Shown: positions 1 through 64,000 of the stretch, in pieces
Layout of the letters: each line of letters starts with the position of its first letter
Numbering within the stretch: position 1 is the first letter of the stretch
Assembly (NCBI GenBank): GCA_019456145.1
Contig: VRUL01000008.1
Coordinates: 60,438 to 124,437, forward strand
Direction of reading: 5' to 3'
DNA length: 64,000 bases
Source: Planctomycetota bacterium
GTDB lineage: Bacteria; Planctomycetota; Phycisphaerae; Sedimentisphaerales; Anaerobacaceae
Notes under the pieces: model-generated
Told to the model about the DNA's origin: nothing
Database searches by the model: none
The model's input: the letters and a program-made list of their open reading frames with translations, nothing else
Program-made: the position numbers and the translations under genes

Positions 1-1030
1 TCGAAAGCCACGCGTCGACCTGCAGTACACGCAGCCAGCCGCGGGCACGCTTTATCCATTGCGCAGTGCCTTCCCGGGGGCCGGTGAACTTCGCGTAGCC
101 CTTTTCCAGGCACCAGTAGGGATACATAATCAATTCTGCGGCACCGACGCCAATTATGCCGAACGCCGCCAGCGCCGTGGCGATTGGGTTGATGTCGGTT
201 CTTTCGGCGGCAGGGGGCAGGCGAAAACTCAGACCGTTCACGAGATCGCCGCCGGTTACCGCCCATTCGGGTTTTGTCTGCAATAGGACCAGTGTTATTA
301 TTGTCACGATCGTGAATATCACGACTAATACAGTTGCAACAAACTGGATAAGACTGTACCGACTAATGAACAGCAGCACAGAAGTTATTATTGCCAGGAT
401 CGCGGCCCAGAGATATGCGTCTGTGGGCTCTCTAAGCTCTGCTGTTTCAGAGGCCAACGAAGTGATTTTCTGCTGCAGTTGTACCGTCGACGTGCTCTGG
501 GTGCCCTGGGCCTGAGCTACCTTTAACTCTATTCTGGCATTGACTAATTCGTTCTGCAGGTGATTGTACTCTCTGCCATAGCTTGTTAGCGGCCGGCTGA
601 TTGCCAGTGTCTGTCCGACACCGCCGATGATACCACCCTGTTGGGAGATCACTAAAACGGTCATAATCGCCCAGTACCATAGCAGCAAGTTTACTTTCAG
701 TCTCGGCCCGGGGATGCTGTCCAGAGCCTTCAAAGGCGTTTGGCTCCAGGTGATAGTGTATCTGCCGAACTCTATCTGTGTGGAGACCTTGATTATGCAT
801 CCCAGGATAATGAGCCAGAGCAGCCAGAAACCCGCCTCGGCGCCGGCTTTTGTTGTGGCAATCAATTCACCTGAGCCGACTATCGAGCCGGCGATTATCA
901 TACCCGGACCAAGACGAAGAAGCGTTGCGCCCAGTGTCCGCGGCGCTTCGGTTGTAAACGAATCATCCGCCGCCGGCGATTCCCTGCCGTAACGAACATC
1001 GTCAGCTTTCGATTTACCATTTGTTGGCAT
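1..1030 (-). CDS. NRAMP-family divalent metal cation transporter (3' end runs off the window)
   Basis: Absent from the ORF track because no stop lies in the window. The reverse-strand frame from ATG (1030..1028) is open to base 1: MPTNGKSKADDVRYG...LRLGPGMIIAGSIVGSGELIATTKAGAEAGFWLLWLIILGCIIKVSTQIEFGRYT. This is the GPG...G.GE signature plus hydrophobic helices of Nramp/MntH-like carriers. Track ORFs 156..515(+), 627..992(+) and 447..800(-) are shadows of this frame. Confidence 0.75.
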   Translation of the reverse strand, partial: MPTNGKSKADDVRYGRESPAADDSFTTEAPRTLGATLLRLGPGMIIAGSIVGSGELIATTKAGAEAGFWLLWLIILGCIIKVSTQIEFGRYTITWSQTPLKALDSIPGPRLKVNLLLWYWAIMTVLVISQQGGIIGGVGQTLAISRPLTSYGREYNHLQNELVNARIELKVAQAQGTQSTSTVQLQQKITSLASETAELREPTDAYLWAAILAIITSVLLFISRYSLIQFVATVLVVIFTIVTIITLVLLQTKPEWAVTGGDLVNGLSFRLPPAAERTDINPIATALAAFGIIGVGAAELIMYPYWCLEKGYAKFTGPREGTAQWIKRARGWLRVLQVDAWLS

Positions 1031-1320
1031 GTGGCCGGCCCTGGTAACAATATGCAGACAGGAATATGAATCCCTGCATGGTGAGATTTATAGTCTATGC
1101 TCTGGAGATGAGCAATATTTTTCTCGGTTCAATATGTGTCCCTGTGGATTCGCTCGGTCATAGATAGATTTAGCCACCGGCCGTAGAGTTAACTATTAAT
1201 CCACGGGTGTGTCGTGATGAGAATCCCAAGCGCAAATAGTTGACGCCTCATACCGCATTGGCTACCATAGTCAGGAACCAATGGCTTTCGAGCCGGTTTG
1301 CCCGTATCGGCAAAGAAGAA

Positions 1321-3084
1321 ATGAAATTCGAGAAAATAGAAATAGACCCGCGGAAGAATCCTGCGGTATTGGACACCGCGACCTGGGAACCCAAAAGCGC
1401 CTGTAGAGCGGTCTGGGCCGTGGATGAATCGTACTGGAACCTGGTCGCAAAAGCGGTCAGAGAAGGGCACTCTTTGCCCATAGACGAACGTTGCGTTGTA
1501 TTTGCCGGCTCTTGTGCCGAATATCGAGAAAGCGTGTTCTTCCTCGCAGGCCTTGCTGATGGTCAGCATGTATTTGTTGTCCTTGGAACTCCTTACGGAG
1601 GGCCTGGAGCCGATTGTAAAGATGTCCTCCCGGGTGAGCCGATTGGCAGGCGAACCCTTAAGGACGGGACGTCCCTGGCCGTCTATGGGACAGATTCCGC
1701 TACTATTGACCGTTATGTTTCCCTGATAAGGCCGGACAAAGGTCCCAGGGCGCTCGGCGCCACACCTCGACTGGGTGTTGGATCCAGGATGACTGTTGCG
1801 GCATGGCCCGGGGTGTGGCGGGCTATGGACAAATGCAATTTCTGCGCAAATCCAATTCAAAACTCAGTCCGAGAGGTCAATCTGCTGGATGATTTGTTGG
1901 CCGGGCGGCCGCCACATTTTAATTACTTAGCCAATTTTGGCAGGGTCGAAGAAGGTCATACCGGAAGTACTTTCGAAGGGCTCTGGGTAGCCGGCGTGCT
2001 GGAAGCTCTAAAGGCCGCTTCCTCCCCGCAGTTCGGTGCCGATGCAGACCATATAACTGTGAGGCGCCGAGCCGGCGATATCAATCGTGCCAAACGTGTA
2101 ATTGAAGCCGCTCGTCATTACACGTTTTTCACCCTGGATGTATCCGATCTCCTGGACTACGGCGCGATGGACGTTTGTTCGGACAGTGCATCTCAGGAGT
2201 ATCTTACTAATTGTATTCGTCAGTCTAAGCAGCGAAAGGAGGTCCTGGCCTATCATGCCGGCAAGAAATCCTTCGCAGGCCGGGACTACCGGTTGGACAA
2301 GGGATCTGCAGGCCGCCTCGTAGGCAAGTACTGGAGCGCTTTGGACGCAGTCGAGCAGTTGTCCGGCCATATCAGGACAGTAAGAAATGGGGCCCCTTTT
2401 GACTTCGAGTTGAGCATCGATGAGACACCGTCGGGCATAAACGCGTTTACGGCTCTGACCACGGAGGTTGAGTTGATATTCATAATTCTTGAGATGCAAA
2501 GGCGGCAAATACCGGTGACACATATCGCGCCGAATTTTGGTATAGAAAAGGGAGTGGACTACAGGGGCAGGGATGGTCTTGCCGCTTTGGAGAAGCGCAT
2601 CCGGATGCTTTACGAGATTTCCTGTGAGTTTGGGCTTATGCTGGATTGCCATTCTGGCGACGATCTTAAATCGGCTACTCGGCAGGTTGTAGGCCGCGCC
2701 ACAAAAGGCCAGGTCCATTTCAAGGTATCACCTGCGCTGCAGGTAATCTTCGCCGAGACAATGAGCGACGTTGAGCCGGAGCGGTTCCGTTTTTGGTGGG
2801 ATGATACATTGGACTACGCACGCAGAGAGACGGCGGCAGGTTCCGATTTCGCGGCTGATTGCATTCGTAGATATAAAGCCGGCGGCAGTCCGGAACCTTC
2901 ACCTGACCAGGCGTTTTTCCACTACTACAATTTTGCGTCGGTAGGTAAGCGCCGAGAAAACGGACAGTTCATCCATCGCGAGAAGTTCTATGATTTATCT
3001 GCCGATTTCTATCGTGAATATCAAAGGCGCGTTTGTAGCTATCTGTGCGATGTGGCGGCAGATGTTTTAACCACAGATGAATGA
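1321..3084 (+). CDS. UxaE-like tagaturonate/fructuronate epimerase family protein (TIM barrel) with N-terminal extension
   Basis: Track ORF 1240..3084 starts at TTG. I take the first ATG at 1321 (MKFEKIEID) as the start. The C-terminal two-thirds carries motifs I associate with the UxaE family: QFGADADH, FDFELSIDET, CHSGDD, HFKVS. It is the first gene of a same-strand sugar-acid operon. Confidence 0.6.
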   Translation: MKFEKIEIDPRKNPAVLDTATWEPKSACRAVWAVDESYWNLVAKAVREGHSLPIDERCVVFAGSCAEYRESVFFLAGLADGQHVFVVLGTPYGGPGADCKDVLPGEPIGRRTLKDGTSLAVYGTDSATIDRYVSLIRPDKGPRALGATPRLGVGSRMTVAAWPGVWRAMDKCNFCANPIQNSVREVNLLDDLLAGRPPHFNYLANFGRVEEGHTGSTFEGLWVAGVLEALKAASSPQFGADADHITVRRRAGDINRAKRVIEAARHYTFFTLDVSDLLDYGAMDVCSDSASQEYLTNCIRQSKQRKEVLAYHAGKKSFAGRDYRLDKGSAGRLVGKYWSALDAVEQLSGHIRTVRNGAPFDFELSIDETPSGINAFTALTTEVELIFIILEMQRRQIPVTHIAPNFGIEKGVDYRGRDGLAALEKRIRMLYEISCEFGLMLDCHSGDDLKSATRQVVGRATKGQVHFKVSPALQVIFAETMSDVEPERFRFWWDDTLDYARRETAAGSDFAADCIRRYKAGGSPEPSPDQAFFHYYNFASVGKRRENGQFIHREKFYDLSADFYREYQRRVCSYLCDVAADVLTTDE

Positions 3085-3144
3085 TGTTTTGAGAAATGAA
3101 ATTGTTTTTTGTATGATATAGTCGGCAAATAGGGACAAGGTGTT

Positions 3145-3966
3145 ATGGAACAGCAATTGGGTGGAAAAACAGCGATCGTTACCGGTGCCGGCCGGGGAAT
3201 CGGCAAAGCTGTGGCATTACGACTGGCAGACGAAGGAGCCAATGTGGTCGTAGCGGACATCAACGCACAGACTGCGAACCAGACGGCCGAGGAAATCCGA
3301 ACACGCGGTCACAACGCATCGGCCTGTCAACTCGATGTTGTAAAGGTAACTGAGATTCAGGCGATGGTTGATAGCGCTGTAGCTCAATTCGACCGAATTG
3401 ACATCCTGGTCAATGCTGCCGGCGTAGCACAAACCGGGCTCTTTTTGGAACTGACTGAAGAACAATGGAACCGTGTTATTGATATCAACTTGAAGGGGAC
3501 AACCTTCTGCGTTCAGGCGGTCGGCCGCCGGATGATAAGGCAACTGCCGGTCAAAGTCACAGAGGCGGGGCGTGCGGAGCGCAGCTACGGGAAAATTGTG
3601 AACTTTTCTTCGATCTCCGGTCGAAGCGGCAGGGCTATGCAGCTTGCGTACGCCGCGAGTAAAGCCGCCGTTATCAGCGTCACCCAATCGGCCGCCTTGG
3701 TTTTTGCACCGTACAATATTAACGTAAATGCCGTCTGTCCCGGTGTCATTCCTACGGCGATGTGGGAACAGATCGACAGGGATCGTGGTCGTATTTCCGG
3801 CCTGGCCGAAGGAGAGTCAATGAAATCATTCATCGAGCGAATTCCATTGAAAAGGGCCGGCACGGTAGAGGATGTGGCCGGCGTCACGGCCTTTTTATGT
3901 TTGCCGGATTCCGACTATATGACCGGGCAGGTACTGAATGTGGATGGTGGATTCGAGATGTATTGA
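3145..3966 (+). CDS. Short-chain dehydrogenase/reductase (SDR, FabG-like)
   Basis: Has the TGAGRGIGKA Rossmann motif, NAAG, and a Ser...YAASKAA catalytic triad. 273 aa. Sits 60 nt after the upstream gene. Confidence 0.9.
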   Translation: MEQQLGGKTAIVTGAGRGIGKAVALRLADEGANVVVADINAQTANQTAEEIRTRGHNASACQLDVVKVTEIQAMVDSAVAQFDRIDILVNAAGVAQTGLFLELTEEQWNRVIDINLKGTTFCVQAVGRRMIRQLPVKVTEAGRAERSYGKIVNFSSISGRSGRAMQLAYAASKAAVISVTQSAALVFAPYNINVNAVCPGVIPTAMWEQIDRDRGRISGLAEGESMKSFIERIPLKRAGTVEDVAGVTAFLCLPDSDYMTGQVLNVDGGFEMY

Positions 3967-4048
3967 CGGAGTATCTGATGAGACGGCATCAATGTAATGA
4001 ATATCTTTGTCGTTAGGAGTGAAAATAAACCGACAGGAGAAACGAAAT

Positions 4049-5314
4049 ATGAATGATTTCCAAAAGGGGCGTGCTTTATTGAGCGAGTTCAAAGGGGACT
4101 CATATTCATTCGGCACGAATGTCCTGGCAAGAGTCGGTGAGGCAGCGGCTGCTGCCGGGAGAAAGGCGGCGTTAATACGCGGCACTTTTAACCGCAGCGA
4201 TGATTATGTGGGGATAATACGCAAATCGCTGGCCGAATCAGGAGTCAGTCTTATCGCGGAAATCAAAGGTGCCAGGCCTAACTGTCCGCGAGAAGATCTG
4301 TTTCGGATTGCCGACAGCCTTAGAGAAACACAGGCCGATGTAGTGATCAGCTTCGGCGGCGGCAGCACAATTGACGCCACAAAGGCCGCTGAAGTCCTTG
4401 GCGTTCTAAACGGCGGGATTGATGCTTTTTTTGGGACGGGACTTGTCACCGAAGAATTACAGGGCAAGTCACTAACACCGCATGTGGCCATTCAGACGGT
4501 GGCAAGTTCGGCCGCCCACTTAACAAAATATTCGAATATTACAGACATTTCAACCGGCCAGAAGAAGCTGATTGTAGATGATGCGATTGTGCCTCCTTAT
4601 CCGGTATTCGACTACGAAGTGACATATAGTACACCACCGGCCCTGACCGCGGACGGGGCGCTCGACGGTATCTCGCACTCACTTGAGGTACTCTACGGTG
4701 CTGTTGGCAAGCCTTACTACGAAAAGGTCGAAGAAGTCGCCGGCGTCTGTATTGCTCTGGCGGTCAATTACCTGCCGCGCGCAATCGAAAATCCAAAGGA
4801 CAAAGAGGCAAGAGAAGCGATCTGCCTGGCCACGGACCTTGGCGGATATTCCATTATGATAGGCGGAACAAATGGAGGCCACCTGACCAGTTTCTCCTTA
4901 GTGGATATACTGCCCCATGGTCGGGCCTGTGCTATCATGAACCCGTACTACACCGTCTTTTTTGCCCCGGCCATTGAACGGCCTCTGCGTGTTGTCGGCA
5001 GGATTTATCTAAAGGCCGGATTGATCGAAGCAGATATTGAATCCCTGAAAGCAAGAGACCTTGGAATCGCCGTAGCCGAGGGAATGTTTGAGCTGGCCCG
5101 AAGGATCGGTGTCCCCACCCGCCTGAGCGAAGTGGAGGGATTTGGCTCCGGGCATATTGACCGTGCCCTGGCAGCGGCCAGGAATCCGCAGCTTAAGATG
5201 AAGCTCCGGAATATGCCTGTACCGCTCACCACCGAGATGATAGACGACTATATGGGGCCGATATTGGAGGCGGCACGAGACGGAGACCTTACACTAATCA
5301 GGAATGTGAAATAG
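4049..5314 (+). CDS. Iron-containing (group III) alcohol dehydrogenase
   Basis: ATG at 4049 is preceded by AGGAGA (4035-4040); the track start 4007 is a TTG. Has the GGGSTIDATKAA motif typical of Fe-ADH and conserved His-containing segments (GISHSLE, NGGHLTS). Confidence 0.85.
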   Translation: MNDFQKGRALLSEFKGDSYSFGTNVLARVGEAAAAAGRKAALIRGTFNRSDDYVGIIRKSLAESGVSLIAEIKGARPNCPREDLFRIADSLRETQADVVISFGGGSTIDATKAAEVLGVLNGGIDAFFGTGLVTEELQGKSLTPHVAIQTVASSAAHLTKYSNITDISTGQKKLIVDDAIVPPYPVFDYEVTYSTPPALTADGALDGISHSLEVLYGAVGKPYYEKVEEVAGVCIALAVNYLPRAIENPKDKEAREAICLATDLGGYSIMIGGTNGGHLTSFSLVDILPHGRACAIMNPYYTVFFAPAIERPLRVVGRIYLKAGLIEADIESLKARDLGIAVAEGMFELARRIGVPTRLSEVEGFGSGHIDRALAAARNPQLKMKLRNMPVPLTTEMIDDYMGPILEAARDGDLTLIRNVK

Positions 5315-5400
5315 ACATCTATTGAGAATATCGGGCGGGGAGAAGTGTCTGATAATTTGCGCATAGAAATACTGGCAAAAATGCCCGTGGTTGTTAGACT

Positions 5401-7416
5401 ATGCGTATGGACAAGTCATATGACCCAAAGAAACCGCTCATAGCAATTGATGATATCCTCAATAGCACAGACCAGGGCATCTATGACATTATTACAAAAG
5501 CTCAGGGGCCTCAGGGTTCTCTGCCCCTGAGTGAGGATGTTTTGGCTGGAAATCCAAGTGGAGATATTTTTGGAATGAGCCAGAGTGTCGGCATGGGATG
5601 GGAACCGGCTAAATTGACAGAGCGGCAGTTTCTTTTGATAAGCACTCAGGGAGGAATTCGTGCAGGCGACGGCAGGCCGATTGCTCTGGGCTATCACGCC
5701 GGGCACTGGGAGCTTGGCTTGCTAATGAAGGCCGCAGCAGAAGAACTACAACGGTTTGGCTGCATGCCATTTGCGGCTTTTTGTTCCGACCCATGCGATG
5801 GGCGTACGCAGGGCACGCCGGGAATGATGGATAGTCTTGCCTATCGCAACGATGCTGCAATCGTATTTCGGCGGCTGATTCGCAGTCTGCCAACCCGCAA
5901 AGGAACATTGGGAATCGCAACATGCGACAAAGGGCTGCCCGCTATGATGATGGCATTGGCCGGGACCCGGGACTTGCCATCGGTGCTCGTACCCGGCGGC
6001 GTTACGCTTCCACCTGCCGAAGGCGAGGACCTGGGTAAGATACAGTCTATCGGGGCGCGTTTCGTCCATGGCGAAGTGACCCTGGAATATGCTCGGCAGA
6101 TGACTTGTCGAACCTGTGCGAGCCCGGGTGGTGGGTGTCAGTTCCTGGGGACAGCGGCAACGTCTCAGGTCGTCGCTGAGGCTTTGGGTATGACTCTGCC
6201 GCACTCTGCCCTTGCTCCTTCGGGTAAAGCTATCTGGCTGGATATGGCACGTCGTTCCGCTAAAGCACTCGTTGCTTTGTACCAACGAGGCCTGGCTCTA
6301 AAAGATATTTTGTCTGACGCTTCGGTGCGTAATGCTATGGTAGTATTTGTGGCTTTCGGTGGTTCAACGAATTTGTTATTGCACATTCCTGCAATCGCAC
6401 ATGCCACAGGTTTAAAGCGTCCGGCTCTGGATGACTGGAAAAGGATCACTAAAGAAACACCGCGCCTTGTTGACGTACTGCCTAACGGACCCATCGGTCA
6501 TCCAACTATTAGAGTATTCCTGGCCGGTGGCGTTCCGGAAGTTATGCTGCATTTGAGACGACTTGGTCTGCTGGATTTAGATGTCCTGACAGTAACCGGC
6601 CGGAGCCTGGGTAACTCGCTCGACTGGTGGGAAGCATCGCAGCGCCGGCAGAGGCTGCGAGAATTGCTGCGGGAAACCGATGGTGTGGATCCCGACGATG
6701 TGATTATGAATCCTGCTCAGGCGAGGCAGTGCCATTTGAGAGGTACTATCACCCTGCCTAAGGGCAATCTTGCGCCGGCTGGCTCGGTTATAAAGAGCAC
6801 GGCCATAGACACAACTCTGTTAGACTCTGATGGTGTGTATCGTAAGACCGGCCCTGCTCGCGTATTTATCGGTGAAAGCAGCGCCTTTAGGGCCATAAAA
6901 GAAGGTGTCATTAACCGCGGAGATGTCATCGTGCTTATTTGCGCCGGGCCGATGGGAAGTGGTATGGAGGAGATATTGGAAGTAACCGGGGCACTTAAGC
7001 ATCTTTCATGGGGAAAGGACGTTGCTGTTATTACGGACGGCCGGTTCAGTGGTGTCAGCACCGGTGCGTGCATCGGCCATGTAGCACCCGAAGCCCTGGC
7101 GTCAGGGGCGATTGGTAAAGTGTTGGACGGAGACATTATTCGGATTGTTATCGATTGTAATACTATGGAGGGAAGTGTTGATTTGATTGGGGATGCCGAC
7201 TCCCCGCCGGACAACAGAAGCGTTGAACTCGGCACACGAATATTGGCCGGGCGTAAGTCACGAACTGACCTGGCTCCGAATCCCAAACTACCGGAAGATA
7301 CACGTTTGTGGGCCGCTATGCAGGAAACCGGTGGAGGCACCTGGGGCGGTTGCGTCTTTGATGTAGATGCCATTGTCAAGATGTTGACCGCAGGAAAGCA
7401 AACTATGCAGAAGTAA
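5401..7416 (+). CDS. IlvD/Edd-family sugar-acid dehydratase, YjhG/YagF (xylonate/pentonate dehydratase)-like
   Basis: 671 aa and colinear with what I recall of E. coli YjhG/YagF. Shared segments: [108 protein letters not shown], and C-terminal DTRLWA...[10 protein letters not shown]. Confidence 0.9.
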
Positions 7417-7464
7417 GAAGATTTAATTAGCCTATAGCACTTCTGTGTTCAAAAGGACATAACT

Positions 7465-8367
7465 ATGAGACAAAACGCCGAAAAGCTTTCGGGGATTTTT
7501 GCTCCTGTGGTAACGCCTTTTCGCTCTGACGAGCTTTCGTTGGATGATTTAAGGTCCAACCTGCGAAGACTGAAAGAAACGGACCTTACAGGCTATCTGG
7601 CACTTGGCTCCAATGGAGAATTCAGATCTCTTAGCGACAAAGAGCAGGTTCAGGTGCTGGAGGTTTTCGCCGAAGAAAAGGGCGGCAAAGTCGTATTGGT
7701 GGGGACCGGCTGTGAATCGACCACCCAGACAATTGCCAAGTCCAGCCTTGCCTGCCAGATGGATTTTGACTACGTTAGCATTCTGACTCCCAGCTATTTC
7801 GCAAAGAGAATTGATGGGACAGTGCTGAAAAGCTTCTACCAGCGAATCGCCGATTCAATTGATATCCCCGTGCTGCTCTACAATGCACCCGGCTTTACCG
7901 GTGGTGTTGAAATACCTGTTCAGACCGTCCTGGAACTGTCGCGGCATTCCAATATTGTCGGAATGAAAGACTCCTCGCCGACTGGCCCTGCCGAATTCCT
8001 GTCCAGCCTTGATCCGACAGAGGATTTTCACGTGCTTGCCGGCTCTGCGAATTTCTTCTATCCGGCGCTGCAGGCAGGAGCCAAAGGCGCCGTCTTGTCG
8101 CTGGCGAATGTTGTACCGGAAGTATGTTGTCAGTTATATCGATTGTTTTTAGAGGGCAAACACGATGATGCCGAACAACTGCTGCCCGGACTGGTTCGTC
8201 TGAATCGAGCTGTCTCAAGTAAATGGGGCGTTGCGGGCGTTAAGGCAGCTATGGAGATAGTCGGATTCAGAGCAGGACAGCCCAGGCATCCATTGCAGGG
8301 GATATCGTACAAAACAAAAGAGGATATCAAAGAGACAATGGTGACCGAAGGATTCTTATCCGCCTGA
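7465..8367 (+). CDS. DapA/NAL-family class I aldolase, likely 2-keto-3-deoxy-sugar-acid aldolase (YjhH/YagE-like)
   Basis: Has GIFAPVVTPF, ALGSNGEF and the Schiff-base lysine context VGMKDSS. 300 aa. Lies directly downstream of the YjhG-like dehydratase, as in the E. coli yjhH-yjhG arrangement. Confidence 0.85.
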   Translation: MRQNAEKLSGIFAPVVTPFRSDELSLDDLRSNLRRLKETDLTGYLALGSNGEFRSLSDKEQVQVLEVFAEEKGGKVVLVGTGCESTTQTIAKSSLACQMDFDYVSILTPSYFAKRIDGTVLKSFYQRIADSIDIPVLLYNAPGFTGGVEIPVQTVLELSRHSNIVGMKDSSPTGPAEFLSSLDPTEDFHVLAGSANFFYPALQAGAKGAVLSLANVVPEVCCQLYRLFLEGKHDDAEQLLPGLVRLNRAVSSKWGVAGVKAAMEIVGFRAGQPRHPLQGISYKTKEDIKETMVTEGFLSA

Positions 8368-8423
8368 GGTAAAATGAAAATTTGGCAGCAAGATGTCACT
8401 TAGTATTTGCTTAAGTCGCTATC

Positions 8424-9803
8424 ATGGCACAAATAAAAACTGCGAAAACAGATAAGACATGGTCGGTTTTGGGCGTTGATATTGGAACCACCAGCCTGAA
8501 GATGGGTGTATTCCAAGTTGCTGATGATGCGCTAAATCTTGTTCGAGAATCCCGGCAGGAATATCAGGTCAATATCTACAACGACGGGCTGTTCGGCGAT
8601 ATCGAGCAGGACAAATGGAAGAAGGCCTTTGTTGCCGGATGCCAGGCAATGGAAGACGTTGTAGGCCAGGTGGATATCGTATCTCTTTCCGGGACGACCC
8701 CGGGCCTGACAGTTATGGATACAGATGGGCAGGCACTTTACCCGGCCATCTTAATGCTTGACCAACGTTCTCGCAAACAGGCCAAATCGATCATCGAAAC
8801 AATCGGAATGGAACACCTCCTGGCGACAACGGCAAACATGCCGGTCACAGGCGGTTGCTCGCTGGCAGGCATTCTATGGATAAAGGAAAACTATCCCGAT
8901 ATTTTCAAAAAGGCCCACAAATTCGGCCACTCCAACACGTACTTCGCCCACTGGCTGACCGGTGCATTTGCCATTGATCCTTCCTCTGCGTCACTGACTG
9001 CCCTTTATAACACGGTTCGCAACGATCTCACCTGGAATCAAGACATCGCAGGGGCTTTTGGCATATCGCTGGACAGACTGCCGAAAATCATACGGGCCTC
9101 TGACAGTGTTGGTCCAATGCGTAAACAGATTGCACAGGAACTGGGCTTCACGAAGAACCCCCAGGTCTTGATAGGCGGTAATGACGCTGTGCTGGCTGCT
9201 TACTCGGTTGGGATAAACCAGCCGGGTGAAATCATCAACGTTAACGGTACATGCGAAGTAACTCTTGTCTGCCTCGAAAAATGTGTGCCGTCTACCAACT
9301 ACAACATACGGGCGCATGTGTTGCCCGATAGATGGCTTACCCTGCACGTGATGAATGCCGGCGGAAAGGCACTGGAGTGGTTCAGGTGTTTGTTCTGCAG
9401 CGAACTAAGCGCCGACCGTTTCTATAACCAATTCCTTCCGGAGGCGATTGGCGCCTGGCTTGACCGTGAAAGCGACGTTACTTATGTGCCGTATCTTATG
9501 GGTTCCCGCTACAGTCAGGAACCGCTCAAAGCTCAATTATTAGGATTAACTCAACAGACCGAACGCCAGGAAATATTGGCAGCGATTGTCAGGGGGCTGT
9601 GCGAATATCAGAAAGCGCATTTGACGGAGATTGCCAAAGAAGTCTGTTTGCAAAACGTAATCCATGCGACCGGCCGAGCCCTGAATGATACTTTGCTCAA
9701 AGCCCGGAAAAAATGGATGCGCGACTGTCAATACGTGCACGAGCAGCAGTCATCTATGAAGGGAGCAGCCATGCTTGGGCCCAAATACATTGAGAGTCTG
9801 TAG
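8424..9803 (+). CDS. FGGY-family carbohydrate kinase (substrate unknown)
   Basis: Has N-terminal LGVDIGTTSLK (actin-like ATPase phosphate-1 motif) and GGNDAVLAA in the C-terminal half. 459 aa. Confidence 0.85.
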   Translation: MAQIKTAKTDKTWSVLGVDIGTTSLKMGVFQVADDALNLVRESRQEYQVNIYNDGLFGDIEQDKWKKAFVAGCQAMEDVVGQVDIVSLSGTTPGLTVMDTDGQALYPAILMLDQRSRKQAKSIIETIGMEHLLATTANMPVTGGCSLAGILWIKENYPDIFKKAHKFGHSNTYFAHWLTGAFAIDPSSASLTALYNTVRNDLTWNQDIAGAFGISLDRLPKIIRASDSVGPMRKQIAQELGFTKNPQVLIGGNDAVLAAYSVGINQPGEIINVNGTCEVTLVCLEKCVPSTNYNIRAHVLPDRWLTLHVMNAGGKALEWFRCLFCSELSADRFYNQFLPEAIGAWLDRESDVTYVPYLMGSRYSQEPLKAQLLGLTQQTERQEILAAIVRGLCEYQKAHLTEIAKEVCLQNVIHATGRALNDTLLKARKKWMRDCQYVHEQQSSMKGAAMLGPKYIESL

Positions 9804-9869
9804 TTTATCGAACGCGCGAAGATTGCCGCAGCAGGCGGTTCGTTATGGAAAAGGATAACAGGTGATATA

Positions 9870-10796
9870 ATGGCTAAACCAGCCGATCAGAGAACTGATG
9901 AACAAAAACCATCTCGACAGCAGAGAGCCGATATCGATATGCCCAAAGGCAGGATCAGGAATGTCGAGATTAGCCGGTTGATTTGCGGCGGTAATCTTAT
10001 CATCGGCAGTGCCCACGACCGTGACTTGATTTATATTGCTTCGTTAATGAGGAGTTACTTCACCGACCGCAAGATTATGGAGACATGGCAAATATGCCAG
10101 GACTGTGGTATCAACACAATGATAGGCCCTGTCAACAGCCCCTACGCGGCCGGCGAGGACCCGACAATTAGAGTGTACAACCGTTATCGAAATGAATTGG
10201 GAGGACAGATTCAGTGGATCGCCCAGACTTATCCCAAGACCGATGACCTTACCGGCTCGATTCAAACAGCGATTGATAACGGTGCCGTCGGCGCCTTCGT
10301 ACATGGTGGCATAGGGGACCTTTGGGTCAGGAACAACAGAGTGGACCTTTTGGCCAAAGCCGTGGAATTCATCAAAAGAAACGGGCTGATTGCCGGTTGT
10401 GCATGCCATTCTCTTGAAGTACCAATGGCCCTGGAAGCCCAAGGCGTCGAGGTGGACTTCTATATGAAGACACTGCACAGCAGCGACTATTGGTCTGCCA
10501 CTCCAAAAGCCGAACGTCCCCAGCGCGGACTGCCGCCTCACGACAACATGTGGTGTACCAAACCCGAGGAAACAATCAAGTTCATGAGAAGCGTTAAGAA
10601 GCCATGGATTGCCTTCAAGGTATTAGCTGCCGGGGCCATCCACCCGAAAAAGGGCTTCAGATTTGCGTTTGAAAACGGAGCTGATTTTGCCAACGTGGGT
10701 ATGTTCGACTTTCAGGTTCGTGAAGATGCTATTATCGCGCGCGAGGTCATTGCTGAGATTAAGCGCAAGGGCCGCAGGCGGCGATGGATGGCATAA
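9870..10796 (+). CDS. Hypothetical protein, last gene of the sugar-acid operon
   Basis: 308-aa ORF with an ATG start, on the same strand and 66 nt after the kinase gene. I recognise no motif. It has a basic tail (KRKGRRRRWMA). Composition matches the neighbouring genes. Confidence 0.6.
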   Translation: MAKPADQRTDEQKPSRQQRADIDMPKGRIRNVEISRLICGGNLIIGSAHDRDLIYIASLMRSYFTDRKIMETWQICQDCGINTMIGPVNSPYAAGEDPTIRVYNRYRNELGGQIQWIAQTYPKTDDLTGSIQTAIDNGAVGAFVHGGIGDLWVRNNRVDLLAKAVEFIKRNGLIAGCACHSLEVPMALEAQGVEVDFYMKTLHSSDYWSATPKAERPQRGLPPHDNMWCTKPEETIKFMRSVKKPWIAFKVLAAGAIHPKKGFRFAFENGADFANVGMFDFQVREDAIIAREVIAEIKRKGRRRRWMA

Positions 10797-10836
10797 GGAC
10801 TCCGGCAAAGCCGGCCCCGGCGGTGAGAACTACCGG

Positions 10837-11565
10837 TTAGTGTTTTTCAACAATATCTCTGAGAATCTCGATGGTTACCTGGACATTCGGAGGAACGCCC
10901 AGTTCGGGAACGACCAGATCTGCTTCTGTGAAATCTTCATCTTTTGTATAGCCGTTGGTTGTGACCACACAGTACATCTCTGCTCCTTTGGCTGCGAGCA
11001 AGCCGTTGCGGCTGTCTTCAATTACGACACATTCATCGGGTTGTAACGCCAGTCGCTGCAGGGCCAGTTTGTATATCGATGGATCGGGCTTCTTTTTGGA
11101 TACCACATCGCCGGCCAGGATCATTTCGAAACAGTCATTTTGCTCAGGGCCCAGGAGCTTTCCGACTACGAGATTCACCGCCCGTTCGTTCGAGGTGGAA
11201 CAAACAGCCAGACGGATGCCTCCGGCGACAGCTTCGTCCACGAGTCTTGCGACACCAGGCCGAAGCGGTAATTCACCCGACTCAATGATTCTCATAAAAA
11301 GGTCGGTTTTCAACTTGTGCAGTTCCTTTATCAGCGTATCTTTATCGGCGGTATCCACGGGCCAGGAACTCTGGTTGAAATAGTGCCTCATTCGTTCTTT
11401 GCCGCCGGCGACGTTGAGTAGTTCGCTATACTGCTCAACGTCCCACTCGATGGGGTAGCCTTTCTCGGCGAATGCCTTGTTGAAGGCGACTCTGTGCCCG
11501 TCGCGTTCTGTATCAACCAGCACGCCGTCACAATCGAATATCAATGCCTTGAATTGCTTTGCCAT
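10837..11565 (-). CDS. HAD-superfamily phosphatase (subfamily IA, CbbY-like)
   Basis: Has ALIFDCDGVLVDTE (DxDx(V/T) motif I), CSTSN (motif II) and VVIEDSRNG (motif IV). Sits 15 nt downstream of the aldolase gene on the same strand. Confidence 0.85.
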   Translation of the reverse strand: MAKQFKALIFDCDGVLVDTERDGHRVAFNKAFAEKGYPIEWDVEQYSELLNVAGGKERMRHYFNQSSWPVDTADKDTLIKELHKLKTDLFMRIIESGELPLRPGVARLVDEAVAGGIRLAVCSTSNERAVNLVVGKLLGPEQNDCFEMILAGDVVSKKKPDPSIYKLALQRLALQPDECVVIEDSRNGLLAAKGAEMYCVVTTNGYTKDEDFTEADLVVPELGVPPNVQVTIEILRDIVEKH

Positions 11566-11580
11566 CGCTGGTCCTCTGTG

Positions 11581-12435
11581 TCAGGTTGCCTGAGTTTTTC
11601 TAAACAGCCTTATCTTTTTGACAATGCCTGATTTGAGTTGTTTGAACTGGGCGTCGATTACTTTGAGGGGATTGTACTCGGTGTTGTTCCGGTTATGATA
11701 GTCTACAAAGCCGTCGATGAATGCGTATTTGAGCTGCGTTGATATATTTACCTTCGCACAGCCAAGTGAAATGCACTTTTTGAAGGCGTCATCGGATAGA
11801 CCTGTTCCCCCATGTAGAGCAAGCGGAATATCAGTGGCTTTAGCGATTTCTTCGATGCGCTCGTATGCTATCTTTGGTTCGCCCTTGTATACGCCGTGGG
11901 CTGTTCCGACGGCCGGTGCAAAGCAGTCCGGTTCGACCCTGGCACAGAATTCGACCGCCTGGCCGGGATCGGCCAGGTGTGCATCCTGCTGTTTGACGTG
12001 GATATCGTCCTCGACGCCCACTATCGCGCCGAGTTCGGCCTCGACAGTCACATTCCCTGGCCGGGCCATTTCAACAACCTGGCTGCTGAGTGCAAGATTC
12101 TCCTCGAAAGGCTTTGATGAGGCATCAATCATTACGGAGGTCCACCCGGAATTGATACACTCGCGGATGATTTCGAGGTCCCTGCAGTGATCAAGGTGCA
12201 GGGCGATTGGCACAGTCGAAGAATCGGCCAGTTCCCTGACCCAGTTGATTATCGCTCGGGTGCCCCAGAAGACGACCGTTTTGGAGGAAGTTTGGATAAT
12301 GACGGGGGTTTCTGTCTCCTGGGCAGCTTCGACAACAGCCCTGGCTGAGTTATAATCAAGGATATTGAACGCACCTATAGCGTATTGTCCCGTTCTTGCG
12401 TCACTTAGCATTGTCTTGATATTCTCAAGAGACAT
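11581..12435 (-). CDS. Class II ketose-bisphosphate aldolase (Fba/GatY/KbaY family)
   Basis: Has AFNILDYNSARAVVEAAQETETPVIIQTS, HLDHC, VMIDAS, VEAELG, LALHGGTG and KVNISTQ, which together form the class II metal-dependent aldolase pattern. Confidence 0.85.
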   Translation of the reverse strand: MSLENIKTMLSDARTGQYAIGAFNILDYNSARAVVEAAQETETPVIIQTSSKTVVFWGTRAIINWVRELADSSTVPIALHLDHCRDLEIIRECINSGWTSVMIDASSKPFEENLALSSQVVEMARPGNVTVEAELGAIVGVEDDIHVKQQDAHLADPGQAVEFCARVEPDCFAPAVGTAHGVYKGEPKIAYERIEEIAKATDIPLALHGGTGLSDDAFKKCISLGCAKVNISTQLKYAFIDGFVDYHNRNNTEYNPLKVIDAQFKQLKSGIVKKIRLFRKTQAT

Positions 12436-12631
12436 CTCTTTGCTCCCTAACCAATTATCCTACGCACATTAGGAAAAACATGCTTATCGACTACTGGAAT
12501 TATGACTTGCTTCTCTGTCATTATAGTCGATACTATCTGATTCGGTCAAGCGTCGGATATTCACCGACAATGGAAGTACGATATCTCAAGAATTACAGGA
12601 AATTTAGTTGTGTTTTAATAAGGATAATCAC

Positions 12632-13642
12632 ATGGCTAAGATCTATCGTGACGGCGACGTTGACATGCAAATCCTCAATGGCCGCAAAATCGGCATTGTT
12701 GGATATGGCAATCAGGGACGCGCTCAGGCCTTAAATATTAAGGACAGTGGTTTTGCGCCGATAGTTGCTAACAGAGACGACCAATACAGGGAAAAGGCGA
12801 TTAAAGACGGTTTTGAAGTTCGTTCGATAAGCGAGGTTGCCAGGGAGGCAGATGTTATTCTCTTTCTTATACCTGATGAGGTCCAGCCCCAAGTCTACGA
12901 TGAGCAGATAAGACCTTATCTCAATACCGGTGATATCGTATGCTTTGCCAGCGGGTACAATGTTTATTACGGGACAATCAAGCCGCCTGAAGGTGTCGGC
13001 ATTATTATGGTAGCGCCTCGTATGATTGGTCGGGCGGTACGTGATCTATATAAAAAAGGTCTTGGTTTTCCTTGTCTGGTTGCTTGCGAGAAAGATAAAG
13101 ACGGCCGGTTTATGTTGATTGCGCTGGCGCTGGCTAAAGCCATTGGGGCTACACGATTCGGTGCGTTTGATTCTTCATTTAAGGAAGAGGCAATAATTGA
13201 TTTGTTTGCTGAGCAAATGCTCTGGCCTGGTATAATAAAGCTCTGTCTGCTGTATTTTGAAAAGCTGACTGAAAATGGCTGTGACCCGGAGATTGTAACA
13301 ACTGAATTGTACCTGTCCGGTGAGTTCGTTGAGATTGCAAAGGCGATGATTGTCTCTGGTTTCTTTGGCCAGTTGAAGCTGCACTCTCAAACCAGCCAGT
13401 ACGGCCAGTTGTCCCGTGCGGATCGGATGGCGCCGCCGGAACTTCTGAACCGGGTTGACGAGGTCATAGACGAAATTTCGTCCGGCAAATTCCATGCAGA
13501 ATGGGTCAAAGAGCAAAAGGATGGTAAACCAAAAATGAGAAAGTTGTGGCAACAGGCACTCGAACATCCACTTTCAGAATCCGAGGCAAAGCTCGAGACT
13601 CTACGCAGGATAATCGCCGAATCTTATGAGGGGCCCGATTAA
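12632..13642 (+). CDS. Ketol-acid reductoisomerase (class I KARI)-like protein, divergent
   Basis: ATG at 12632 (MAKIYRDGD); the track start 12608 is a TTG. Has GIVGYGNQGRAQALNIKDSG (Rossmann) and IDLFAEQ (metal ligands). Canonical HGF and VAPK motifs read SGY and VAPR here (see finding). Confidence 0.75.
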   Translation: MAKIYRDGDVDMQILNGRKIGIVGYGNQGRAQALNIKDSGFAPIVANRDDQYREKAIKDGFEVRSISEVAREADVILFLIPDEVQPQVYDEQIRPYLNTGDIVCFASGYNVYYGTIKPPEGVGIIMVAPRMIGRAVRDLYKKGLGFPCLVACEKDKDGRFMLIALALAKAIGATRFGAFDSSFKEEAIIDLFAEQMLWPGIIKLCLLYFEKLTENGCDPEIVTTELYLSGEFVEIAKAMIVSGFFGQLKLHSQTSQYGQLSRADRMAPPELLNRVDEVIDEISSGKFHAEWVKEQKDGKPKMRKLWQQALEHPLSESEAKLETLRRIIAESYEGPD

Positions 13643-13864
13643 GCTGAAAATTTGGTTAGTGCATTTTGTGTCCTCATTAACGGCTATACTGGCGGTAGTA
13701 TTGTTGTAAATGGCGGCAATTTGTGGTCTAATAGCACTAATGTTCCCGGGGCAACTGCTCATGGCTTTCATACAAATCACTTGGATCTGCTACAATGTAA
13801 GCTGCAAGAATGTGCTTCGGGGTACGTGTTTAATCTCTTGAATGCAGTTTGAAGGATAAAAACA

Positions 13865-15043
13865 ATGATAAGAATGCCGTGGACGTCAGCTTCTTGCCCC
13901 CATTTCGTTTTGGAAATAAATCAGAAATGTAATATTTCCTGCAAAGGCTGTTACAAGAAGATGGGCGGTTCAACAAAAACGTTGGATCAAATTCTTGGTG
14001 AACTCGATATTGCAATGTCGAAAAGGCGGATTCAGACGGTTTCCGTCGCCGGGGGAGAACCGACGTTGCATCCCCGGTTATGTGAAATCGTAAGCAATAT
14101 ACACGGGAGGAGCTTAAAGGTTGTCTTGGCTACAAACGGCTTGTTATTGAACGTGGGCCTTCTGGAAGACTTGAAGAAAGCCGGCCTTGATATGGTCATG
14201 CTTCACATAGATGAGGGGCAAAATCGTCCGGATTTGCCGCCTGATCCCACGCTTGAGCAGATAAACTCTTTGAGGTCGGCCCTCGCAGAGAAAGTTGCGG
14301 CAGGAGATATCGATGCCGGGCTTTCGGTTACGGTTTATCACAAGTATTTTGATCGGCTGCCGCAAATAGTAGACTTTATACTAAATTCCAGGCATATAAA
14401 TTTTCTCTTTGCAACAAATTATGTTGATACAGCTAATTTGCTGAAATCCGTCCACTTCATGCAGCAGAATCAAGATCGCTTTCCTGATGGCTCAGATAGC
14501 AGCTCATCTCAATCCAGCCGGACGACAAATCAGCAAGTATACGAGATACTCAAGGACAGTTTTGCTATAGAGCCATCTGCATATTTGCCTCCAGCTCGAG
14601 CAACTGCCGGGGCGGAAGGCCACATGGCCTGGATGACATATTTCATGCCGGTCATTCATCTTGAGAGCAAGACCGAGCGGTTCAGCATAAGATCGAATAT
14701 AATAAATTTGTTTCTGCGCTCTTTCTCAAAGCTGACTACCGGCCGCTTTACATTCTACTCCGGAAACAAGCCTTTCACCACTGCCGTCATGGTTCTGTGC
14801 AGCACCCTGACAAGTCGGCGGCCAATAGAAGGCTTGAAGTTTCTCGCTAAGCTCAGGCACAGTGGGGCTCACCTAAAATCCAAATACCTTATTTTTGAAA
14901 ACGGGCCGATGGTAACTGAGAACGGGGATATTAGCTGTTGCGTTCTTTGTCCTAATGCCACTGTTAGTGGTAATCAACTTGTTCCCGTTTGTCTGGCGGA
15001 TTATCCAGACTTCAATAGCATGGACGGGCTGTCTTCAGGATAA
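13865..15043 (+). CDS. Radical SAM protein with uncharacterised Cys-containing C-terminal domain
   Basis: Has the CNISCKGC (CxxxCxxC) cluster motif at aa 22-29, the VAGGEPTL SAM-binding motif, and a C-terminal CCVLCPNATVSGNQLVPVC. 392 aa. Confidence 0.85.
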   Translation: MIRMPWTSASCPHFVLEINQKCNISCKGCYKKMGGSTKTLDQILGELDIAMSKRRIQTVSVAGGEPTLHPRLCEIVSNIHGRSLKVVLATNGLLLNVGLLEDLKKAGLDMVMLHIDEGQNRPDLPPDPTLEQINSLRSALAEKVAAGDIDAGLSVTVYHKYFDRLPQIVDFILNSRHINFLFATNYVDTANLLKSVHFMQQNQDRFPDGSDSSSSQSSRTTNQQVYEILKDSFAIEPSAYLPPARATAGAEGHMAWMTYFMPVIHLESKTERFSIRSNIINLFLRSFSKLTTGRFTFYSGNKPFTTAVMVLCSTLTSRRPIEGLKFLAKLRHSGAHLKSKYLIFENGPMVTENGDISCCVLCPNATVSGNQLVPVCLADYPDFNSMDGLSSG

Positions 15044-15216
15044 TCCCATCTCAAATAGCCTGCTCGTCCATTGCCCAATGCGCCGCAACCGCTCCAACGC
15101 CGGCCGAATCGGCAATCTGTTTGCGTGCATACCGTTTCAAATCACGCATGCGCCATACAGAAACTAAGAGTCTGTCTCTTGTATGCCAGGATACCCCGGC
15201 AACTCGCAATGAAGAC

Positions 15217-16608
15217 TCAGTATTCCCTATCTTTAACTATACCCGGCTGAGGAACTGGATATCTGCCGTCGGCGTCGGGCTGCAGGGGCGCAGGAGAATC
15301 CATCGTAAACTTGTCCAGTCCGGGCGCCATCTCGTGGTCGCTGTTGAGGATCTGGTCGTATGTGGTTTCCTGGCCGGTATGCGCGGCCATGCGGCCAAGG
15401 CTCGTGACCAGACTGGTATTGACACCGTTTTCGGTTTCGTTGTAGGGCTTGTCGCTGCGGATGGCTTCCATCAGGTCGTTCCATTCGTTTTGATATGGAT
15501 TCCTTTCTTCCGGCCTGATATTGGATTGCCATATCATGTTCGACTTGTCCATTTTCTGGCCCCTGTAAGTGCTGGAGGGTCTTCCACAGTCACCGTTCTT
15601 TGAGACGATCGCTATGCCTTTAGTGCCATGCGCGTAGCTGGAGTAGATGTTTGTGCAACCCGAGATGCAGCGTCCATCCATGAAGAACTTGCTGCCGTCG
15701 GCATACGTGTATTCCACCGAGTACGTATCGAAATTCTGGTCCACGTAAGTGATGCCTTCGGGACTCTTGCGATAATGGCGACCGCCCACGGCCTGGGCCT
15801 TGATCGGCCAGGCGTTCTTCATCCAGCATAGATGATCGATGATGTGGATGTTAAAGTCGCTGAAGTTACCGCCGCTTGCCCAGATGAAACTGTGGAACCG
15901 CTGTATTTGGTAAAGCAGGTCGCTGATACCGGGTGGTTTGGGCAGCGAGCGGAAGAATGCGGCCGGTCCATGCATCCGGTAGCCGCGCTGTAAAATGATG
16001 TCGCCGATTTCGCCGTCCTGGATGCGTTTTTGCAGTTCCTGGAGCGCCCGGCTGTGGCGCGACATCAATCCAACTCCTACTTTGAGGTTCTTCGCTGTTG
16101 CCTCTTTGCCGAGCTTGAACATCCGCCGACTCGTCGGGCCGTCCACGGTGACAGGCTTTTCCATAAAAACATTGAGGCGTTTCTTGACTGCGTAGGTGAA
16201 ATGCACCCAGCGGAATGCCGGAGGCGTTGCAAAAATCGCGACATCGCCCGGGCCCAGGCAATCCATCGCCTTTTTGTAAGCGTCGAAACCCACGAACCGG
16301 TGATCCTCTGTCACATCAACCTTGTCGGCGTGCCTCCTCTTTAGATTACTGTAACTGCTTTTAAGGCGATTTTCGAAGACGTCTCCCATGGCCACGAGTT
16401 TCATTGGCCCATTCTTGACAGACAGGGCGTTATCGGCTGCGCCGGTGCCCCGGCCGCCACAACCTACCAGGGCCACCTTGATAGTGTTGCTTTCGGCGGC
16501 GTACATACGTGGAACGGCCGCCGCCATAAAAGCCGATGTGGCGGCGATTCGACCGGTGTTTTTCAGGAACTCACGGCGTGACGTGCTTTTTTTAGTAATG
16601 TCGCTCAT
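15217..16608 (-). CDS. Gfo/Idh/MocA-family oxidoreductase with twin-arginine signal
   Basis: Has a Tat motif (SRREFLKNTGRIAATSAFMAAA) followed by a Rossmann segment (VALVGCGGRGTGAA). 463 aa. This architecture is common in Planctomycetes. Confidence 0.85.
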   Translation of the reverse strand: MSDITKKSTSRREFLKNTGRIAATSAFMAAAVPRMYAAESNTIKVALVGCGGRGTGAADNALSVKNGPMKLVAMGDVFENRLKSSYSNLKRRHADKVDVTEDHRFVGFDAYKKAMDCLGPGDVAIFATPPAFRWVHFTYAVKKRLNVFMEKPVTVDGPTSRRMFKLGKEATAKNLKVGVGLMSRHSRALQELQKRIQDGEIGDIILQRGYRMHGPAAFFRSLPKPPGISDLLYQIQRFHSFIWASGGNFSDFNIHIIDHLCWMKNAWPIKAQAVGGRHYRKSPEGITYVDQNFDTYSVEYTYADGSKFFMDGRCISGCTNIYSSYAHGTKGIAIVSKNGDCGRPSSTYRGQKMDKSNMIWQSNIRPEERNPYQNEWNDLMEAIRSDKPYNETENGVNTSLVTSLGRMAAHTGQETTYDQILNSDHEMAPGLDKFTMDSPAPLQPDADGRYPVPQPGIVKDREY

Positions 16609-16859
16609 AAAGGTTTTCCTCCTAACTGAATGGTTTCAACTTCACATACACATTTGCTCCGGGAATTGTCATTTCCCTTCGGCCTAAACGTCGTATAGGC
16701 CACATTAGGCATTATCATAGCCATTTCGCTGCATTTTACAAGTGTGTTTTCCCTGTCGTAGTATGAAAGTGTATCCGCCGATTCTTGGAATTTGTCCGGA
16801 CCTGTTGAAGTATTGGCGCTGCAGATTGCGCAGTTTAACATGGTTGAATGCTGAAATTG

Positions 16860-17376
16860 GCTTAAATTGGGTTCGTTTGGGTTCGTTTTGGGTTCGTTTT
16901 TCCCACGTTGACCAAGTGTCCTTTTTACATAATCGGCTGTTATAAAAGTATTTACGTTCATTTGACTTTTTCGGAAATTGGGTTCGTTTTGCATATATTC
17001 GTCGCTTGTCGCTCGTCTCTCGTCGCTCGTATTTAATCGTTAGTCGATAGTATTTAGTATATAGCCGGTTGAGGCCGGGACGACCGGCATTATTTTTTGG
17101 CAAACAGGGCTGGATAGGCGGTTTGCGTAGATTGTAATTGGTAGTTCATTGTTCATAGTTATTTAGTTGGTAGTTTGTAGTTCGTAGTTGGTAGTTATTC
17201 ACCTTTAGTTAATGAATAAATTTGATTTGGGCCTGCTGGCTCTATGTCCTTGCCACGCGGTGGCTTACGACATGCAAACTGAAATGTCATCTATCGCCTA
17301 CTGGCGGTTTACGTTTGCCTGCTGGCAAACATACAGGTATTTTAACAGATTTCCAAACAAAAGACAACAAAAAAAC
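16860..17376. repeat. Composite intergenic repeat, left copy (inverted partner at 49372-49900)
   Basis: Three collinear blocks match the reverse complement of the right copy: 16864-16995 vs 49762-49892, 17108-17160 vs 49682-49734, and 17295-17376 vs 49372-49455. The core 17295-17335 matches 49415-49455 at 39/41 nt. It contains the tandem units gggttcgttt(t) x3 at 16869-16901. Confidence 0.85.
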
Positions 17377-17506
17377 GGCCCAAAATTAAATTTTTTTTTG
17401 GCCGCCCTGAGCGCAGTCGAACGGGTCTATCACAACAAAAAAATGGCTTTATAAGCACATAAATAACGCCGTCTTACAGGCGGCGGAAGACAGAAATTGT
17501 TTTTGA

Positions 17507-17965
17507 AGGCAAGGGCGGGGCACAAAAAAGACTCCTGTTGTGGCCTTAGTGCAGAGAAACGGAATAGTCAAAAGCCAGAAAATGGATAGATTAACAGGAA
17601 AAAACCTTAAAGAGTTTATACATGATAATGTCGATAATACTTATGAGATTATGACGGATGATTTCAAGGCTTATAGGACACTAAGAAAAGATTTTAACCA
17701 TAAATTTGTGAATAATAGTATAGGCAGATATGTCAAAGGGAAAGTACATACAAATACTCTTGAGGGCTATTTTAGCCTATTAAAACGGGGTATCACGGGA
17801 ATTTTTCACCACGTTAGTAAAAAACATTTACATAGATATTTAAATGAGTTCGATTTTAGGTATAATATAAGAAAGAGGAATGACGGAGCATTAGCCTGTA
17901 TGTTATTGAACGGAATCGAGGGCAAGAGGTTGCTGTACCGGGACTCACGCAAGGTAGGTGCTTAG
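17507..17965 (+). pseudogene. IS1595-family (ISXO2-like DDE) transposase remnant, 5'-truncated
   Basis: The open frame from 17507 reads RQGRGGTKKTPVVALVQRNG...IMTDDFKAYRTL...NTLEGYFSLLKRGITGIFHHVSKKHLHRYLNEFDFRYN. This corresponds to the C-terminal ~150 aa of IS1595-type transposases. The N-terminal zinc-ribbon and the first part of the DDE domain are missing, and there is a stop at 17504. Confidence 0.75.
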
Positions 17966-17967
17966 AA

Positions 17968-18708
17968 ATGGCAAAGCATAAAAATATCATTAAACTTGAA
18001 ATTGATGGTCCAAGAATTACGGCTGACAAATTTACTCATAGCGTAAAAACTTTTTTTGATTTGATTAACGATGTTGCTACGGACGTTACAGGCAAGCGGA
18101 AAGCCGTTGAATGGATAGTTTCGGTAGAAAAAGGAAGTATTGGATTGTGTGCCACTGCTGAACCAATTGATATTCCTGCAAAAGATGTTACTGATATAGT
18201 GCAGGCAATAGAAAAAGGGATTCAGGCCATTAGCAAAAGACGAAAAAAACGACCAGACCATTTTTCTGATAATGCCTTAAAAAAGCTGTTTATATTAGGG
18301 AATATAACAGGCCTTGGTGACCAAGGGGTAGAACATATACGCATTCAAACTAATGGAGAACCCAATGAACTTTCGCCTTCAAGCGTAGCTTATGTTGATG
18401 ATTTATTACAAACTCCAACGAGAGCTTATGGAACTATTGATGGCTACTTATTAGCTTTAGAATTGAGAGGCCGCCTGAATTTTGAGATAGACGAAATTCT
18501 TAGCCGCAAAAGGATTAAATGTTTCTTTGCGGATAAAATATATAATGATGTAATTAAGGCTCTTAGGCAACGTGTTTCTGCTTATGGATTAATTAGTTAT
18601 AAAAAGGGTGGTGAGCCTAAGAATATCGATATTGAAAAACTAACGATTTTTCCCAATGATGATAAATTGCCAAAATTTAGGGATATAATAGGCTTACTTG
18701 CGAATTGA
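17968..18708 (+). CDS. Hypothetical 246-aa protein, upstream partner of the PIN gene
   Basis: ATG at 17968 lies 2 nt after the transposase-remnant stop and is preceded by AAGGTAGG. The region is AT-rich (about 32-33% GC in sampled lines). I see no recognisable HTH/RHH/AbrB motif. Has a basic linker, SKRRKKRPDHF. Confidence 0.7.
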   Translation: MAKHKNIIKLEIDGPRITADKFTHSVKTFFDLINDVATDVTGKRKAVEWIVSVEKGSIGLCATAEPIDIPAKDVTDIVQAIEKGIQAISKRRKKRPDHFSDNALKKLFILGNITGLGDQGVEHIRIQTNGEPNELSPSSVAYVDDLLQTPTRAYGTIDGYLLALELRGRLNFEIDEILSRKRIKCFFADKIYNDVIKALRQRVSAYGLISYKKGGEPKNIDIEKLTIFPNDDKLPKFRDIIGLLAN

Positions 18709-18710
18709 TT

Positions 18711-19208
18711 ATGGCCAGAGAAATAGTTTATTGGGATGCTAATTGCTTTTTGGGCCTGTTAAACAATGAACAGGACAAAATTAAATCGTGCGCTGGTGCA
18801 ATGAAAAAAGCCGAAGACGGCAAACTTGTTATAGTTACTTCTGCATTAACGTTTATCGAAGTAATAAGAATGAAGGGAAGGCCCAAGCTTAAAAAAAGCG
18901 TCGAACAAACCATCCAAGATTTCTTTTCTAATTCTTTTATCTATATTCATAATGTTGATAGAGAAGTGGGGATAAAGGCAAGAAATTTAATGTGGAAACA
19001 TAAATCGCTACAGCCTAAAGATTCTATTCACGTTGCAACTGCTCTTTTGCGCAACACACCTAAATTGCATACCTTTGATAAGGATTTATTAAAACTGAAA
19101 GATGCAAATATTACCAATAAACTTAAAATTTGTAAACCAGACATTGAGTATCAAATGGGATTTGATGATCTAAATGGGCAAGAAAAAGAACAAACAGATA
19201 AACCCTGA
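18711..19208 (+). CDS. PIN-domain (VapC-like) putative ribonuclease
   Basis: ATG at 18711 lies 2 nt after the upstream stop (TGA 18706-18708). The conserved acidic positions expected of a PIN fold are present: YWDAN, TFIEV, PKDSIHVATA, TFDKD. About 165 aa. Confidence 0.8.
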   Translation: MAREIVYWDANCFLGLLNNEQDKIKSCAGAMKKAEDGKLVIVTSALTFIEVIRMKGRPKLKKSVEQTIQDFFSNSFIYIHNVDREVGIKARNLMWKHKSLQPKDSIHVATALLRNTPKLHTFDKDLLKLKDANITNKLKICKPDIEYQMGFDDLNGQEKEQTDKP

Positions 19209-19470
19209 CGATGTTCTCAGGGCCATGCTCTCTACTCCCCCCCTCAAAAAGCGGAAAACTAAGAAAAAGCCTAAAAAGAAGTAAAAAACACTTGTGAGTT
19301 TGCCAAGTATACAATCACCAATCAAAATGTAAAGTGCAAAGCTACAAATCAAAAATAAAAAAGAGGTTTCAAGTGATTAATCCGCTAAAGGAACTCAAGG
19401 AACAGAAAAAAATGTACCACCTGAGGGTGCAGGCGGACACCTTTAATTCCCCCCTTGCAAATTATTGAGC

Positions 19471-21000
19471 ATGAATTTACAATTATGGATTATGGGAAAG
19501 AAACGTGCATCTGGTTCAAAGAAAGTCCAACTGGTTGGAAAACCGTCGGCTCTGGTGGATACGAGGGTCATTTATTGCGGCGATAATCTCGACCAGTTGA
19601 AAAAATTTCCCGATGGGTGCGTTGACCTTATTTATATTGACCCGCCTTTTAATTCCAACCGCAACTATGAGGTTTTCTGGGGTGAGACAAAAGAAAAACG
19701 CGCCTTCAAAGACCGGCATGCATCAACACAGGCCTATATCGAATTTATGCGGCCGCGATGTGTCGAGCTACACCGCGTTCTAAAGAAAACCGGCTCGTTC
19801 TATTACCATTGCGACTGGCACGCATCACACTACGTAAAAATAATGCTCGACCAAATCTTCAGCGAAAACCAGTTTCAGAATGAAATCATTTGGCAGCGCA
19901 CGTCCGCTGGAAAGCCGATCTATAGGAATTTACCGAAGAACGCGGATTCAATTCTGTGGTTTACTAAATCGGATCAGTATCTTTTCACGCCGATAATGCA
20001 ACCTCTAACAGAGGCGGATAAAGCCACGTTCGCTTCTGACGACGGAGACGGCAGGGGGCCGTACAACACTCAGCCTATCATCAATCCTGGCGACCGACCG
20101 AATCTGAAATATACATACACGGATCTAACGGGAAGAGAATGGTCTTCTCCGAAGACAGGATGGAGATTCAGTGAAGAGAGAATGAGGCAGGCTGAATCTG
20201 AAAACCGCCTTGCATTCGGTCAAACGACAATACGCGAGAAGTATTATTTGCGCGAGCGGGAGGCCAAGGGAAAGCAACTTTCTAATATCTGGACAGACAT
20301 ACCGATAGTAAGCGGAGAAGAAAAGCTCGGCTATCCAACACAAAAACCCCTTGCACTTTTAGACCGGATAATCAAAGCAAGTTCGAATGAAAACGATATT
20401 GTTCTCGATGCTTTTTGTGGATGCGGGACGGCGCTGGTTGCGGCTGAGAATCTTGGCAGACAGTGGATAGGTATTGATATGTCACCGACGGCCTGCCGGG
20501 TAATGGCCAAGCGTCTGCGCGATGTCTGCAAGATGAAAGAGGATGAGAAACTCTGGCGGATCGGGCGCGGCTTTATCGTTCGTGACCTGCCGTGGACCGA
20601 AAAGCAGCTTAGAGAAATCCCGCCGTTTGAATTTGAGAACTGGGCGGTTATAGCGCTGGGTGGTATTCCAAATAAGGCGCAGGTAGGCGATATGGGTATC
20701 GATGGTCGTATTTATCCTGTCTCTGCCACACCGAAGAAGCAAGAGGGCGAGCTGGACTTTATGGACCTCTGGTATCCCATCCAGGTCAAGCAGAAAGACA
20801 AAGTCGGCAGGCCGGATATAGATTCCTTTGAGGCCGTGATGATGCGTGAAGACCGCACAAAAGGATTCTTCGTCTCATTCGATTACTCATCCGATGCGAT
20901 AAACGAGATACAGGCCTTTTTCAAAAGGACCGGCAAAAGCATAATCGCCCTGACCGTCAAAGACATTCTCGAAGAACAAATCGCCCACAAATTGGCATAA
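19471..21000 (+). CDS. Beta-class N6-adenine/N4-cytosine DNA methyltransferase fused to a C-terminal Mrr-like PD-(D/E)xK nuclease domain
   Basis: Motif IV (IYIDPPFNSN) comes first and motif I (FCGCGTALVAAENLGRQWIGIDMS) later, which is the beta-class order. The C-terminal ~130 aa reads FENWAVIALGG...GDMGIDGRI...IQVKQKDKVGRPDIDSFEAV...KGFFVSFDYS, the restriction-endonuclease (Mrr_cat) pattern. Start is ATG 19471 or 19492. Confidence 0.85.
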   Translation: MNLQLWIMGKKRASGSKKVQLVGKPSALVDTRVIYCGDNLDQLKKFPDGCVDLIYIDPPFNSNRNYEVFWGETKEKRAFKDRHASTQAYIEFMRPRCVELHRVLKKTGSFYYHCDWHASHYVKIMLDQIFSENQFQNEIIWQRTSAGKPIYRNLPKNADSILWFTKSDQYLFTPIMQPLTEADKATFASDDGDGRGPYNTQPIINPGDRPNLKYTYTDLTGREWSSPKTGWRFSEERMRQAESENRLAFGQTTIREKYYLREREAKGKQLSNIWTDIPIVSGEEKLGYPTQKPLALLDRIIKASSNENDIVLDAFCGCGTALVAAENLGRQWIGIDMSPTACRVMAKRLRDVCKMKEDEKLWRIGRGFIVRDLPWTEKQLREIPPFEFENWAVIALGGIPNKAQVGDMGIDGRIYPVSATPKKQEGELDFMDLWYPIQVKQKDKVGRPDIDSFEAVMMREDRTKGFFVSFDYSSDAINEIQAFFKRTGKSIIALTVKDILEEQIAHKLA

Positions 21001-21004
21001 GCCC

Positions 21005-21087
21005 TATATTAGCAAAATCTCGTATTTCATAAGCATTACAGTATCAGTGAGTTATAGAAAACATGAAATTGGCAAACATTTTCAATG
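21005..21087 (+). repeat. MITE-like ~90-bp dispersed repeat, divergent copy 1
   Basis: Ends in aaattggcaaacattttcaatgg. Alignable with 25279-25372 and 29886-29979 (ataagc..tatcagtgagttat..aaattgg.aaacattttcaatg). Same orientation as the other two copies. Confidence 0.5.
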
Positions 21088-21434
21088 GCCGATGCGCGAG
21101 TTATGTCAAATTAATCAATTCAGCTGAGCCTAAATGGAAAACCGGACTGCGCGAGGGAAAAGATTTTCAGAAATAGAGGCACGATAAGATTTGCAAGAAC
21201 AGAATAATTGTTTGAGTTTGCTAATAGTGTGATTTTAGCAAAAAAACAAAGGTTTTTGTAGCATCGGATTAAATAGACGGAGGGAAAGAAAGGAACCATC
21301 GTGATGTAACTCCCTTTCAGTTTGGGTGCAGTGATGGTGAGAAGGGGTGACATTCTTATCCTGAAAAGCAACCAGATATTTATATGAGAGTTGAAAGCAG
21401 GTTAAGTAATTTTGAAAATAATTAAACAAGGCTC

Positions 21435-21463
21435 TTGACAATAGTGCAGAAACTACCATAATA
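21435..21463 (+). promoter_or_regulatory. Sigma70-like promoter candidate upstream of the BNR gene
   Basis: TTGACA (21435-21440), a 17-nt spacer, then ATAATA (21458-21463), about 180 nt upstream of the 21645 ORF. Sequence pattern only. Confidence 0.3.
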
Positions 21464-21644
21464 GACTTATATCAAAGATTAGAAATATTCTTCTAAGGCA
21501 AATGCAAAAGGATGGCAGGGTGATGAGGATGCTATTCTTGATTTCCTTCACATTCTCTTCCAGCCAGATAAAATTGCTGATTTGCCATATCAAGTGAGGA
21601 TGGGAAATCTCGGCTTAAAGTATTAAACCATACACAAATTATCT

Positions 21645-24600
21645 ATGGAGATCCAAATGATGCGAAACTTTTTGCTTGGGCTGTTCTTGGTTATCCTGTT
21701 TGCCCCTTCGGTGCGGGCAGATGAAGGGGCCGAGAAGAAGGAAAAAACGAAATTCAGCGCCGAAACTTTCAGCGGAATCTCATTGCGAAATATTGGTCCC
21801 GCCCAGCGATCAGGGCGAATCAGTGACATCGTCAAAGATCCAATAAAATCCAGCACCTGGTACGTAGCGGTAGCGTCGGGCAATGTTTGGAAAACAGTCA
21901 ACAACGGCACAATCTGGACGCCGATATTTGACAATTATGGTTCTTACTCTATCGGATGTATCAGCATCGATCCTAAGAATCCCAAGACCTTGTGGCTCGG
22001 GACTGGCGAAAACAACAGTCAGCGAAGCGTCGGCTACGGTGATGGTGTTTACAAAAGCATTGACGGAGGGAAGAGTTGGAAGAATGCAGGTCTTAAACAG
22101 TCAGAACACATTGGCAAGATACTGATTGACCCGAGGGATTCCGATGTGGTTTATGTAGCTGCCCAGGGGCCGCTGTGGGCTAAGGGTGGAGATCGTGGTC
22201 TCTATAAGACAATCGACGGCGGTAAGAACTGGGAACTCATCCTCTCTATTAGCGAAAATACAGGCGTCAGTGATATTGTCTTCGATCCGCGGGATTCGGA
22301 CGTCATCTATGCGACCTCTTATCAGAGGCGTCGCCACGTTTGGACGCTGGTAGCAGGTGGACCGGAGTCAGCTATTTATAAGAGTCTGGATGGAGGAAAA
22401 ACCTGGAAGAAAATCGTTAAGGGTTTACCCACTGTGGACCTCGGACGCATCGGCATCGCCGTTTCCCCTCAGCAACCGGATGTAGTCTATGCAATCGTTG
22501 CCGCTGCCTGGGATGAGAGCGGATTCTTTCGTTCTGACGATAAAGGTGAGAACTGGGTCAGGATGAGCGATTATATTACGATGGATCCCCAGTATTATCA
22601 AGAGATTTTCGCGGATCCCCACCAGTTCGATCGTGTCTATAGCATGGATGTATATATGCAAGTCACGCAGGACGGTGGAAAAACATGGCGGCGGGTGAGG
22701 TCTCGTTTCAAACATGTCGATGACCACGCTTTACTGTTCGATCTTAATGATCCCGATTACCTGATGGTGGGCTGCGATGGAGGTATCTATGAGACTTGGG
22801 ATCGGACAAAGACATGGCGCTATATTACCAACCTGCCTGTAACCCAGTTCTATCGGGTTGGTGTGGATAATGCTCTGCCTTTTTATAACGTCTATGGTGG
22901 AACCCAGGACAATGGATCTACAGGGGGACCTTCACGAACGACCAATATCCATGGTATCCGAAGCAGCGACTGGTTTATCACGGTGGGCGGTGACGGCTAT
23001 CAGACCCGTGTCGATCCCACTGACCCCAACATCGTCTATTCTCAGTTCCAGTATGGCGGATTGGTACGTTACGACAGAAGAAGCGGCGAGCGCATCGATA
23101 TCCAGCCCCAGCCGGGCAAAGACGACCCTCCATTGATCTGGAACTGGGATACTCCCCTTATCATCAGTCCCCATTCGCCGACACGGCTCTACTTCGGTGC
23201 TAACATCCTCTTCCGAAGTGGCGACCGTGGTGACACATGGCAGGCTGTAAGTCCCAATCTCACAAGAGGGATCGACCGAAATAAACTCGAAGTGATGGGT
23301 ACTGTATGGAGTGTGGAATCAGTCTGGAAGAATGTTTGGACATCTTTCTATGGTAATCTGGTCGCGCTCGACGAATCGCGGTTGCAGGAAGGTCTGATAT
23401 ATGTAGGGACGGATGACGGATTGATACAGGTCACGGAGGATGGAGGCCGGAACTGGCGCAGAATTGAATTCTTCTCAGGGATACCCGACCACACTTACGT
23501 GGCGGATCTGAAAACATCCGCTCACGAAACGGATACTGTATATGCGGTTTTCAATAACCACAAACGTGGCGATTTCAAACCCTATGTCATCAAGAGTACG
23601 GATCGCGGCAAGACCTGGTTATCCATCAGTGGAGATTTACCTGACAGACATGTTGTCTGGGCGATTCAGGAAGACCCGGTCAAAAAAGAGCTGTTATTCG
23701 TTGGGACCGAGTTTGGGCTCTTTTTCACAATCGACGGGGGCGAACACTGGATACAGCTAAAAGGTGGGGCTCCCACAATTCCTTTCCGTGATCTGGAGAT
23801 TCAGGAGCGGGAAACCGATCTCGTGTGTGCCACCTTCGGCCGTGGTTTTATGATTCTGGATGACTACTCTCCCTTACGGCATATCTCAGAAGATTTGCTT
23901 GACAGAGATGCTCGTCTTTTCCCTGTCAAAAAGGCCTTGTTGTATATACAAGACGCACCCTTGGGTTCGAGAGAAAAAGCAACCTTAGGTGATTCTTTTT
24001 TCACTGCGCCTAATCCTCCCTTCGGGGCGGTTTTTACATACTATCTGAAGGATGATTTAAAGAGCCGTCGGCAGTCCCGTAAGGAGAAGGAACTCAAGCT
24101 CCAGAAAGAAGCCAAACCGGTCTATTATCCTACTTGGGAATCACTCCGAATCGAAGATGCAGAAGACTCTCCTGCAATTTTTCTAACTGTCAAAGACCAG
24201 GAAGGTAATGTTGTGCGCCGCCTTGTAGGCCCGGTTAGTAAAGGATTCCATCGGGTGGAATGGGATTTACGATACGCTCGCCCGGTTCCCACATCTATTG
24301 ACCGAGCAAGAGAGAGTTGGCGAGAGTCTTCGAGTGGGATGCCGGCACTTCCAGGGACTTATACAGTTCAACTCTCCCGATATGTTGACGGGGAATTTGA
24401 AATTCTCAGCGAACCGCAAGAATTCAAGACTGTTTCTCTAGGTCTTCAGACGTTTCCGGCACATGACATGGAGACGCAGTTCCAATTCCAAAAGCAGGTA
24501 AGTAATCTCCTGCGGGCCGCCATGGGTTTGGAAAAAGTATTTTACGACACAGAGGACCGTTTGAAGTATATGAAACAGGCGCTGGTTGATACTCCCAAAG

Positions 24601-24938
24601 CGAGTGAGCTGCATATCACGCGAGCTCGGGAGCTCCAACGCAAACTTCAAGATGTAGCCATAGTACTACTGGGTGACAAGAGTGTTTCGAGCCGTTTCGA
24701 GCCGACTCAGCCATCGCTCCTTAATAGGATTAACAGAGCCAGCAGGGGTTTCTGGTCGACTACTGGGGCAACAGCGACACACAAGCGTGAATACCAGATC
24801 GCTCTGGAGTTGTTTACAGACCTTCGCAACAAGATGGATGACATGCTCGAAAACGATCTGAATCAACTCGAGGAGGAGATGGAGAGAATTGGTGCTCCCT
24901 GGACGCCGGGGCGGAGAATTCCGGAATTGAAAAAATAA
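21645..24938 (+). CDS. Secreted BNR/Asp-box repeat protein (sortilin/VPS10-like tandem beta-propeller)
   Basis: Has a signal peptide (MMRNFLLGLFLVILFAPSVRA). At least 9 Asp-box motifs (SxDxGxxW): SIDGGKSW, TIDGGKNW, SLDGGKTW, SDDKGENW, TQDGGKTW, SGDRGDTW, TEDGGRNW, STDRGKTW, TIDGGEHW. 1097 aa. Confidence 0.85.
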   Translation: MEIQMMRNFLLGLFLVILFAPSVRADEGAEKKEKTKFSAETFSGISLRNIGPAQRSGRISDIVKDPIKSSTWYVAVASGNVWKTVNNGTIWTPIFDNYGSYSIGCISIDPKNPKTLWLGTGENNSQRSVGYGDGVYKSIDGGKSWKNAGLKQSEHIGKILIDPRDSDVVYVAAQGPLWAKGGDRGLYKTIDGGKNWELILSISENTGVSDIVFDPRDSDVIYATSYQRRRHVWTLVAGGPESAIYKSLDGGKTWKKIVKGLPTVDLGRIGIAVSPQQPDVVYAIVAAAWDESGFFRSDDKGENWVRMSDYITMDPQYYQEIFADPHQFDRVYSMDVYMQVTQDGGKTWRRVRSRFKHVDDHALLFDLNDPDYLMVGCDGGIYETWDRTKTWRYITNLPVTQFYRVGVDNALPFYNVYGGTQDNGSTGGPSRTTNIHGIRSSDWFITVGGDGYQTRVDPTDPNIVYSQFQYGGLVRYDRRSGERIDIQPQPGKDDPPLIWNWDTPLIISPHSPTRLYFGANILFRSGDRGDTWQAVSPNLTRGIDRNKLEVMGTVWSVESVWKNVWTSFYGNLVALDESRLQEGLIYVGTDDGLIQVTEDGGRNWRRIEFFSGIPDHTYVADLKTSAHETDTVYAVFNNHKRGDFKPYVIKSTDRGKTWLSISGDLPDRHVVWAIQEDPVKKELLFVGTEFGLFFTIDGGEHWIQLKGGAPTIPFRDLEIQERETDLVCATFGRGFMILDDYSPLRHISEDLLDRDARLFPVKKALLYIQDAPLGSREKATLGDSFFTAPNPPFGAVFTYYLKDDLKSRRQSRKEKELKLQKEAKPVYYPTWESLRIEDAEDSPAIFLTVKDQEGNVVRRLVGPVSKGFHRVEWDLRYARPVPTSIDRARESWRESSSGMPALPGTYTVQLSRYVDGEFEILSEPQEFKTVSLGLQTFPAHDMETQFQFQKQVSNLLRAAMGLEKVFYDTEDRLKYMKQALVDTPKASELHITRARELQRKLQDVAIVLLGDKSVSSRFEPTQPSLLNRINRASRGFWSTTGATATHKREYQIALELFTDLRNKMDDMLENDLNQLEEEMERIGAPWTPGRRIPELKK

Positions 24939-25278
24939 GCCACTTCCCTACCTAATTGAGTTTTGTTGTCTATAAGCTACAGTTTCTTACATGACTGAAA
25001 TACCGGCGGGCAATGAATTTTCATTGGAAATTCGGCCTATAATTAGAACTGTTTAGAGTATTTCTTTGTGGCTTTCAAAAACTCCAAGAGAAGCCTTCTT
25101 TACCATCCCTCTCCTCACCTTGCCTATAAAATATGCAACACCCGCCTCCTTGTTCTTACGAAGACTTACCGAATTTCCTGGACCGGTCCCACCAGCCAAC
25201 CAGAACCTCACACAGATGCCCCGAAACAGCCCCCTTCTCGCCGGTTGACTCCTACAACTTCGCTGCAACTAAAATGCT

Positions 25279-25372
25279 CGTTATCAGCCAACCTTGAAAA
25301 AACGCCTATTTTATAAGTGCTGTTATACCACTGACTTATCAAAAATAAAAAAATTTGTAAACATTTTCAATG
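25279..25372 (+). repeat. MITE-like ~94-bp dispersed repeat, copy 2
   Basis: cgttatcagccaaccttgaaaaaacgcc...ataagtgctgttataccactgacttatcaaaaataaaaaaatttgtaaacattttcaatg. About 85% identical to 29886-29979. Its two ends are imperfect inverted repeats (cttgaaaaaa.g / c.ttttcaatg). Confidence 0.7.
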
Positions 25373-25527
25373 TCCTTTCCATTGCCGCAGTGGCCAGGCC
25401 CAAAGCGTAACAACGTCTCGACCGAAATCAACCTCCCGTGCCAGTGCGTTGCTTCCGGCATACTCTGATTATAGTTCGAGTGGATTTTCCCCAAATGAAT
25501 TGGTGAGACAGATAGGAAAGGCAAAGA

Positions 25528-26517
25528 CTATTGTTGGATGCGCGTTCCTTCAAATATAGAACTTGAGTCGGCAGTGTCCTTTTTCAAGGAGCCAAAATCT
25601 GCCTTATGCCATTCTGCGATTTCATCGTAAGGTATGTGTCGGAGACGGAGTATAGGTCCTATCTGCTCAACCAAGGCGAAGAAATCCGGAATAAGGTGCA
25701 GCCGATAAGAGTCTTTTTCGTCAGAAAAAGATTCATCAAGAAAAAGGGCGAGGAAGGTCATATCTTTCAACTTAACCAGGTTGGCAAAGACTTCAAACTC
25801 CACACCTTCTTTGTCAGCTAATATTATGCTATAGGTTTTTTCTCTTTCTGCGACTGCTATGGAGTCGAGGAGTTGACCATCTTTTCCTTCCCAAACACCG
25901 ATCAGGTTTTCGTCGAAGATCAGGTCTTCATCAGTATATAAGGGCTCGCGGCGGGTAAGCTCAAGGGGGTCAGAAAACAGGTCTTCGGTATCGGCGTACT
26001 TAAGCATGAAGTCCTGAAGCTCTTTCGGTTGAGCTGTTAGCACGATGCGGTCTTCTATGACCTCGTGTTTTAATATGTTTGGGTCGGCTTTGAGCATATT
26101 GCTAACTTCATCCACATCCATTTGAAGCAATTGCAATTTGGGTTCTATTTGGTTAACCTTCATAAATGAATGTGTCGGAATCAAGTGCAACATATAATAC
26201 TCGTTGTACTTGAATTCTTCCGGTAGCTCAGCAGGTAATACATCGAGGAACATCATGTCTTTGAGCCTGACCAGGTGTGCCACGAAGTGTCCTTGCTTAT
26301 CTCCCGAGAGGACTCTCATTTTATATCTCTGGCCTTCATCGGGTCTGAATTCCCATATATCGTTTTCGCTCGACCATTTTCCGATGAGTTTCTCATCGAA
26401 GACCACTTCCCCGTCAGTATAGAGTGGGTGAAGCGAAGTAATAATGCATCCACCCAGTAACAGTACCAGCGAGCTGATAAGGATGTCTTTGGTTTCCATT
26501 TTGATTCTCCTTAGCAA
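25528..26517 (-). CDS. Lipoprotein of unknown function with internal tandem duplication
   Basis: Has a lipobox (LLLGGC). Two ~150-aa repeats: HPLYTDGEVVFDEKLIGKWS...VRLKDMMFLDV...YMLHLIP and EPLYTDEDLIFDENLIGVWE...VKLKDMTFLAL...YRLHLIP. Downstream of and co-directional with the kinase gene. Confidence 0.75.
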   Translation of the reverse strand: MLRRIKMETKDILISSLVLLLGGCIITSLHPLYTDGEVVFDEKLIGKWSSENDIWEFRPDEGQRYKMRVLSGDKQGHFVAHLVRLKDMMFLDVLPAELPEEFKYNEYYMLHLIPTHSFMKVNQIEPKLQLLQMDVDEVSNMLKADPNILKHEVIEDRIVLTAQPKELQDFMLKYADTEDLFSDPLELTRREPLYTDEDLIFDENLIGVWEGKDGQLLDSIAVAEREKTYSIILADKEGVEFEVFANLVKLKDMTFLALFLDESFSDEKDSYRLHLIPDFFALVEQIGPILRLRHIPYDEIAEWHKADFGSLKKDTADSSSIFEGTRIQQ

Positions 26518-26703
26518 TATTTACATTTTCAAGAACTATCCGAACAACCGGCTCTAAACAGTATTGGTCCGTATGTTAGGAAATCTTTCTGAAAAAATGG
26601 AAAAAATCCTGGGAAATTTCACAAAAGACAGGGTTGAGGCTTGTGGGTTGCTATGCAACATCCGAGACGGCGCAAATAAGGAACTATGGTTCGGCGTGCT
26701 AAG

Positions 26704-29088
26704 TTATTCTTTGCGTCTTAGTTTCCTGTTCGCCTTCCAACGCGGCACCATCCAGGAGATGAACATACAGAATATGCCGGTGATAATCAAGGAAATGGGC
26801 CAGGCGAAGAACTTGTCTAAATGCTCAACGGTGAATTTGTGCGCCGAAGCAGCGATGCCAGCCAGGCCGGAAAAGAAGAATGATTTCATCTGGCGTGCCA
26901 CGCTGCCGAAAACGAAGCCTATTGATGCTATCGGCAACAAGAAGCGATAAATTAAGTAGTGAAACTCGGGTAAGTCGTACTCCTTGTTATCCAGCATCCT
27001 GAGTACTGCCAGGATATGCAGCGGGCCAAGCCAATTCAAGACCTGTGCCAGCACGCGCTGGAGCCGTGTCCCCATAAGCCTGCAAATACCGGCAAGGCTG
27101 AGATAGAAGACTCCGTTACATACGAAGCTCAGAAGTTGGTGCTCGGTTTCACTGAGAAACTCGGGCCTGCGATATAGCCATCCGAAAAGGGTGTTTTCTG
27201 ATCCAGCGATGATGCTTAGGGGAAGAATGATAAGGGCCAATCCAGTGGCGCACAGTGGCCAGGCATATTTAGTGTATGCGTGACGGTCGAACCAGACTCC
27301 CGCCACGAACAAGACAATTCCTGGATATAGGTATCGGCCGGCTATAATGTCAGGCGACCATTTTTCCATTCCAGCGGTTATGTAGCAAGTTGTTAGTAAG
27401 GCCAGAAACGCGATTATGCTGAAGACGACGAAGATCAAGGAGCGCGTGATACGCAGCAAAGCAAGCGAGAACATAAGCCAGCATAATGATGAAGTAAATA
27501 GTTGGATATTGCCGACAACCACATGGGAGGTAGCCTCTTTGAGGCCGGTATATAGGGACTCAGTGCCCCATGGATAGTTGGCAGGAGACAGTACTTTCCA
27601 CTGTCCCAATGTCAGGAGGATAGTGATAGGGATTAATAAATTGGCAGTTGACAGAAATCCCACCGAGAGTCTGTAATCTTTCCTTTGCCACATTACGAGG
27701 CCGAATATGCCCATTAGCGCCGTTGCCACAAGAGCTGGTACAGGTCGCCAATATATCGAAATATGATCCCAGGTTTTGTAGAAAAGAACAAAACTGCCCA
27801 GGACAACGATCCACCCGCCAAGATATAGACAAACCTGGGAAAGAGACAATTTCCTTGCTTCGATTATCGAAAGGTCGGCTGGTGATATCATACGCTCATA
27901 TATGTTGTCCAATTTATCAAGCTCTTTTTCTGTAAGAAGCTCGTTGTCGTGCCATACCTTCAGCTTTTGCCGATGATAGAAGACATCCTGATGAATCTTG
28001 TCTGTCAGGTAAGATGGTCTGGACCAGACTTTTTCTCCTCTCAGGTACCGATGAATGTCATCGGATAGACTTTGAGCATTAGGGTATCGTTTGTGAGGGT
28101 CTTTCTCCAGAGCCTTGAGGCAAATGTTCTGCAAAGGAATAGGCGTTTTCTCCCGGACTGCACTTGGCAGCTCGGGGTATTCGGTTCGGATAGACTCAAA
28201 GAGCTCTTCAGGACTTGTTTGTGGAAAAGGGTGCGTGTCAGTCAAGAGTTCATATAGTAAAATACCCAGGGCGAAAACATCAGTTGCAGGATAAATCTTC
28301 ACAGGCGGACAGATTTGTTCAGGCGCACTGTAGGCAGGTGTACCCCGATACAGTCCTTGTTCAATACCTTCCAAGGGGCTGGTCTCCAATGAAATTCCAA
28401 AGTCCAGCACCTTTGGTTTGAGTCCGGAAGTAACCAGAATATTTGAGGGTTTGAGGTCCCGATGTATGATATTTCTTCTATGCGCTGCAGCCACACCATC
28501 GAGTACTCCCAAATAAATGCGTAGTTTCTGCTGAAGCGGCAGTCCTTCCCAGGCTTCGGTCAGCGGGAGCCCATCTATCCATTCCATCATGATGAATCTC
28601 TGATCCTCAATCTCGCCAATTTCATAAATCTGTGCTATATTAGGATCATTAAATCGGCTCATTAATCTGGCTTCCTGCCAGGCCTCTGCGTCAGCTCCGT
28701 TCGGTGAGCTTCTTGGCCGCAGGAACTTTACAGCCACAAGCCTCTCCAAAACAGTGTCAATAGCTTGAAACACCTGGCCGGCGGAACCTTCGCCAACTTT
28801 TCTTATTACCCGGTACCTTTCGCCTACAAGTGTCTGTGCACGATCAGTGCTTTCTATTCCTGCTTTGCTATATTTCGAAAGTAGTAGACTCTCTTTGTGG
28901 AATTTGCGCAGTTCGGTAAGTAATTTTTCATTTGTGGTTGCTTCCCCCACTTTAGCCATACAAGCAGGACAATCTTTCAAGTGCCCTTCGAACTCGTCTC
29001 GCTCTGTGGCTTTAAGCTCACCTGACATATAACGTTCTATTGCTTCCAGCTCGAAACAATTCATGTGAACATTCCTACCACAATTCAT
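26704..29088 (-). CDS. Fusion protein: zf-HC2 anti-sigma-like N-terminus + Ser/Thr protein kinase + ~11-12-helix membrane domain
   Basis: The N-terminus has HLKDCPAC (H-x3-C-x2-C). Kinase motifs are present: GEGSAGQV, VAVKFL, HRDLKPSNILV, DFG, SAPE. The C-terminal ~370 aa is strongly hydrophobic and multi-pass. Its start ATG overlaps the sigma gene stop (ATGA at 29085-29088). Confidence 0.85.
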   Translation of the reverse strand: MNCGRNVHMNCFELEAIERYMSGELKATERDEFEGHLKDCPACMAKVGEATTNEKLLTELRKFHKESLLLSKYSKAGIESTDRAQTLVGERYRVIRKVGEGSAGQVFQAIDTVLERLVAVKFLRPRSSPNGADAEAWQEARLMSRFNDPNIAQIYEIGEIEDQRFIMMEWIDGLPLTEAWEGLPLQQKLRIYLGVLDGVAAAHRRNIIHRDLKPSNILVTSGLKPKVLDFGISLETSPLEGIEQGLYRGTPAYSAPEQICPPVKIYPATDVFALGILLYELLTDTHPFPQTSPEELFESIRTEYPELPSAVREKTPIPLQNICLKALEKDPHKRYPNAQSLSDDIHRYLRGEKVWSRPSYLTDKIHQDVFYHRQKLKVWHDNELLTEKELDKLDNIYERMISPADLSIIEARKLSLSQVCLYLGGWIVVLGSFVLFYKTWDHISIYWRPVPALVATALMGIFGLVMWQRKDYRLSVGFLSTANLLIPITILLTLGQWKVLSPANYPWGTESLYTGLKEATSHVVVGNIQLFTSSLCWLMFSLALLRITRSLIFVVFSIIAFLALLTTCYITAGMEKWSPDIIAGRYLYPGIVLFVAGVWFDRHAYTKYAWPLCATGLALIILPLSIIAGSENTLFGWLYRRPEFLSETEHQLLSFVCNGVFYLSLAGICRLMGTRLQRVLAQVLNWLGPLHILAVLRMLDNKEYDLPEFHYLIYRFLLPIASIGFVFGSVARQMKSFFFSGLAGIAASAHKFTVEHLDKFFAWPISLIITGIFCMFISWMVPRWKANRKLRRKE

Positions 29089-29666
29089 TCGAACTGCTGC
29101 TCAAGTTGGCGTAATCTTGACAGCACCCGGCTCTTGGCAATGTAGACCGCGTTTCTTGACATCTTAAACCTTTGAGCTACTTCGTCAACTGTCTTATCCT
29201 GAATCGCATAAAGCTCAAAAGCTTCGAATACCTTCGGATTAAACTCACGGCGGGCTTGATCAAGACATTTGGCAAGCACCATCTGTCGCCATTGAGCATC
29301 CCAGGACTGTTTGATGCTATGATCATCTTGTATCAAGTCCCAGAACGATGTGCCTGTTGTCTTGTCAGCTATCAACCGTTCCAAAGGCTGATGGCCTCTC
29401 AAATTGAGTATCACACGCTTGGCTACTCCAAAGAGCCAATTACTAAGTCGACCCTTTTCTCTATCATATTTTCCTTCCCTGAATGCTTTAAAGAACTGTA
29501 ACATTATCTCCTGGGCAGCGTCTTCTGCATCAGTTGCTGACAGGCCAAGTTGCTTGGCAAACTTGACCATGACGGGACGGAAGTGATCGCAGAATCTATG
29601 CCATGCCTCTGCTTCGGGAGAGGTCCTGAGTTCCTCCAAGACCTGTGTAGTCGTTACCCACTGCAT
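29085..29666 (-). CDS. ECF-type RNA polymerase sigma-70 family factor
   Basis: 193 aa. Region 2 reads DAEDAAQEIMLQFFKAFREGKYD...LSNWLFGVAKRVILN. Region 4 HTH reads TVDEVAQRFKMSRNAVYIAKSRVLSRLRQ. Translationally coupled to the downstream anti-sigma/kinase gene. Confidence 0.9.
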   Translation of the reverse strand: MQWVTTTQVLEELRTSPEAEAWHRFCDHFRPVMVKFAKQLGLSATDAEDAAQEIMLQFFKAFREGKYDREKGRLSNWLFGVAKRVILNLRGHQPLERLIADKTTGTSFWDLIQDDHSIKQSWDAQWRQMVLAKCLDQARREFNPKVFEAFELYAIQDKTVDEVAQRFKMSRNAVYIAKSRVLSRLRQLEQQFE

Positions 29667-29770
29667 CTTTTGCTCACTTCGATTAGTACATTCGCGAACA
29701 AAGTATAGCGGTTAGAAGGTGAACGTGCAACGTTCCTGTTGAAAAGCATTTGGTGCGGTAAGACCACGCG

Positions 29771-29814
29771 ATTAAAGGGCTGCGAGTTTAAAACTTACAG
29801 CCCTTTAATTTTTG
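29771..29814 (+). terminator. Orphan intrinsic terminator-like hairpin (+ strand)
   Basis: 12-bp perfect stem, attaaagggctg (29771-29782) pairing with cagccctttaat (29798-29809), with a 15-nt loop, followed by TTTT. On the - strand there is no U-tract. There is no annotated + strand gene upstream. Confidence 0.55.
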
Positions 29815-29885
29815 CCACAGGTACAGGAAAGTTTTCGATTGATTTTTCAATATTTCAACCAATTATCGGTTACAACCGAAGAGGC

Positions 29886-29979
29886 CGTTATCTGCCAATC
29901 TTGAAAAAATGTTGATTTTGTAAGTGTTTGTATATCAATAGCTTATTAAAAATAGAAAAATTGGTAAACATTTTCAATG
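29886..29979 (+). repeat. MITE-like ~94-bp dispersed repeat, copy 3
   Basis: cgttatctgccaatcttgaaaaaatgttgattttgtaagtgtttgtatatcaatagcttattaaaaatagaaaaattggtaaacattttcaatg. Terminal inverted repeats are cttgaaaaaatgtt and aaacattttcaatg. Confidence 0.7.
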
Positions 29980-30347
29980 ATCGTGTTCAGCCAGGGCAGT
30001 AAGAGGATGCCTCAAAAAAACTTGTGTTAACAGAGATTTTATAATTTGACTTTTAGCTCTTCATAGGTGTATCTGTTTCTTGATCTCGATAGACTGATCG
30101 ACGGGCGTACCGTAAACAAATTCTCTCGTAAGGTGATGGCTCAAGTCGATAAAGTAGGAAGTGCTTAGGATGTTTTGATATTGGCATCTATGGCCATTTT
30201 TACTCGTCAATGTCATGCGTTGTAGTTAAGATATCCACTGGACAAGTTTTATGAGATGAACATGAGAGTACTCTGTTTTAAGAGATCCAGATAGGTACTG
30301 GTACCCGAACAGCCCGGCGATGTAGCCGGGCATAGGACAAATGGGAA

Positions 30348-32291
30348 ATGTTAGATTACGCTTGGCCAACGGCGCACCAAATGACTAACGATCAACCTTT
30401 GAACCACTACGTAAAGAGAGCAGCTTTTTTGGTAGCATCTTTTGCAATCGTTGTGCTTAGCCAATCGCTGTCTGTGGCGGCGGGGTTTGATGAGCCCCCA
30501 GCTTGGGCACGAGAAGCAGTTTGGTACCAGATTTTCGTTGAGCGGTTTCGCAATGGCGATCCTTCCAACGATCCCCAACCGGAGTTCATGCAGGGGGCCT
30601 ATCCCGGATATGTCCCGGCCAATTGGAAGGTGACTCCATGGAATCAGGACTGGTTCGAACAGCAGGATTGGGCCAAGGCCGATAGCGGTGGTTTCTACAA
30701 GATGGTGCAGGCCCGGCGGTTTGGTGGCGACCTGCAGGGAGTACTCGACAAGCTGGACTACCTGCAAGACCTGGGTGTTACGGCTATTTACTTTAATCCA
30801 CTGAACGACTCGCCGTCGCTGCACAAATACGATGCGCGGCACTATCGGCATATTGATCGCACCTTCGGTCCGGATCCTGCCGGCGACTCGGCGATCATTG
30901 ATGCCGAGGATCCCGTTGATCCAGCGACGTGGCGCTGGACTGCTGCTGATCGTTTGTTTCTCAAGCTCATCCACGAAGTGCATCAGCGGGATATGCGTCT
31001 TATCATGGATTACTCGTGGAACCACACTGGTGTGACTTTTTGGGCTTGGGAGGATCTGAAGAAGAACCAGATCAAGAGCCGCTTCCGTGACTGGTTCGAT
31101 ATCACCTCATTCGATGATTCTGCCACTCCGGAAAACGAGTTCAGCTACGAGGGCTGGCTTGGCGTCAAGACGCTGCCGGAACTGAAGAAAGTGAACGTGG
31201 TTAGCAAGCGACTTGGCTATCCGTTCGAGGGCGATTTACAGCCTGAGGTAAAGCAGCACGTCTTTAACGTCACGCGGCGGTGGCTGGATCCCAACGGCGA
31301 TGGCGACCCTAACGATGGCGTGGACGGCTTCCGGCTTGATGTCGCCGCGCATGTGCCACTTGGTTTCTGGCGCGATTACCGGAAATTCGTGCGTCGGATC
31401 AACTCCGAGGTGTTCTTAGTCGGCGAAGCGTGGTGGACCAAATGGCCGGATCAATTGATGGATCCGCGTCCGTTTTTGCGCGGGGACATTTTCGACTCGG
31501 TCATGCACTACCAATGGTACAAGCCGGCTCGCCGTTACTTTGCGCAGGCCAACGGTGGTCTCAAGCCAAGCGAGTTCGTCGCTGAAATGAAGCGCCTCTA
31601 TGCCGGCTACGATCAGTCGACCATCCAAAACCTGATGAACTTGACGGCCAGCCACGATAGTCCGCGCTTGGCTACGTCGTTTCAAAACAAGCATCAGTAC
31701 AAGTACAGGATGGGTGCTCGCGACAACCCGGCGCTGGACCTTGGCCCGCCCAATGAAACCACCCTGCGCGAGATGCGAATGCTGCTGCTGCACCAGTTCA
31801 CTTTTATCAGTGCGCCGCACATTTGGAACGGAGATGAGCGCGGAATGTGGGGTGGAGACGATCCGGACTGCCGCAAGCCGATCATATGGGAGGACGTCGA
31901 CCACTGCCCGCAGATTTATCGACCTGACGGCAAAAAAACTAAGCCGATCGCCGTAAAGACAAATCTGGAATTGCTGGAGTATTACCGAACCTTGATTGCC
32001 CTCCGTAAACAACGCCCCGAGCTGGTTCACGGCAAACTGGAGTACACCTTGGTTAACGACAAGGCCATGACCATGGCCTACCGAAGAACGATGGCTGACT
32101 CCGAAACGATCGTCGCCTTCAATCGATCGGACAGATCTCAGAACATTCGGCTGAGCCGAAACGCTGACACGAAGTTAAAACTCCTCGCGGAGTCGCGGCC
32201 AGGCAGCTTGGCAAAGTGGAAGCAAACCGACCAGGAAATCCGTTTCGAGCTGGCCCCGCTTTCCGGCGTCGCGCTGGGTACTGTCCAATAA
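30348..32291 (+). CDS. GH13 alpha-amylase-family glycoside hydrolase (neopullulanase/cyclomaltodextrinase-like), secreted
   Basis: Has VWYQIFVERFRNGDPSND, region II DGFRLDVAAH, region III LVGEAWW and region IV ASHDSPR. Has an N-terminal hydrophobic signal/anchor. Confidence 0.9.
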   Translation: MLDYAWPTAHQMTNDQPLNHYVKRAAFLVASFAIVVLSQSLSVAAGFDEPPAWAREAVWYQIFVERFRNGDPSNDPQPEFMQGAYPGYVPANWKVTPWNQDWFEQQDWAKADSGGFYKMVQARRFGGDLQGVLDKLDYLQDLGVTAIYFNPLNDSPSLHKYDARHYRHIDRTFGPDPAGDSAIIDAEDPVDPATWRWTAADRLFLKLIHEVHQRDMRLIMDYSWNHTGVTFWAWEDLKKNQIKSRFRDWFDITSFDDSATPENEFSYEGWLGVKTLPELKKVNVVSKRLGYPFEGDLQPEVKQHVFNVTRRWLDPNGDGDPNDGVDGFRLDVAAHVPLGFWRDYRKFVRRINSEVFLVGEAWWTKWPDQLMDPRPFLRGDIFDSVMHYQWYKPARRYFAQANGGLKPSEFVAEMKRLYAGYDQSTIQNLMNLTASHDSPRLATSFQNKHQYKYRMGARDNPALDLGPPNETTLREMRMLLLHQFTFISAPHIWNGDERGMWGGDDPDCRKPIIWEDVDHCPQIYRPDGKKTKPIAVKTNLELLEYYRTLIALRKQRPELVHGKLEYTLVNDKAMTMAYRRTMADSETIVAFNRSDRSQNIRLSRNADTKLKLLAESRPGSLAKWKQTDQEIRFELAPLSGVALGTVQ

Positions 32292-32489
32292 GCCTTTTGC
32301 GACTTAGTGAAATTGGTATTCAATTCATTGCTAAATTGTAATGGATATTAGAAGAGGGTGGGACAAGACAAAAGAATTCAAGGAATATGAGCTTTATAAG
32401 AATCCCAGAATCGTCTCATTGTATTCGGCCGATTCAAGGAAGGCATTATCCCGCACATCTGTTGTTCGTTAAATGGGACTGCCGGATGC

Positions 32490-34559
32490 CTACTGCGGAC
32501 CAGACGGTAGGTGCTCGATGAGATACCGCATCATTAACATTCGCAAGTGTATCGCCGTGCCGCGGCCTTCGCGGAGCCCATGGTCGCGATTGGGATACGC
32601 CATATAGTCAAACTGCTTGCCAAGTTCGATGAGGCGATCCACCAGTCCTTCGGTAATCTGAAGATGGGTGTTGGTCTCGCCCGTACCGTGAATGATCAGC
32701 AGGTCTCCCTTCAGGCCCTCGGCGAAGTTGATCGGGGCCGACCGGCGGTAACCTTCCGGATTCACCTCGGGGGTCTCCATGTAAATCTCCTGGAACCACG
32801 CATTGTAGAGATGTGGCTGTGGCTTGGGCGCAACGGCAATCCCCAGGTGATAGACATCCGGCTTACGAAACATCGCGTTCAAGGTGTTCGAGCCACCGCC
32901 ACTCCAACCCCAGATACCGACCCGGGACAAGTCGACGTAGGAACGTGTGCGGCCCAGATCTTTTAGAGCCGCCGCCTGCTCTTCGGTCGAGAGTGGGCCG
33001 AGACTGCCGAACACCGACCGCCGCCACGCCGCACCCTTCGGCGCCGGTGTGCCCCGGTTGTCGAAGGACACCACAAGATAACCGAGGTCGGCGATCATGC
33101 GATGGTAGTCAGCTTGGCTGCGTCCCCAGGCATCCAACACAGTTTGTCCGTGCGGCTCTCCGTACACGTATACGAAAACGGGATATTTTCGCGAAGGATC
33201 GAAGTCGCGGGGCTTGATCATCCACGCGTCCATAACAACGCCACCGCCAATTTCGAGCTGAACGAACTCCGTTGGTTGAGAGATGAGCGACTCCATTTTT
33301 TTGCGTAGTCCTTTATTGTCTTCGAGTACGCGTATAACCCGGTGCTCGGGCAGTTGTACAAGCTCGGTGACGGGGGGAGTGTCGAAAGTCGAGTAGGTAT
33401 GGAACGCCCACCTGGCATCAGGGGAGAAATCGTAGTCATGGGTACCGGGCTGGTCCATGGGGGTGACTCGTTTGGGCTCTCCGGTACGATCCAGACGTAC
33501 ACGGTAGAGATACTTCTGGGTGGCATTGTCAGGGGACGCGTAGTAGTAAAACCAACCTCTTGCTTCGTCCACTACGGCACGTTCGATAATGTCGTACTGA
33601 CCGCGTGTCAAAAGATCCAGTTCCTTGCCATCGCGCGAGCAGACATAGGCATGCCGCCAACCGTCTTTTTCGCTCAGAACAATGAATGCCTGGCTGTCGC
33701 GAATCCACGTCAGACCGGCATTCTTGCCGTAGCTGGCGATGACCCATGCCGGATCGGATTCGTGGAAGATGCGCCTGATTTCACCGGTGCCGATATCGGC
33801 GATGAGAAACTCGCGCTCATCTCGGAATCGGCTCAGCTTTTCCACCAGCAGTTCATCCGAATTTCCAGCCCAGTCGACCTGCCCCAGATAGAAACCTTCT
33901 TCCGGTATGGCAATAGAGAGCCAGCGTGTCTGGCTTCCTCGGGTGTCGACAACACCGACACGAAGCGTCTCTATGGTCCCGCCCACCCTGGCAAATCGGA
34001 CTTCCTCTACTTTCGGATACGTTGGGTCGCCCGGAACAAGGACTGACCTTAGTTTCACTGCTGAGGCGTCCGATTGCACGAAGGCGATCCATTTTCCATC
34101 AGGGCTCCAGACTGCCCGACTGTTCGAAACCGAACTGCCGGCTGCATTCTTCGTGAGGGGAATCTTCCTGTCACTGCTCAGATCGCGCACGTACAGATTC
34201 CCCTGTTCGGAGTAGAGAACGCTCTGACCGTCCGGGGAGATTTTGTCAGACCTGCTGGCCTTCTTCCTCTTAGGTGAGTCCAGCACCGTGCGTTTGCCGC
34301 TGCCGGCATCGTAACGTGCCAGCACCTTTTCGTCCGCCCCTGGAACCGACTCCAGAACCGTGTAGCCCGAACTATCGTCGAGCCAGTCTGCACGAAATCT
34401 CTTGGCGCGGAACTCCCCCCGCTCGTAGATCGCACGCAGTCTCAACTCGGCTTCTCTGGGAATTACTTCTTTGACGGCCTGACTACGAACGTCAGGTACG
34501 GCGACGGTACCGACAATACAGACAAGAGTGCAACACACAAAGAACATACTCGTTCTCAT
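32490..34559 (-). CDS. Dipeptidyl-peptidase IV family serine peptidase (S9B)
   Basis: Has a signal peptide, an N-terminal DPP-IV-type propeller region, and a C-terminal alpha/beta hydrolase with nucleophile motif GIWGWSGGGS and distal D/H segments (GTGETNTH, RDHGL). Confidence 0.85.
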   Translation of the reverse strand: MRTSMFFVCCTLVCIVGTVAVPDVRSQAVKEVIPREAELRLRAIYERGEFRAKRFRADWLDDSSGYTVLESVPGADEKVLARYDAGSGKRTVLDSPKRKKASRSDKISPDGQSVLYSEQGNLYVRDLSSDRKIPLTKNAAGSSVSNSRAVWSPDGKWIAFVQSDASAVKLRSVLVPGDPTYPKVEEVRFARVGGTIETLRVGVVDTRGSQTRWLSIAIPEEGFYLGQVDWAGNSDELLVEKLSRFRDEREFLIADIGTGEIRRIFHESDPAWVIASYGKNAGLTWIRDSQAFIVLSEKDGWRHAYVCSRDGKELDLLTRGQYDIIERAVVDEARGWFYYYASPDNATQKYLYRVRLDRTGEPKRVTPMDQPGTHDYDFSPDARWAFHTYSTFDTPPVTELVQLPEHRVIRVLEDNKGLRKKMESLISQPTEFVQLEIGGGVVMDAWMIKPRDFDPSRKYPVFVYVYGEPHGQTVLDAWGRSQADYHRMIADLGYLVVSFDNRGTPAPKGAAWRRSVFGSLGPLSTEEQAAALKDLGRTRSYVDLSRVGIWGWSGGGSNTLNAMFRKPDVYHLGIAVAPKPQPHLYNAWFQEIYMETPEVNPEGYRRSAPINFAEGLKGDLLIIHGTGETNTHLQITEGLVDRLIELGKQFDYMAYPNRDHGLREGRGTAIHLRMLMMRYLIEHLPSGPQ

Positions 34560-34926
34560 TCAATTGCTTCCTTTCTTTTGAAGACCCTGCCACTTTGATT
34601 GTGTGAACTAATACAGGCCTTTTGTTCCATTCCTTAGCTATCCCAAGTAATCTTCTATAATTGTAAGGGTGTACATTATAGCATTTCCTGGCATTTACCA
34701 TACGAACAATTTACTGTCCGAGAAGTGCTGGGGGAGTGTCCACCATAAGACACCCTTCCCATGAGTTACAAAACGTCTGAATTCTTCGCCAAAACCTTGT
34801 CGCCAAAATGTCTCCACAGATGCTGATTTTGCGTCAAACGAGTCCGGATATATATCATTTTTTGGCTGAATATTGCAATTTTTAAAAAAATATCGGGCCA
34901 ATAGAGGATTCAATGGCCGAATTCAA

Positions 34927-36129
34927 TCAATACAACAAAAAGGGCTTTCGAATTTGAAACCATTCTTGTTCGTCCTGCCGTAAGCGCTTATCCAAATCAG
35001 AAGGTTTTGCACTGGGATCATCCACCCAATTCCGCAGGAATGTCCCGCCACTCAGCAGGTCGAACGCAAGTCGTTCGCGCTCATACTCGTAATGAAATAT
35101 TCGCCACAGCTCATAATCGGGATATTCCAGCCGAATAGCTTTTAGCAGAAGACAGGCAAGTCGATAAGGTCGGAATTGTTCGTGTCGGTATGAGGCATTG
35201 TCAGTGTGAATCTGGATCCCCGAACACATTTTTCCTGCGTGTTTGTGGAAAGTCGGCTCGAAACAGCATCGTCTAAGTTTACACCCGGCTAACCATTGCC
35301 GCGACAGGGAATCCATCCTTCCAAGTATTAAGTCGAAATCAATATCCGGTGCCCCCACAATCTCCAGGGGCACCGCAGTGCCCCGACCCTCCGAAATCGT
35401 GGTGCCTTCAAATAAAACAGTGCCCGGGAAACATCGTGCCATGTTGAGACTGGAAGCATTCGGACTGGGATTTACCCATGCAAGCTCGAGGATGGGCCAG
35501 CCATATCCGGGAGCTGCTGGAGGTTTGTAGTCGGTCATTCGGACGACGTTTAAATCCACGTCGAGTTTCTTGTGAGCAACGAACCATTTGGCAAGTTCAC
35601 CAAACGTAAGCCCATGCCGCATGATAAGTGAAGATACTCCCACAAAACTCTCCCAGCCATCTTCAAGAATTGTTCCTTCGATAGGCCGTCCGATCGGATT
35701 GGGACGATCCAGAATCCAGATGCTTTTCCCATGTTCGGCACATGCTTCAAGTACATAAGTAAGCGTGGTTACGTATGTATAGATTCGAGTTCCCACGTCC
35801 TGAAGGTCCACAAGCAGCACGTCAAAAGTCTCCATCATCTTATTTGTGGGTCGTCTTACATTACCGTATAAACTAAAGACAGGAATGTTATAGTAAGGGT
35901 CAACGTAATCGTCGGTCTCGATCATATTGTCCTGCTTATCACCTCGCATTCCATGTTGTGGCCCGAATGCCGATACTACATTCACTTCCGGGCAATCAAT
36001 AAGTGCATCAAGTGTATGATGACATTCACTCGTTACAGAAGCGGGATGTCCAAGCAGCGCGACACGTCGGCCTTCGAGCGGCTCGCGACACGATGGATTT
36101 TGCAAGAGTTCATCGACTCCAAGTTTCAT
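34927..36129 (-). CDS. namZ: DUF1343 protein (NamZ-like exo-beta-N-acetylmuramidase, GH171)
   Basis: The N-terminus (MKLGVDELL...GRRVALLGHPASV...VSAFGPQHGMRGD) matches the DUF1343/YbbC pattern. 400 aa. Confidence 0.7.
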   Translation of the reverse strand: MKLGVDELLQNPSCREPLEGRRVALLGHPASVTSECHHTLDALIDCPEVNVVSAFGPQHGMRGDKQDNMIETDDYVDPYYNIPVFSLYGNVRRPTNKMMETFDVLLVDLQDVGTRIYTYVTTLTYVLEACAEHGKSIWILDRPNPIGRPIEGTILEDGWESFVGVSSLIMRHGLTFGELAKWFVAHKKLDVDLNVVRMTDYKPPAAPGYGWPILELAWVNPSPNASSLNMARCFPGTVLFEGTTISEGRGTAVPLEIVGAPDIDFDLILGRMDSLSRQWLAGCKLRRCCFEPTFHKHAGKMCSGIQIHTDNASYRHEQFRPYRLACLLLKAIRLEYPDYELWRIFHYEYERERLAFDLLSGGTFLRNWVDDPSAKPSDLDKRLRQDEQEWFQIRKPFLLY

Positions 36130-36171
36130 AAGGCCCTCGGTATATTCAAGTTCCTGGCAGGGACAAGTCTT

Positions 36172-37743
36172 TTAGTATCTCCTGCCGTCTGCGGACATCA
36201 TGCCCTTATTGAGCGTGCGATAAGGGCGGCCGGGAATCAGTCTTCCGTTCTTCGAGAAACCTTCCGGCCTGTTTGCCAACCGTTGAATGAGCCGCCTCCG
36301 CCAGGTTTTCAGGATGGTACTATGGGATGCGTCATTCGACAGGTCGTGCTCCTCTTTTAAGTCCTTTTCAAGGTCGAATAAATGCTCCTTACCGCTAATG
36401 GGGCGCCAGATATACTTGAAATGGCCGTCAGTAAGCGCATGGAATGCCTGCTCCTGGCTGTAGCACGGAGCGTGTTCGAAGTGCAGCCATTCTCGGATAA
36501 TCTGTTTCTGTCCGCGCAAAACAGGCACAAGATTGACACCATCAACCCGTGTAGGGCTTTTGGTTCCGGCCAGCGCCAGCAGCGTGGGCATGATATCTTC
36601 CAGGCAAACCGGTTGCTCGATACGCAGGCCGGGCTTGAAACTCAAGTCGGGCGAACCACAGATAATCAATGGAATATTTGCCGAACCTTCATACGGCTCG
36701 CATTTGCGGAAATACCCATGGTCGCCTAACATTTCGCCGTGGTCGGAAGTGACCACAATCACCCACGATCGCCCGGCTTTCTCACTCCGTGTTTTGAAGT
36801 CGCCGATAAGCGAAGAAATCTGGTCGTCCAGATGCTCGATAAGCCCAAAGTATCCGGCTTGGGCCGCGCGCAGGATTTCGCCTTGGAGCAGAATCCGGTG
36901 GCCAGTCTTGTCACCCTTCGGCGAAAGGGCCTTCCAGTTTACCCAGTCGCCGTGTGCAGGCCCCGGCAGCTTCTTCTTTAAGTACGCGTCAAAGTACTTC
37001 TTTGGCGGGAAAAGCGGCGGGTGTGGGGCGTAAAACGAAGTTGTCAGAAAGAGCGGTTTGTCCACATCCGCCTCCCGGACTACTTTGCGCGACTGTGCGA
37101 CGATCCATTCGGTCGGGTGTAGGTTGTCCGGCAGCGGCCACGGCTGTGCCTGCCAATGGTTGTAGGTTACGTCCAGCTTCTTAACGAGTTTCCTGATGCC
37201 GCCGGTTTCCGGCGCCGATCGTTTCAGGAACATGTCATATTCATCGTTAGCAACGTATGTCGAGCCAGAGATTCGCTTCTGGTACCCACAGGACTCACTG
37301 GCAGCAGGCTGATGCATGTTTCGTCCGACCAGCACGGTGGCGTAGCCGCTCTTGCCCAGCAATTCCGGCAGGGTCTGTGTCGAGAACGGTTTGGCCCCGA
37401 ATCCCACCACGCCGCTGGTCTGGGGATAGAGGCTGGTCAGCAGTGCGTAGCGTGCGGGGATGCAGGATGCTACAGAGGTATAAGCCCGCCGAAACAGCGC
37501 GCCTCGCCCGGCCAGTTTGTCTAATTGGGCGGTGCGCACTGCCGAGTGCCCCAGAATGGACAGGCAATCTCCCCGCATTTGATCGGGCATAATCAGGAGC
37601 ATGTCGGGCTTTGGTGCTTTCTCAGCGGCACAACTTGTGGCCGAGCGAAAGTACAGGGATGATGTTGCCGTATAGGCCATCGTTTTCAAGAAATCACGTC
37701 GTTTCATGTTGTTGTGCATAATATATTTCCCGGGATTTCCCAT
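36172..37743 (-). CDS. Sulfatase (formylglycine-type) with Tat signal
   Basis: Has MKRRDFLKTMAYTATSS, LIMPDQMRGD, and the sulfatase signature SCIPARYALLTS (C-x-P-x-R). Alternative starts are at 37719 and 37707. Confidence 0.9.
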   Translation of the reverse strand: MGNPGKYIMHNNMKRRDFLKTMAYTATSSLYFRSATSCAAEKAPKPDMLLIMPDQMRGDCLSILGHSAVRTAQLDKLAGRGALFRRAYTSVASCIPARYALLTSLYPQTSGVVGFGAKPFSTQTLPELLGKSGYATVLVGRNMHQPAASESCGYQKRISGSTYVANDEYDMFLKRSAPETGGIRKLVKKLDVTYNHWQAQPWPLPDNLHPTEWIVAQSRKVVREADVDKPLFLTTSFYAPHPPLFPPKKYFDAYLKKKLPGPAHGDWVNWKALSPKGDKTGHRILLQGEILRAAQAGYFGLIEHLDDQISSLIGDFKTRSEKAGRSWVIVVTSDHGEMLGDHGYFRKCEPYEGSANIPLIICGSPDLSFKPGLRIEQPVCLEDIMPTLLALAGTKSPTRVDGVNLVPVLRGQKQIIREWLHFEHAPCYSQEQAFHALTDGHFKYIWRPISGKEHLFDLEKDLKEEHDLSNDASHSTILKTWRRRLIQRLANRPEGFSKNGRLIPGRPYRTLNKGMMSADGRRY

Positions 37744-37991
37744 AAAGAGTTTTGTATCCTTGTTCAGCTATACTGTTGAGGCTCTTTTCTAATAGAATAT
37801 CAAATCTGCCCGGATAATTCAAACCCCCTCCACCCTCAAAACAACCGATCCATAATTATCAAGGTTGACGGTATTGAAAAAAGCATATCGAGAGAACCGA
37901 AAAAACTTGTTCAAATTTGGCCGGTGTAGCCGATAATAGTTTCAAAGAGTTTTTGATAAAAGCTATCGAATTCCTAATCCTATCGACGGAG

Positions 37992-39200
37992 ATGGACATC
38001 AAAATACTACTTTATTTATTGCTGTCGCTGCTAACCATTACTATTGGCTGTAGAACCCCCGCCGGGCCGATTATTATTAAGCCTGCTTATAACAGACCCT
38101 TGTTGCCCGGCCAACATGCGCTAAGAAAGGTAACAAATCCGGCGCAGATTCCCGACTTTACTTCGGCTTCTCTGGATTTACATCAATTAAGCCCGACAAT
38201 CAAAAAGAGCTTAAATTACCTCAAAAAGTCCTCGAGTAAACGGTATTTCCCGGTCAGCGGCATTACCCACCGGCGGGCTGTGGACAGCTTGGAGGCGTTT
38301 TTAGGCCTTTTGGATTCAGGTCACAGAGGGGCCGATTTAAACGCTGCCATCAGGGACAAATTTGACGTTTATATGTCAGTTGGTTGCGATGACCAGGGAA
38401 CGGTATTGTATACGGGTTATTACACACCTATTTTCGATGGTTCGTTCGAGCCCAGCGCACGTTTTAGCTATCCTTTGTACAAACAGCCGGTGGATTTGGT
38501 TAAGGGGCCTGACGGTGAAATATTTGGTCAACGCGGTGGCGATGGTACAATCAGACCTTACCCATCGCGTGCAGTTATTGAGGATCAAATGTTGTTTAAG
38601 GGCAACGAGTTAGTCTGGCTAAGTGATCGATTTGAAGTATACATCGCGCATGTCCAGGGCTCAGCAAAGATAAGGCTGCCGAACGGGCGGATAAGCACGG
38701 TAGGCTATGCTGCCAACAATGGCCATGAATATAAAAGTATTATGGAAGAACTGGTCAAAGATGGCAGGATAAGCAGCTCACAAATGAGCCTGGCGGCAAT
38801 GATAGATTACTTCGGGAATCACCCCGACCAGGTGGCCCGATATACGCAAATGAATCCGAGATTCGTGTTTTTCCAGAAAGAGCAAGGCGAACCACGAGGC
38901 AGTTTAAACGAACCTGTAACACCAATGAGAACCATTGCGACCGACAAGTCGATTTTCCCACGCGGCTGTTTAGCATTCATTTATTCCACCCTGCCGCAGG
39001 TCAAAACCGGCCAGGTTGTTCTACAGCCTTACAGCGGCTTTGCATTAGACCAGGATACAGGGGGGGCAATCCGGGCTCCCGGACGTTGTGACATATACAT
39101 AGGACAAGGTGACACAGCCGGTGAGCTTGCAGGGCGGATTTACCAGGAAGGTAAACTGTACTATTTGTTTTTGAAGTCAGGCGGTCCCCTTGCTCAATAA
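37992..39200 (+). CDS. mltA: Membrane-bound lytic murein transglycosylase A (MltA) family lipoprotein
   Basis: ATG at 37992 (MDIKILLYLLLSLLTITIGC, lipobox) is preceded by GACGGAG. Has YTGYYTPIFDGS...FSYPLYKQP and the 3D-domain segment LDQDTGGAIRAPGRCDIYIGQGDTAGELAG. Confidence 0.85.
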   Translation: MDIKILLYLLLSLLTITIGCRTPAGPIIIKPAYNRPLLPGQHALRKVTNPAQIPDFTSASLDLHQLSPTIKKSLNYLKKSSSKRYFPVSGITHRRAVDSLEAFLGLLDSGHRGADLNAAIRDKFDVYMSVGCDDQGTVLYTGYYTPIFDGSFEPSARFSYPLYKQPVDLVKGPDGEIFGQRGGDGTIRPYPSRAVIEDQMLFKGNELVWLSDRFEVYIAHVQGSAKIRLPNGRISTVGYAANNGHEYKSIMEELVKDGRISSSQMSLAAMIDYFGNHPDQVARYTQMNPRFVFFQKEQGEPRGSLNEPVTPMRTIATDKSIFPRGCLAFIYSTLPQVKTGQVVLQPYSGFALDQDTGGAIRAPGRCDIYIGQGDTAGELAGRIYQEGKLYYLFLKSGGPLAQ

Positions 39201-39219
39201 AAAAAGCAAGTCGAAATAA

Positions 39220-39257
39220 GAAAAGGCCGCGGGCCTGTGCCTTCTCGCGACCTTTTC
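39220..39257. terminator. Bidirectional terminator hairpin between convergent genes
   Basis: gaaaaggccgcg (39220-39231) pairs with cgcgaccttttc (39246-39257) at 11/12 positions. A/T runs flank the hairpin on both sides. It lies between the mltA stop (39200) and the GEVED gene stop (39286). Confidence 0.6.
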
Positions 39258-39285
39258 TCGTGTAAAGTATTAGTAGTCAATGCGT

Positions 39286-42200
39286 TTAGGGACTATCGAT
39301 AAGCCACTGTGACGCGAATGTTGCAAAGTCGGTAAAATCTACAGCCCGGCTGCAGTTCAAATCAGCCTCCCGGACACATCTGGTCGTTGGGACAAAGAAG
39401 TAATCCTCTGTCTCACCAATCTTATAGCCGCCTCTTGGCCCGGAGCCTCCATAGCCGATGCTATTGGTAGAAGGAACACCGGCGGCAGTAGTAGAGACCG
39501 CAACCGGTCCCCGGGGACGCTCGGAAATGGTAATCCTCATCCAGATCGGGTCCACCCTGTAGACATCGTTAGGATATCTAAGCCGATGGTATGGGATGAA
39601 TGCAGGCGTCGTGATCTTGTGTATGCCTGCCGGTAAATGCGTAAGGACCTGATTGCGTACGGCCCATTCTCTGGCTAAGCCGCGATGCTTATTGGTAATC
39701 TCATTGGCGATACCGCAATCCATCACATCATCCCAATCGCCGTCTCGGTTCCAGTCGAACCAGACGTTGACATAGAGTTCATCAATTGGGTGAATAATCG
39801 TGACGATGTAATCAAACTTTGTCCTGCGACAATGCGGCAGGTTCAGAGGTACCTTAATGCCGTCATCAGCCGAATCCATGTCCGGTTTGTCTCTTGGCGG
39901 AATTATGTTATTTGTCGGGTCCTGGTCGTATCCAAAATCGGCTTCAGTCTCAAGAGACACTCTCCCGCCAAGATGAGCAACCATGTCCGGATACCAGTGA
40001 ATTGGCCCGTGAGGCGGCGAACCAGTCATGTAAACTGTCGGGTAATTTGCTTTGACAGTTACCGGCAGAGGTCCGACGGATGTATAGGCAGTCATGTTGA
40101 GATTGAAGTTGTTCGTACTATCCGGAGCGTCCCCCAGATCGGCGGTTTTCTCAGGTTGTTCTTCAATCTTCACGAGGTAATCTTCAACTTCGCCGTTTCT
40201 CGCCGGCCCGCCGTAGTGCAGTCCGCCGTGTGTGCTGAACCGGAATCGCCCATACGTCCTTACATCAGCAGCTACCGCATAAGGATAGCGTGGCACGTGA
40301 TATTTGAGATAGTTAACACCGGCGGTAAGGGGTTCGCCGGCAAATATCTGTTCGCCGAAGTCATCCCAGTCACCGTCAGCGTTGAAGTCTATCCATGCGT
40401 CAAGAAGTCCGTCAACCGAAGCGATCACCTCGACCTTGGCTATCAGTCCCGGGACAAGTGGTGTTATAAAGATAACGCCGTCTTCATCGTCGATGCTGCT
40501 GTCAAGATCATCCCCGTCGGCAGCGAGCGTAGGCTGACCATTAAATTCGGGATCAATAGCCCTGCCAAGGTAAATTTTCGGATCAATGATATGACGGGCG
40601 CCGTTTCGGGCCAATGTCGTCGGATAGGTATTGCAACGGGCCACATTTGAATCATTACAACGCAATTCAGGTGCATCACCGAAATCGAATTCAGGTTGAG
40701 GCCCTTCAATTTTGACGATGTAATCTTCGACCTCGCCGTTTTCTGCAAGCCCGGAGTATCCCATGTTTACGGCCTCTGTTGTGAATCGGAAGCGAGAGTA
40801 AGTTCTGGTGTCAACTGCAATCACCGAAGCCGCCGGCACAACAAACTTAAGGTGATTAACACCGGCAACAAGAGGCTCATCGGTGAAAATCTGCTCAGCG
40901 GCTCCATTCCAGTCACCGTTGCCGTCGAAATCGATCCAGGCATTGAGGAATCCATCCACTGATGCGATAACTTTGATTTCAGCTATAGTTCCGGGAATAA
41001 TAGGTGTTCCAAAAAAGACACCATCTTCATCGTCGATGCTGCTGTCAAGATCATCGCCGTCGGCTGCGATCGTCGGCTGACCATCCGGCTCTCCATCGAT
41101 GTATCGACCCAGGCGTACTCTCGGATTGATTTTATGGCGTGCGCCATCGTTGATTCGCAGCGTAGGATAACCTGAAGGAACAAAATCACCGTCAGGCGCA
41201 TCGCCGTAATCAAGTTTTGGCTGTGGGGCATCGGCAATGGCGACCATGTAGTCTTCAACTTCGCCATCATACGCCGGCCCATAGTAATTCAAACGTCCGT
41301 AAGTGCTGAACCGGAAACGAGCATAAGTTTTTCTCTGGTCATAATCAGCAATGCTAAGAGGCACTTTGAAAGTAAGCGTGTTTCCACCAACAGTCAACGC
41401 TTCACTGAAGAATATCCGCTCACCAAAATCGTCCCAGTCACCATCAGCGTTAAAGTCTATCCATGCATCGAGGAAGCCCTTAGCCGAAGCCAGAACATTG
41501 ACAGTTGCTGTTGTGCCCGGGACAAGAGGCAAATTATCAAAAAAGACACCGTCTTCATCGTCCACACCATTGTTATCGTCACCGTCGGCATAAGGGGTTG
41601 GTTGACCGTCCGGCTCAGCATCAATATGAATAACAGTGGTAAAAGGTGAACCCAGGTATACTGCGGGATTGATGATATGGCGGGCGCCGTTTCTTGCCAG
41701 CGTCGTCGGATAGCTGTTGCACTGTGATAGTGATAGTGAATTTGTATCATCGCAATACCTCTCCGGGGCATCTCCAAAATCCATTAGGGCCCCAGTGTCC
41801 TTGCCGTTAATGACAAATGCCATATGATGCAGCCTGATAAATGTTCCATCAGGTTCAGTAACCGGCCGCCATGTGTCGCTCGAAGAGAGAGGCCAGAGCC
41901 GCCAAAGCGCCGGGCTCCCCCACTTATCAATGGACGTCTTCCAGCCGACTTCGGGCTGCGGCCTTGGACTCTCATAGAGCGTAGCGTTAGCGCGGATGAC
42001 AAGCCAGTAAACCTCAGCTTCCTTTTGTAAGAAGGGATTTTCAATCTCAGTAATATTGACCAGGGCGTACCACGTATGATTGTCCGGTATAATTTGATCG
42101 GCCTGTTGCGTCATACACGGGCATAACCATCCTTGTAATGAAGGTTGTTCCTGTCGCAATTCTATTTTGCCTTTTCCGAATCTCCACAGCTCTTGACCCG

Positions 42201-42495
42201 GCTGAGAATTCGCGTCACTGTAGATGGAAACAGTCCAGCCAAGTACTTCATCGACCAAATCATCTTTCCATGATATCCAGAAATGAATATCCGTAACAGC
42301 CCCGCTATTGGTGCACTCGAAGTCGTCGGCTACGACCATCCTTCTAAAGCACACATCCCAGCCTCTCGGGTCGGGTTTTTGCGGGTAATGCATTTTCCAA
42401 CCATCTTCAGGAACCCAATGGCCCATACATGGCTGCAATGAGCTTATTAAAAACACAAAGCCCAAAAATAATGTTGTCCACTTGAAACTTCTCAT
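39286..42495 (-). CDS. Secreted exoprotein with four GEVED-type repeats and a C-terminal dockerin-like EF-hand motif
   Basis: Has a signal peptide (MRSFKWTTLFLGFVFLISSLQPCMG). Three ~170-aa repeats each start D(F/Y)GDAP and end GEVEDY (aa 239-417, 429-593, 604-775). A divergent fourth repeat ends GETEDYF (aa ~787-1033). The tail is ADLNCSRAVDFTDFATFASQWL. Confidence 0.8.
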   Translation of the reverse strand: MRSFKWTTLFLGFVFLISSLQPCMGHWVPEDGWKMHYPQKPDPRGWDVCFRRMVVADDFECTNSGAVTDIHFWISWKDDLVDEVLGWTVSIYSDANSQPGQELWRFGKGKIELRQEQPSLQGWLCPCMTQQADQIIPDNHTWYALVNITEIENPFLQKEAEVYWLVIRANATLYESPRPQPEVGWKTSIDKWGSPALWRLWPLSSSDTWRPVTEPDGTFIRLHHMAFVINGKDTGALMDFGDAPERYCDDTNSLSLSQCNSYPTTLARNGARHIINPAVYLGSPFTTVIHIDAEPDGQPTPYADGDDNNGVDDEDGVFFDNLPLVPGTTATVNVLASAKGFLDAWIDFNADGDWDDFGERIFFSEALTVGGNTLTFKVPLSIADYDQRKTYARFRFSTYGRLNYYGPAYDGEVEDYMVAIADAPQPKLDYGDAPDGDFVPSGYPTLRINDGARHKINPRVRLGRYIDGEPDGQPTIAADGDDLDSSIDDEDGVFFGTPIIPGTIAEIKVIASVDGFLNAWIDFDGNGDWNGAAEQIFTDEPLVAGVNHLKFVVPAASVIAVDTRTYSRFRFTTEAVNMGYSGLAENGEVEDYIVKIEGPQPEFDFGDAPELRCNDSNVARCNTYPTTLARNGARHIIDPKIYLGRAIDPEFNGQPTLAADGDDLDSSIDDEDGVIFITPLVPGLIAKVEVIASVDGLLDAWIDFNADGDWDDFGEQIFAGEPLTAGVNYLKYHVPRYPYAVAADVRTYGRFRFSTHGGLHYGGPARNGEVEDYLVKIEEQPEKTADLGDAPDSTNNFNLNMTAYTSVGPLPVTVKANYPTVYMTGSPPHGPIHWYPDMVAHLGGRVSLETEADFGYDQDPTNNIIPPRDKPDMDSADDGIKVPLNLPHCRRTKFDYIVTIIHPIDELYVNVWFDWNRDGDWDDVMDCGIANEITNKHRGLAREWAVRNQVLTHLPAGIHKITTPAFIPYHRLRYPNDVYRVDPIWMRITISERPRGPVAVSTTAAGVPSTNSIGYGGSGPRGGYKIGETEDYFFVPTTRCVREADLNCSRAVDFTDFATFASQWLIDSP
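40171..41781 (-). repeat. Intragenic tandem repeat (three ~510-bp GEVED modules)
   Basis: DNA-level conservation between modules. For example, tcttcatcgtcgatgctgctgtcaagatcatc.ccgtcggc occurs at 40481-40521 and at 41024-41064 with one mismatch. Confidence 0.85.
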
Positions 42496-42893
42496 TGTAC
42501 GTCCTCCTAATAAAAGGCCATTCTTTCTTCAACGTTCCCGATGAAGGTTTACTTTGCTCGGAATTTGGTTGGGCCCTAACCCAAAATTCGATCATCCTGT
42601 CAACAACTGTCTTTTGTCTTTCAATATATCTGGTGCCTGAGGAGCAAATCTGTTTCGTAAAAAATTTTTATTCTTCTTATTTTTTCAAAATAATCCGGCC
42701 TTATTAACTCAAAGAAACGTACTAATGCGTATTTTGCTTGAATAAAAGCTGATAATTTGCTAAACTAATGTGTTCTTAATGGAAATAATGCCTCAGCAGG
42801 AGTCGTGATGAACTCGCATAATTTTCCGGTTTGTCCTGAAAAAAACGAAACAAAAACCCGTCTGCGGACACTTTTATAAGGTAGCGCTTCTAT

Positions 42894-44780
42894 ATGGAGG
42901 AACTAAATATTCCTATAGAGCTTATCAGCCAGGCCCAGCTTGGCAAAAAGGACAGCATTGATAGTCTGGTCGCTATCGTCTGGGCGCCTTTGAAAAGTTA
43001 TATTTACCGAAGGACCCTGGATGATAACCTTACCGAGGATATTGTTCAGGAAAGTATACTCGAGTTGATTAAGATGATTGGCAGACTGCAAAGAAAAGAT
43101 CGATTTTGGCCTTGGCTCTGTAAGATAGCGCTGAACAAAATCCGCATTTATAACAGGTCCGAGCGGCGAAAAAAAGCGGCCCTGATGTCTAAAGCCAGGC
43201 GGGACCGGCGCCCAAATAAATATCAGGAAGAAAACGTAGCTGAACTGGTCAACGAGGAACTCAAGCAAAGCGTCATCAAGGCCATGCGCCAGTTGAGGTT
43301 GCGTCACCGCGAAGTCCTGGCTTTGCGATGCTATGAGAGCAAAAGCTATTCGCAGATTTCAGACGAGATGGGTTGTACTGAGCTGGGTGCTCGTCTGTTG
43401 TTCTTTCGGGCTAAGAAATCGCTTGCCAAAGAGCTTGCGCGTAACGGTCTTGGTAAAGGCTCATTGCTGTTGGCGCTTGTGATTATTGGAAAGATAACGG
43501 CCCCAACCAAGGCCGCAGCCGCAGGCGTATCAATCACCGCTGGGACTATGTATGTCGGTACTGCCGCTACTGTTATAGGAGCGGTCGCATCCGCAAAAGG
43601 TATTGCTGTATTGACAGCCGCCGCAGCGATTACGGTTTCTTCAGCCGTGGTGGGCCCGAAGATGGCACAGACCCCGAACATAGATCGGCCCGGCTTTAAA
43701 GCAAACCAACATGTCATAAGGCCTCCCGCTAAAACCTTCGAGGGTCTGGAAGAAAGTTGTTATTTCTTCCCTGAAGGTATAAACGGCCCTGTGATGATAA
43801 GGCAAATACAACGAAACGAAAAGAAAAACCAAACGTACTGCAGACGGCTCCAAAACGATAGTATGAACTACTATACCAATGGCGGAAAGGTATTCATGAA
43901 CAATCACCGTATGTGGGCCGAAGATCTCAGCGTCCACAGGCTGCCAACGGACCCCAAACAGCTCAGAGAATTCCTTTCCCTTATGGAAGGTAAATCCACC
44001 GAGCCGGATTATCTCCCCTGCACCGACACGGCGAGAAATCTGCTTGTCACTGTAAGACGAAATGCTCAAAACACTAACAATATATTAGAAACAGTTCGCC
44101 ACTATAATGTGGTCGAGGAAGAATTCTTCCAGTACGACTGGCCCGAAGGAACAAAGAAGATTGATAATCGCGATGCAATGCATAAACGCGGCTGGACTTA
44201 TTTTAAAATTACAGGACAGATAAACGGAGAAGAAGTTGTGGGCCGCGGCAGAATTCCATTGGTTTACCAGAAGCATCGATCTCACTATGCATGGTTAAGA
44301 TTAAAAGTCGGCGCAGAACTTGAAATTGTAGATAGCGCCGATGGGGCCGGTATTTATGGGCCCAACCGGAAATTGCTGGCAACATACCCACCCGGTTCGT
44401 TTATGAAGGGCCTGGCAAGACCCTGGATGGGCCTGCACACGATAGATACAATCAGGCGCGATGCCGCTGAACAATCGATATGGTTCCAGAGCAGATATTC
44501 TTCAGGCAAAGAAAAAACAGAAGTAACATTGAGTCAGAAGCATATCAAGCTCATCTACGCGATTGATATGAACAACGATATTGTCGAAAAAATAACGTTT
44601 ATTGGAAGCGAAAAAAATACAGCGGCTCAGAACGTCTTACGAATTAGCTATTTACAGGATTTAGACCGGATACCCGACGGATTCACTGTGCCCAAGATTC
44701 GAACAAACTCGAGTTTGTCAAAAACCGCTCCGGGGATACAATGGCTCTTTCGTCTTGCTGACGGAACTTTGGTCAAATAA
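42894..44780 (+). CDS. ECF sigma-like domain fused to a membrane-spanning Ala/Gly-rich segment and a ~370-aa C-terminal domain of unknown function
   Basis: Has N-terminal sigma region 2 (LTEDIVQESILELIKMIGRL...FWPWLCKIALNKI) and a region 4 HTH (SYSQISDEMGCTELGARLLFFRAKKSL). A hydrophobic stretch follows (GSLLLALVIIGKITAP...GIAVLTAAAAITVSSAVVG), then an unassigned domain. Confidence 0.75.
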   Translation: MEELNIPIELISQAQLGKKDSIDSLVAIVWAPLKSYIYRRTLDDNLTEDIVQESILELIKMIGRLQRKDRFWPWLCKIALNKIRIYNRSERRKKAALMSKARRDRRPNKYQEENVAELVNEELKQSVIKAMRQLRLRHREVLALRCYESKSYSQISDEMGCTELGARLLFFRAKKSLAKELARNGLGKGSLLLALVIIGKITAPTKAAAAGVSITAGTMYVGTAATVIGAVASAKGIAVLTAAAAITVSSAVVGPKMAQTPNIDRPGFKANQHVIRPPAKTFEGLEESCYFFPEGINGPVMIRQIQRNEKKNQTYCRRLQNDSMNYYTNGGKVFMNNHRMWAEDLSVHRLPTDPKQLREFLSLMEGKSTEPDYLPCTDTARNLLVTVRRNAQNTNNILETVRHYNVVEEEFFQYDWPEGTKKIDNRDAMHKRGWTYFKITGQINGEEVVGRGRIPLVYQKHRSHYAWLRLKVGAELEIVDSADGAGIYGPNRKLLATYPPGSFMKGLARPWMGLHTIDTIRRDAAEQSIWFQSRYSSGKEKTEVTLSQKHIKLIYAIDMNNDIVEKITFIGSEKNTAAQNVLRISYLQDLDRIPDGFTVPKIRTNSSLSKTAPGIQWLFRLADGTLVK

Positions 44781-44784
44781 GAAA

Positions 44785-46950
44785 ATGCTGAATCGTACCT
44801 GTGCAATTTTGGTTCTTTTTTTAAGCATGTCCCTTCCTGCTTTTGGCCAGCGCATTTTGTACGTGGACCCAGCCGGCGCCGATATAGACGGAACAACCTG
44901 GGCCAGGGCTTTTAATCATTTGCAGAGCGCTCTTGCGATTGCTCAGCCAGGCGATGAAATAAGGGTCGCAAAGGGGATCTATAAGCCGGACCGAGGCGCC
45001 AATACTACTGCCGGCGATCGTAATGCCTCGTTTAGACTGGTCAATGGCGTGGTTATCAAGGGAGGTTATCGCGGGATAGCGCAACTTCTAAATCCTGATA
45101 TACGTAATATTAATCTATATGCAAGCATTCTAAGCGGCGATCTCGGTGACAATGACACGCTCGAAGTTATAAATAATACCGATGATAACAGTTACCATGT
45201 TGTATTAAGCAGCAATGTAGGTCCGACAACCGTACTGGATGGTTTTACTATTATTGGAGGAGATGCTTTTGCATCGGCTATAAGTACTCGCGGCGGTGGT
45301 ATGCGTAACATTGCCGGCAGTCCGACAATCAGACACTGTATATTCATCGATAACTTTGCACAAGATGCCGGCGGGGCAATGCTCAATGATTCCAACAGCA
45401 ACCCGATACTCATCAATTGCACCTTCAGCGGAAACTGGGCTGCTAATTCAGGCGGCGGTATTCAGAACACCCCTGACAGCAATCCAAGAATAATTAACTG
45501 TATCTTCTGGGGCAATACCACCAGTAGTATCGTTAATAATTTATCTTCTCAGATTAGCGGCGGAAATCCCGTCATTAGATATAGTTGTTTACAGGGATGG
45601 ACAAATGGCCAGGGTATGGGCAACATTGGAGATGATCCGTTATTCGCAGCCCCGCTCCATGGCGATTTTCACTTGCGCTCACAAAGAGGCAGATTTATGG
45701 TGTTCAAAGGCGGCTTTGGCCCGGCAGAAGAACTTCGTGTATCGGATGAGCAAACCAGTCCATGTATTGACGCCGGTGATCCGGGGATCGATTTCAGCGC
45801 CGAACCGGCTCCAAACGGCCGGCGTATCAACATGGGTGCGTACGGAGGTACCTATCAAGCAAGTGCAAGCTTTTGGAAAATGTCCAGTGATGAGAACCGC
45901 GATTTTGTTGTAGACGTTAGAGATTTGAAACTGATAATCGGTCATTGGTTGGAAGCGTTACCATGGACTTTTGCTAAGGAGTATCCGCCGTCGCCACTGC
46001 CCCCACCGCCAAAATCAGGGACAACCTATCATGTAGACATCATTCGCGGCAGTGCTGTTGGTGATGGACTCAGCCCCGAAACTGCTTTTAATACAATCCA
46101 GCAGGGAATCGATGCTGCACAGGACAATGATACTGTATTAGTCTCACCGGGTGTATACGACCTGGACTATCAGCTTAACTTCTACGGCAAAGCTATAACC
46201 GTAAGAAGTGCTTCCGATGCAGCTATGTTAAGAGCAGCTTACGGCAATGGCATTGGTGTAGAATTCAGTTCGGGCGAAGACTCCAACAGCGTCCTGGCCA
46301 ACTTTGTCATCACGGATTTTGATATCGGTATTTATATTATCAATAGCGGTGTAAAACCGAGTTCGCCGACGATTACTAATGTCACGGTTGTAGACAATAT
46401 TTACGGGCTTTACGTGGATTTTTCGGATCCAAAAAGCACTCCGAATATCAGCAATTGTATTTTCTGGGACAACAGCCAGTCCGACATATCCAGCCTGGAA
46501 AATCAGCCCCTGGTAAGCTACAGTTGCATAGAAGATGGCCATAATGGGCCGGGCAATATAAGCCGGGATCCGTTGTTCGCTAATCCTCTCGATTATGATT
46601 ATCACCTGCTTTCAACCCAGGGCCGGTTCTTTCCTAATAATGGTTACCCGGCCTACCTGCAAAAGCTTTGGGTTTTGGATAAGAGGGTTAGTCCATGTAT
46701 CGACGCAGGTGATCCGAGAATAAACCCGGCCCGTGAGCTTATCACAGGAGGCGGCAGGATTAACATGGGTGCTTATGGAAATACACCATACGCCGGCAGG
46801 AGTCACTGGGTGCTTAGAGGAGATGTTAATAAAAATGGCAAAGTTAACTTTGCCGACTATGCCGCCGGTGCCGCGAATTGGCTTAAAATCGCGCCATGGC
46901 TTTATGAACGGCAAGGAGCAGATTACTATACGTCACAGAATAACAAATAA
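44785..46950 (+). CDS. Secreted right-handed beta-helix protein (choice-of-anchor-Q-like), two tandem modules each ending in a dockerin-like motif
   Basis: ATG at 44785 (MLNRTCAILVLFLSMSLPAFG) lies 5 nt after the upstream stop. Has DGFTIIGG..GGGMRN..SPTIRHCIF..NCTFSGN..GGGIQN..NCIFWGN. Both DPLFA..GDFHL..SPCIDAGDP..RINMGAYG segments are followed by D.N.D..V...D....WL motifs (nt 45883-45951 and 46816-46884). Confidence 0.75.
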   Translation: MLNRTCAILVLFLSMSLPAFGQRILYVDPAGADIDGTTWARAFNHLQSALAIAQPGDEIRVAKGIYKPDRGANTTAGDRNASFRLVNGVVIKGGYRGIAQLLNPDIRNINLYASILSGDLGDNDTLEVINNTDDNSYHVVLSSNVGPTTVLDGFTIIGGDAFASAISTRGGGMRNIAGSPTIRHCIFIDNFAQDAGGAMLNDSNSNPILINCTFSGNWAANSGGGIQNTPDSNPRIINCIFWGNTTSSIVNNLSSQISGGNPVIRYSCLQGWTNGQGMGNIGDDPLFAAPLHGDFHLRSQRGRFMVFKGGFGPAEELRVSDEQTSPCIDAGDPGIDFSAEPAPNGRRINMGAYGGTYQASASFWKMSSDENRDFVVDVRDLKLIIGHWLEALPWTFAKEYPPSPLPPPPKSGTTYHVDIIRGSAVGDGLSPETAFNTIQQGIDAAQDNDTVLVSPGVYDLDYQLNFYGKAITVRSASDAAMLRAAYGNGIGVEFSSGEDSNSVLANFVITDFDIGIYIINSGVKPSSPTITNVTVVDNIYGLYVDFSDPKSTPNISNCIFWDNSQSDISSLENQPLVSYSCIEDGHNGPGNISRDPLFANPLDYDYHLLSTQGRFFPNNGYPAYLQKLWVLDKRVSPCIDAGDPRINPARELITGGGRINMGAYGNTPYAGRSHWVLRGDVNKNGKVNFADYAAGAANWLKIAPWLYERQGADYYTSQNNK

Positions 46951-47800
46951 GGCTTTTACTCTGATTGAGCTGCTGATTGTAATATCAATCATCTCGCTTC
47001 TGCTGGCTATTTCCATACCCGCACTGACCAAAGCCAGGCGAAGCGCCCGCTCTCTTATTGGAGTCAAAAGACAGCGTGACACTGCCTTTGCCGTGACTCT
47101 TTACGCCCAGGACAACGATAACCTGTTCCCCGATTCTGTCGCCCGCCCCAAACCCGGCTCTTCTTCGCCGTGGCGTGAGCCAACGATACTGACTGCTCCG
47201 GGAACTGGACTGAACCGGTCCATTAGTGCCTATTTGTATACATACATAAAAAATGCGGATACTATATTTTGTCCAAGCGCTCCTCGCAAATATGAGTATT
47301 TACAGGAGGTTTGGGAGGCTGGCGATGAGTGGAACAACGATTTGGGCAACCAATTCTATGGAACATATTGCTTTTATTGGAACTACGTCGGCTATCTTCA
47401 GGACAAAAATTATCCCTTCAGAGGTCCGCAGAGTTCAGCCGATGGAAGGCAGTATAGCAAATTGCTGACAAGTGACTATCTCGGCTTCGGCCACTGGAGA
47501 AATGTCCTCACATACGGCCGGCACGATGCGTATGGCTGCTGTGACCAGTTTAACGGTGCCGGCGTTACAAAAGGGACCCCAGTCTCGACGGATTTCTGGT
47601 CCCGTCTAAAAGATGATGAAAAGTTCAGTTTGGCCGGTATCCAAATCCAGCTTCATGCCGGCTATACGGATGGTCATGTCCAAAGCTATTGGTCATCTGA
47701 AGTTATGACGATGAGGATCTCAAAAACCCCTGACGGTACTGTCCCTGGTCCAACTATAGGCTCACCGGGTATTTTCTATATACCAATAAAGCAGCATTGA
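46904..47800 (+). CDS. Prepilin-type N-terminal cleavage/methylation domain protein (DUF1559-like pseudopilin, H-X9-DG tail)
   Basis: KAFTLIELLIVISIISLLLAISIPAL is the class III signal and hydrophobic helix. The C-terminal HAGYTDGHV resembles the H-X9-DG motif. I take ATG 46904 as the start (the track's 46733 start overlaps the upstream gene by 218 nt). It overlaps the upstream gene by 47 nt. Confidence 0.85.
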   Translation: MNGKEQITIRHRITNKAFTLIELLIVISIISLLLAISIPALTKARRSARSLIGVKRQRDTAFAVTLYAQDNDNLFPDSVARPKPGSSSPWREPTILTAPGTGLNRSISAYLYTYIKNADTIFCPSAPRKYEYLQEVWEAGDEWNNDLGNQFYGTYCFYWNYVGYLQDKNYPFRGPQSSADGRQYSKLLTSDYLGFGHWRNVLTYGRHDAYGCCDQFNGAGVTKGTPVSTDFWSRLKDDEKFSLAGIQIQLHAGYTDGHVQSYWSSEVMTMRISKTPDGTVPGPTIGSPGIFYIPIKQH

Positions 47801-47809
47801 TAAGGGCTT

Positions 47810-47973
47810 ATCCGAATAACCGGGTCGTTATGAGGACGAGTGAAAAGTTCGAGGCCAAGACGGCAGGCCAAAAATGCTCGGAGGCGTGGTTTTCTCCACG
47901 TTGAGAACATTTTTGACCGACAACGCATGCATCGGGCTTTGCGGCCGGCCGCAATAGAGCGGGTTATTTGGAT
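47810..47973 (+). other. Nested-hairpin structured element (REP-like or ncRNA candidate)
   Basis: Outer 12-bp stem: atccgaataacc (47810-47821) pairing with ggttatttggat (47962-47973), with one G-U. Inner long imperfect hairpin: ggccaaaaatgctc...cgtgg-ttttct-ccacg...gagaacatttttgacc (about 47868-47920). Contains the 12-nt palindrome gcggccggccgc (47941-47952). Confidence 0.4.
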
Positions 47974-48055
47974 ACGCTCTAAGAGTATCTTAAATCCTGA
48001 TTTCCCGGATGAAGTTTAATCTATCGTAGATAAAGCGTTTTACGTAATATACAAG

Positions 48056-48085
48056 GGTGGGCCTTGCCCCACCATTATTCTTGTT
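48056..48085 (+). terminator. Terminator-like hairpin preceding the dcd-like operon promoter
   Basis: ggtggg (48056-48061), loop ccttgc, cccacc (48068-48073), followed by attattcttgtt. Confidence 0.4.
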
Positions 48086-48112
48086 GACAAACAGACTCAA
48101 GTTGGTTAATCT
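48084..48112 (+). promoter_or_regulatory. Near-consensus sigma70-type promoter
   Basis: TTGACA (48084-48089), an exactly 17-nt spacer, then TAATCT (48107-48112). It sits about 215 nt upstream of the 48329 ORF, which itself has a strong AAGGAGG RBS (48314-48320). Confidence 0.4.
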
Positions 48113-48328
48113 AACGCTCACTGATACTGAAAAAGGCAGTTTTGACGCATTTGTTTGGAGAACCCTATGCGAGATACGAAATATGAAAGATTGGCAGGGA
48201 AAGAAAGTTATTTCGCATGAACAAATTAGGAAGATTAAATTTGTGTCCGGATTTTGCTTTATTTTACGATAATTAAGAATAGGATATAAGACAAAATAGG
48301 TTAAGTTGCTCAGAAGGAGGTCTTTATT

Positions 48329-48601
48329 ATGGACAAATGGCTTGATTGTACAATATCTGAGGGGCAGTTTACTGGAGAATTTGCCGTTCAAGGTAAGATG
48401 TTTGATTCGACAGATTTCTCTATGTTCGCCCCGAAGGAAGTTTTGCGTTTTGACAAAGAACCTACAAAGAATAAGCAGGTAAAAGGCTCGATTCAAGTCA
48501 CACCTTTAGAACAGAAAGGCGACTTAAGCTTAATTGCTCTTCCTCGACCGACATTCGAGAATGGACGAACAATAACAGTTAAAACAAGCCAAATCAGGTA
48601 A
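48329..48601 (+). CDS. Hypothetical 90-aa protein, upstream partner of the dCTP-deaminase-like gene
   Basis: ATG lies 8 nt after AAGGAGG. The stop TAA (48599-48601) is 7 nt before the next ATG. Sequence begins MDKWLDCTISEGQFTGEFAVQGKMFDSTDFSMFAPKEV. I recognise no family. The region is AT-rich. Confidence 0.65.
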   Translation: MDKWLDCTISEGQFTGEFAVQGKMFDSTDFSMFAPKEVLRFDKEPTKNKQVKGSIQVTPLEQKGDLSLIALPRPTFENGRTITVKTSQIR

Positions 48602-48608
48602 GCCTGGA

Positions 48609-49193
48609 ATGCTACTTTCAAATCTTGAAATCCATAAAGCATTAGATACAGGAAGACTTGTTATCAAGCCGGAACCTTTACCAAGAACAAAAGATATAGG
48701 TGTTAAGTATTGCCCATATGATACACACACAGTTGATTTAAGGCTTGGTAATGAACTTACTATTCCAAAACCTGGCGCATATGCTTATGACTTTTTGGCA
48801 CAGGGCAATATAGCAGAACTTATAGCACAAAGCTCAAAAAAACATACATTAACGGAAGACCGCCCTTTTCGTTTGGAACCATACAAATTTGTCCTCGCCC
48901 AAACATTGGAAACAATTGAGTTGCCGATTGATAAAGGTCCACCATATTTAGCAGCAAGAATTGAGGGAAAAAGCAGCAGGGCTCGGTGTGGATTGCTTGT
49001 CCATTTCACTGCGCCGACTGTCCATCCTGAATGGAAAGGGCAGCTAACACTTGAAATTATTAATCTCGGCCAAACTCCATTTCTACTTCATAGCGGGATG
49101 CCGATAGCACAATTACTCGTTGAGCAGGTTAAAGGCGAGATAAAATCGAATCAAAGTCAGTTTCAAGGGCAAGTTACTCCTGAGGGGCTATAG
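48609..49193 (+). CDS. dCTP deaminase (Dcd/dUTPase-fold) family protein
   Basis: 194 aa and colinear with E. coli Dcd as I recall it: VDLRLGNE, FVLAQTLETIELP, IEGKSSRARCGL (Ser/Arg of the active site), QLTLEIINLG (catalytic Glu), GMPIAQL. Confidence 0.85.
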   Translation: MLLSNLEIHKALDTGRLVIKPEPLPRTKDIGVKYCPYDTHTVDLRLGNELTIPKPGAYAYDFLAQGNIAELIAQSSKKHTLTEDRPFRLEPYKFVLAQTLETIELPIDKGPPYLAARIEGKSSRARCGLLVHFTAPTVHPEWKGQLTLEIINLGQTPFLLHSGMPIAQLLVEQVKGEIKSNQSQFQGQVTPEGL

Positions 49194-49371
49194 CAGTGGT
49201 TGCTAAGCCTCAAAAACAGTAGGCTGCTGCCTTTTTAATGGTTAAGCCAAATCCCAACACTGCCCCATGTATTCGTTCCAAGAACTTTAGCGTCTTTTGT
49301 GCATTTTGTGCTTTTTCGTGCCTTTGTGTCTCTGTGGCAAAAACTCCCTGTGTTCTCTGCGGAGAATCTTT

Positions 49372-49900
49372 TTATTTTTTTGTTGACGATTGTTTGATAA
49401 TCTGTTAATCTAATTGTATGTTTACCAGCAGGCAAACGTAAACCGCCAGCAGGCGAAGGTTTTGCGGAGAACCGCACGTCTTAGTATCAGCAGATACACG
49501 CCAAAAATAATCGTCAGTGAATACTCAATAATCAATAGAAAATCGTCAATAATCAATCAAAAGGTGTATTAAATGGATAAAAAACACTTATTTAGCTGGC
49601 TACAAATAAAAGTCCGCCCGAAGGGCCTCCACAGTTTTGCATTTTACATTTTAATCTACGCATTTTCTTTTACGAGCTACGAACTATGAACAGCGAACTA
49701 CCAACCACAAGCTGCCTAAACCGCCTATCCAGCCTAATTTGTCAATCAATTATGACCTTATTATGCAAAACGAACCCAATTTCCCGGATGCCCAAATGAA
49801 CATAACTAAAGTATTAACAAGGGATTATGGAAATAATTCCAATTGGACACTTGGTGAAAACGAACCCAAAACGAACCCAATCAAACCCAATTCTTGTCCG
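49372..49900. repeat. Composite intergenic repeat, right copy (inverted partner of 16860-17376)
   Basis: See the left copy for the block matches. Contains aaacgaaccca-type units at 49767-49779 and, in tandem, at 49857-49890. The pseudo-ORF MQNEPNF...NEPKTNP mirrors the one in the left copy. Confidence 0.85.
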
Positions 49901-50124
49901 CCATCAGTGTGGCGGATCAAAGGCAAAAAAATCCTCATGCGTTTGACGATTAATAACCGGATTAAGCCCTGCGCCTCACCGACTACCGGCCCCTGGAGAA
50001 ATCCTGAGGCAGCTCTAAACTACTTGATAACAAATACATTTTGCTGTAAAATGGTTTCAAATGAGAACGTCATTCAAATACACTCGATATCTCAATTCAG
50101 ACTCATTTTGGAAAGGGGCCAACA

Positions 50125-53076
50125 ATGCGTAAACACGGCATGATAGCGACAGCGGTTTTTTCAGTGATTTGTGTGGTCTGCCTCCGGGCAGAGGAACTCC
50201 CGAATCTCGCGCCGAAGGCAAAAGTATCAGCCTCCAGTGAATACAGCGGCGACTACCTGGCCCGATGGGCAATCGATGGAAAGGTTCCCGAGTTGGAATC
50301 CAGGATAGATACCCGACAGGCCTGGTGCGTTCAGGGCCAAAAAGGTATGCATGGGGAATTCACCCTCACCTGGCCTGGGCCGATCGATGTAGCAGAGATC
50401 GTTTACTTCGGACGGACGGGAGTGATTATACAGGAATGCTTCAAGGACTATGAAGTCTACCTCGACGATGCTGTAGAGCCGGTGAAAAAAGGTGTCTTTC
50501 AAATGCGTCACGGGCCGCAGCGAATCGCCATCCCAAAGAGCAAAGTTAGGAAAATCCGTATCAAGTTTCTCACTGCGCACAATGGGGCCGTCAATCCCGG
50601 CGCCTCGGAGATTGCGGTATTCAGCAGCTCACCCAGCGACGCTCAGCTTTCCGGCATGCTCCTTCCGCCCGGCGAGCGCACCCCTGAGTCACTTATCCTG
50701 CGCGACGATCTCCTGGCAGGACGCATGGGCTTTCGTGATATTCTCCTGGTCAAGCGGCACCCCCTGGATATCTCGCACGTCTATGTCTACCATGTCGAGG
50801 GCTACCAGACAGGTGGCGGGCTCTACGTATTTACACCCGGCAAGGATGGGGGCAAGCTACGTTGTATCGTCGATTCGTCCAAAGGCATGATCTCGACCGC
50901 AGACCTTTCTTATGACGGAAAAGAAGTCGTCTTCGCGTGGAAACTCGGCGGCCTTAAGCTGTGCAACCCCGTGGCATTGCTCGAAGATATCGACAGGTCG
51001 GTCTCCGATAACAATTACCAGATATACCGCGTAAACATCGACGGAACAGGCCTCAAGCAGCTCACTTCCGGCGCTTCGAACAACCTCGACCCGGCCTGGC
51101 TCCCCGACGGCGAAATTGTCTTCATCTCCGATAGAAAGCCGGCCTACGCCTACTGCTACGTCGTGACCTCACCGGTGGTCTACCGGATGGACCGTAACGG
51201 GCAAAAACAGAAGCGGCTTTCGGCCAACTACCTGATGGACTTCACACCTTCGGTGCTCAATGACGGAAGGATCATATACACACGTTGGGAATATGTCGAC
51301 CGTGCCGCCTGTCCCATCCAGAGTTTATGGGCAATAAATCCCGATGGTACAGGCCTTGCAGGTTTCTACGGCAACCGGGTCATATCGCCGGGTACCTTCA
51401 TGGACGCTCAGCCGGTCCCCGGGACCAACATCGTAATTGCCACCGCGACTAATCATAACGGACCATGTCGCGGCGGGATTGTCCTGATTGATCCCTCTAA
51501 GGGAGCCAATGCCAAAGAGGCTGTAACAAATCTCACGCCGGAAATCGACATCTACCAGCCCGTCGGGGTCTACGGCAATGGATTGCGCGGACCGTATGAA
51601 AAGCCTTTCCCCATCGGAGGAAAAAAGTACCTTGTCTCTAATAATGGCAGAGTGCAGCTTCGCACCTTCGATGGAGATAAAGTCACCTTGCTCGCCAAAG
51701 ACCGCCGGCTCGGGTATTACTGCGCACAGCCGGTGCGCCCGACAAAGCTGCCCCCCAAACTCACCGGCGGTCCTATGGACCGCGAGGCCATTTTCTCAGA
51801 AGACGGCAGCGTTTCCGGGGCCTGGGCGACCGTGTTTGTCCGCGACGTCTACAAAGGCCTTGAGCCCCACGTCAAGCGGGGACAGATCAAGCAGATTGCC
51901 GTAGTCCAGGAGATTGAGAAGAGTACCCATTCCCCTCAGAACAACGTTACCCTCGACGGGCACGGCAAGCGTAACATCGCGGTCTTCGGTTTCCAGTTTC
52001 CCCTGGTCTCCTGCGGTGCCACCTATGCCCCGAAGAGACTTTGGGGATTTGCTAAGGTCGATGAAGACGGCAGTTCATCTTTTCGGGTTCCTGCCGAGGT
52101 CCCGATATATTTTATGGCACTCGATGCCGAGGGACGTGCGCTGCAGCGCATGAGAAGTTTCACCCACATGATGCCAGGCGAAGTACAGGGCTGCGTCGGC
52201 TGCCATGCCAATCGTAATGCGGTCGCCCCCAGCATGGTCAGGCGCTCTGCGATGCGGGCTGAGATTCAGGAACTAACCGCCCCCGAGTGGGGAGTCACGG
52301 GTTTCCGCTACGACCAGGTGGTACAGCCGGTCCTGGATAAATACTGTATAAAGTGTCACAATGAGCGGGAGCAGCCGCATCACGTGGATCTTACCGGTGA
52401 TAAGACGGACTTCTTCAGCGTCTCCTACGACATTCTCGCCCGAAAGGGCACGCAGGGTGTAAGCAACTTCCTCCAGCACGGCAGCCCCATAGGCCCGGCT
52501 GGTGACGCCGCGCGCGGCCAAAGTCCCTACACCTCATGGATATGGACGATCAACGGAGCTGGCCACAACGTCCTCGAAATCCAACCGCGCCGCTGGGGAA
52601 GTCCCGCCAGCAAGCTCGCTGAGATTATCCGAAGCGGTCACCCTGGCAGGGACGGCAAACCCAGGGTCCAGGTGGCTGATGCCGACCGGCGCAGGGTCTA
52701 TATGTGGATCGATTTGAATGTGCCTTATTACGGCACGTCTTCATCGAGTTACAAAAAGCGTCTTGGAAGCCGTCGTATGTATCCCTATGAACTTGACAAC
52801 GTCCTCAAGGAAGTAGCCTCGCGGCGTTGCGTAGAGTGCCACAAGAAAAGTGTCCCTCGTAAGTTTTATACGCGCATGCTAAAGCCCGAGAACAACAGTT
52901 TTCTCCTTGCTCCATTAGCGGTTTCAGCCGGCGGAACTGAGAAATGCGGCCGGGCGATTTTCAAATCCAGTGAAGATAAAGACTACCAGAAAATAATGGA
53001 AGTATTCCGACCGCTCAAGGAGATGCTGGAGAATCGTCCTCGTGCCGATATGCTGGCATTCGACACAACTCAGTAG
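50125..53076 (+). CDS. Secreted multidomain protein: discoidin (F5/8 type C)-like N-terminus + TolB/PD40-like beta-propeller + three CxxCH motifs
   Basis: Has a signal peptide (MRKHGMIATAVFSVICVVCLRA). The N-terminus reads NLAPKAKVSASSEYSGDYLARWAIDG...ASEIAVF. Propeller-type repeats are present (YRVNIDGTGLKQLT, RWEYVDRAACPIQSLWAINPDGTG). Heme-type motifs: CVGCH, CIKCH, CVECH. Paralog of 56952..60083. Confidence 0.8.
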   Translation: MRKHGMIATAVFSVICVVCLRAEELPNLAPKAKVSASSEYSGDYLARWAIDGKVPELESRIDTRQAWCVQGQKGMHGEFTLTWPGPIDVAEIVYFGRTGVIIQECFKDYEVYLDDAVEPVKKGVFQMRHGPQRIAIPKSKVRKIRIKFLTAHNGAVNPGASEIAVFSSSPSDAQLSGMLLPPGERTPESLILRDDLLAGRMGFRDILLVKRHPLDISHVYVYHVEGYQTGGGLYVFTPGKDGGKLRCIVDSSKGMISTADLSYDGKEVVFAWKLGGLKLCNPVALLEDIDRSVSDNNYQIYRVNIDGTGLKQLTSGASNNLDPAWLPDGEIVFISDRKPAYAYCYVVTSPVVYRMDRNGQKQKRLSANYLMDFTPSVLNDGRIIYTRWEYVDRAACPIQSLWAINPDGTGLAGFYGNRVISPGTFMDAQPVPGTNIVIATATNHNGPCRGGIVLIDPSKGANAKEAVTNLTPEIDIYQPVGVYGNGLRGPYEKPFPIGGKKYLVSNNGRVQLRTFDGDKVTLLAKDRRLGYYCAQPVRPTKLPPKLTGGPMDREAIFSEDGSVSGAWATVFVRDVYKGLEPHVKRGQIKQIAVVQEIEKSTHSPQNNVTLDGHGKRNIAVFGFQFPLVSCGATYAPKRLWGFAKVDEDGSSSFRVPAEVPIYFMALDAEGRALQRMRSFTHMMPGEVQGCVGCHANRNAVAPSMVRRSAMRAEIQELTAPEWGVTGFRYDQVVQPVLDKYCIKCHNEREQPHHVDLTGDKTDFFSVSYDILARKGTQGVSNFLQHGSPIGPAGDAARGQSPYTSWIWTINGAGHNVLEIQPRRWGSPASKLAEIIRSGHPGRDGKPRVQVADADRRRVYMWIDLNVPYYGTSSSSYKKRLGSRRMYPYELDNVLKEVASRRCVECHKKSVPRKFYTRMLKPENNSFLLAPLAVSAGGTEKCGRAIFKSSEDKDYQKIMEVFRPLKEMLENRPRADMLAFDTTQ

Positions 53077-56000
53077 GGGGCAGAAAGTGTGCTAAACTCT
53101 GCTTGCCGGCAGGCCTGCATCAAGAGGCGGCCGGTAGTGATTTCAGGGTAAGTTTCGGCGATAGCGCGAAGTTGCTCGGTGGGTACGTATTTGCTCAAAG
53201 CCAGTAGTGCATTTGCCGCGGCGTTTCGAACTGATACGGCATTGTCAAAATCGGTTAACGTCTCGATTAGTACAGAGGTAGCACGGGGATTGTTGATACG
53301 GCCAAGGGCGTCGGCTGCGGCGGCACGGTAGAAGGGAGTCATTGCTTTGTACACGAAAACGTTGGGCGGGGTTTCATACCCGAAAGAAGCTTCTCTGGCA
53401 TCGGCTTGTAGAGAAGCGATTAAGGTGTCGATGCTTTCGTGATCGCCGAGTTTGCCCAGGAGTCTGGTCAGGAAGAAGCAAACCCAGGATCGGTGACGTG
53501 AAGGAGGCATAGCGCGGTATTGATTGAGGACTTTCCGGAAGCGCGTGGCATAAGCTTTGTCGAGGCAGATGATCGATGCTATTTGGGCGGCGCGCGACTG
53601 AGGATCCTGGGGCAGGACGGAGATGGCCGGCGGCGAAGCGGTGACAGCTTCTTTGAGGTTCCCGACGGACTTTGAGTTCGGGTCTTCAAGGACACAAAGA
53701 CAGGCTTTGAGGATTTCGGGGGCAAGATTGCTTCGGGCGATGACTCGGGCAGCGAGGTTCTCATAACTGTCGGTCTCGTAGAGCAGGGCCCGGTCGGTAT
53801 CGATGGGGATAGACTTGAGTATAGTCGGGACAATAGGATCTATATCTTCTGTTTTTGTGCGGTCCAGAGCTTCGAGGATACGATAATGAATAGGTGAGCT
53901 GTTACAGCCCATCAGCCAGGAATGATCACCACACCAGAATGTATACTTCCAGAAGTCCAGCAGGCTTGGCATTGATTGGACCAGAGGCTGTACGGCGTCA
54001 TGGGTGCCGATTCTGCCCAGGGCCTCGGCGGCAGTGGCGGTTAGATAGACGGGTTTTTGAAGCCAACCCAGCTCGTGCAGGTCGGGGGCCTTGCCGGGGT
54101 CTTTGGTCATATTCTCATGAAAGATTTTGGTGAGCAGTGGTATAGCTTCTGTATCACGGAGATAGCCAAGGGAACGAATGGCGGCCATGATTGTGCGCAA
54201 AGGGGCATCGGGGTATTTGGTGATAAAGGCCCGCAGAGCAGCTTTGCCATCTTCGGAGCCCACGTGACCGATGGCCCGGGCGGCGTCGAATTGTGCGGTT
54301 GAGTCATTCGATAAGAGCGCTTTGGTCAGGCGTGATTCGATTGTGGCCCAGTTGTTTTGGATAAAATACTCTCTCCACCTGTTCGCATTGGAGTTACCGA
54401 CAAATGGATTGAATCCTACGGAATGAGCGGTCAGGTTTTCCAGGGCGATATTGGCCGATTGGGCAGTGAAGACATTTTGGTCATCGAGGGCGTTGAGCAG
54501 GGGCTTGATTGCCGAGCGATTTCCGCAGGCAGCAAGAGCAAGGGCTGCATTTGTACGGACCTGCGGTGATGAGTCTTTAAGTGCTTTGACCAATGCAGCA
54601 ACAGAAGATCTATCGCGGAGCAGGGCGAGACTTTGTGCAGCAGAGATACGCTCCGGGATATCGCCGGATTCTAATTGTTTTGATAGCTGCACAATGTCCG
54701 CAGAGCGATTCAGGGAGCCGTCCGGAATTGGAGTGACGCCGAAAAGTGTTATCGCGGCAGCTTCGCGGAATCGGTCGAACTGAAGGTTCAGGATACCGCC
54801 GTTGCCGGCGTTGTTGGCCCGGTAACGGTGTGGGGAGCCCTGGGCCAGGAGCTTGAAGGGTTTGAAGCGTGCGGCCAATGGCATTGCGGAGGGTCTGGGG
54901 GTGAATGTGCGATGGTTGTGGCAACCGATGCAGGACAGGCGTTCGCCCGGTCGGACATATATCCAGGATGTTTCGTTGATAACGGACCGTCCTTCCGCGT
55001 CGATGGCCTGGATCGACAGAGCGACGTCGGCGGGTACTTCGACGTAAAACGAGCCGTCCGGTGCTAACGGCACTGTCCCAAGCTCAACGCCCTCAACTCC
55101 TATGTGGGCGAAGCGGTGCTTTGCAGAGCGTAATGCGAAGGGTTTGCCGCGAACAATGCGGACGGCCTTAATGCGGGAGATATCGGCGTTGGTTTGCTTG
55201 GTGTTAAAGACGCTTTGGCATAGCAGCAGTCCGGTTTTGGGAAAGCGGTCTTGATTACCAGCAGGTAGTTGGCTTGCCAGAATTGGTGGTTTGGGCCGTG
55301 GGCCCATGTACACGGGGGAGTGGATTTTGTCAAAGGCAAGGATTTTGGCGGTTTTTCCTGATTTTAAGTCGATAATTCCTATCCAGCTTCGGCCCGGTCC
55401 TGTACATAGGAGTCGACCATCGGGCAAAGGTGAAATATCAAAGGGTACAAAACCGACCGGTGCTTTTTCGAATTGCGAAGCACCGGAGTCAAAAAGGCCC
55501 GAGGTGACCACGCCGTTCTGGCAGAGAGCTGCGATACGCCCGTCGGCGAGCGGGGCGACTGAGCCGAAGCCGTTTTGTCTAAGCCATGCGGAATTACGTT
55601 CTGCTGCGAAGGCCGGGTCAAATCCAATGGCGGACCTGTCTGGTCCCAGTATAGCCATGCCCCCGGTGCCGTCCGGCCGAATGTGATGGATGCGTGTTTC
55701 GACCTTGGCGCGTTCGAAGAAGTTGTCGCATCGGACAAGAGCAATTGTGCCGTGTGCCGTGACTTTGGGTTCGTGGTCGGCGACGATATGCTGGGTGATG
55801 GGTGTAATATTCGAACCGTCAGAGTTCATTGAGAATATCGCCGAGGCGAAGTTGCCGTGATATTCGTCACGGCTGCCAAGTCTTGTGGAGCAAAACATGA
55901 TTCTGCCGTCCGGAAGCTGGGCCGGTTCGTAGTCGTGGTATGAGCCGTGGGAGAGTTGAGTGAGGTTGGAACCGTCAGAACCGATGGAGTAGACGTGGAA

Positions 56001-56909
56001 GAATTTGTCACCGGGCTTGACCATTGAGAAATAGATTTTTTTCCCGTCCCAGGAGACCGAAGGGGCGCCGATGAGGCCTGTCTGTGCATCGTGTAATAGC
56101 GTGACTAGTCCATCCGGGTTTGCCGGAGCGAGCTTGTAGAGCTTTCGGCCAAGGGCCGGTGGACAGGCGGCATCATGTTCGAAATAGGCCCGCGAGCCGA
56201 GTACCGAAACGGTGAAGTTGGCCGGTTCGGTCAGGGGAACATGATCCCCGATGAAAACGACGGCTTCGGGCCATTTGAAGTCGGGACCGATTTCCATCCA
56301 TGAAAGCATGGAAATGCTCATCGGGCTGACCGGGCCGGGGTAGGTCACCTTGGCCCATGGGCCTTTGCCCATAGGGTGTAGAGCAAGGGCATTAGGCCAT
56401 TGGCTGCTGTCGTAATCAACCTGGTTCCAGTTATCGTCGAAGGTTTTACGTCCGGGCCAGGTCTTGTCGGTGTAGAACTCGAGAGGTTGTTGGTTTTCAG
56501 TCTCGATGCGGACTGCAATGACAAGGCCAGCCGAACCACCGAGTGATTTGGCACGTGCGGCCACGACATTTATCCCGGGTCTTAGAAGCCCGGTGATATC
56601 ATAGCGTTCGACGGATTGCCAGTAAATAGCGTCAGAGCCGCCGTCTTCGCCAACATATTTGCCGTTTACGTATAGTTCATAGACATTGTCGGCGGTGACA
56701 AGAACAACGGCCGATGTGACTTTGGCCTTGAACTCGAAAGTCTTGCGGGTGTAACATTCCCATTCGCCAATGGCGGCCGGGGAAGGGGATGTCCATATCC
56801 AGTGGGCCCTGGCCAAATCGGGATTATGTTCCTGGCCAAAGGAATTGGCTGCGATTAATAGATGAACGATTATCAGAACAGCAAACGACAGGTGGTTTCC
56901 TTTTTGCAT
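53070..56909 (-). CDS. Secreted multidomain protein: rhamnosidase-N/GH2-like sugar-binding module + PD40-like propeller + one CxxCH + C-terminal HEAT (PBS-lyase-type) repeats
   Basis: Has a signal peptide and AHWIWTS...ADNVYELYVNGKYVG...GINVVAAR. The propeller segment is homologous to the two neighbours (SIGSDGSNLTQLS, HHIRPDGTG). Has CIGCH. HEAT-like repeats are present (VRTNAALALAACGNRSAIKPLLNALDD and others). It overlaps the convergent gene end by 7 nt. Confidence 0.8.
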   Translation of the reverse strand: MQKGNHLSFAVLIIVHLLIAANSFGQEHNPDLARAHWIWTSPSPAAIGEWECYTRKTFEFKAKVTSAVVLVTADNVYELYVNGKYVGEDGGSDAIYWQSVERYDITGLLRPGINVVAARAKSLGGSAGLVIAVRIETENQQPLEFYTDKTWPGRKTFDDNWNQVDYDSSQWPNALALHPMGKGPWAKVTYPGPVSPMSISMLSWMEIGPDFKWPEAVVFIGDHVPLTEPANFTVSVLGSRAYFEHDAACPPALGRKLYKLAPANPDGLVTLLHDAQTGLIGAPSVSWDGKKIYFSMVKPGDKFFHVYSIGSDGSNLTQLSHGSYHDYEPAQLPDGRIMFCSTRLGSRDEYHGNFASAIFSMNSDGSNITPITQHIVADHEPKVTAHGTIALVRCDNFFERAKVETRIHHIRPDGTGGMAILGPDRSAIGFDPAFAAERNSAWLRQNGFGSVAPLADGRIAALCQNGVVTSGLFDSGASQFEKAPVGFVPFDISPLPDGRLLCTGPGRSWIGIIDLKSGKTAKILAFDKIHSPVYMGPRPKPPILASQLPAGNQDRFPKTGLLLCQSVFNTKQTNADISRIKAVRIVRGKPFALRSAKHRFAHIGVEGVELGTVPLAPDGSFYVEVPADVALSIQAIDAEGRSVINETSWIYVRPGERLSCIGCHNHRTFTPRPSAMPLAARFKPFKLLAQGSPHRYRANNAGNGGILNLQFDRFREAAAITLFGVTPIPDGSLNRSADIVQLSKQLESGDIPERISAAQSLALLRDRSSVAALVKALKDSSPQVRTNAALALAACGNRSAIKPLLNALDDQNVFTAQSANIALENLTAHSVGFNPFVGNSNANRWREYFIQNNWATIESRLTKALLSNDSTAQFDAARAIGHVGSEDGKAALRAFITKYPDAPLRTIMAAIRSLGYLRDTEAIPLLTKIFHENMTKDPGKAPDLHELGWLQKPVYLTATAAEALGRIGTHDAVQPLVQSMPSLLDFWKYTFWCGDHSWLMGCNSSPIHYRILEALDRTKTEDIDPIVPTILKSIPIDTDRALLYETDSYENLAARVIARSNLAPEILKACLCVLEDPNSKSVGNLKEAVTASPPAISVLPQDPQSRAAQIASIICLDKAYATRFRKVLNQYRAMPPSRHRSWVCFFLTRLLGKLGDHESIDTLIASLQADAREASFGYETPPNVFVYKAMTPFYRAAAADALGRINNPRATSVLIETLTDFDNAVSVRNAAANALLALSKYVPTEQLRAIAETYPEITTGRLLMQACRQAEFSTLSAPY

Positions 56910-56951
56910 ACTTTTCCTTAATGCAGCTACAAAGCTTGTCTATCGACTCGA

Positions 56952-59900
56952 TCATTGTACTGCTATTCTATCAGGACCGGGGCCGGATATGGCTTGCAGG
57001 CTCCGGCACTTGCCCGGGATTATCTCGGCCCCGGGCATGTCAACGCGCGGGGTCTTGAGAGCATTTTGGCGAGTCTGTTGAATTATTTTCAGCATGGCCT
57101 GATATGACACATCTGTAGTATCGGCAAATGATGTCACTACCTGCCCGCCTGGATCCGGTGCCGGCCTCTTTGACGGGCGAAAAACATCCGGTGGTTGGTG
57201 GCTCTGGTTTACCAGTCCAATATCGAGGCGGCGGGCCTTGCGATCGCGGCACCAGCCCAGGCCAAGCCCTTTGTCACTACTTGCCAGTGGTGCGCGCAGG
57301 ATCCGGCTGCGCCGGGGGGTCCGAAGGTTTATCCAGTCGTTGCCTACTCCCTCCTGATGACAATTGACACAGCCTGCTTTTTTCATTTCTGCTACCAGGC
57401 CCTTACCCGCCGAGTTTATTACATTGCACGTTGCGTATGGAGAGTAGTCCCACGTACCATAGTAATTGCAGTTCCCGTCCATCCACGCCATAATCAAGTC
57501 GATTTCCTTTTGGGTCATTTCCTTTATCCGGCCGTTGTGACCGCTGAAGAGCAGATCCGTCAATGGTGCGGCACCGGAACCGTGTGTTCGCGGATCAAGT
57601 AGTTCGGTCGTCCGCACAGAGGAATTGTGACAATTAAGGAACCCGGTTAGAGTGTTCTTGATCAGGGTTTCGTAGCTGATGTTGAATGCCCAGGTCCATC
57701 CGCCGGTCAGATCAATCCCGCCCTCGATTCCCTTATTGCCTCCGTGACAACTGACGCAGTGCCGGTCCAATACGGGCTGTATCATGGTTGGGTAGTCAAT
57801 AAATCCCATACCCCATGATTCGGCCTTGAGCCTGGCAGGTGTTTTCTCCAGCGCCGAGTCAAGTCCGCCCAGGTTCCGGGGCGCTGCATTGTCCTCTTTG
57901 ATGTGACAGCCTGTGCACGATCTTGTTACTCCGGCTACCGACTGGAGGAAGGTCCGCTGGCTCTGGAGCATTTTCCCCCGGCCGTCCAGCGCCTGGAAGT
58001 AAAGTGCCATCCCCACCGGCGCCTCGAAGAAAACTGAGCCGTCTTCTTCGACAGGTACGACACCAAGGAACCGCTTTATGTCATAGGCACCCTGCCAACT
58101 CGCCAGAAAGGCCTGATTCCACCAACGTCCACCGCCTGGAATTCCACTTACGCGGGATGTTGTTTCTATTACGCGCAGCCATTTTACTTCGCCCCGTTTG
58201 ACGCCGTCCATTCCCTCGTAGATGTCGTGAACCATGAACTTGCCCGGAGCGCCGGGCCTGATCATCGAAGGCTTCACAGGAGGTTTCTTGCGAGGCTTGA
58301 TGAGCATTGGAGAATAGAGGGTAATACCGGGCGACCTGTGGATGATGGTGCGAAATCCGCCCCTTGTGATAAGCTCGATCACACCGTGTTTGCCGTGTTT
58401 CGAATCATTATTGGCTATTAGTAAAACGTCTTGAGATACCGGCCAGGGATCGCAGGCTCCACGTCTTAGGCCCTGGTCCATCTCTTTAGGATATTCCGGA
58501 GTAAAATTAGTCATGGCATCGAGGTTGTTCTTACTCACCATCGGATCAATCATCGCGATTGCGCCCACAGCCTGACCGTTGTGCGGCGTCAGCGAGGTGA
58601 CTATCAGCCGGCTCCCGGGTACCGGACGGGCATCCAGCAGTGCCGTCGGTTTGGCCATGTTATTGGCAAACAACGCCGACTCGTTGCTGCCGTCCGGATT
58701 CACCGTCCACAGGCTCTGCAGATACAGGGCCGTTTTGTCAACGTATTCCCAGCGGCCGTACAGGACGCGCCCGTCTGGCAGGACGGCCGGGTCAAATTCA
58801 TTCTGGACATTGACAGAGATGCACTGGATATCGCTGCCGTCGGCGTTCATGGTATGCAGCGTATCGATATAGCTGCTAAAACACATCACATGTCCGCCGG
58901 TACGGGTACTCGTAAAGACGATTCTTCCGCTGGGAAGATAGCTGGGAGAGATGTCGTGGTGCCCATCTCCTATCAATCCTTTCTGTGGCTTGAGACCGCT
59001 GCAGTCACTGCTCGGATGGGTAATCCTTCTGAGTCCTTTCCCATCGACCCCAATCTCGTAAATACTTGTATCGCCTTTTTCCTGTCCTTTGAAAGCAAAC
59101 AACACTCGCCTGCCGTCATAGGAAATATCCGGTTCACGATAAACACCCTCACCGAGAGTTTGCCTGGTCGTCGGATCAATCACCGGTCGAACAACCTGTT
59201 GATCAATCGGTGCCGCCGGATTCTCAATTACATATATCCCTCCGCCCGGGTGCCAGCAAAAGTAGTCATCATAGATGTGGCCGGACCAGTATTCGTGACG
59301 CTTGACGAAAAGCAGCGGGGCATCGAGGGTTTTCAAGTAGATTTTCCGGGCAAACGCTGCGAATTGCTCGGCCTTGCCCAGTTCTTCGGCAGAGCATGAT
59401 TGAAGCCCCTTATGTATCTGGTCAAAGGATTTCTCGTAGTCTGTAAGCTTGGCAAGCTGGGCGGTTGATGACGGAGAACTTTCCAGTATACCTCTTAGCT
59501 CAGCTATGACACTTTTGCTAAAGCGGGCCCTGGCCTTATTGCATCGCATCCGCAACTCATATCCTGTTCCATCCCGTACCTCGAACACAACCTTGCCGCG
59601 GTTTTCCGCGGTGTGGTTGATTCCGACTAAAGATTTGAATCGTGTGTACTTCTTTCCCAGCCGATAAACTACCCGGCTGTCGGCATGCGCAAAAAGACCA
59701 TGTGCGAATTCGCGGCCGGCAACCTTGAGTTTATGACCGTCGGGCCCCTTGCTGAGAGAAAATGTCCCCCACCCCACCTTCACCGACAGCGGTGTAAGAT
59801 CGACAAGCCGCGTTTGTTTGCCGTCTTTGCCCTGGAGCATAGCCTCTGCCCAGACTGCCTGGCCCCAGGAATATCCCGTAACAACAAGCTCAAGCGTATC

Positions 59901-60083
59901 AACGCCGGTTACATCCGCCGAAATCTCTATTGCAGCTTCCCCTCCTTGAATCTCTTTGCTCTTTGCCAGGTATGCAGCCTCTGCCGCCATAGCGCTGCCG
60001 CCAAAGGCAACCGCCAAAGCGATTTGTATTGTTAGTCTTCGTATCATAATGTTCCCTCGGTTTTGTTGTGTTCCTTTATGCAC
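56952..60083 (-). CDS. Secreted multidomain protein: NPCBM-like N-terminus + PD40-like propeller + three CxxCH motifs
   Basis: The likely start is M at 60047 (MIRRLTIQIALAVAFGGSAMA). The NPCBM-like segment reads VGWGTFSLSKGPDG..LKVAGREFAHGLFAHADSRVVYRLGKKYTRFKSLVGIN..GKVVFEV. Has RWEYVDKTALYLQSLWTVNPDGSN and the motifs CTGCH, CVSCH, CVNCH. Confidence 0.8.
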   Translation of the reverse strand: MHKGTQQNRGNIMIRRLTIQIALAVAFGGSAMAAEAAYLAKSKEIQGGEAAIEISADVTGVDTLELVVTGYSWGQAVWAEAMLQGKDGKQTRLVDLTPLSVKVGWGTFSLSKGPDGHKLKVAGREFAHGLFAHADSRVVYRLGKKYTRFKSLVGINHTAENRGKVVFEVRDGTGYELRMRCNKARARFSKSVIAELRGILESSPSSTAQLAKLTDYEKSFDQIHKGLQSCSAEELGKAEQFAAFARKIYLKTLDAPLLFVKRHEYWSGHIYDDYFCWHPGGGIYVIENPAAPIDQQVVRPVIDPTTRQTLGEGVYREPDISYDGRRVLFAFKGQEKGDTSIYEIGVDGKGLRRITHPSSDCSGLKPQKGLIGDGHHDISPSYLPSGRIVFTSTRTGGHVMCFSSYIDTLHTMNADGSDIQCISVNVQNEFDPAVLPDGRVLYGRWEYVDKTALYLQSLWTVNPDGSNESALFANNMAKPTALLDARPVPGSRLIVTSLTPHNGQAVGAIAMIDPMVSKNNLDAMTNFTPEYPKEMDQGLRRGACDPWPVSQDVLLIANNDSKHGKHGVIELITRGGFRTIIHRSPGITLYSPMLIKPRKKPPVKPSMIRPGAPGKFMVHDIYEGMDGVKRGEVKWLRVIETTSRVSGIPGGGRWWNQAFLASWQGAYDIKRFLGVVPVEEDGSVFFEAPVGMALYFQALDGRGKMLQSQRTFLQSVAGVTRSCTGCHIKEDNAAPRNLGGLDSALEKTPARLKAESWGMGFIDYPTMIQPVLDRHCVSCHGGNKGIEGGIDLTGGWTWAFNISYETLIKNTLTGFLNCHNSSVRTTELLDPRTHGSGAAPLTDLLFSGHNGRIKEMTQKEIDLIMAWMDGNCNYYGTWDYSPYATCNVINSAGKGLVAEMKKAGCVNCHQEGVGNDWINLRTPRRSRILRAPLASSDKGLGLGWCRDRKARRLDIGLVNQSHQPPDVFRPSKRPAPDPGGQVVTSFADTTDVSYQAMLKIIQQTRQNALKTPRVDMPGAEIIPGKCRSLQAISGPGPDRIAVQ

Positions 60084-60449
60084 GATTTCCCTTTGCCATT
60101 GATTTCAATGCGTTCCTCCAAATTCACCTCCCAAATAATACCAGAGATTCCTTAAAAGTGCAAGCTTTCCTGCCAATTTCGCCAAATGCTTTTGCCAAAA
60201 CCGCGTTAAACCTGCGACCTTTTATCAGGATAGTTAACATGTCAACTCTTTTAAAAATGCGGTTAGAGAAAGGTTTTTGACCGATTTATCAATATTATAA
60301 TCAATCGCAGCCTGCAACAAAACTGATATGGAACGACCGTTGTCAAGTGAACAGGGCTAAGCGTTCGAGATTTTTTGGGCAAGGCCGGCGGCAGAGCGTG
60401 GCGACCGGTCCGAGTTTGTACACAAAAGACCTGCTTACATTACTATTTT

Positions 60450-62087
60450 CTATTTGTAAAGAATAGGTTTTTTGCGCCAGTCTTTATCGGCATCATGTCC
60501 ATATTCCCGTACGCGCGGCCGACGCTTTCGCAAACGCACCGACTCGATTCCGATGTAGTAGCCTGTCGACCTGGAATTTTTATCAACGCATTCCAGGCGA
60601 AGCGTATACTTTCCCGGGTCCGGCCAGAAGTCCAGCAGGTGATGCTCGCGACTGCTGATTTTCTCACTGTAAAGGTCCATCACGTCACCAAGCTTAACAC
60701 CATTTAAGTACGCCTGATACCTGCCGAAGTCATATGAGTGAGTCATCATAAGCAACAGGCGGAGCGGCTCTTTTTTCTTAATCTCGAAAGGAATTTCAAG
60801 CCAGGCATCTTCAGCGCTCTGCGGCGTATATAATAACTGTTTTTTCGTATAGAGCCCAAGCTGCTGTGTTACGGCATTGGCCGGGCCGTGATACTTCTTG
60901 CCCGTGAAATCCCGGGCATAGATAATATCGTCGAGATTGGGTAACGTGCGGTCTTTGGCATGGGGGGCGCGGGCTTTGAAAGTCGGTTTACCGCTCTGGT
61001 ACCAGAATGCCACGCTGGAGTAATCATCCTCGCGCTCATTCCAGCTATGGCTCTTATATTCGGGATTCTCATCAGGCGACATCCAGCCGAAGTGCTCGAT
61101 GGTGAACCGTATGCTTTTGCTAAAGACAATCGGGTCGTTAATGTGCCAGCGATAAGCGCTTGTATGGCCGCCTACGATACCCCACTGGTCGAAGTATGGT
61201 GTGCCGAAGTATGGGGTGCTGGTGGTCTTCAGTCCCCAGGCCGACAAAAAATAGTCCTCCGTACCGGTCCCCCAGATGGAGGCATTCTTTTCACCGTCGA
61301 TATAGATTTTCTCATCGCCTTCTCCGAACCACGCAGGGCTGCGTGTCCGCACACTCAATACAGTCCCGACATAATGGCCCCTGCCTTTGGTTTCAAGGAT
61401 CAGGTAGTCCTTGCCTTTGGCAGCAGGATATTCCTGGCGATATTGCGCATAAAAGTAAGGCGTATCTTTGGGGAGGCTTTCCTTTTTGATCCAGTCAATG
61501 TTATAGTAGAGCAGGCTGATGGGTTTTTCGCTCTGGTTGACGATTTCTATTTTGGCGCCCCTGCGGAACGGCATGTGCCAGAAGCAGTTATAGGAGTCGG
61601 CATCTTCGACGACAACCGGCAGGCTGATGACCTCGCTGCGTTTGCCGAAGCTGTTGGCGAAAAAATCACCTACCGGTGCTTCGACTGCCGGGCGTTTGCC
61701 TGCATCCCAGTACATGCGCAGGAGCATTTCCTGATGATTGGCAGAACCGTTCCTGGCCCAGGAGTGGGGCTCGGGGCCTAAAAACGTCATCCAGATATGT
61801 GTGATGACGCCGGGTCCCTTGACATCCATCAACACCTTCGTTTGGCCCGGCTGGACGGACTTGTTGTCCCAGTTACTATTGGGATCGGGTTTTCCTTTTG
61901 GGTCAAACTTACCGTCGGCGCCGATCTTGTGCGTCGAGGTTTCCCGCATACTCCGTCCCTGATGGGGCCGGGCAAGGTCGGCTAAAAAGTCCGCGGGCAA
62001 ACTTTGTGACAACCATAAACAAAGTAAAAGACTAAACACAGCCGGTGAGCGTTTTTTCATTGCGGTTCGTGTACAACTTTTAATCAT
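60450..62087 (-). CDS. DUF2961 / GH172-family glycoside hydrolase, secreted
   Basis: YYNIDW and GTGTEDYF are motifs I associate with DUF2961. Has a signal peptide (alternative start at 62060, MKKRSPAVFSLLLCLWLSQS). 545 aa. Confidence 0.7.
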   Translation of the reverse strand: MIKSCTRTAMKKRSPAVFSLLLCLWLSQSLPADFLADLARPHQGRSMRETSTHKIGADGKFDPKGKPDPNSNWDNKSVQPGQTKVLMDVKGPGVITHIWMTFLGPEPHSWARNGSANHQEMLLRMYWDAGKRPAVEAPVGDFFANSFGKRSEVISLPVVVEDADSYNCFWHMPFRRGAKIEIVNQSEKPISLLYYNIDWIKKESLPKDTPYFYAQYRQEYPAAKGKDYLILETKGRGHYVGTVLSVRTRSPAWFGEGDEKIYIDGEKNASIWGTGTEDYFLSAWGLKTTSTPYFGTPYFDQWGIVGGHTSAYRWHINDPIVFSKSIRFTIEHFGWMSPDENPEYKSHSWNEREDDYSSVAFWYQSGKPTFKARAPHAKDRTLPNLDDIIYARDFTGKKYHGPANAVTQQLGLYTKKQLLYTPQSAEDAWLEIPFEIKKKEPLRLLLMMTHSYDFGRYQAYLNGVKLGDVMDLYSEKISSREHHLLDFWPDPGKYTLRLECVDKNSRSTGYYIGIESVRLRKRRPRVREYGHDADKDWRKKPILYK

Positions 62088-62136
62088 TTGTTTAACTTAT
62101 CAGCGCTAAATTAGCAGAAAATACCGGCTTAAATTA

Positions 62137-64000
62137 TCAACGCCAGATGGAGCGCAGTTCCCAAACGTCCAGCGTTTCTATATCTGTTGTACTACCATCG
62201 CTGAAGAGCTTGACCGACTTGTCGTCTTTGGGGAGGATGCCGCCGATGGGCATATACAGCCGTCCTCCGTTGGCGAAGATTTCAATGCTGTTGCGATCCA
62301 CTAACAGTTCCAGGTCGATCTTGCCGTTGACCGGTTCAAGCGCCGCCTTCCTGTCCCGGCAGGCCAGTTGGGCCTTGCCGGGATTGTACGTTACGCGGGT
62401 GCCTCGAATCACAAAGCCGAATTCCTTTGCATCGCCGACAAGGAACCGGGCCTTGATACGGAACAGCTCCCCCGAGAGTTTTGACAACTGTTTTTCGCCT
62501 GCTTGAACAGTCATTTTTTCCCACGTCTGTTTTGACCCGTGGATATTTTCGATTTCGCGGACCGGCTCGGCAAACATGCGTATCCCTTCGTCGGTTGTTT
62601 GCAGCGTCAGCTCTACGGGAAAGAGTATGCACTGATTGAACGGCATGCCGGGCGTGGCGATCCGGCCCCAGGCCATCTGAATCCGCCGACCGTCACTTTT
62701 CGGCATATCGCTGAACGTCTGTGACGCATAGAAGCAGTTGCCGTGCTGGAAGCGAACCGCCTCGCCCTGAGGCTTGAACTCTTTGCCGTCAAAATCGCCA
62801 ATCAAATAATCACCGGCGCCGCCGTAAAGAATCCATCGCTTATTGTCCTTGTCGCCGTTGACCGGAAGCTCGAATAACTCAGGACATTCATGGAAACACT
62901 TCAGCTCGCTGTGTTTCGTCCAGGACTTCAAATCGGACGAGCTGAAAAAGGCCATCATACCGCCATCCATATACAGCACCATCACCCAGCGTCCGGTCGG
63001 TTTGTGCCAGATTACCTTCGGGTCCCTGTTGCTCCCGTTGATATGTCCGAGTACGGGATTTTTTTCATAGACGGTCCACGTTCGGCCGCGGTCGTTGCTG
63101 TAGGCGATAGACTGCGTGAAAGGCTCACCGCGCGACCAGGAGTTAGTACCACCGGCCGAGGTATAAATACAGACGATGACCTTTTCGTCACCGGTCTGCC
63201 AGCCCGCGGTGTTGTTCTCGTCCACGACCGCCGAGCCGGAGAAAATCGTCCCCAGATGGTCGGGATGAATCGCATCGCCAAGCTCCTTCCAGTGCACCAT
63301 GTCCTTACTGACCGTGTGGCCCCATGTCATGTTGCCCCAGTTCCAGCCGTATGGGTTATGCTGCCAGAACATATGGTACTCTCCATCGTAGTAAACCATC
63401 CCGTTGGTGTCGTTGTTCCAGCCCCGCCGTGATGAGAAATGGAACTGCTGCCGGTTCTTCTCGCGGTAGAAGGTCTTGGCCTCTTTGATGGCATCGTCCT
63501 GATAGATAAGCTCGAACGCCCGAGACTTCCGCCCCAGTGAGTTGACCCGCAGTTCGGCCTGTTTCCCGCCGAACTCACCTATATCCAAAGAGACCCAATA
63601 GTCGGGCTCATCGTCGGCCAGCTCAATTTCGAACTGACGTACGATCTTCCCATCGATCAACACATCCATACGCCGTCTGGCTGCGCCGTGTTTGACAGGC
63701 ATATTGAGATACCGCTTTGTAAACCGCATCGTATGGTCTTTCTCCACAGCCACTTTCTTATTGCTCTGGAAGATGTGATCGATGTTAATGTGTCCCCATC
63801 CGCCTTCCTGCTTATCGACGATCTCAATGCGGACCGTTTTGCCCATCAGGTTCGAGACGTCCCAGCTCCACCAGTTTAGCGCTTCGTTGCCGCCGGGCCG
63901 ATCATTGGGGCCCGTGGCGGTTCGGGCGGCTTTGCCGTCCAGCAGAAGATTGATGCAGGCCTTGCCCGGATGCATGCCTCCGCCGATCAGAAAGTTGATG
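62137..64000 (-). CDS. GH32 glycoside hydrolase (levanase/inulinase/invertase family) with N-terminal lectin-like module; 5' end beyond the window
   Basis: Has WNNDTNGMVYYDGEYHMFWQHNP (WMNDPNG-type nucleophile motif), NRDPKVIW (RDP) and FHECPELF (EC). The frame stays open upstream of the track's Met (..INFLIGGGMHPGK) to base 64000. Confidence 0.9.
   Translation of the reverse strand, partial: INFLIGGGMHPGKACINLLLDGKAARTATGPNDRPGGNEALNWWSWDVSNLMGKTVRIEIVDKQEGGWGHINIDHIFQSNKKVAVEKDHTMRFTKRYLNMPVKHGAARRRMDVLIDGKIVRQFEIELADDEPDYWVSLDIGEFGGKQAELRVNSLGRKSRAFELIYQDDAIKEAKTFYREKNRQQFHFSSRRGWNNDTNGMVYYDGEYHMFWQHNPYGWNWGNMTWGHTVSKDMVHWKELGDAIHPDHLGTIFSGSAVVDENNTAGWQTGDEKVIVCIYTSAGGTNSWSRGEPFTQSIAYSNDRGRTWTVYEKNPVLGHINGSNRDPKVIWHKPTGRWVMVLYMDGGMMAFFSSSDLKSWTKHSELKCFHECPELFELPVNGDKDNKRWILYGGAGDYLIGDFDGKEFKPQGEAVRFQHGNCFYASQTFSDMPKSDGRRIQMAWGRIATPGMPFNQCILFPVELTLQTTDEGIRMFAEPVREIENIHGSKQTWEKMTVQAGEKQLSKLSGELFRIKARFLVGDAKEFGFVIRGTRVTYNPGKAQLACRDRKAALEPVNGKIDLELLVDRNSIEIFANGGRLYMPIGGILPKDDKSVKLFSDGSTTDIETLDVWELRSIWR

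Follow-up and report, generated by a model that had tools for sequence, protein, structure and literature searches.

A probable patchwork of a decayed, cargo-carrying IS1595-family element and a separate methylase-nuclease gene in a Planctomycetota contig

The stretch 17377-21640 of a 64,000-nt piece of a Planctomycetota contig (the whole piece is called the window below) is probably a patchwork, in which the decayed relic of a cargo-carrying IS1595-family element lies beside a separate methylase-nuclease gene, and in which the relic's pair of an uncharacterised gene, X246, and a PIN nuclease gene most likely has a toxin-antitoxin (TA) or retention role. The pieces are independent and do not make up one X246, PIN and methylase defence system. 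The relic (17510-19319) would be the right-hand 1.8 kb of an ISNwi1-like transporter IS. This IS would have landed in a repeat module some 170 bp ahead of the methylase gene; its left inverted repeat (IR), along with at least ~150 codons from the start of the transposase gene, would have been lost later by a deletion or some rearrangement at a dispersed repeat. X246, PIN and a Lys-rich micro-ORF would be the cargo remaining from this IS, and the methylase (19492-21000) a separate enzyme. No relative retaining both flanks of the relic was found.

A preliminary description had listed a 5'-truncated IS1595 transposase, an unknown 246-aa protein whose ATG lies 2 nt past the transposase stop, a PIN gene after another 2-nt gap, a Lys-rich micro-ORF and a beta-class DNA methyltransferase (MTase) fused to an Mrr-like PD-(D/E)xK domain. 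This content and order was borne out by open reading frames and profile searches (Table 1), the second gap holding with ATG 18711 as the PIN start. The description was also right in calling the region accessory and variable, with an R-M-like enzyme and a nuclease pair beside the scar of a mobile element, and comparison with relatives agreed with acquisition: X246 is missing from 7/7 same-genus genomes and was found in 2/40 relatives.

Table 1. Features in and around the stretch 17377-21640 (window coordinates)
Position	Strand	Feature	Remarks
16853-17494	.	Dispersed genomic repeat modules	GGGTTCGTTT-rich blocks; 82-nt module 17294-17375; hairpins to ~17494
17510-17965	+	3' remnant of IS1595-family DDE transposase	~150 of ~306-324 codons
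17968-18708	+	X246, uncharacterised, 246 aa	ORF starts 2 nt after transposase stop
18711-19208	+	VapC-type PIN-domain nuclease	PF01850, E 5e-14; alternative start TTG 18705
19174-19284	+	Lys-rich micro-ORF, 36 codons	overlaps PIN 3' end; motif DDVLRAMLSTPPxKKxK
19294-19319	-	Right terminal IR of IS	26 bp; reverse complement GGTGATTGTATACTTGGCAAACTCAC; outer tip 19319
19320-19491	+	Putative target DNA of IS insertion	repeat modules and methylase upstream region
19492-21000	+	Single-chain beta-class DNA MTase with C-terminal Mrr_cat PD-(D/E)xK-like domain	ORF open from TTG 19465; conserved start ATG 19492
20992-21241	.	Possible miniature IS-derived remnant	28-nt inverted ends, imperfect (71% complementary), with 194 nt between
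21420-21644	+	AT-rich upstream region of BNR/sortilin-like gene (21645-24938)	common to paralogue

The transposase remnant, a C-terminal fragment, matches positions 42-153 of PF12762 (E 1e-27) and scores 99 bits against NF033547 (cut-off 75). Its ORF (17540-17965) is 69% identical to residues 161-302 of the full-length transposase of a relative (L002). Nucleotide homology with another intact relative (L090) begins at 17510 (86.8%), and a stop codon lies upstream at 17504-17506. Lacking the Zn-ribbon as well as the first of the catalytic Asp residues, the remnant is inactive; no intact transposase of this type was found in its own genome, and therefore the relic cannot move. The truncated gene is abutted by a dispersed repeat. 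The "left repeat" directly inside which the island had been placed does exist (16853-17375, with an inverted, partial and patchy copy at 49375-49893, ~520 bp), but it belongs to a dispersed family with 34-112 genome copies and therefore does not delimit an island. In its own genome, the piece 16850-17000 gave 112 BLAST matches and a 91-nt query with the 82-nt module (17285-17375) gave 34, and 42 BLAST matches were obtained with the 181-nt piece 17200-17380. The part 17434-17494 is 95% identical to a sequence on contig C16, and no Rfam match was found for the repeat modules.

At the other end, the right IR fits the family IR consensus GGnnATTATATACTTGACAAACCCAA, and IS-free homology starts exactly at 19320 both in a same-genus genome (G004) and in C7, a contig of the own genome. 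The sequence 19320-19366 is 100% identical to C7:88427-88473, and 19320-19447 is 90-100% identical to G004. In relatives, 26-bp IRs with a GGnnATTAT tip bracket transposase, X246, PIN and, in part, further cargo. Intact relatives carry a left IR, the DDE transposase, X246, PIN, the Lys-rich micro-ORF, an optional cargo slot with TA-like or R-M-like contents, and a right IR; perfect 8-bp target duplications were found in five of them (L002, L004, L006, L016 and L022). Such elements move by DDE transposition, generating these duplications. The micro-ORF is the conserved fourth gene, with a homologous peptide in the same place in L002, L004, L006, L014, L016, L017, L018, L022 and L090. It is missing from nine loci without IS IRs and a complete transposase, three of which (L010, L023 and L026) retain short transposase remnants. 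The own genome holds one X246 and one PIN.

Transporter insertion sequences (tIS) have been described in the IS1595 family (Siguier, Gagnevin & Chandler 2009, Res Microbiol 160:232, as cited in PMC3129680). Judged by the ISfinder IR-tip consensus, the element presumably belongs to the ISNwi1 subgroup. With tIS of this type its lineage shares a PF12762-core DDE transposase, preceded by a PF12760 Zn-ribbon in intact relatives, ~26-bp IRs with the tip given above, 8-bp target duplications, passenger genes within the IRs and sizes of 2.4-3.7 kb. It differs from them in that the window's copy is a relic, its left IR gone together with a third to half of the transposase at the 5' end, and in that the core cargo of the lineage (X246, PIN and micro-ORF) is fixed and followed by a variable slot, an arrangement of which no description was found in the literature searched.

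The composition of the IS relic is foreign and that of the methylase native-like. The island had been described as AT-rich, and a GC dip is real but narrower than claimed, being confined to 17.5-19.3 kb and 21.0-21.6 kb. Against a genome GC of 47.3%, 17507-19319 has 36.0%, a value that only the lowest 0.5% of 2-kb windows in the genome reach, and its tetranucleotide profile is an outlier (top 1.3%); the non-coding part 21001-21644 has 36.2%. The methylase gene was computed at 48.0% instead of the about 42% stated earlier and is ordinary by both GC and tetranucleotide measures.

X246 gave no match in Pfam, NCBIfam, PADLOC or PHROGs, and its homologues form 2655 representative clusters at E<=1e-3. 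An AF2 model, with a pLDDT of 84 over the full length and of 88 over the N-domain, begins with a ferredoxin-like alpha/beta domain (~1-135) and continues with a C-terminal OB fold (~150-230), for which Foldseek returned LysRS, Stn1/Ten1, SSB and ExoVII. Two of 28 distant members match PF01336, and the tail LPxFxDIIG is conserved at the C-terminus. The four catalytic acidic residues of PIN (D9, E50, D104 and D123) do not vary among 27 homologues. Among 51 distinct loci, PIN is directly 3' of X246 in 47 of the 49 that extend far enough. Of the loci with 1 kb or more of sequence upstream, 10 have a full-length transposase ahead of X246 (plus one with a frameshifted copy), 10 a partial one and 15 none. 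The dN/dS values of both X246 and PIN are 0.05-0.28, loci without detectable transposase included, and 0.17-0.28 in Latescibacterota loci; purifying selection thus acts on both genes, also at loci that have lost the transposase. Away from any IS, more distant X246-PIN pairs, with genes overlapping by 4 or 8 nt, lie in an integrase island and between housekeeping genes.

From these sequence features, X246-PIN is most likely an atypical VapC-type TA or retention pair. PIN would act as an RNA-cleaving toxin, and the translationally coupled upstream X246 would bind nucleic acid via its OB fold and restrain PIN, perhaps through the C-terminal tail; a module of this kind would account for the persistence of the pair after the transposase is lost. 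Like VapBC, it has a downstream PF01850 PIN nuclease with four invariant acidic residues and a translationally coupled upstream partner, and it is mobile, patchy in distribution and persistent, and NCBI lists some PIN homologues as "type II TA system VapC family toxin". Unlike VapBC, the partner combines ferredoxin-like and OB folds in 246 aa without RHH, AbrB, Phd or HTH, and on the IS the pair comes with a Lys-rich micro-ORF as third gene. X246 has three times the size of VapB and lacks a recognisable antitoxin DNA-binding domain, which counts against the TA reading. Antitoxins are usually less well conserved than the toxin, whereas X246 is better conserved than PIN, which also speaks against it.

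An anti-phage abortive-infection system, in which the OB-fold protein senses phage nucleic acid or protein and frees the PIN nuclease, overlaps with the TA reading and is not exclusive of it. It would fit the mobile carriers with their variable slot of R-M-like and TA-like genes, the patchy distribution of the pair, the R-M-like gene adjoining it in the window and the related methylase among TIR-like proteins in G004. However, X246 and PIN match none of 5027 PADLOC models, which agrees with the earlier remark that the gene set is unlike named systems, nor any PHROGs, and none were found in viral contigs, so that this function is unlikely.

Still less probable is that X246, PIN and the micro-ORF are not selfish or defence cargo but accessory transposition proteins of the IS lineage, for instance an OB-fold ssDNA binder with a flap or 5'-strand nuclease, acting as TnsA does for Tn7, or transposition regulators. 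Together with the transposase they make up a single operon, its genes 2 nt apart or overlapping by 4 nt, and are strictly kept in every IR-bearing element while the following slot varies, and the micro-ORF, present in every such element examined, is absent from the nine relic loci mentioned above. Yet the pair is intact and under purifying selection without a transposase, in the Latescibacterota loci and the 15 loci without transposase trace, distant pairs occur in non-IS contexts, and most known IS1595-family elements transpose without such genes.

The methylase-nuclease combines an N6_N4 MTase domain (PF01555, E 2e-52; PADLOC MTase_II, E 5e-62) with an Mrr_cat domain (PF04471, E 8e-5, 23.2 bits, cut-off 21). 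Its MTase motifs come in the order IV (DPPF), variable TRD and I (FCGCG), and by sequence it comes closest, among PDB entries, to CcrM, RsrI and MboIIA. At least 7979 MTase-Mrr homologues were found at E<=1e-30; in this family the scaffold is ~90% conserved, the TRD hypervariable and GDMGIDG...PIQVKQ invariant. The protein resembles a fused (type IIC-like) R-M enzyme with a swappable specificity region. Its nearest known counterparts are single-polypeptide type IIC/IIG R-M enzymes and solitary beta-class MTases such as CcrM and M.RsrI; the shared features are MTase motifs in beta order (DPPF, TRD and FxGxG), a nuclease-type domain on one chain and a conserved scaffold with a hypervariable TRD. 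In characterised type IIG enzymes the nuclease is N-terminal and the MTase of gamma class, whereas the MTase in the window is beta-class and its nuclease-like domain is a C-terminal Mrr_cat, which could serve only DNA binding. The closest homologue (90% identity) is solitary with no IS nearby, relatives carry MTase-Mrr at other loci, and the gene only occasionally rides as extra IS cargo. In L014, an MTase-Mrr gene lies inside the IRs, 4 nt after the micro-ORF, so that the IS and methylases of this type may be linked in function or evolution.

That X246, PIN and MTase-Mrr form one novel defence system beside an unrelated IS scar, with modification protecting the host and two nucleases as effectors, had been suggested by the preliminary description and could draw on the common direction of all genes within 3.5 kb and on one other genome (L014/G013), where MTase-Mrr directly follows PIN and micro-ORF inside the same IS, but it is highly improbable and largely refuted by the counts: of 51 distinct loci, only 2 have an MTase-Mrr gene next to X246-PIN, the two MTases concerned are only 39-51% identical, the closest homologue stands alone, as do X246-PIN pairs in many contexts, X246, PIN and micro-ORF would be cargo of that very IS, its right IR lies between PIN and the methylase, and from 19320 onwards the IS-free DNA of G004 and C7 runs without a break.

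Downstream of the methylase, a "MITE-like repeat" had been noted. The imperfect inverted ends of this ~240-bp unit do resemble the IS IR core, but it is single-copy and the statistics are weak, with a match to the window's own right IR core at 11/13 positions (estimated chance ~0.05-0.1); it is possibly a miniature IS-derived remnant. Further downstream, the segment 21420-21644 belongs to no island element and is 83% identical to C85:131957-132177, upstream of the paralogous gene.

What occupies the region is a decayed IS1595 transporter IS that was acquired and that still carries its conserved cargo: X246 (a 246-aa protein), a PIN nuclease of the VapC type and a Lys-rich micro-ORF. The element was inserted beside an unrelated and very common methylase-nuclease fusion gene (MTase-Mrr) in a repeat-rich variable locus. 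The preliminary description had read X246, PIN and the fusion gene as one three-gene defence system next to an IS scar; its observation was largely right, but the interpretation as a single system is unsupported. Its gene list was borne out by ORF listing and profile scans (see the table). The AT-rich dip it described is also real, although narrower than claimed: positions 17507-19319 have 36.0% GC against 47.3% for the genome, which places them within the lowest 0.5% of genomic 2-kb windows, and their tetranucleotide composition is also extreme (top 1.3%). The methylase gene, which had been counted into the low-GC segment, has 48.0% GC and is ordinary in both GC and tetranucleotide measures. 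A structured RNA in the non-coding parts was considered and dismissed, as Rfam gave no match at E<=1 between 16500 and 21700.

Features of the IS1595-derived region and its flanks (window coordinates)
Feature	Position	Strand	Evidence or remark
IS1595 transposase fragment (C-terminal part)	ORF 17540-17965	+	PF12762 positions 42-153 of 153; NF033547 99 bits (cut-off 75)
X246	17968-18708	+	starts 2 nt past transposase stop
PIN nuclease	ATG 18711	+	PF01850, E 5e-14; 2 nt past X246 stop
Lys-rich 36-codon micro-ORF	19174-19284	+	overlaps PIN 3' end
Right terminal inverted repeat of the IS	19294-19319
Beta-class N6_N4 methyltransferase with C-terminal Mrr_cat (MTase-Mrr)	conserved start ATG 19492	+	PF01555, E 2e-52
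Arms of the patchy inverted repeat	16853-17375 and 49375-49893
BNR/sortilin-like gene	21645-24938 (upstream region from 21420)		1097 aa

Homologues of X246 were found in Planctomycetota, Latescibacterota, Acidobacteriota, Actinomycetota and other phyla, and 51 distinct loci (labelled L) were compared. Enough downstream sequence was available at 49 of them, and in 47 of these the gene directly after X246 is a PIN homologue. Among the loci with at least 1 kb of upstream sequence, 10 have a full-length IS1595 transposase there (one more has a frameshifted copy), 10 a partial one, and in 15 none was detected. The DDE transposases of the full-length relatives contain both the ISXO2-like core (PF12762/NF033547) and the N-terminal PF12760 Zn-ribbon. 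Intact copies are bounded by 26-bp terminal inverted repeats (IRs) with the consensus GGnnATTATATACTTGACAAACCCAA; both IRs are present in eight relatives, and perfect 8-bp target duplications were seen in five of seven intact ones, namely ATAAATTA in L002, GACACGGA in L004, AATCGAAA in L006, AAAGTTTT in L016 and TACGTTAA in L022. The GGnnATTAT tip of the IRs would fit the ISNwi1 subgroup of IS1595. X246, PIN and the micro-ORF are enclosed by the transposase on one side and the right IR on the other, both in the window and in every relative that bears IRs, and from the IRs together with the target duplications it follows that a package of 2.4-3.7 kb transposes as a single unit. Elements of this kind are known in the IS1595 family as "transporter IS" (Siguier et al. 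2009, cited in PMC3129680). A recurrent deletion derivative was noted on four metagenome contigs (L072, L074, L075 and L076), where the left IR stands almost directly before transposase residue ~100, so that the Zn-ribbon is lost while X246 and PIN are intact.

The micro-ORF overlaps the 3' end of PIN in every IR-bearing element (the window, L002, L004, L006, L014, L016, L017, L018, L022 and L090) and carries the conserved motif (D/E)(D/E)xLxAxL(S/A)TPPxKKxK. Nine relic loci that have neither IS IRs nor a complete transposase lack it; three of these have kept short transposase remnants. A programmed frameshift joining PIN to the Lys-rich frame is unlikely, since the micro-ORF starts with an ATG of its own and, in L016, stands in a different register to PIN. 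A variable slot separates the micro-ORF from the right IR; it is empty in the window, L004 and L006, and is occupied by an MTase-Mrr gene in L014 and by other ORFs in L002 and L090. In L017, a copy binned to Actinomycetota, the slot (2329-3356) encodes two proteins, of 192 aa and then 149 aa; by eye, the translation of the former resembles a Panacea (DUF4065)-type antitoxin, and the two may form a second toxin-antitoxin pair on the same IS.

The copy in the window has kept its right IR, whereas its left junction is deleted and no left IR was found anywhere in the window, and its transposase is devoid of the Zn-ribbon and the first catalytic Asp. In the assembly (94.7% complete), X246 and PIN each occur once and an intact transposase of this IS1595 type is missing, so that the relic cannot move. 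The right junction is fixed to the base by IS-free DNA, as homology starts exactly at 19320 both in the same-genus genome G004 (100% over 26 nt, then 90%) and on contig C7 of the own genome (47 nt at 100%). It is the sole junction fixed. At the left side, the match to L090, which is the closest intact relative (86.8% nucleotide identity), begins at 17510, and upstream of this position lie dispersed-repeat modules ending at about 17494. A clean empty site was not found in relatives, as same-genus synteny ends within the dispersed repeat (~16.8-17.4 kb). None of the seven same-genus genomes has X246, and of 40 relatives only two do. Judged from this distribution, the element is acquired rather than ancestral, in agreement with the accessory status first proposed.

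The MTase-Mrr gene lies outside the IS. It resembles a fused, type IIC-like restriction-modification enzyme. Its methylase part matches PADLOC MTase_II (E 5e-62), with an invariant catalytic motif IV (IDPPF) and SAM-binding motif I (DAFCGCGT), and its Mrr_cat domain scores 23.2 bits (cut-off 21); a putative PD-(D/E)xK-type nuclease motif, GDMGIDG...PIQVKQ, is invariant in 16 sequences. The family comprises at least 7979 proteins at E<=1e-30. The N-terminal methylase core and the C-terminal Mrr-like domain are ~90% conserved, the central target-recognition region is hypervariable, and such a conserved scaffold around a hypervariable centre is the pattern that would be expected of a specificity-diversifying restriction-modification (R-M)-type enzyme. 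Close homologues (69-77% identity) occupy other loci of related genomes, adjoining TIR-like proteins in G004 and an HTH/ImmA-like pair in G006 (both recognised by eye in ORF translations), and the closest homologue (90% identity) is solitary. The homologue at L041 (contig C7 of G004, 5048-8913) is a full MTase-Mrr flanked by two gene fragments, one C-terminal (83% identity to residues 454-511) and one N-terminal (residues 4-47), which could be debris of recombination or specificity switching. It overlaps a TIR-like protein (by eye, from the translation) and is situated within a defence island next to rplM-rpsI.

Of the 51 loci, the window and L014 are the only two where MTase-Mrr is next to X246-PIN. 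The L014 element (3961-7632) is the only one with MTase-Mrr within its IRs, 4 nt after the micro-ORF. No 8-bp target duplication was found around it (flanks TAAATGTA and TTATCTTT), which suggests that it arose via recombination or a surrogate end and not by simple insertion. Beyond MTase-Mrr in the window, a degenerate IS-like end was noticed at 21214-21241 (within 20992-21241). A second IS-like end placed here (21213-21236) is only suggestive, as a scan with a degenerate 12-mer gave four matches where 1.28 were expected. Together, the L014 arrangement and this IS-like end give a weak hint of how such cargo could be captured. For annotation, the apparent "novel three-gene defence island" comes apart into components of known kinds. 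The transposase remnant, X246, PIN and the micro-ORF are one IS1595 transporter-IS unit and should be treated as such by annotators, with MTase-Mrr annotated separately as an R-M-like gene that is very common.

The family of X246 is large (at least 2655 clusters at 50% identity, E<=1e-3). Membership in a known family was rejected, as no match was obtained in Pfam, NCBIfam, PADLOC or PHROGs and PDB profile searches gave no meaningful result. The preliminary description had recognised no named system here, and no PADLOC-DB 2.0 HMM matched X246 or PIN at E<=0.1 (HMM scan only). AlphaFold modelled X246 with confidence, at a pLDDT of 84 for the whole protein (residues 1-140: pLDDT 88, pTM 0.85). 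Its C-terminal half is modelled as an OB fold, with Foldseek matches to the LysRS anticodon-binding domain, Stn1/Ten1, SSB, PriB and ExoVII, and PF01336 is matched directly by two of 28 distant family members. For the N-terminal alpha/beta domain no specific structural match was found, only generic ferredoxin-like ones (E >= 0.04). No RHH, AbrB, Phd/YefM or HTH domain was detected in X246 by Pfam or NCBIfam. PIN has the four canonical acidic residues (D9, E50, D104 and D123), which do not vary among 27 homologues. NCBI names some homologues VapC-family toxins. Both genes are under purifying selection (dN/dS 0.05-0.28), including at Latescibacterota loci without detectable transposase. Distant PIN homologues (36-43% identity) are preceded, with 4- or 8-nt overlaps, by proteins that hhalign assigned to the X246 family (probability 99.7-100%), and these pairs occur in non-IS contexts including an integrase-bearing island. 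A phage or plasmid origin was discarded, as no relative was found in IMG/VR contigs or PLSDB plasmids.

From sequence and predicted structure, X246-PIN would fit best with a toxin-antitoxin-like retention or defence module. Arguments for this are the tight coupling with the partner upstream, the carriage on mobile elements with a patchy distribution, the persistence of the pair once the transposase is lost, and the strongly conserved C-terminal tail of X246 (LPxFxDIIG). PIN would be the toxin and X246 an unusual nucleic-acid-binding partner. The window's PIN shares with VapBC toxins the conserved acidic active-site residues, whereas VapBC antitoxins are small with a known DNA-binding domain and the partner here is a 246-aa protein with a predicted ferredoxin-like and OB-fold architecture. 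Against the toxin-antitoxin reading stand the large size of X246, its lack of a DNA-binding domain of the classical antitoxin kind, and its conservation, which exceeds that of PIN. The main rival explanation, a role of X246-PIN in transposition, is disfavoured because intact pairs are maintained without transposase. A more far-reaching version of the toxin-antitoxin-like reading, which we consider improbable, is that the fixed core of this IS1595 lineage (ferredoxin-like/OB-fold protein, VapC-type PIN and Lys-rich micro-protein) constitutes an undescribed three-component retention or immunity system, and that the IS upstream of MTase-Mrr records a cargo-capture step. The OB-fold protein would then sense a nucleic-acid state, for example ssDNA or RNA linked either to the element's loss or movement or to an infection, and would gate the PIN nuclease. 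The pair is worth following: Pfam, NCBIfam and PADLOC offer no model for X246, its partner is nearly always a PIN of the VapC type, a single IS lineage carries the two again and again in several phyla, and purifying selection continues on them after the transposase is lost. If this were a true toxin-antitoxin pair with an OB-fold partner, it would widen the range of known antitoxins and show how small insertion sequences retain themselves and shuttle defence cargo.

The "left repeat", directly inside which the island had been placed, is a dispersed intergenic repeat and not a composite-transposon arm. The two arms are patchy (73% mean column identity in a pairwise alignment of the arm regions), encode no transposase and match no Rfam family. 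Since their modules occur 34-112 times across the own genome, a composite transposon or an invertible 32-kb segment between 520-bp inverted repeats was rejected. The repeat family (16853-17494, 49375-49893 and many own contigs) is built of GGGTTCGTTT-rich blocks, an 82-nt module (TCGCCTACTGGCGGTTTACGTTTGCCTGCTGGCAAACATACAGG...) and then hairpins, and copies are also present in same-genus genomes. Contig C32 of the own genome (22787-22930) has another IS1595 transposase remnant, a very short one (48% identity to residues 259-305), with a dispersed-repeat copy ~1.7 kb away from it. The BNR/sortilin-like gene in the right flank is absent from the genus, with no homologue in same-genus genomes at E<=1e-100. 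It has a 55%-identical paralogue in its own genome (C85:128693-132177 together with the upstream region), 46 kb distant on the same contig, and the upstream regions of the two are 83% identical.

What the first reader, a model, noticed from the sequence alone, without database searches (positions are those of the whole stretch)
17968..19208. Candidate novel two-gene module: 246-aa unknown protein translationally coupled to a PIN nuclease
The PIN protein has all four acidic positions: YWDAN, IEV, KDSIH, TFDKD. Its upstream partner is about three times the size of classical VapB-type antitoxins. It shows no RHH, AbrB or HTH signature that I can see.

The partner has two halves joined by a basic linker (AISKRRKKRPDHF). 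The C-terminal half (YGTIDGYLLALELRGRLNFEIDEILSRKRIKCFF...RVSAYGLISYKKGGEPKNIDIEKLTIF) looks like a small beta-barrel or OB-like unit.

The tight coupling (TGA-tt-ATG) suggests stoichiometric co-expression. The large partner could be a sensor or inhibitor of the nuclease, that is, an atypical TA or abortive-infection pair.
Basis: partly seen in the sequence, partly recalled or inferred. Interest (0 to 1): 0.7.

Follow-up and report, generated by a model that had tools for sequence, protein, structure and literature searches.

The report
Transposon-carried PIN nuclease two-gene cassette
A PIN-type nuclease gene is always paired with an unannotated 245-residue gene whose product carries a nucleic-acid-binding OB fold; the pair rides inside IS1595-type jumping genes and is most likely an undescribed kind of toxin-antidote module, though nobody has tested this.

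Summary
ORF 17968-18708 (246 aa) and a PIN ORF 18711-19208 (165 aa) are joined by TGA-tt-ATG, and the PIN has all four acidic residues.

The partner matches no Pfam, NCBIfam, PADLOC or PHROG model. It nevertheless belongs to a large family: 2,704 representatives at E<=1e-3, nearly all about 245 aa, and every source name seen is 'hypothetical protein'. Its N-terminal alpha/beta domain has no confident structural relative.

The pairing is strict. All 42 distinct modules examined, from several phyla, have the partner directly upstream of this PIN subfamily. That count includes 6 of 6 look-ups started from distant PIN homologues.

The pair is the conserved cargo of an IS1595-family 'transporter IS', with a shared inverted-repeat core, 8-bp target duplications, a transposase coupled to the partner, and a small basic ORF after the PIN. 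The window copy is decayed: half the transposase and the left repeat are gone, but both cassette genes are intact.

Most likely (about 0.55) this is a VapBC-like toxin-antitoxin or addiction cassette with a new, large OB-fold antitoxin. Function is untested.

The parts
17505..17965 (+). 5'-truncated IS1595-family transposase remnant. The listed ORF is 17540..17965. Homology starts about 17507, just after an in-frame TGA at 17504-17506.
   Evidence: PF12762 DDE_Tnp_IS1595 at E=1.2e-27, covering profile positions 42-153 of 153. NF033547 transpos_IS1595 at E=3.4e-28, positions 100-215 of 215. A local HMM built from 5 full-length cassette-linked transposases matches only its positions 150-298. The upstream frame is closed. 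The stop TAG at 17963-17965 lies 2 nt before the partner ATG.
17968..18708 (+). Partner gene, 246 aa. It has an N-terminal alpha/beta domain, a conserved basic loop (KRRKKRPDHF), an OB-fold barrel, and a conserved C-terminal tail (LPKFRDIIGLL). It is the proposed antitoxin or regulatory subunit.
   Evidence: ORF. No family hit. The family has 2,704 representatives at E<=1e-3. AlphaFold2 model pLDDT 84.7. OB-fold matches. dN/dS 0.083.
18711..19208 (+). PIN-domain nuclease, 165 aa, from a divergent VapC-like subfamily. It carries a roughly 40-residue C-terminal extension (KLxICxPDIxYQ plus an acidic tail). It is the proposed toxin or effector.
   Evidence: PF01850 at E=4.7e-14. Acidic residues are invariant. 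The best solved relative by sequence is VapC 7by2, at only E=0.003. Sources name its homologues 'PIN domain-containing protein' or 'type II TA system VapC family toxin'.
19174..19284 (+). Small, very basic ORF of 36 aa (MGKKKNKQINPDDVLRAMLSTPPLKKRKTKKKPKKK). It overlaps the PIN 3' end in the +1 frame. Its function is unknown, and it is seen only in IS-borne copies.
   Evidence: The same ATG-started ORF, with the motif [DE]x[VA]L[KRE]x[ML]L[SK][TV]P[PA] followed by a K-rich tail, occurs in L001, L008, L010, L011, L031, L042, L045, L047 and L049. Degenerate traces occur in L007, L035, L038, L048 and L052.
19290..19319 (-). Right terminal inverted repeat of the IS. Read on the - strand it is GGTGATTGTATACTTGGCAAACTC..., with the core at 19297-19311. 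No left repeat is present in the window.
   Evidence: The core TATACTTGACAAACC is shared by the ends of the related elements. The window has one copy with 2 mismatches, at 19297-19311 on the - strand. DNA homology to the intact element in L001 runs from 17515 to 19290.

Best explanation
The locus is a decayed copy of an IS1595-family transporter IS. Its conserved cargo is a two-gene, toxin-antitoxin-like cassette.

Shown:
- A VapC-like PIN nuclease with an intact acidic active site is always encoded directly downstream of, and coupled to, a roughly 245-aa protein.
- That protein is built from a novel alpha/beta domain, an OB fold, and a conserved C-terminal tail.
- The pair moves as a unit inside IS1595 elements. 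It also occurs in prophage and integrase regions and as a solitary two-gene islet.
- The pair stays intact where the transposase has decayed.

Inferred:
- The partner binds the PIN stoichiometrically and keeps it inactive. The most likely contacts are the two conserved segments outside the domain cores: the basic RP..F loop (residues 90-100) and the C-terminal LPxFxDxxGIL tail. This would resemble the way VapB tails occupy the VapC groove.
- When partner supply stops, or the partner is titrated or degraded, the PIN cleaves RNA (plausibly tRNA or rRNA, as other VapCs do) and arrests growth.
- That penalises loss of the element (addiction) and could also abort phage infection.
- The OB fold would give the partner a single-stranded nucleic-acid-binding function, for autoregulation or for sensing. 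Classical VapB proteins use an RHH, AbrB or HTH domain for this instead.
For: 1. The PIN domain and its four acidic residues are conserved.
2. Gene order is partner first, with stop and start overlapping or separated by a few nt, in every locus: 13 of 13 genome loci, 23 metagenome loci, the other look-ups, and 6 of 6 reverse look-ups from PIN homologues at 36-46% identity. That makes 42 distinct modules.
3. The cassette is mobile. It lies inside IS1595 elements bounded by IRs sharing the core TATACTTGACAAACC. 8-bp target duplications are present in L001, L011, L042, L045, L047 and L049.
4. It also lies next to integrases and CI-like repressors, next to restriction-modification genes, or alone between housekeeping genes.
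5. Its GC content is lower than its flanks in nearly all loci tested.
6. The decay pattern fits a TA module. The transposase is truncated or frameshifted in at least 10 elements while partner and PIN stay intact. PIN is disrupted with the partner intact in L004 and L005. The partner is under strong purifying selection.
7. The most conserved partner positions outside the barrel are P96 and F99, together with L234, P235, D239 and G242. The tail has lower pLDDT (67-72), as expected for a segment that folds on its binding partner.
8. There is precedent. Type II TA pairs, including PIN and PIN_3 toxins, are integral cargo of Tn3-family transposons (PMC7157771). Passenger-carrying tIS are known in the IS1595 family (TnCentral preprint).
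Against: - No toxicity, neutralisation or complex formation was tested or modelled.
- The partner is three times the size of a VapB and lacks any recognised DNA-binding or antitoxin domain. It therefore fails one defining feature of classical VapBC.
- An OB fold next to a nuclease is equally what a substrate-binding subunit would look like.
- In two loci (L010, L012) the partner reading frame is interrupted while the PIN looks intact. That is unexpected for an essential antitoxin. Both come from assemblies in which the transposase is also frameshifted, so sequencing indels are a plausible cause, but this was not resolved.
- The family was not found in 72,556 plasmids or 50,697 phages, nor in IMG/VR. 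The classic plasmid-addiction setting is therefore not its habitat.
Confidence: 0.55

Rival explanations
1. Two-subunit nuclease. The partner is not an inhibitor but the substrate-binding or specificity subunit. Its OB fold recruits single-stranded RNA or DNA, or a tRNA anticodon loop, to the PIN active site. The complex is the active enzyme, for example an anti-phage or anti-MGE effector carried by mobile elements.
For: - The OB fold is of the tRNA_anti-codon (PF01336) type, found in class IIb aminoacyl-tRNA synthetases, RecJ, ExoVII and SSB-like proteins.
- Obligate co-occurrence in both directions fits a heteromeric enzyme as well as it fits a TA pair.
- The partner is conserved along its whole length, with dN/dS 0.083.
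- The interrupted partner frames in L010 and L012, next to an intact PIN, would be tolerable under this model.
- The cassette neighbours restriction-modification genes in several loci.
- A full-length structural match exists to an uncharacterised myovirus protein (E=1.8e-9).
Against: - A constitutively active PIN-OB nuclease would itself need a control mechanism, and no third gene is universally conserved.
- Partner-first order with translational coupling is the hallmark of antitoxin-toxin operons.
- Neither protein hits any PADLOC model beyond noise.
- Solitary islets between housekeeping genes, and survival after transposase decay, are typical of addiction modules.
Confidence: 0.25
2. Transposition accessory factors. 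The OB-fold protein and the PIN nuclease act on IS1595 transposition intermediates or regulate the transposase. For example, they could process single-stranded gaps or flaps, or bind the IR promoter. On this view they are neither a toxin nor an antidote.
For: - In intact elements the transposase stop overlaps or abuts the partner start: ATGA in L008 and L011, and TAG-aa-ATG in the window. The three genes therefore form one coupled operon, driven from an IRL that contains TTGACA.
- 20 of 39 distinct modules carry IS1595 traces.
- PIN-like folds include flap endonucleases (general knowledge).
Against: - About half of the modules have no transposase or IR nearby. They sit in unrelated contexts such as prophage repressor regions, integrase islands, an HNH/AAA/MazG operon, or between housekeeping genes.
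- The pair remains intact and under selection after the transposase has decayed, as in the window.
- Most IS1595 elements transpose without such genes (family knowledge; tIS are the exception).
- The PIN is of the PF01850 VapC type, not the FEN type.
Confidence: 0.05
3. Three-component system. The small basic ORF after the PIN (or, in other contexts, the HTH gene in front of the partner) is the real antitoxin or regulator. The large partner is a chaperone or adaptor, as in TAC systems.
For: - A conserved 36-48-aa basic ORF overlaps the PIN 3' end in at least 10 IS-borne copies.
- HTH_17 or HTH_3 genes precede the partner in L017-L024, L028 and L055.
- The partner lacks a DNA-binding domain.
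Against: - Neither the small ORF nor an HTH gene is universal. Only the pair is present in all 42 modules.
- The small ORF is absent from non-IS copies such as L002, L003, L006, L009, L013, L037 and L041.
Confidence: 0.07

Closest known systems
VapBC-type type II toxin-antitoxin systems (PIN toxin VapC with a small upstream antitoxin VapB)
   Same: - The PF01850 PIN domain has the four conserved acidic residues.
- The partner gene lies immediately upstream, is co-directional and is translationally coupled.
- Distribution is patchy and horizontally mobile.
- Database sources already name some PIN homologues 'VapC family toxin'.
   Different: - The partner is about 245 aa rather than about 70-90 aa.
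- It has no RHH, AbrB, Phd or HTH domain.
- It is instead built from an alpha/beta domain with no confident structural match plus an OB fold.
- The PIN is only remotely similar to any solved VapC (E=0.003) and has a conserved C-terminal extension.
- Neither toxicity nor neutralisation has been tested.
Toxin-antitoxin pairs embedded in Tn3-family transposons (Lima-Mendez et al. 2020, PMC7157771)
   Same: - A TA-like pair with an RNase-type toxin, including PIN and PIN_3, is carried as integral cargo of a DDE transposon next to the transposition genes.
- Toxin-truncated, antitoxin-intact decay forms are seen.
   Different: - The transposon family differs: IS1595 tIS rather than Tn3.
- Here the cassette is translationally coupled downstream of the transposase rather than sitting beside a res site.
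- The antitoxins in Tn3 are classical families (RHH_6, Phd/YefM, AbrB, ParD, HTH_37, MNT), not an OB-fold protein.
Transporter IS (tIS) of the IS1595 family
   Same: - The elements are IS-like, with one DDE_Tnp_IS1595 transposase, short terminal IRs and 8-bp target duplications.
- They carry passenger genes between the IRs. The TnCentral preprint states that tIS are restricted to the IS1595 and IS66 families.
   Different: - I found no description of this passenger pair in the held literature.
- The window copy is not a functional tIS. It lacks the left IR and the N-terminal half of the transposase.
Nucleases that combine a PIN or other catalytic domain with OB-type (S1, CSD or tRNA_anti-codon) RNA/DNA-binding modules, such as Rrp44/Dis3, RecJ and ExoVII (general knowledge)
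   Same: A nuclease is associated with an OB fold that binds single-stranded nucleic acid. ExoVII and RecJ OB domains are among the structural matches.
   Different: - Here the OB fold is on a separate polypeptide.
- No fusion proteins were seen among the best 150 family representatives.
- There is no evidence that the OB fold feeds substrate to the PIN.

Membership tests
VapBC type II toxin-antitoxin | The toxin is a PIN-domain protein with the conserved acidic quartet. | tested here: met
   PF01850 at E=4.7e-14. D9, E50, D104 and D123 are invariant or at least 90% conserved.
VapBC type II toxin-antitoxin | The antitoxin gene lies immediately upstream, on the same strand, overlapping or tightly coupled. 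| tested here: met
   TGA-tt-ATG in the window. The gap is about -8 to +10 nt in all related loci.
VapBC type II toxin-antitoxin | The antitoxin is a small protein with an N-terminal DNA-binding domain (RHH, AbrB, Phd/YefM or HTH) and a C-terminal toxin-binding tail. | tested here: not met
   The partner is 246 aa with no such Pfam or NCBIfam domain. The model shows an alpha/beta domain plus an OB fold. A conserved C-terminal tail exists, but its role is inferred.
VapBC type II toxin-antitoxin | The toxin arrests growth, and the antitoxin neutralises it by forming a direct complex. | not testable with these tools
   No multimer prediction or experiment was available.
IS1595-family insertion sequence / transporter IS | The transposase has an N-terminal Zn ribbon and a DDE_Tnp_IS1595 catalytic domain. 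| tested here: inconclusive
   In the window only the C-terminal part is present: PF12762 positions 42-153 and NF033547 positions 100-215. Full-length genes with Zn_ribbon_IS1595 plus DDE_Tnp_IS1595 precede the pair in L015 and L016. Full-length homologues also precede it in L001, L008, L011, L042, L045 and L049.
IS1595-family insertion sequence / transporter IS | Two terminal inverted repeats are flanked by an 8-bp target-site duplication, with the passenger genes inside. | tested here: not met
   The window has only the right IR, at 19290-19319, and no left IR within 64 kb. The feature is met in relatives. L011 has a 26-nt IR and the TSD TACGTTAA. L001, L042, L045, L047 and L049 have matching ends and 8-bp TSDs.
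OB fold, tRNA_anti-codon type (PF01336) | A five-stranded beta-barrel with a helix between strands 3 and 4, plus sequence or structure similarity to known OB domains. | tested here: met
   The AlphaFold2 topology is E152-166, E169-176, E182-187, H189-197, E202-211, E217-227. Foldseek top hits are OB domains at E about 2e-3 to 2e-2. PF01336 is hit by 6 of 136 family members, best E 5.2e-7. The window protein itself does not reach any Pfam threshold.
Known anti-phage defence systems (PADLOC-DB v2) | Either protein matches a model of a described or candidate defence system. | tested here: not met
   There were no hits for the window proteins. Scanning 136 family members gave only single marginal hits.

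The most novel reading that the evidence does not exclude
A new class of PIN toxin module in which a 245-aa OB-fold protein replaces the classical DNA-binding antitoxin and acts as a nucleic-acid-sensing brake. Binding of an invader-derived or stress-derived single-stranded RNA or DNA, or a tRNA, to the OB fold would release or activate the nuclease. IS1595 transporter IS elements would have adopted this cassette, coupled to their transposase, as their own maintenance and defence device. That would make it an insertion sequence with a built-in addiction or immunity system.
Probability: 0.25. Interest if true: 0.75.

Novelty: new variant of a known kind. Interest (0 to 1): 0.6.

Why it matters
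If the cassette is a toxin-antitoxin or abortive-infection pair, three things follow.
- It adds a large, widespread and wholly unannotated antitoxin family (thousands of sequence clusters with no Pfam model). Its architecture, an alpha/beta domain plus an OB fold, is unlike any described VapB.
- It would be a clear case of a simple insertion sequence carrying its own addiction module. That extends to the IS1595 family what is known for Tn3 transposons.
- It would help explain why two-gene PIN islets persist in genomes after the transposase that delivered them has decayed.

There is also a practical use. The family could be turned into a profile for TA and defence finders, which currently miss it.

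Tried and rejected
- **Partner against curated libraries.** The partner gave no hit in Pfam, NCBIfam, PADLOC or PHROGs. Only noise appeared: SRPRB at E=0.089 and phrog_20919 at E=0.16.
- **Family profiles against PDB sequences.** The only match was a pachytene checkpoint AAA+ protein, at E=0.0057 with the narrow profile. It vanished with the broader profile, so I treated it as spurious.
- **N-terminal domain modelled alone.** The model had pLDDT 82.7, but nothing in the PDB scored better than E=0.037 or TM 0.43. The fold is left unassigned, vaguely ferredoxin-like.
- **Searches of mobile-element collections.** tblastn of the window partner and of the family consensus against 72,556 plasmids and 50,697 phages gave no match. 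The IMG/VR scan also found none.
- **Metagenome scans with broad alignments.** Scans with A2 and A3 failed because no stretch was conserved enough. The scan worked with A1.
- **Rfam on 16000-21500.** It returned nothing.
- **Is the MTase at 19465-21000 part of the window element?** I rejected this. The right IR lies before it, at 19290-19319, and its GC content matches the host. In L008, however, a homologous MTase is inside the IRs.
- **Is the basic peptide a frameshift extension of the PIN?** This is less likely than an independent ORF, because every copy starts with its own ATG.
- **Literature searches.** Searches for IS1595 with PIN, for an OB-fold antitoxin, and for tIS with TA found nothing relevant.
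- **Frameshifted partner in L010 and L012.** I considered this as evidence against an antitoxin role. It could not be separated from assembly indels.
Full report
**What is in the window**

Three same-strand ORFs abut one another.
- ORF 17540-17965 ends with TAG, 2 nt before the next ATG.
- ORF 17968-18708 encodes 246 aa (the 'partner').
- ORF 18711-19208 encodes 165 aa and follows TGA-tt-ATG.

The last is a PIN domain (PF01850, E=4.7e-14). The first is the C-terminal part of an IS1595-family transposase: PF12762 at E=1.2e-27 covering profile positions 42-153, and NF033547 at E=3.4e-28. Its frame is closed by a TGA at 17504-17506, so the Zn-ribbon half is missing.

The partner hits nothing in Pfam, NCBIfam, PADLOC or PHROGs.

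**The partner family**

A word-indexed search found 35 close homologues at 50% identity or more. All came from uncultured Planctomycetota-type assemblies and all were named 'hypothetical protein'. A profile of these, run against 1.84 billion cluster representatives, found:
- 2,704 proteins at E<=1e-3,
- 1,396 at E<=1e-10,
- 212 at E<=1e-30.

Nearly all of the best 150 are full-length and 235-260 aa. A second search with a diverse profile again returned only unnamed proteins with no Pfam domain. So this is a large, coherent family that no searched library models and that every named source copy calls 'hypothetical protein'.

Invariant or near-invariant positions in 136 diverse members are W49, G56, S57, G84, P96, F99, L110, G155, G159, C185, R202, G207, G215, P235 and G242.

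**Partner structure**

The AlphaFold2 model from the family alignment has pLDDT 84.7. It shows:
- beta-alpha-beta-beta-alpha at residues 7-89,
- a loop carrying KRRKKRPDHF,
- a helix at 101-112,
- a classic five-stranded barrel at 152-227 with a helix between strands 3 and 4,
- a terminal helix at 237-245 with lower confidence.

Foldseek against the PDB returns only OB folds: LysRS anticodon-binding domain, Stn1/Ten1, PriB, SSB and ExoVII, at E about 2e-3 to 2e-2. Independently, 6 of 136 family members hit PF01336 (tRNA_anti-codon OB fold), best E 5.2e-7.

The N-terminal domain modelled alone (pLDDT 82.7) has no significant structural neighbour (best E 0.037). In the viral structure library, one uncharacterised myovirus protein of 270 aa matches over the full length (E=1.8e-9).

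**The pairing is strict**

- In 13 genome loci from Planctomycetota, Acidobacteriota, a deltaproteobacterium and Ignavibacteriales, a homologue of the PIN lies directly after the partner. The junctions are tight, for example TAA-a-ATG and TGA-g-ATG.
- The same holds for contigs encoding distant partners from Actinomycetota and soil metagenomes.
- It also holds for 23 metagenome loci.
- Starting instead from six PIN homologues at 36-46% identity, the upstream overlapping gene was in every case a member of the partner family, with HMM E between 1e-45 and 1e-65.

After removing duplicates, this gives 42 distinct modules with no exception. The PIN acidic residues are invariant. The subfamily is only remotely related to any solved VapC (7by2, E=0.003).

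**The mobile-element context**

A full-length IS1595 transposase lies directly in front of the partner in L001, L008, L011, L012, L015, L016, L042, L045 and L049. It is present but frameshifted in L010 and L047. Its stop overlaps or abuts the partner start.

These elements share a terminal repeat core, TATACTTGACAAACC, upstream of the transposase and inverted downstream of the PIN. L011 shows a complete 2.7-kb element with 26-nt IRs and the 8-bp duplication TACGTTAA. Aligned ends in L001, L042, L045, L047 and L049 are likewise flanked by 8-bp duplications.

Passenger-carrying 'transporter IS' are a recognised but rare structure, said to be restricted to the IS1595 and IS66 families (TnCentral preprint).

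Variation among the elements:
- Some carry extra cargo. In L008 a DNA methyltransferase lies inside the IRs.
- L031 is a 1.5-kb derivative with IR-like ends and the pair but no transposase.
- 3' remnants of the transposase precede the pair in the window and in L007, L013, L034, L035, L036, L038 and L048.

In all, 20 of 39 distinct modules bear IS1595 traces. The others lie beside integrases and CI-like repressors, inside an HNH/AAA/MazG operon, next to restriction-modification genes, or alone between housekeeping genes.

**The window copy**

- DNA homology to the intact L001 element runs from 17515 to 19290, at 75% identity.
- A single IR core, with 2 mismatches, lies at 19297-19311 on the minus strand. 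No left IR exists in the 64 kb.
- GC content is 0.36 against 0.46-0.50 in the flanks.

So the window holds a decayed, immobile element whose transposase is broken. The two cassette genes remain intact. dN/dS for the partner against L001 is 0.083.

**A further conserved feature**

A 36-48-aa, very basic ORF starts with its own ATG inside the PIN 3' end, in the +1 frame, and ends just before the right IR. In the window it lies at 19174-19284. It recurs with a conserved core (DVLRAMLSTPP or EKAxExLLSVxP, followed by a lysine-rich tail) in at least ten IS-borne copies. It is absent from non-IS copies. Its role is unknown.

**Interpretation**

Five things are shown:
- a conserved, mobile, tightly coupled pair;
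- an intact PIN active site;
- an OB-fold partner of a new family;
- carriage as IS1595 cargo;
- persistence after transposase decay.

The rest is inferred. Partner-first order, coupling, mobility, low GC, solitary islets and toxin-first decay (PIN disrupted with the partner intact in L004 and L005) together match a type II toxin-antitoxin or addiction module.

TA pairs with PIN toxins are already known as integral cargo of Tn3 transposons (PMC7157771). The conserved segments outside the domain cores, namely the RP..F loop and the C-terminal LPxFxDxxGIL tail, are the natural candidates for the PIN-binding, neutralising elements.

I put this reading at about 0.55. The main rival, at about 0.25, is that the OB-fold protein is the substrate-binding subunit of an active two-subunit nuclease. 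The data cannot exclude it, and the apparent partner frameshifts in L010 and L012 lean slightly towards it. A role in transposition itself is unlikely, because half of the modules have no IS.

**Comparison and novelty**

The cassette works like VapBC but fails one defining feature of that family: a small antitoxin with an RHH, AbrB, Phd or HTH domain. I therefore do not file it as a VapBC member. I call it a new variant of the PIN toxin-antitoxin kind, with a new antitoxin-candidate family and a new carrier, an IS1595 transporter IS.

I found no description of an IS1595-PIN association or of an OB-fold antitoxin in the literature held here. The family is also absent, at tblastn sensitivity, from the plasmid and phage collections and from IMG/VR. 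That probably explains why it has escaped notice: it lives in chromosomes of uncultured environmental lineages.

Noticed in passing
window 19174-19284 (+): A conserved small basic ORF (36 aa, MGKKKNKQINPDDVLRAMLSTPPLKKRKTKKKPKKK) overlaps the PIN 3' end in the +1 frame and ends just before the right IR. It is present in at least 10 IS-borne copies of the cassette and absent from non-IS copies. Its function is unknown.
   Followed up: partly
window 19465-21000 (+); L008 7336-8601: A DNA N4/N6 methyltransferase (PF01555) is fused to a C-terminal Mrr_cat-like domain and lies directly after the element. In the window it is outside the right IR and has host-like GC. In L008, L039 and L040 a 39-51% identical homologue lies inside the IS inverted repeats as extra cargo. 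This could mean flanking DNA was captured through an alternative right end.
   Followed up: partly
window 16850-17200: A low-GC stretch left of the truncated transposase holds several short tandem repeats: TTGGGTTCGTT x3, TCGTCGC x4.6 and TAGTTGG x4.7. It has no ORF or Rfam match. It may be the remains of whatever deleted the left half of the IS.
   Followed up: no
L031 1547-3035: A roughly 1.5-kb derivative has IR-like ends (2 and 3 mismatches to the core) enclosing only the partner, the PIN and the small ORF, with no transposase. It may be a non-autonomous, MITE-like form of the element. The flanking duplication is imperfect (6 of 8 nt).
   Followed up: partly
L004 6735-7067; L005 3148-3611: The PIN gene is truncated in L004 (111 aa, losing the fourth acidic residue; the same product is seen on 12 contigs) and frameshifted in L005. 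In both loci the partner is intact. The opposite case, an interrupted partner with an intact PIN, occurs in L010 and L012, where assembly indels are suspected.
   Followed up: partly
partner residue C185 (window about 18520-18522); PIN residue C27: A cysteine in OB-fold strand 3 is one of only three residues invariant across 136 diverse partners. A cysteine is also conserved in the PIN (DKxxxC) in the cassette copies aligned. A shared metal or redox site was not examined.
   Followed up: no
L027, L053, L054 (partners of 266 aa): A sub-branch of the partner family has an extra roughly 20-residue C-terminal extension (GKLDITGGMDSxEFVRRLRDA) after the conserved LPSAxDFEG tail. Its N-terminal domain is also more divergent.
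   Followed up: no
L055 1482-3483: In one contig the pair sits immediately after a CI-like repressor (HTH_3 plus Peptidase_S24) and before a run of small phage-type genes and a Rad52-family recombinase. This is the position where prophages often carry defence or exclusion genes.
   Followed up: no
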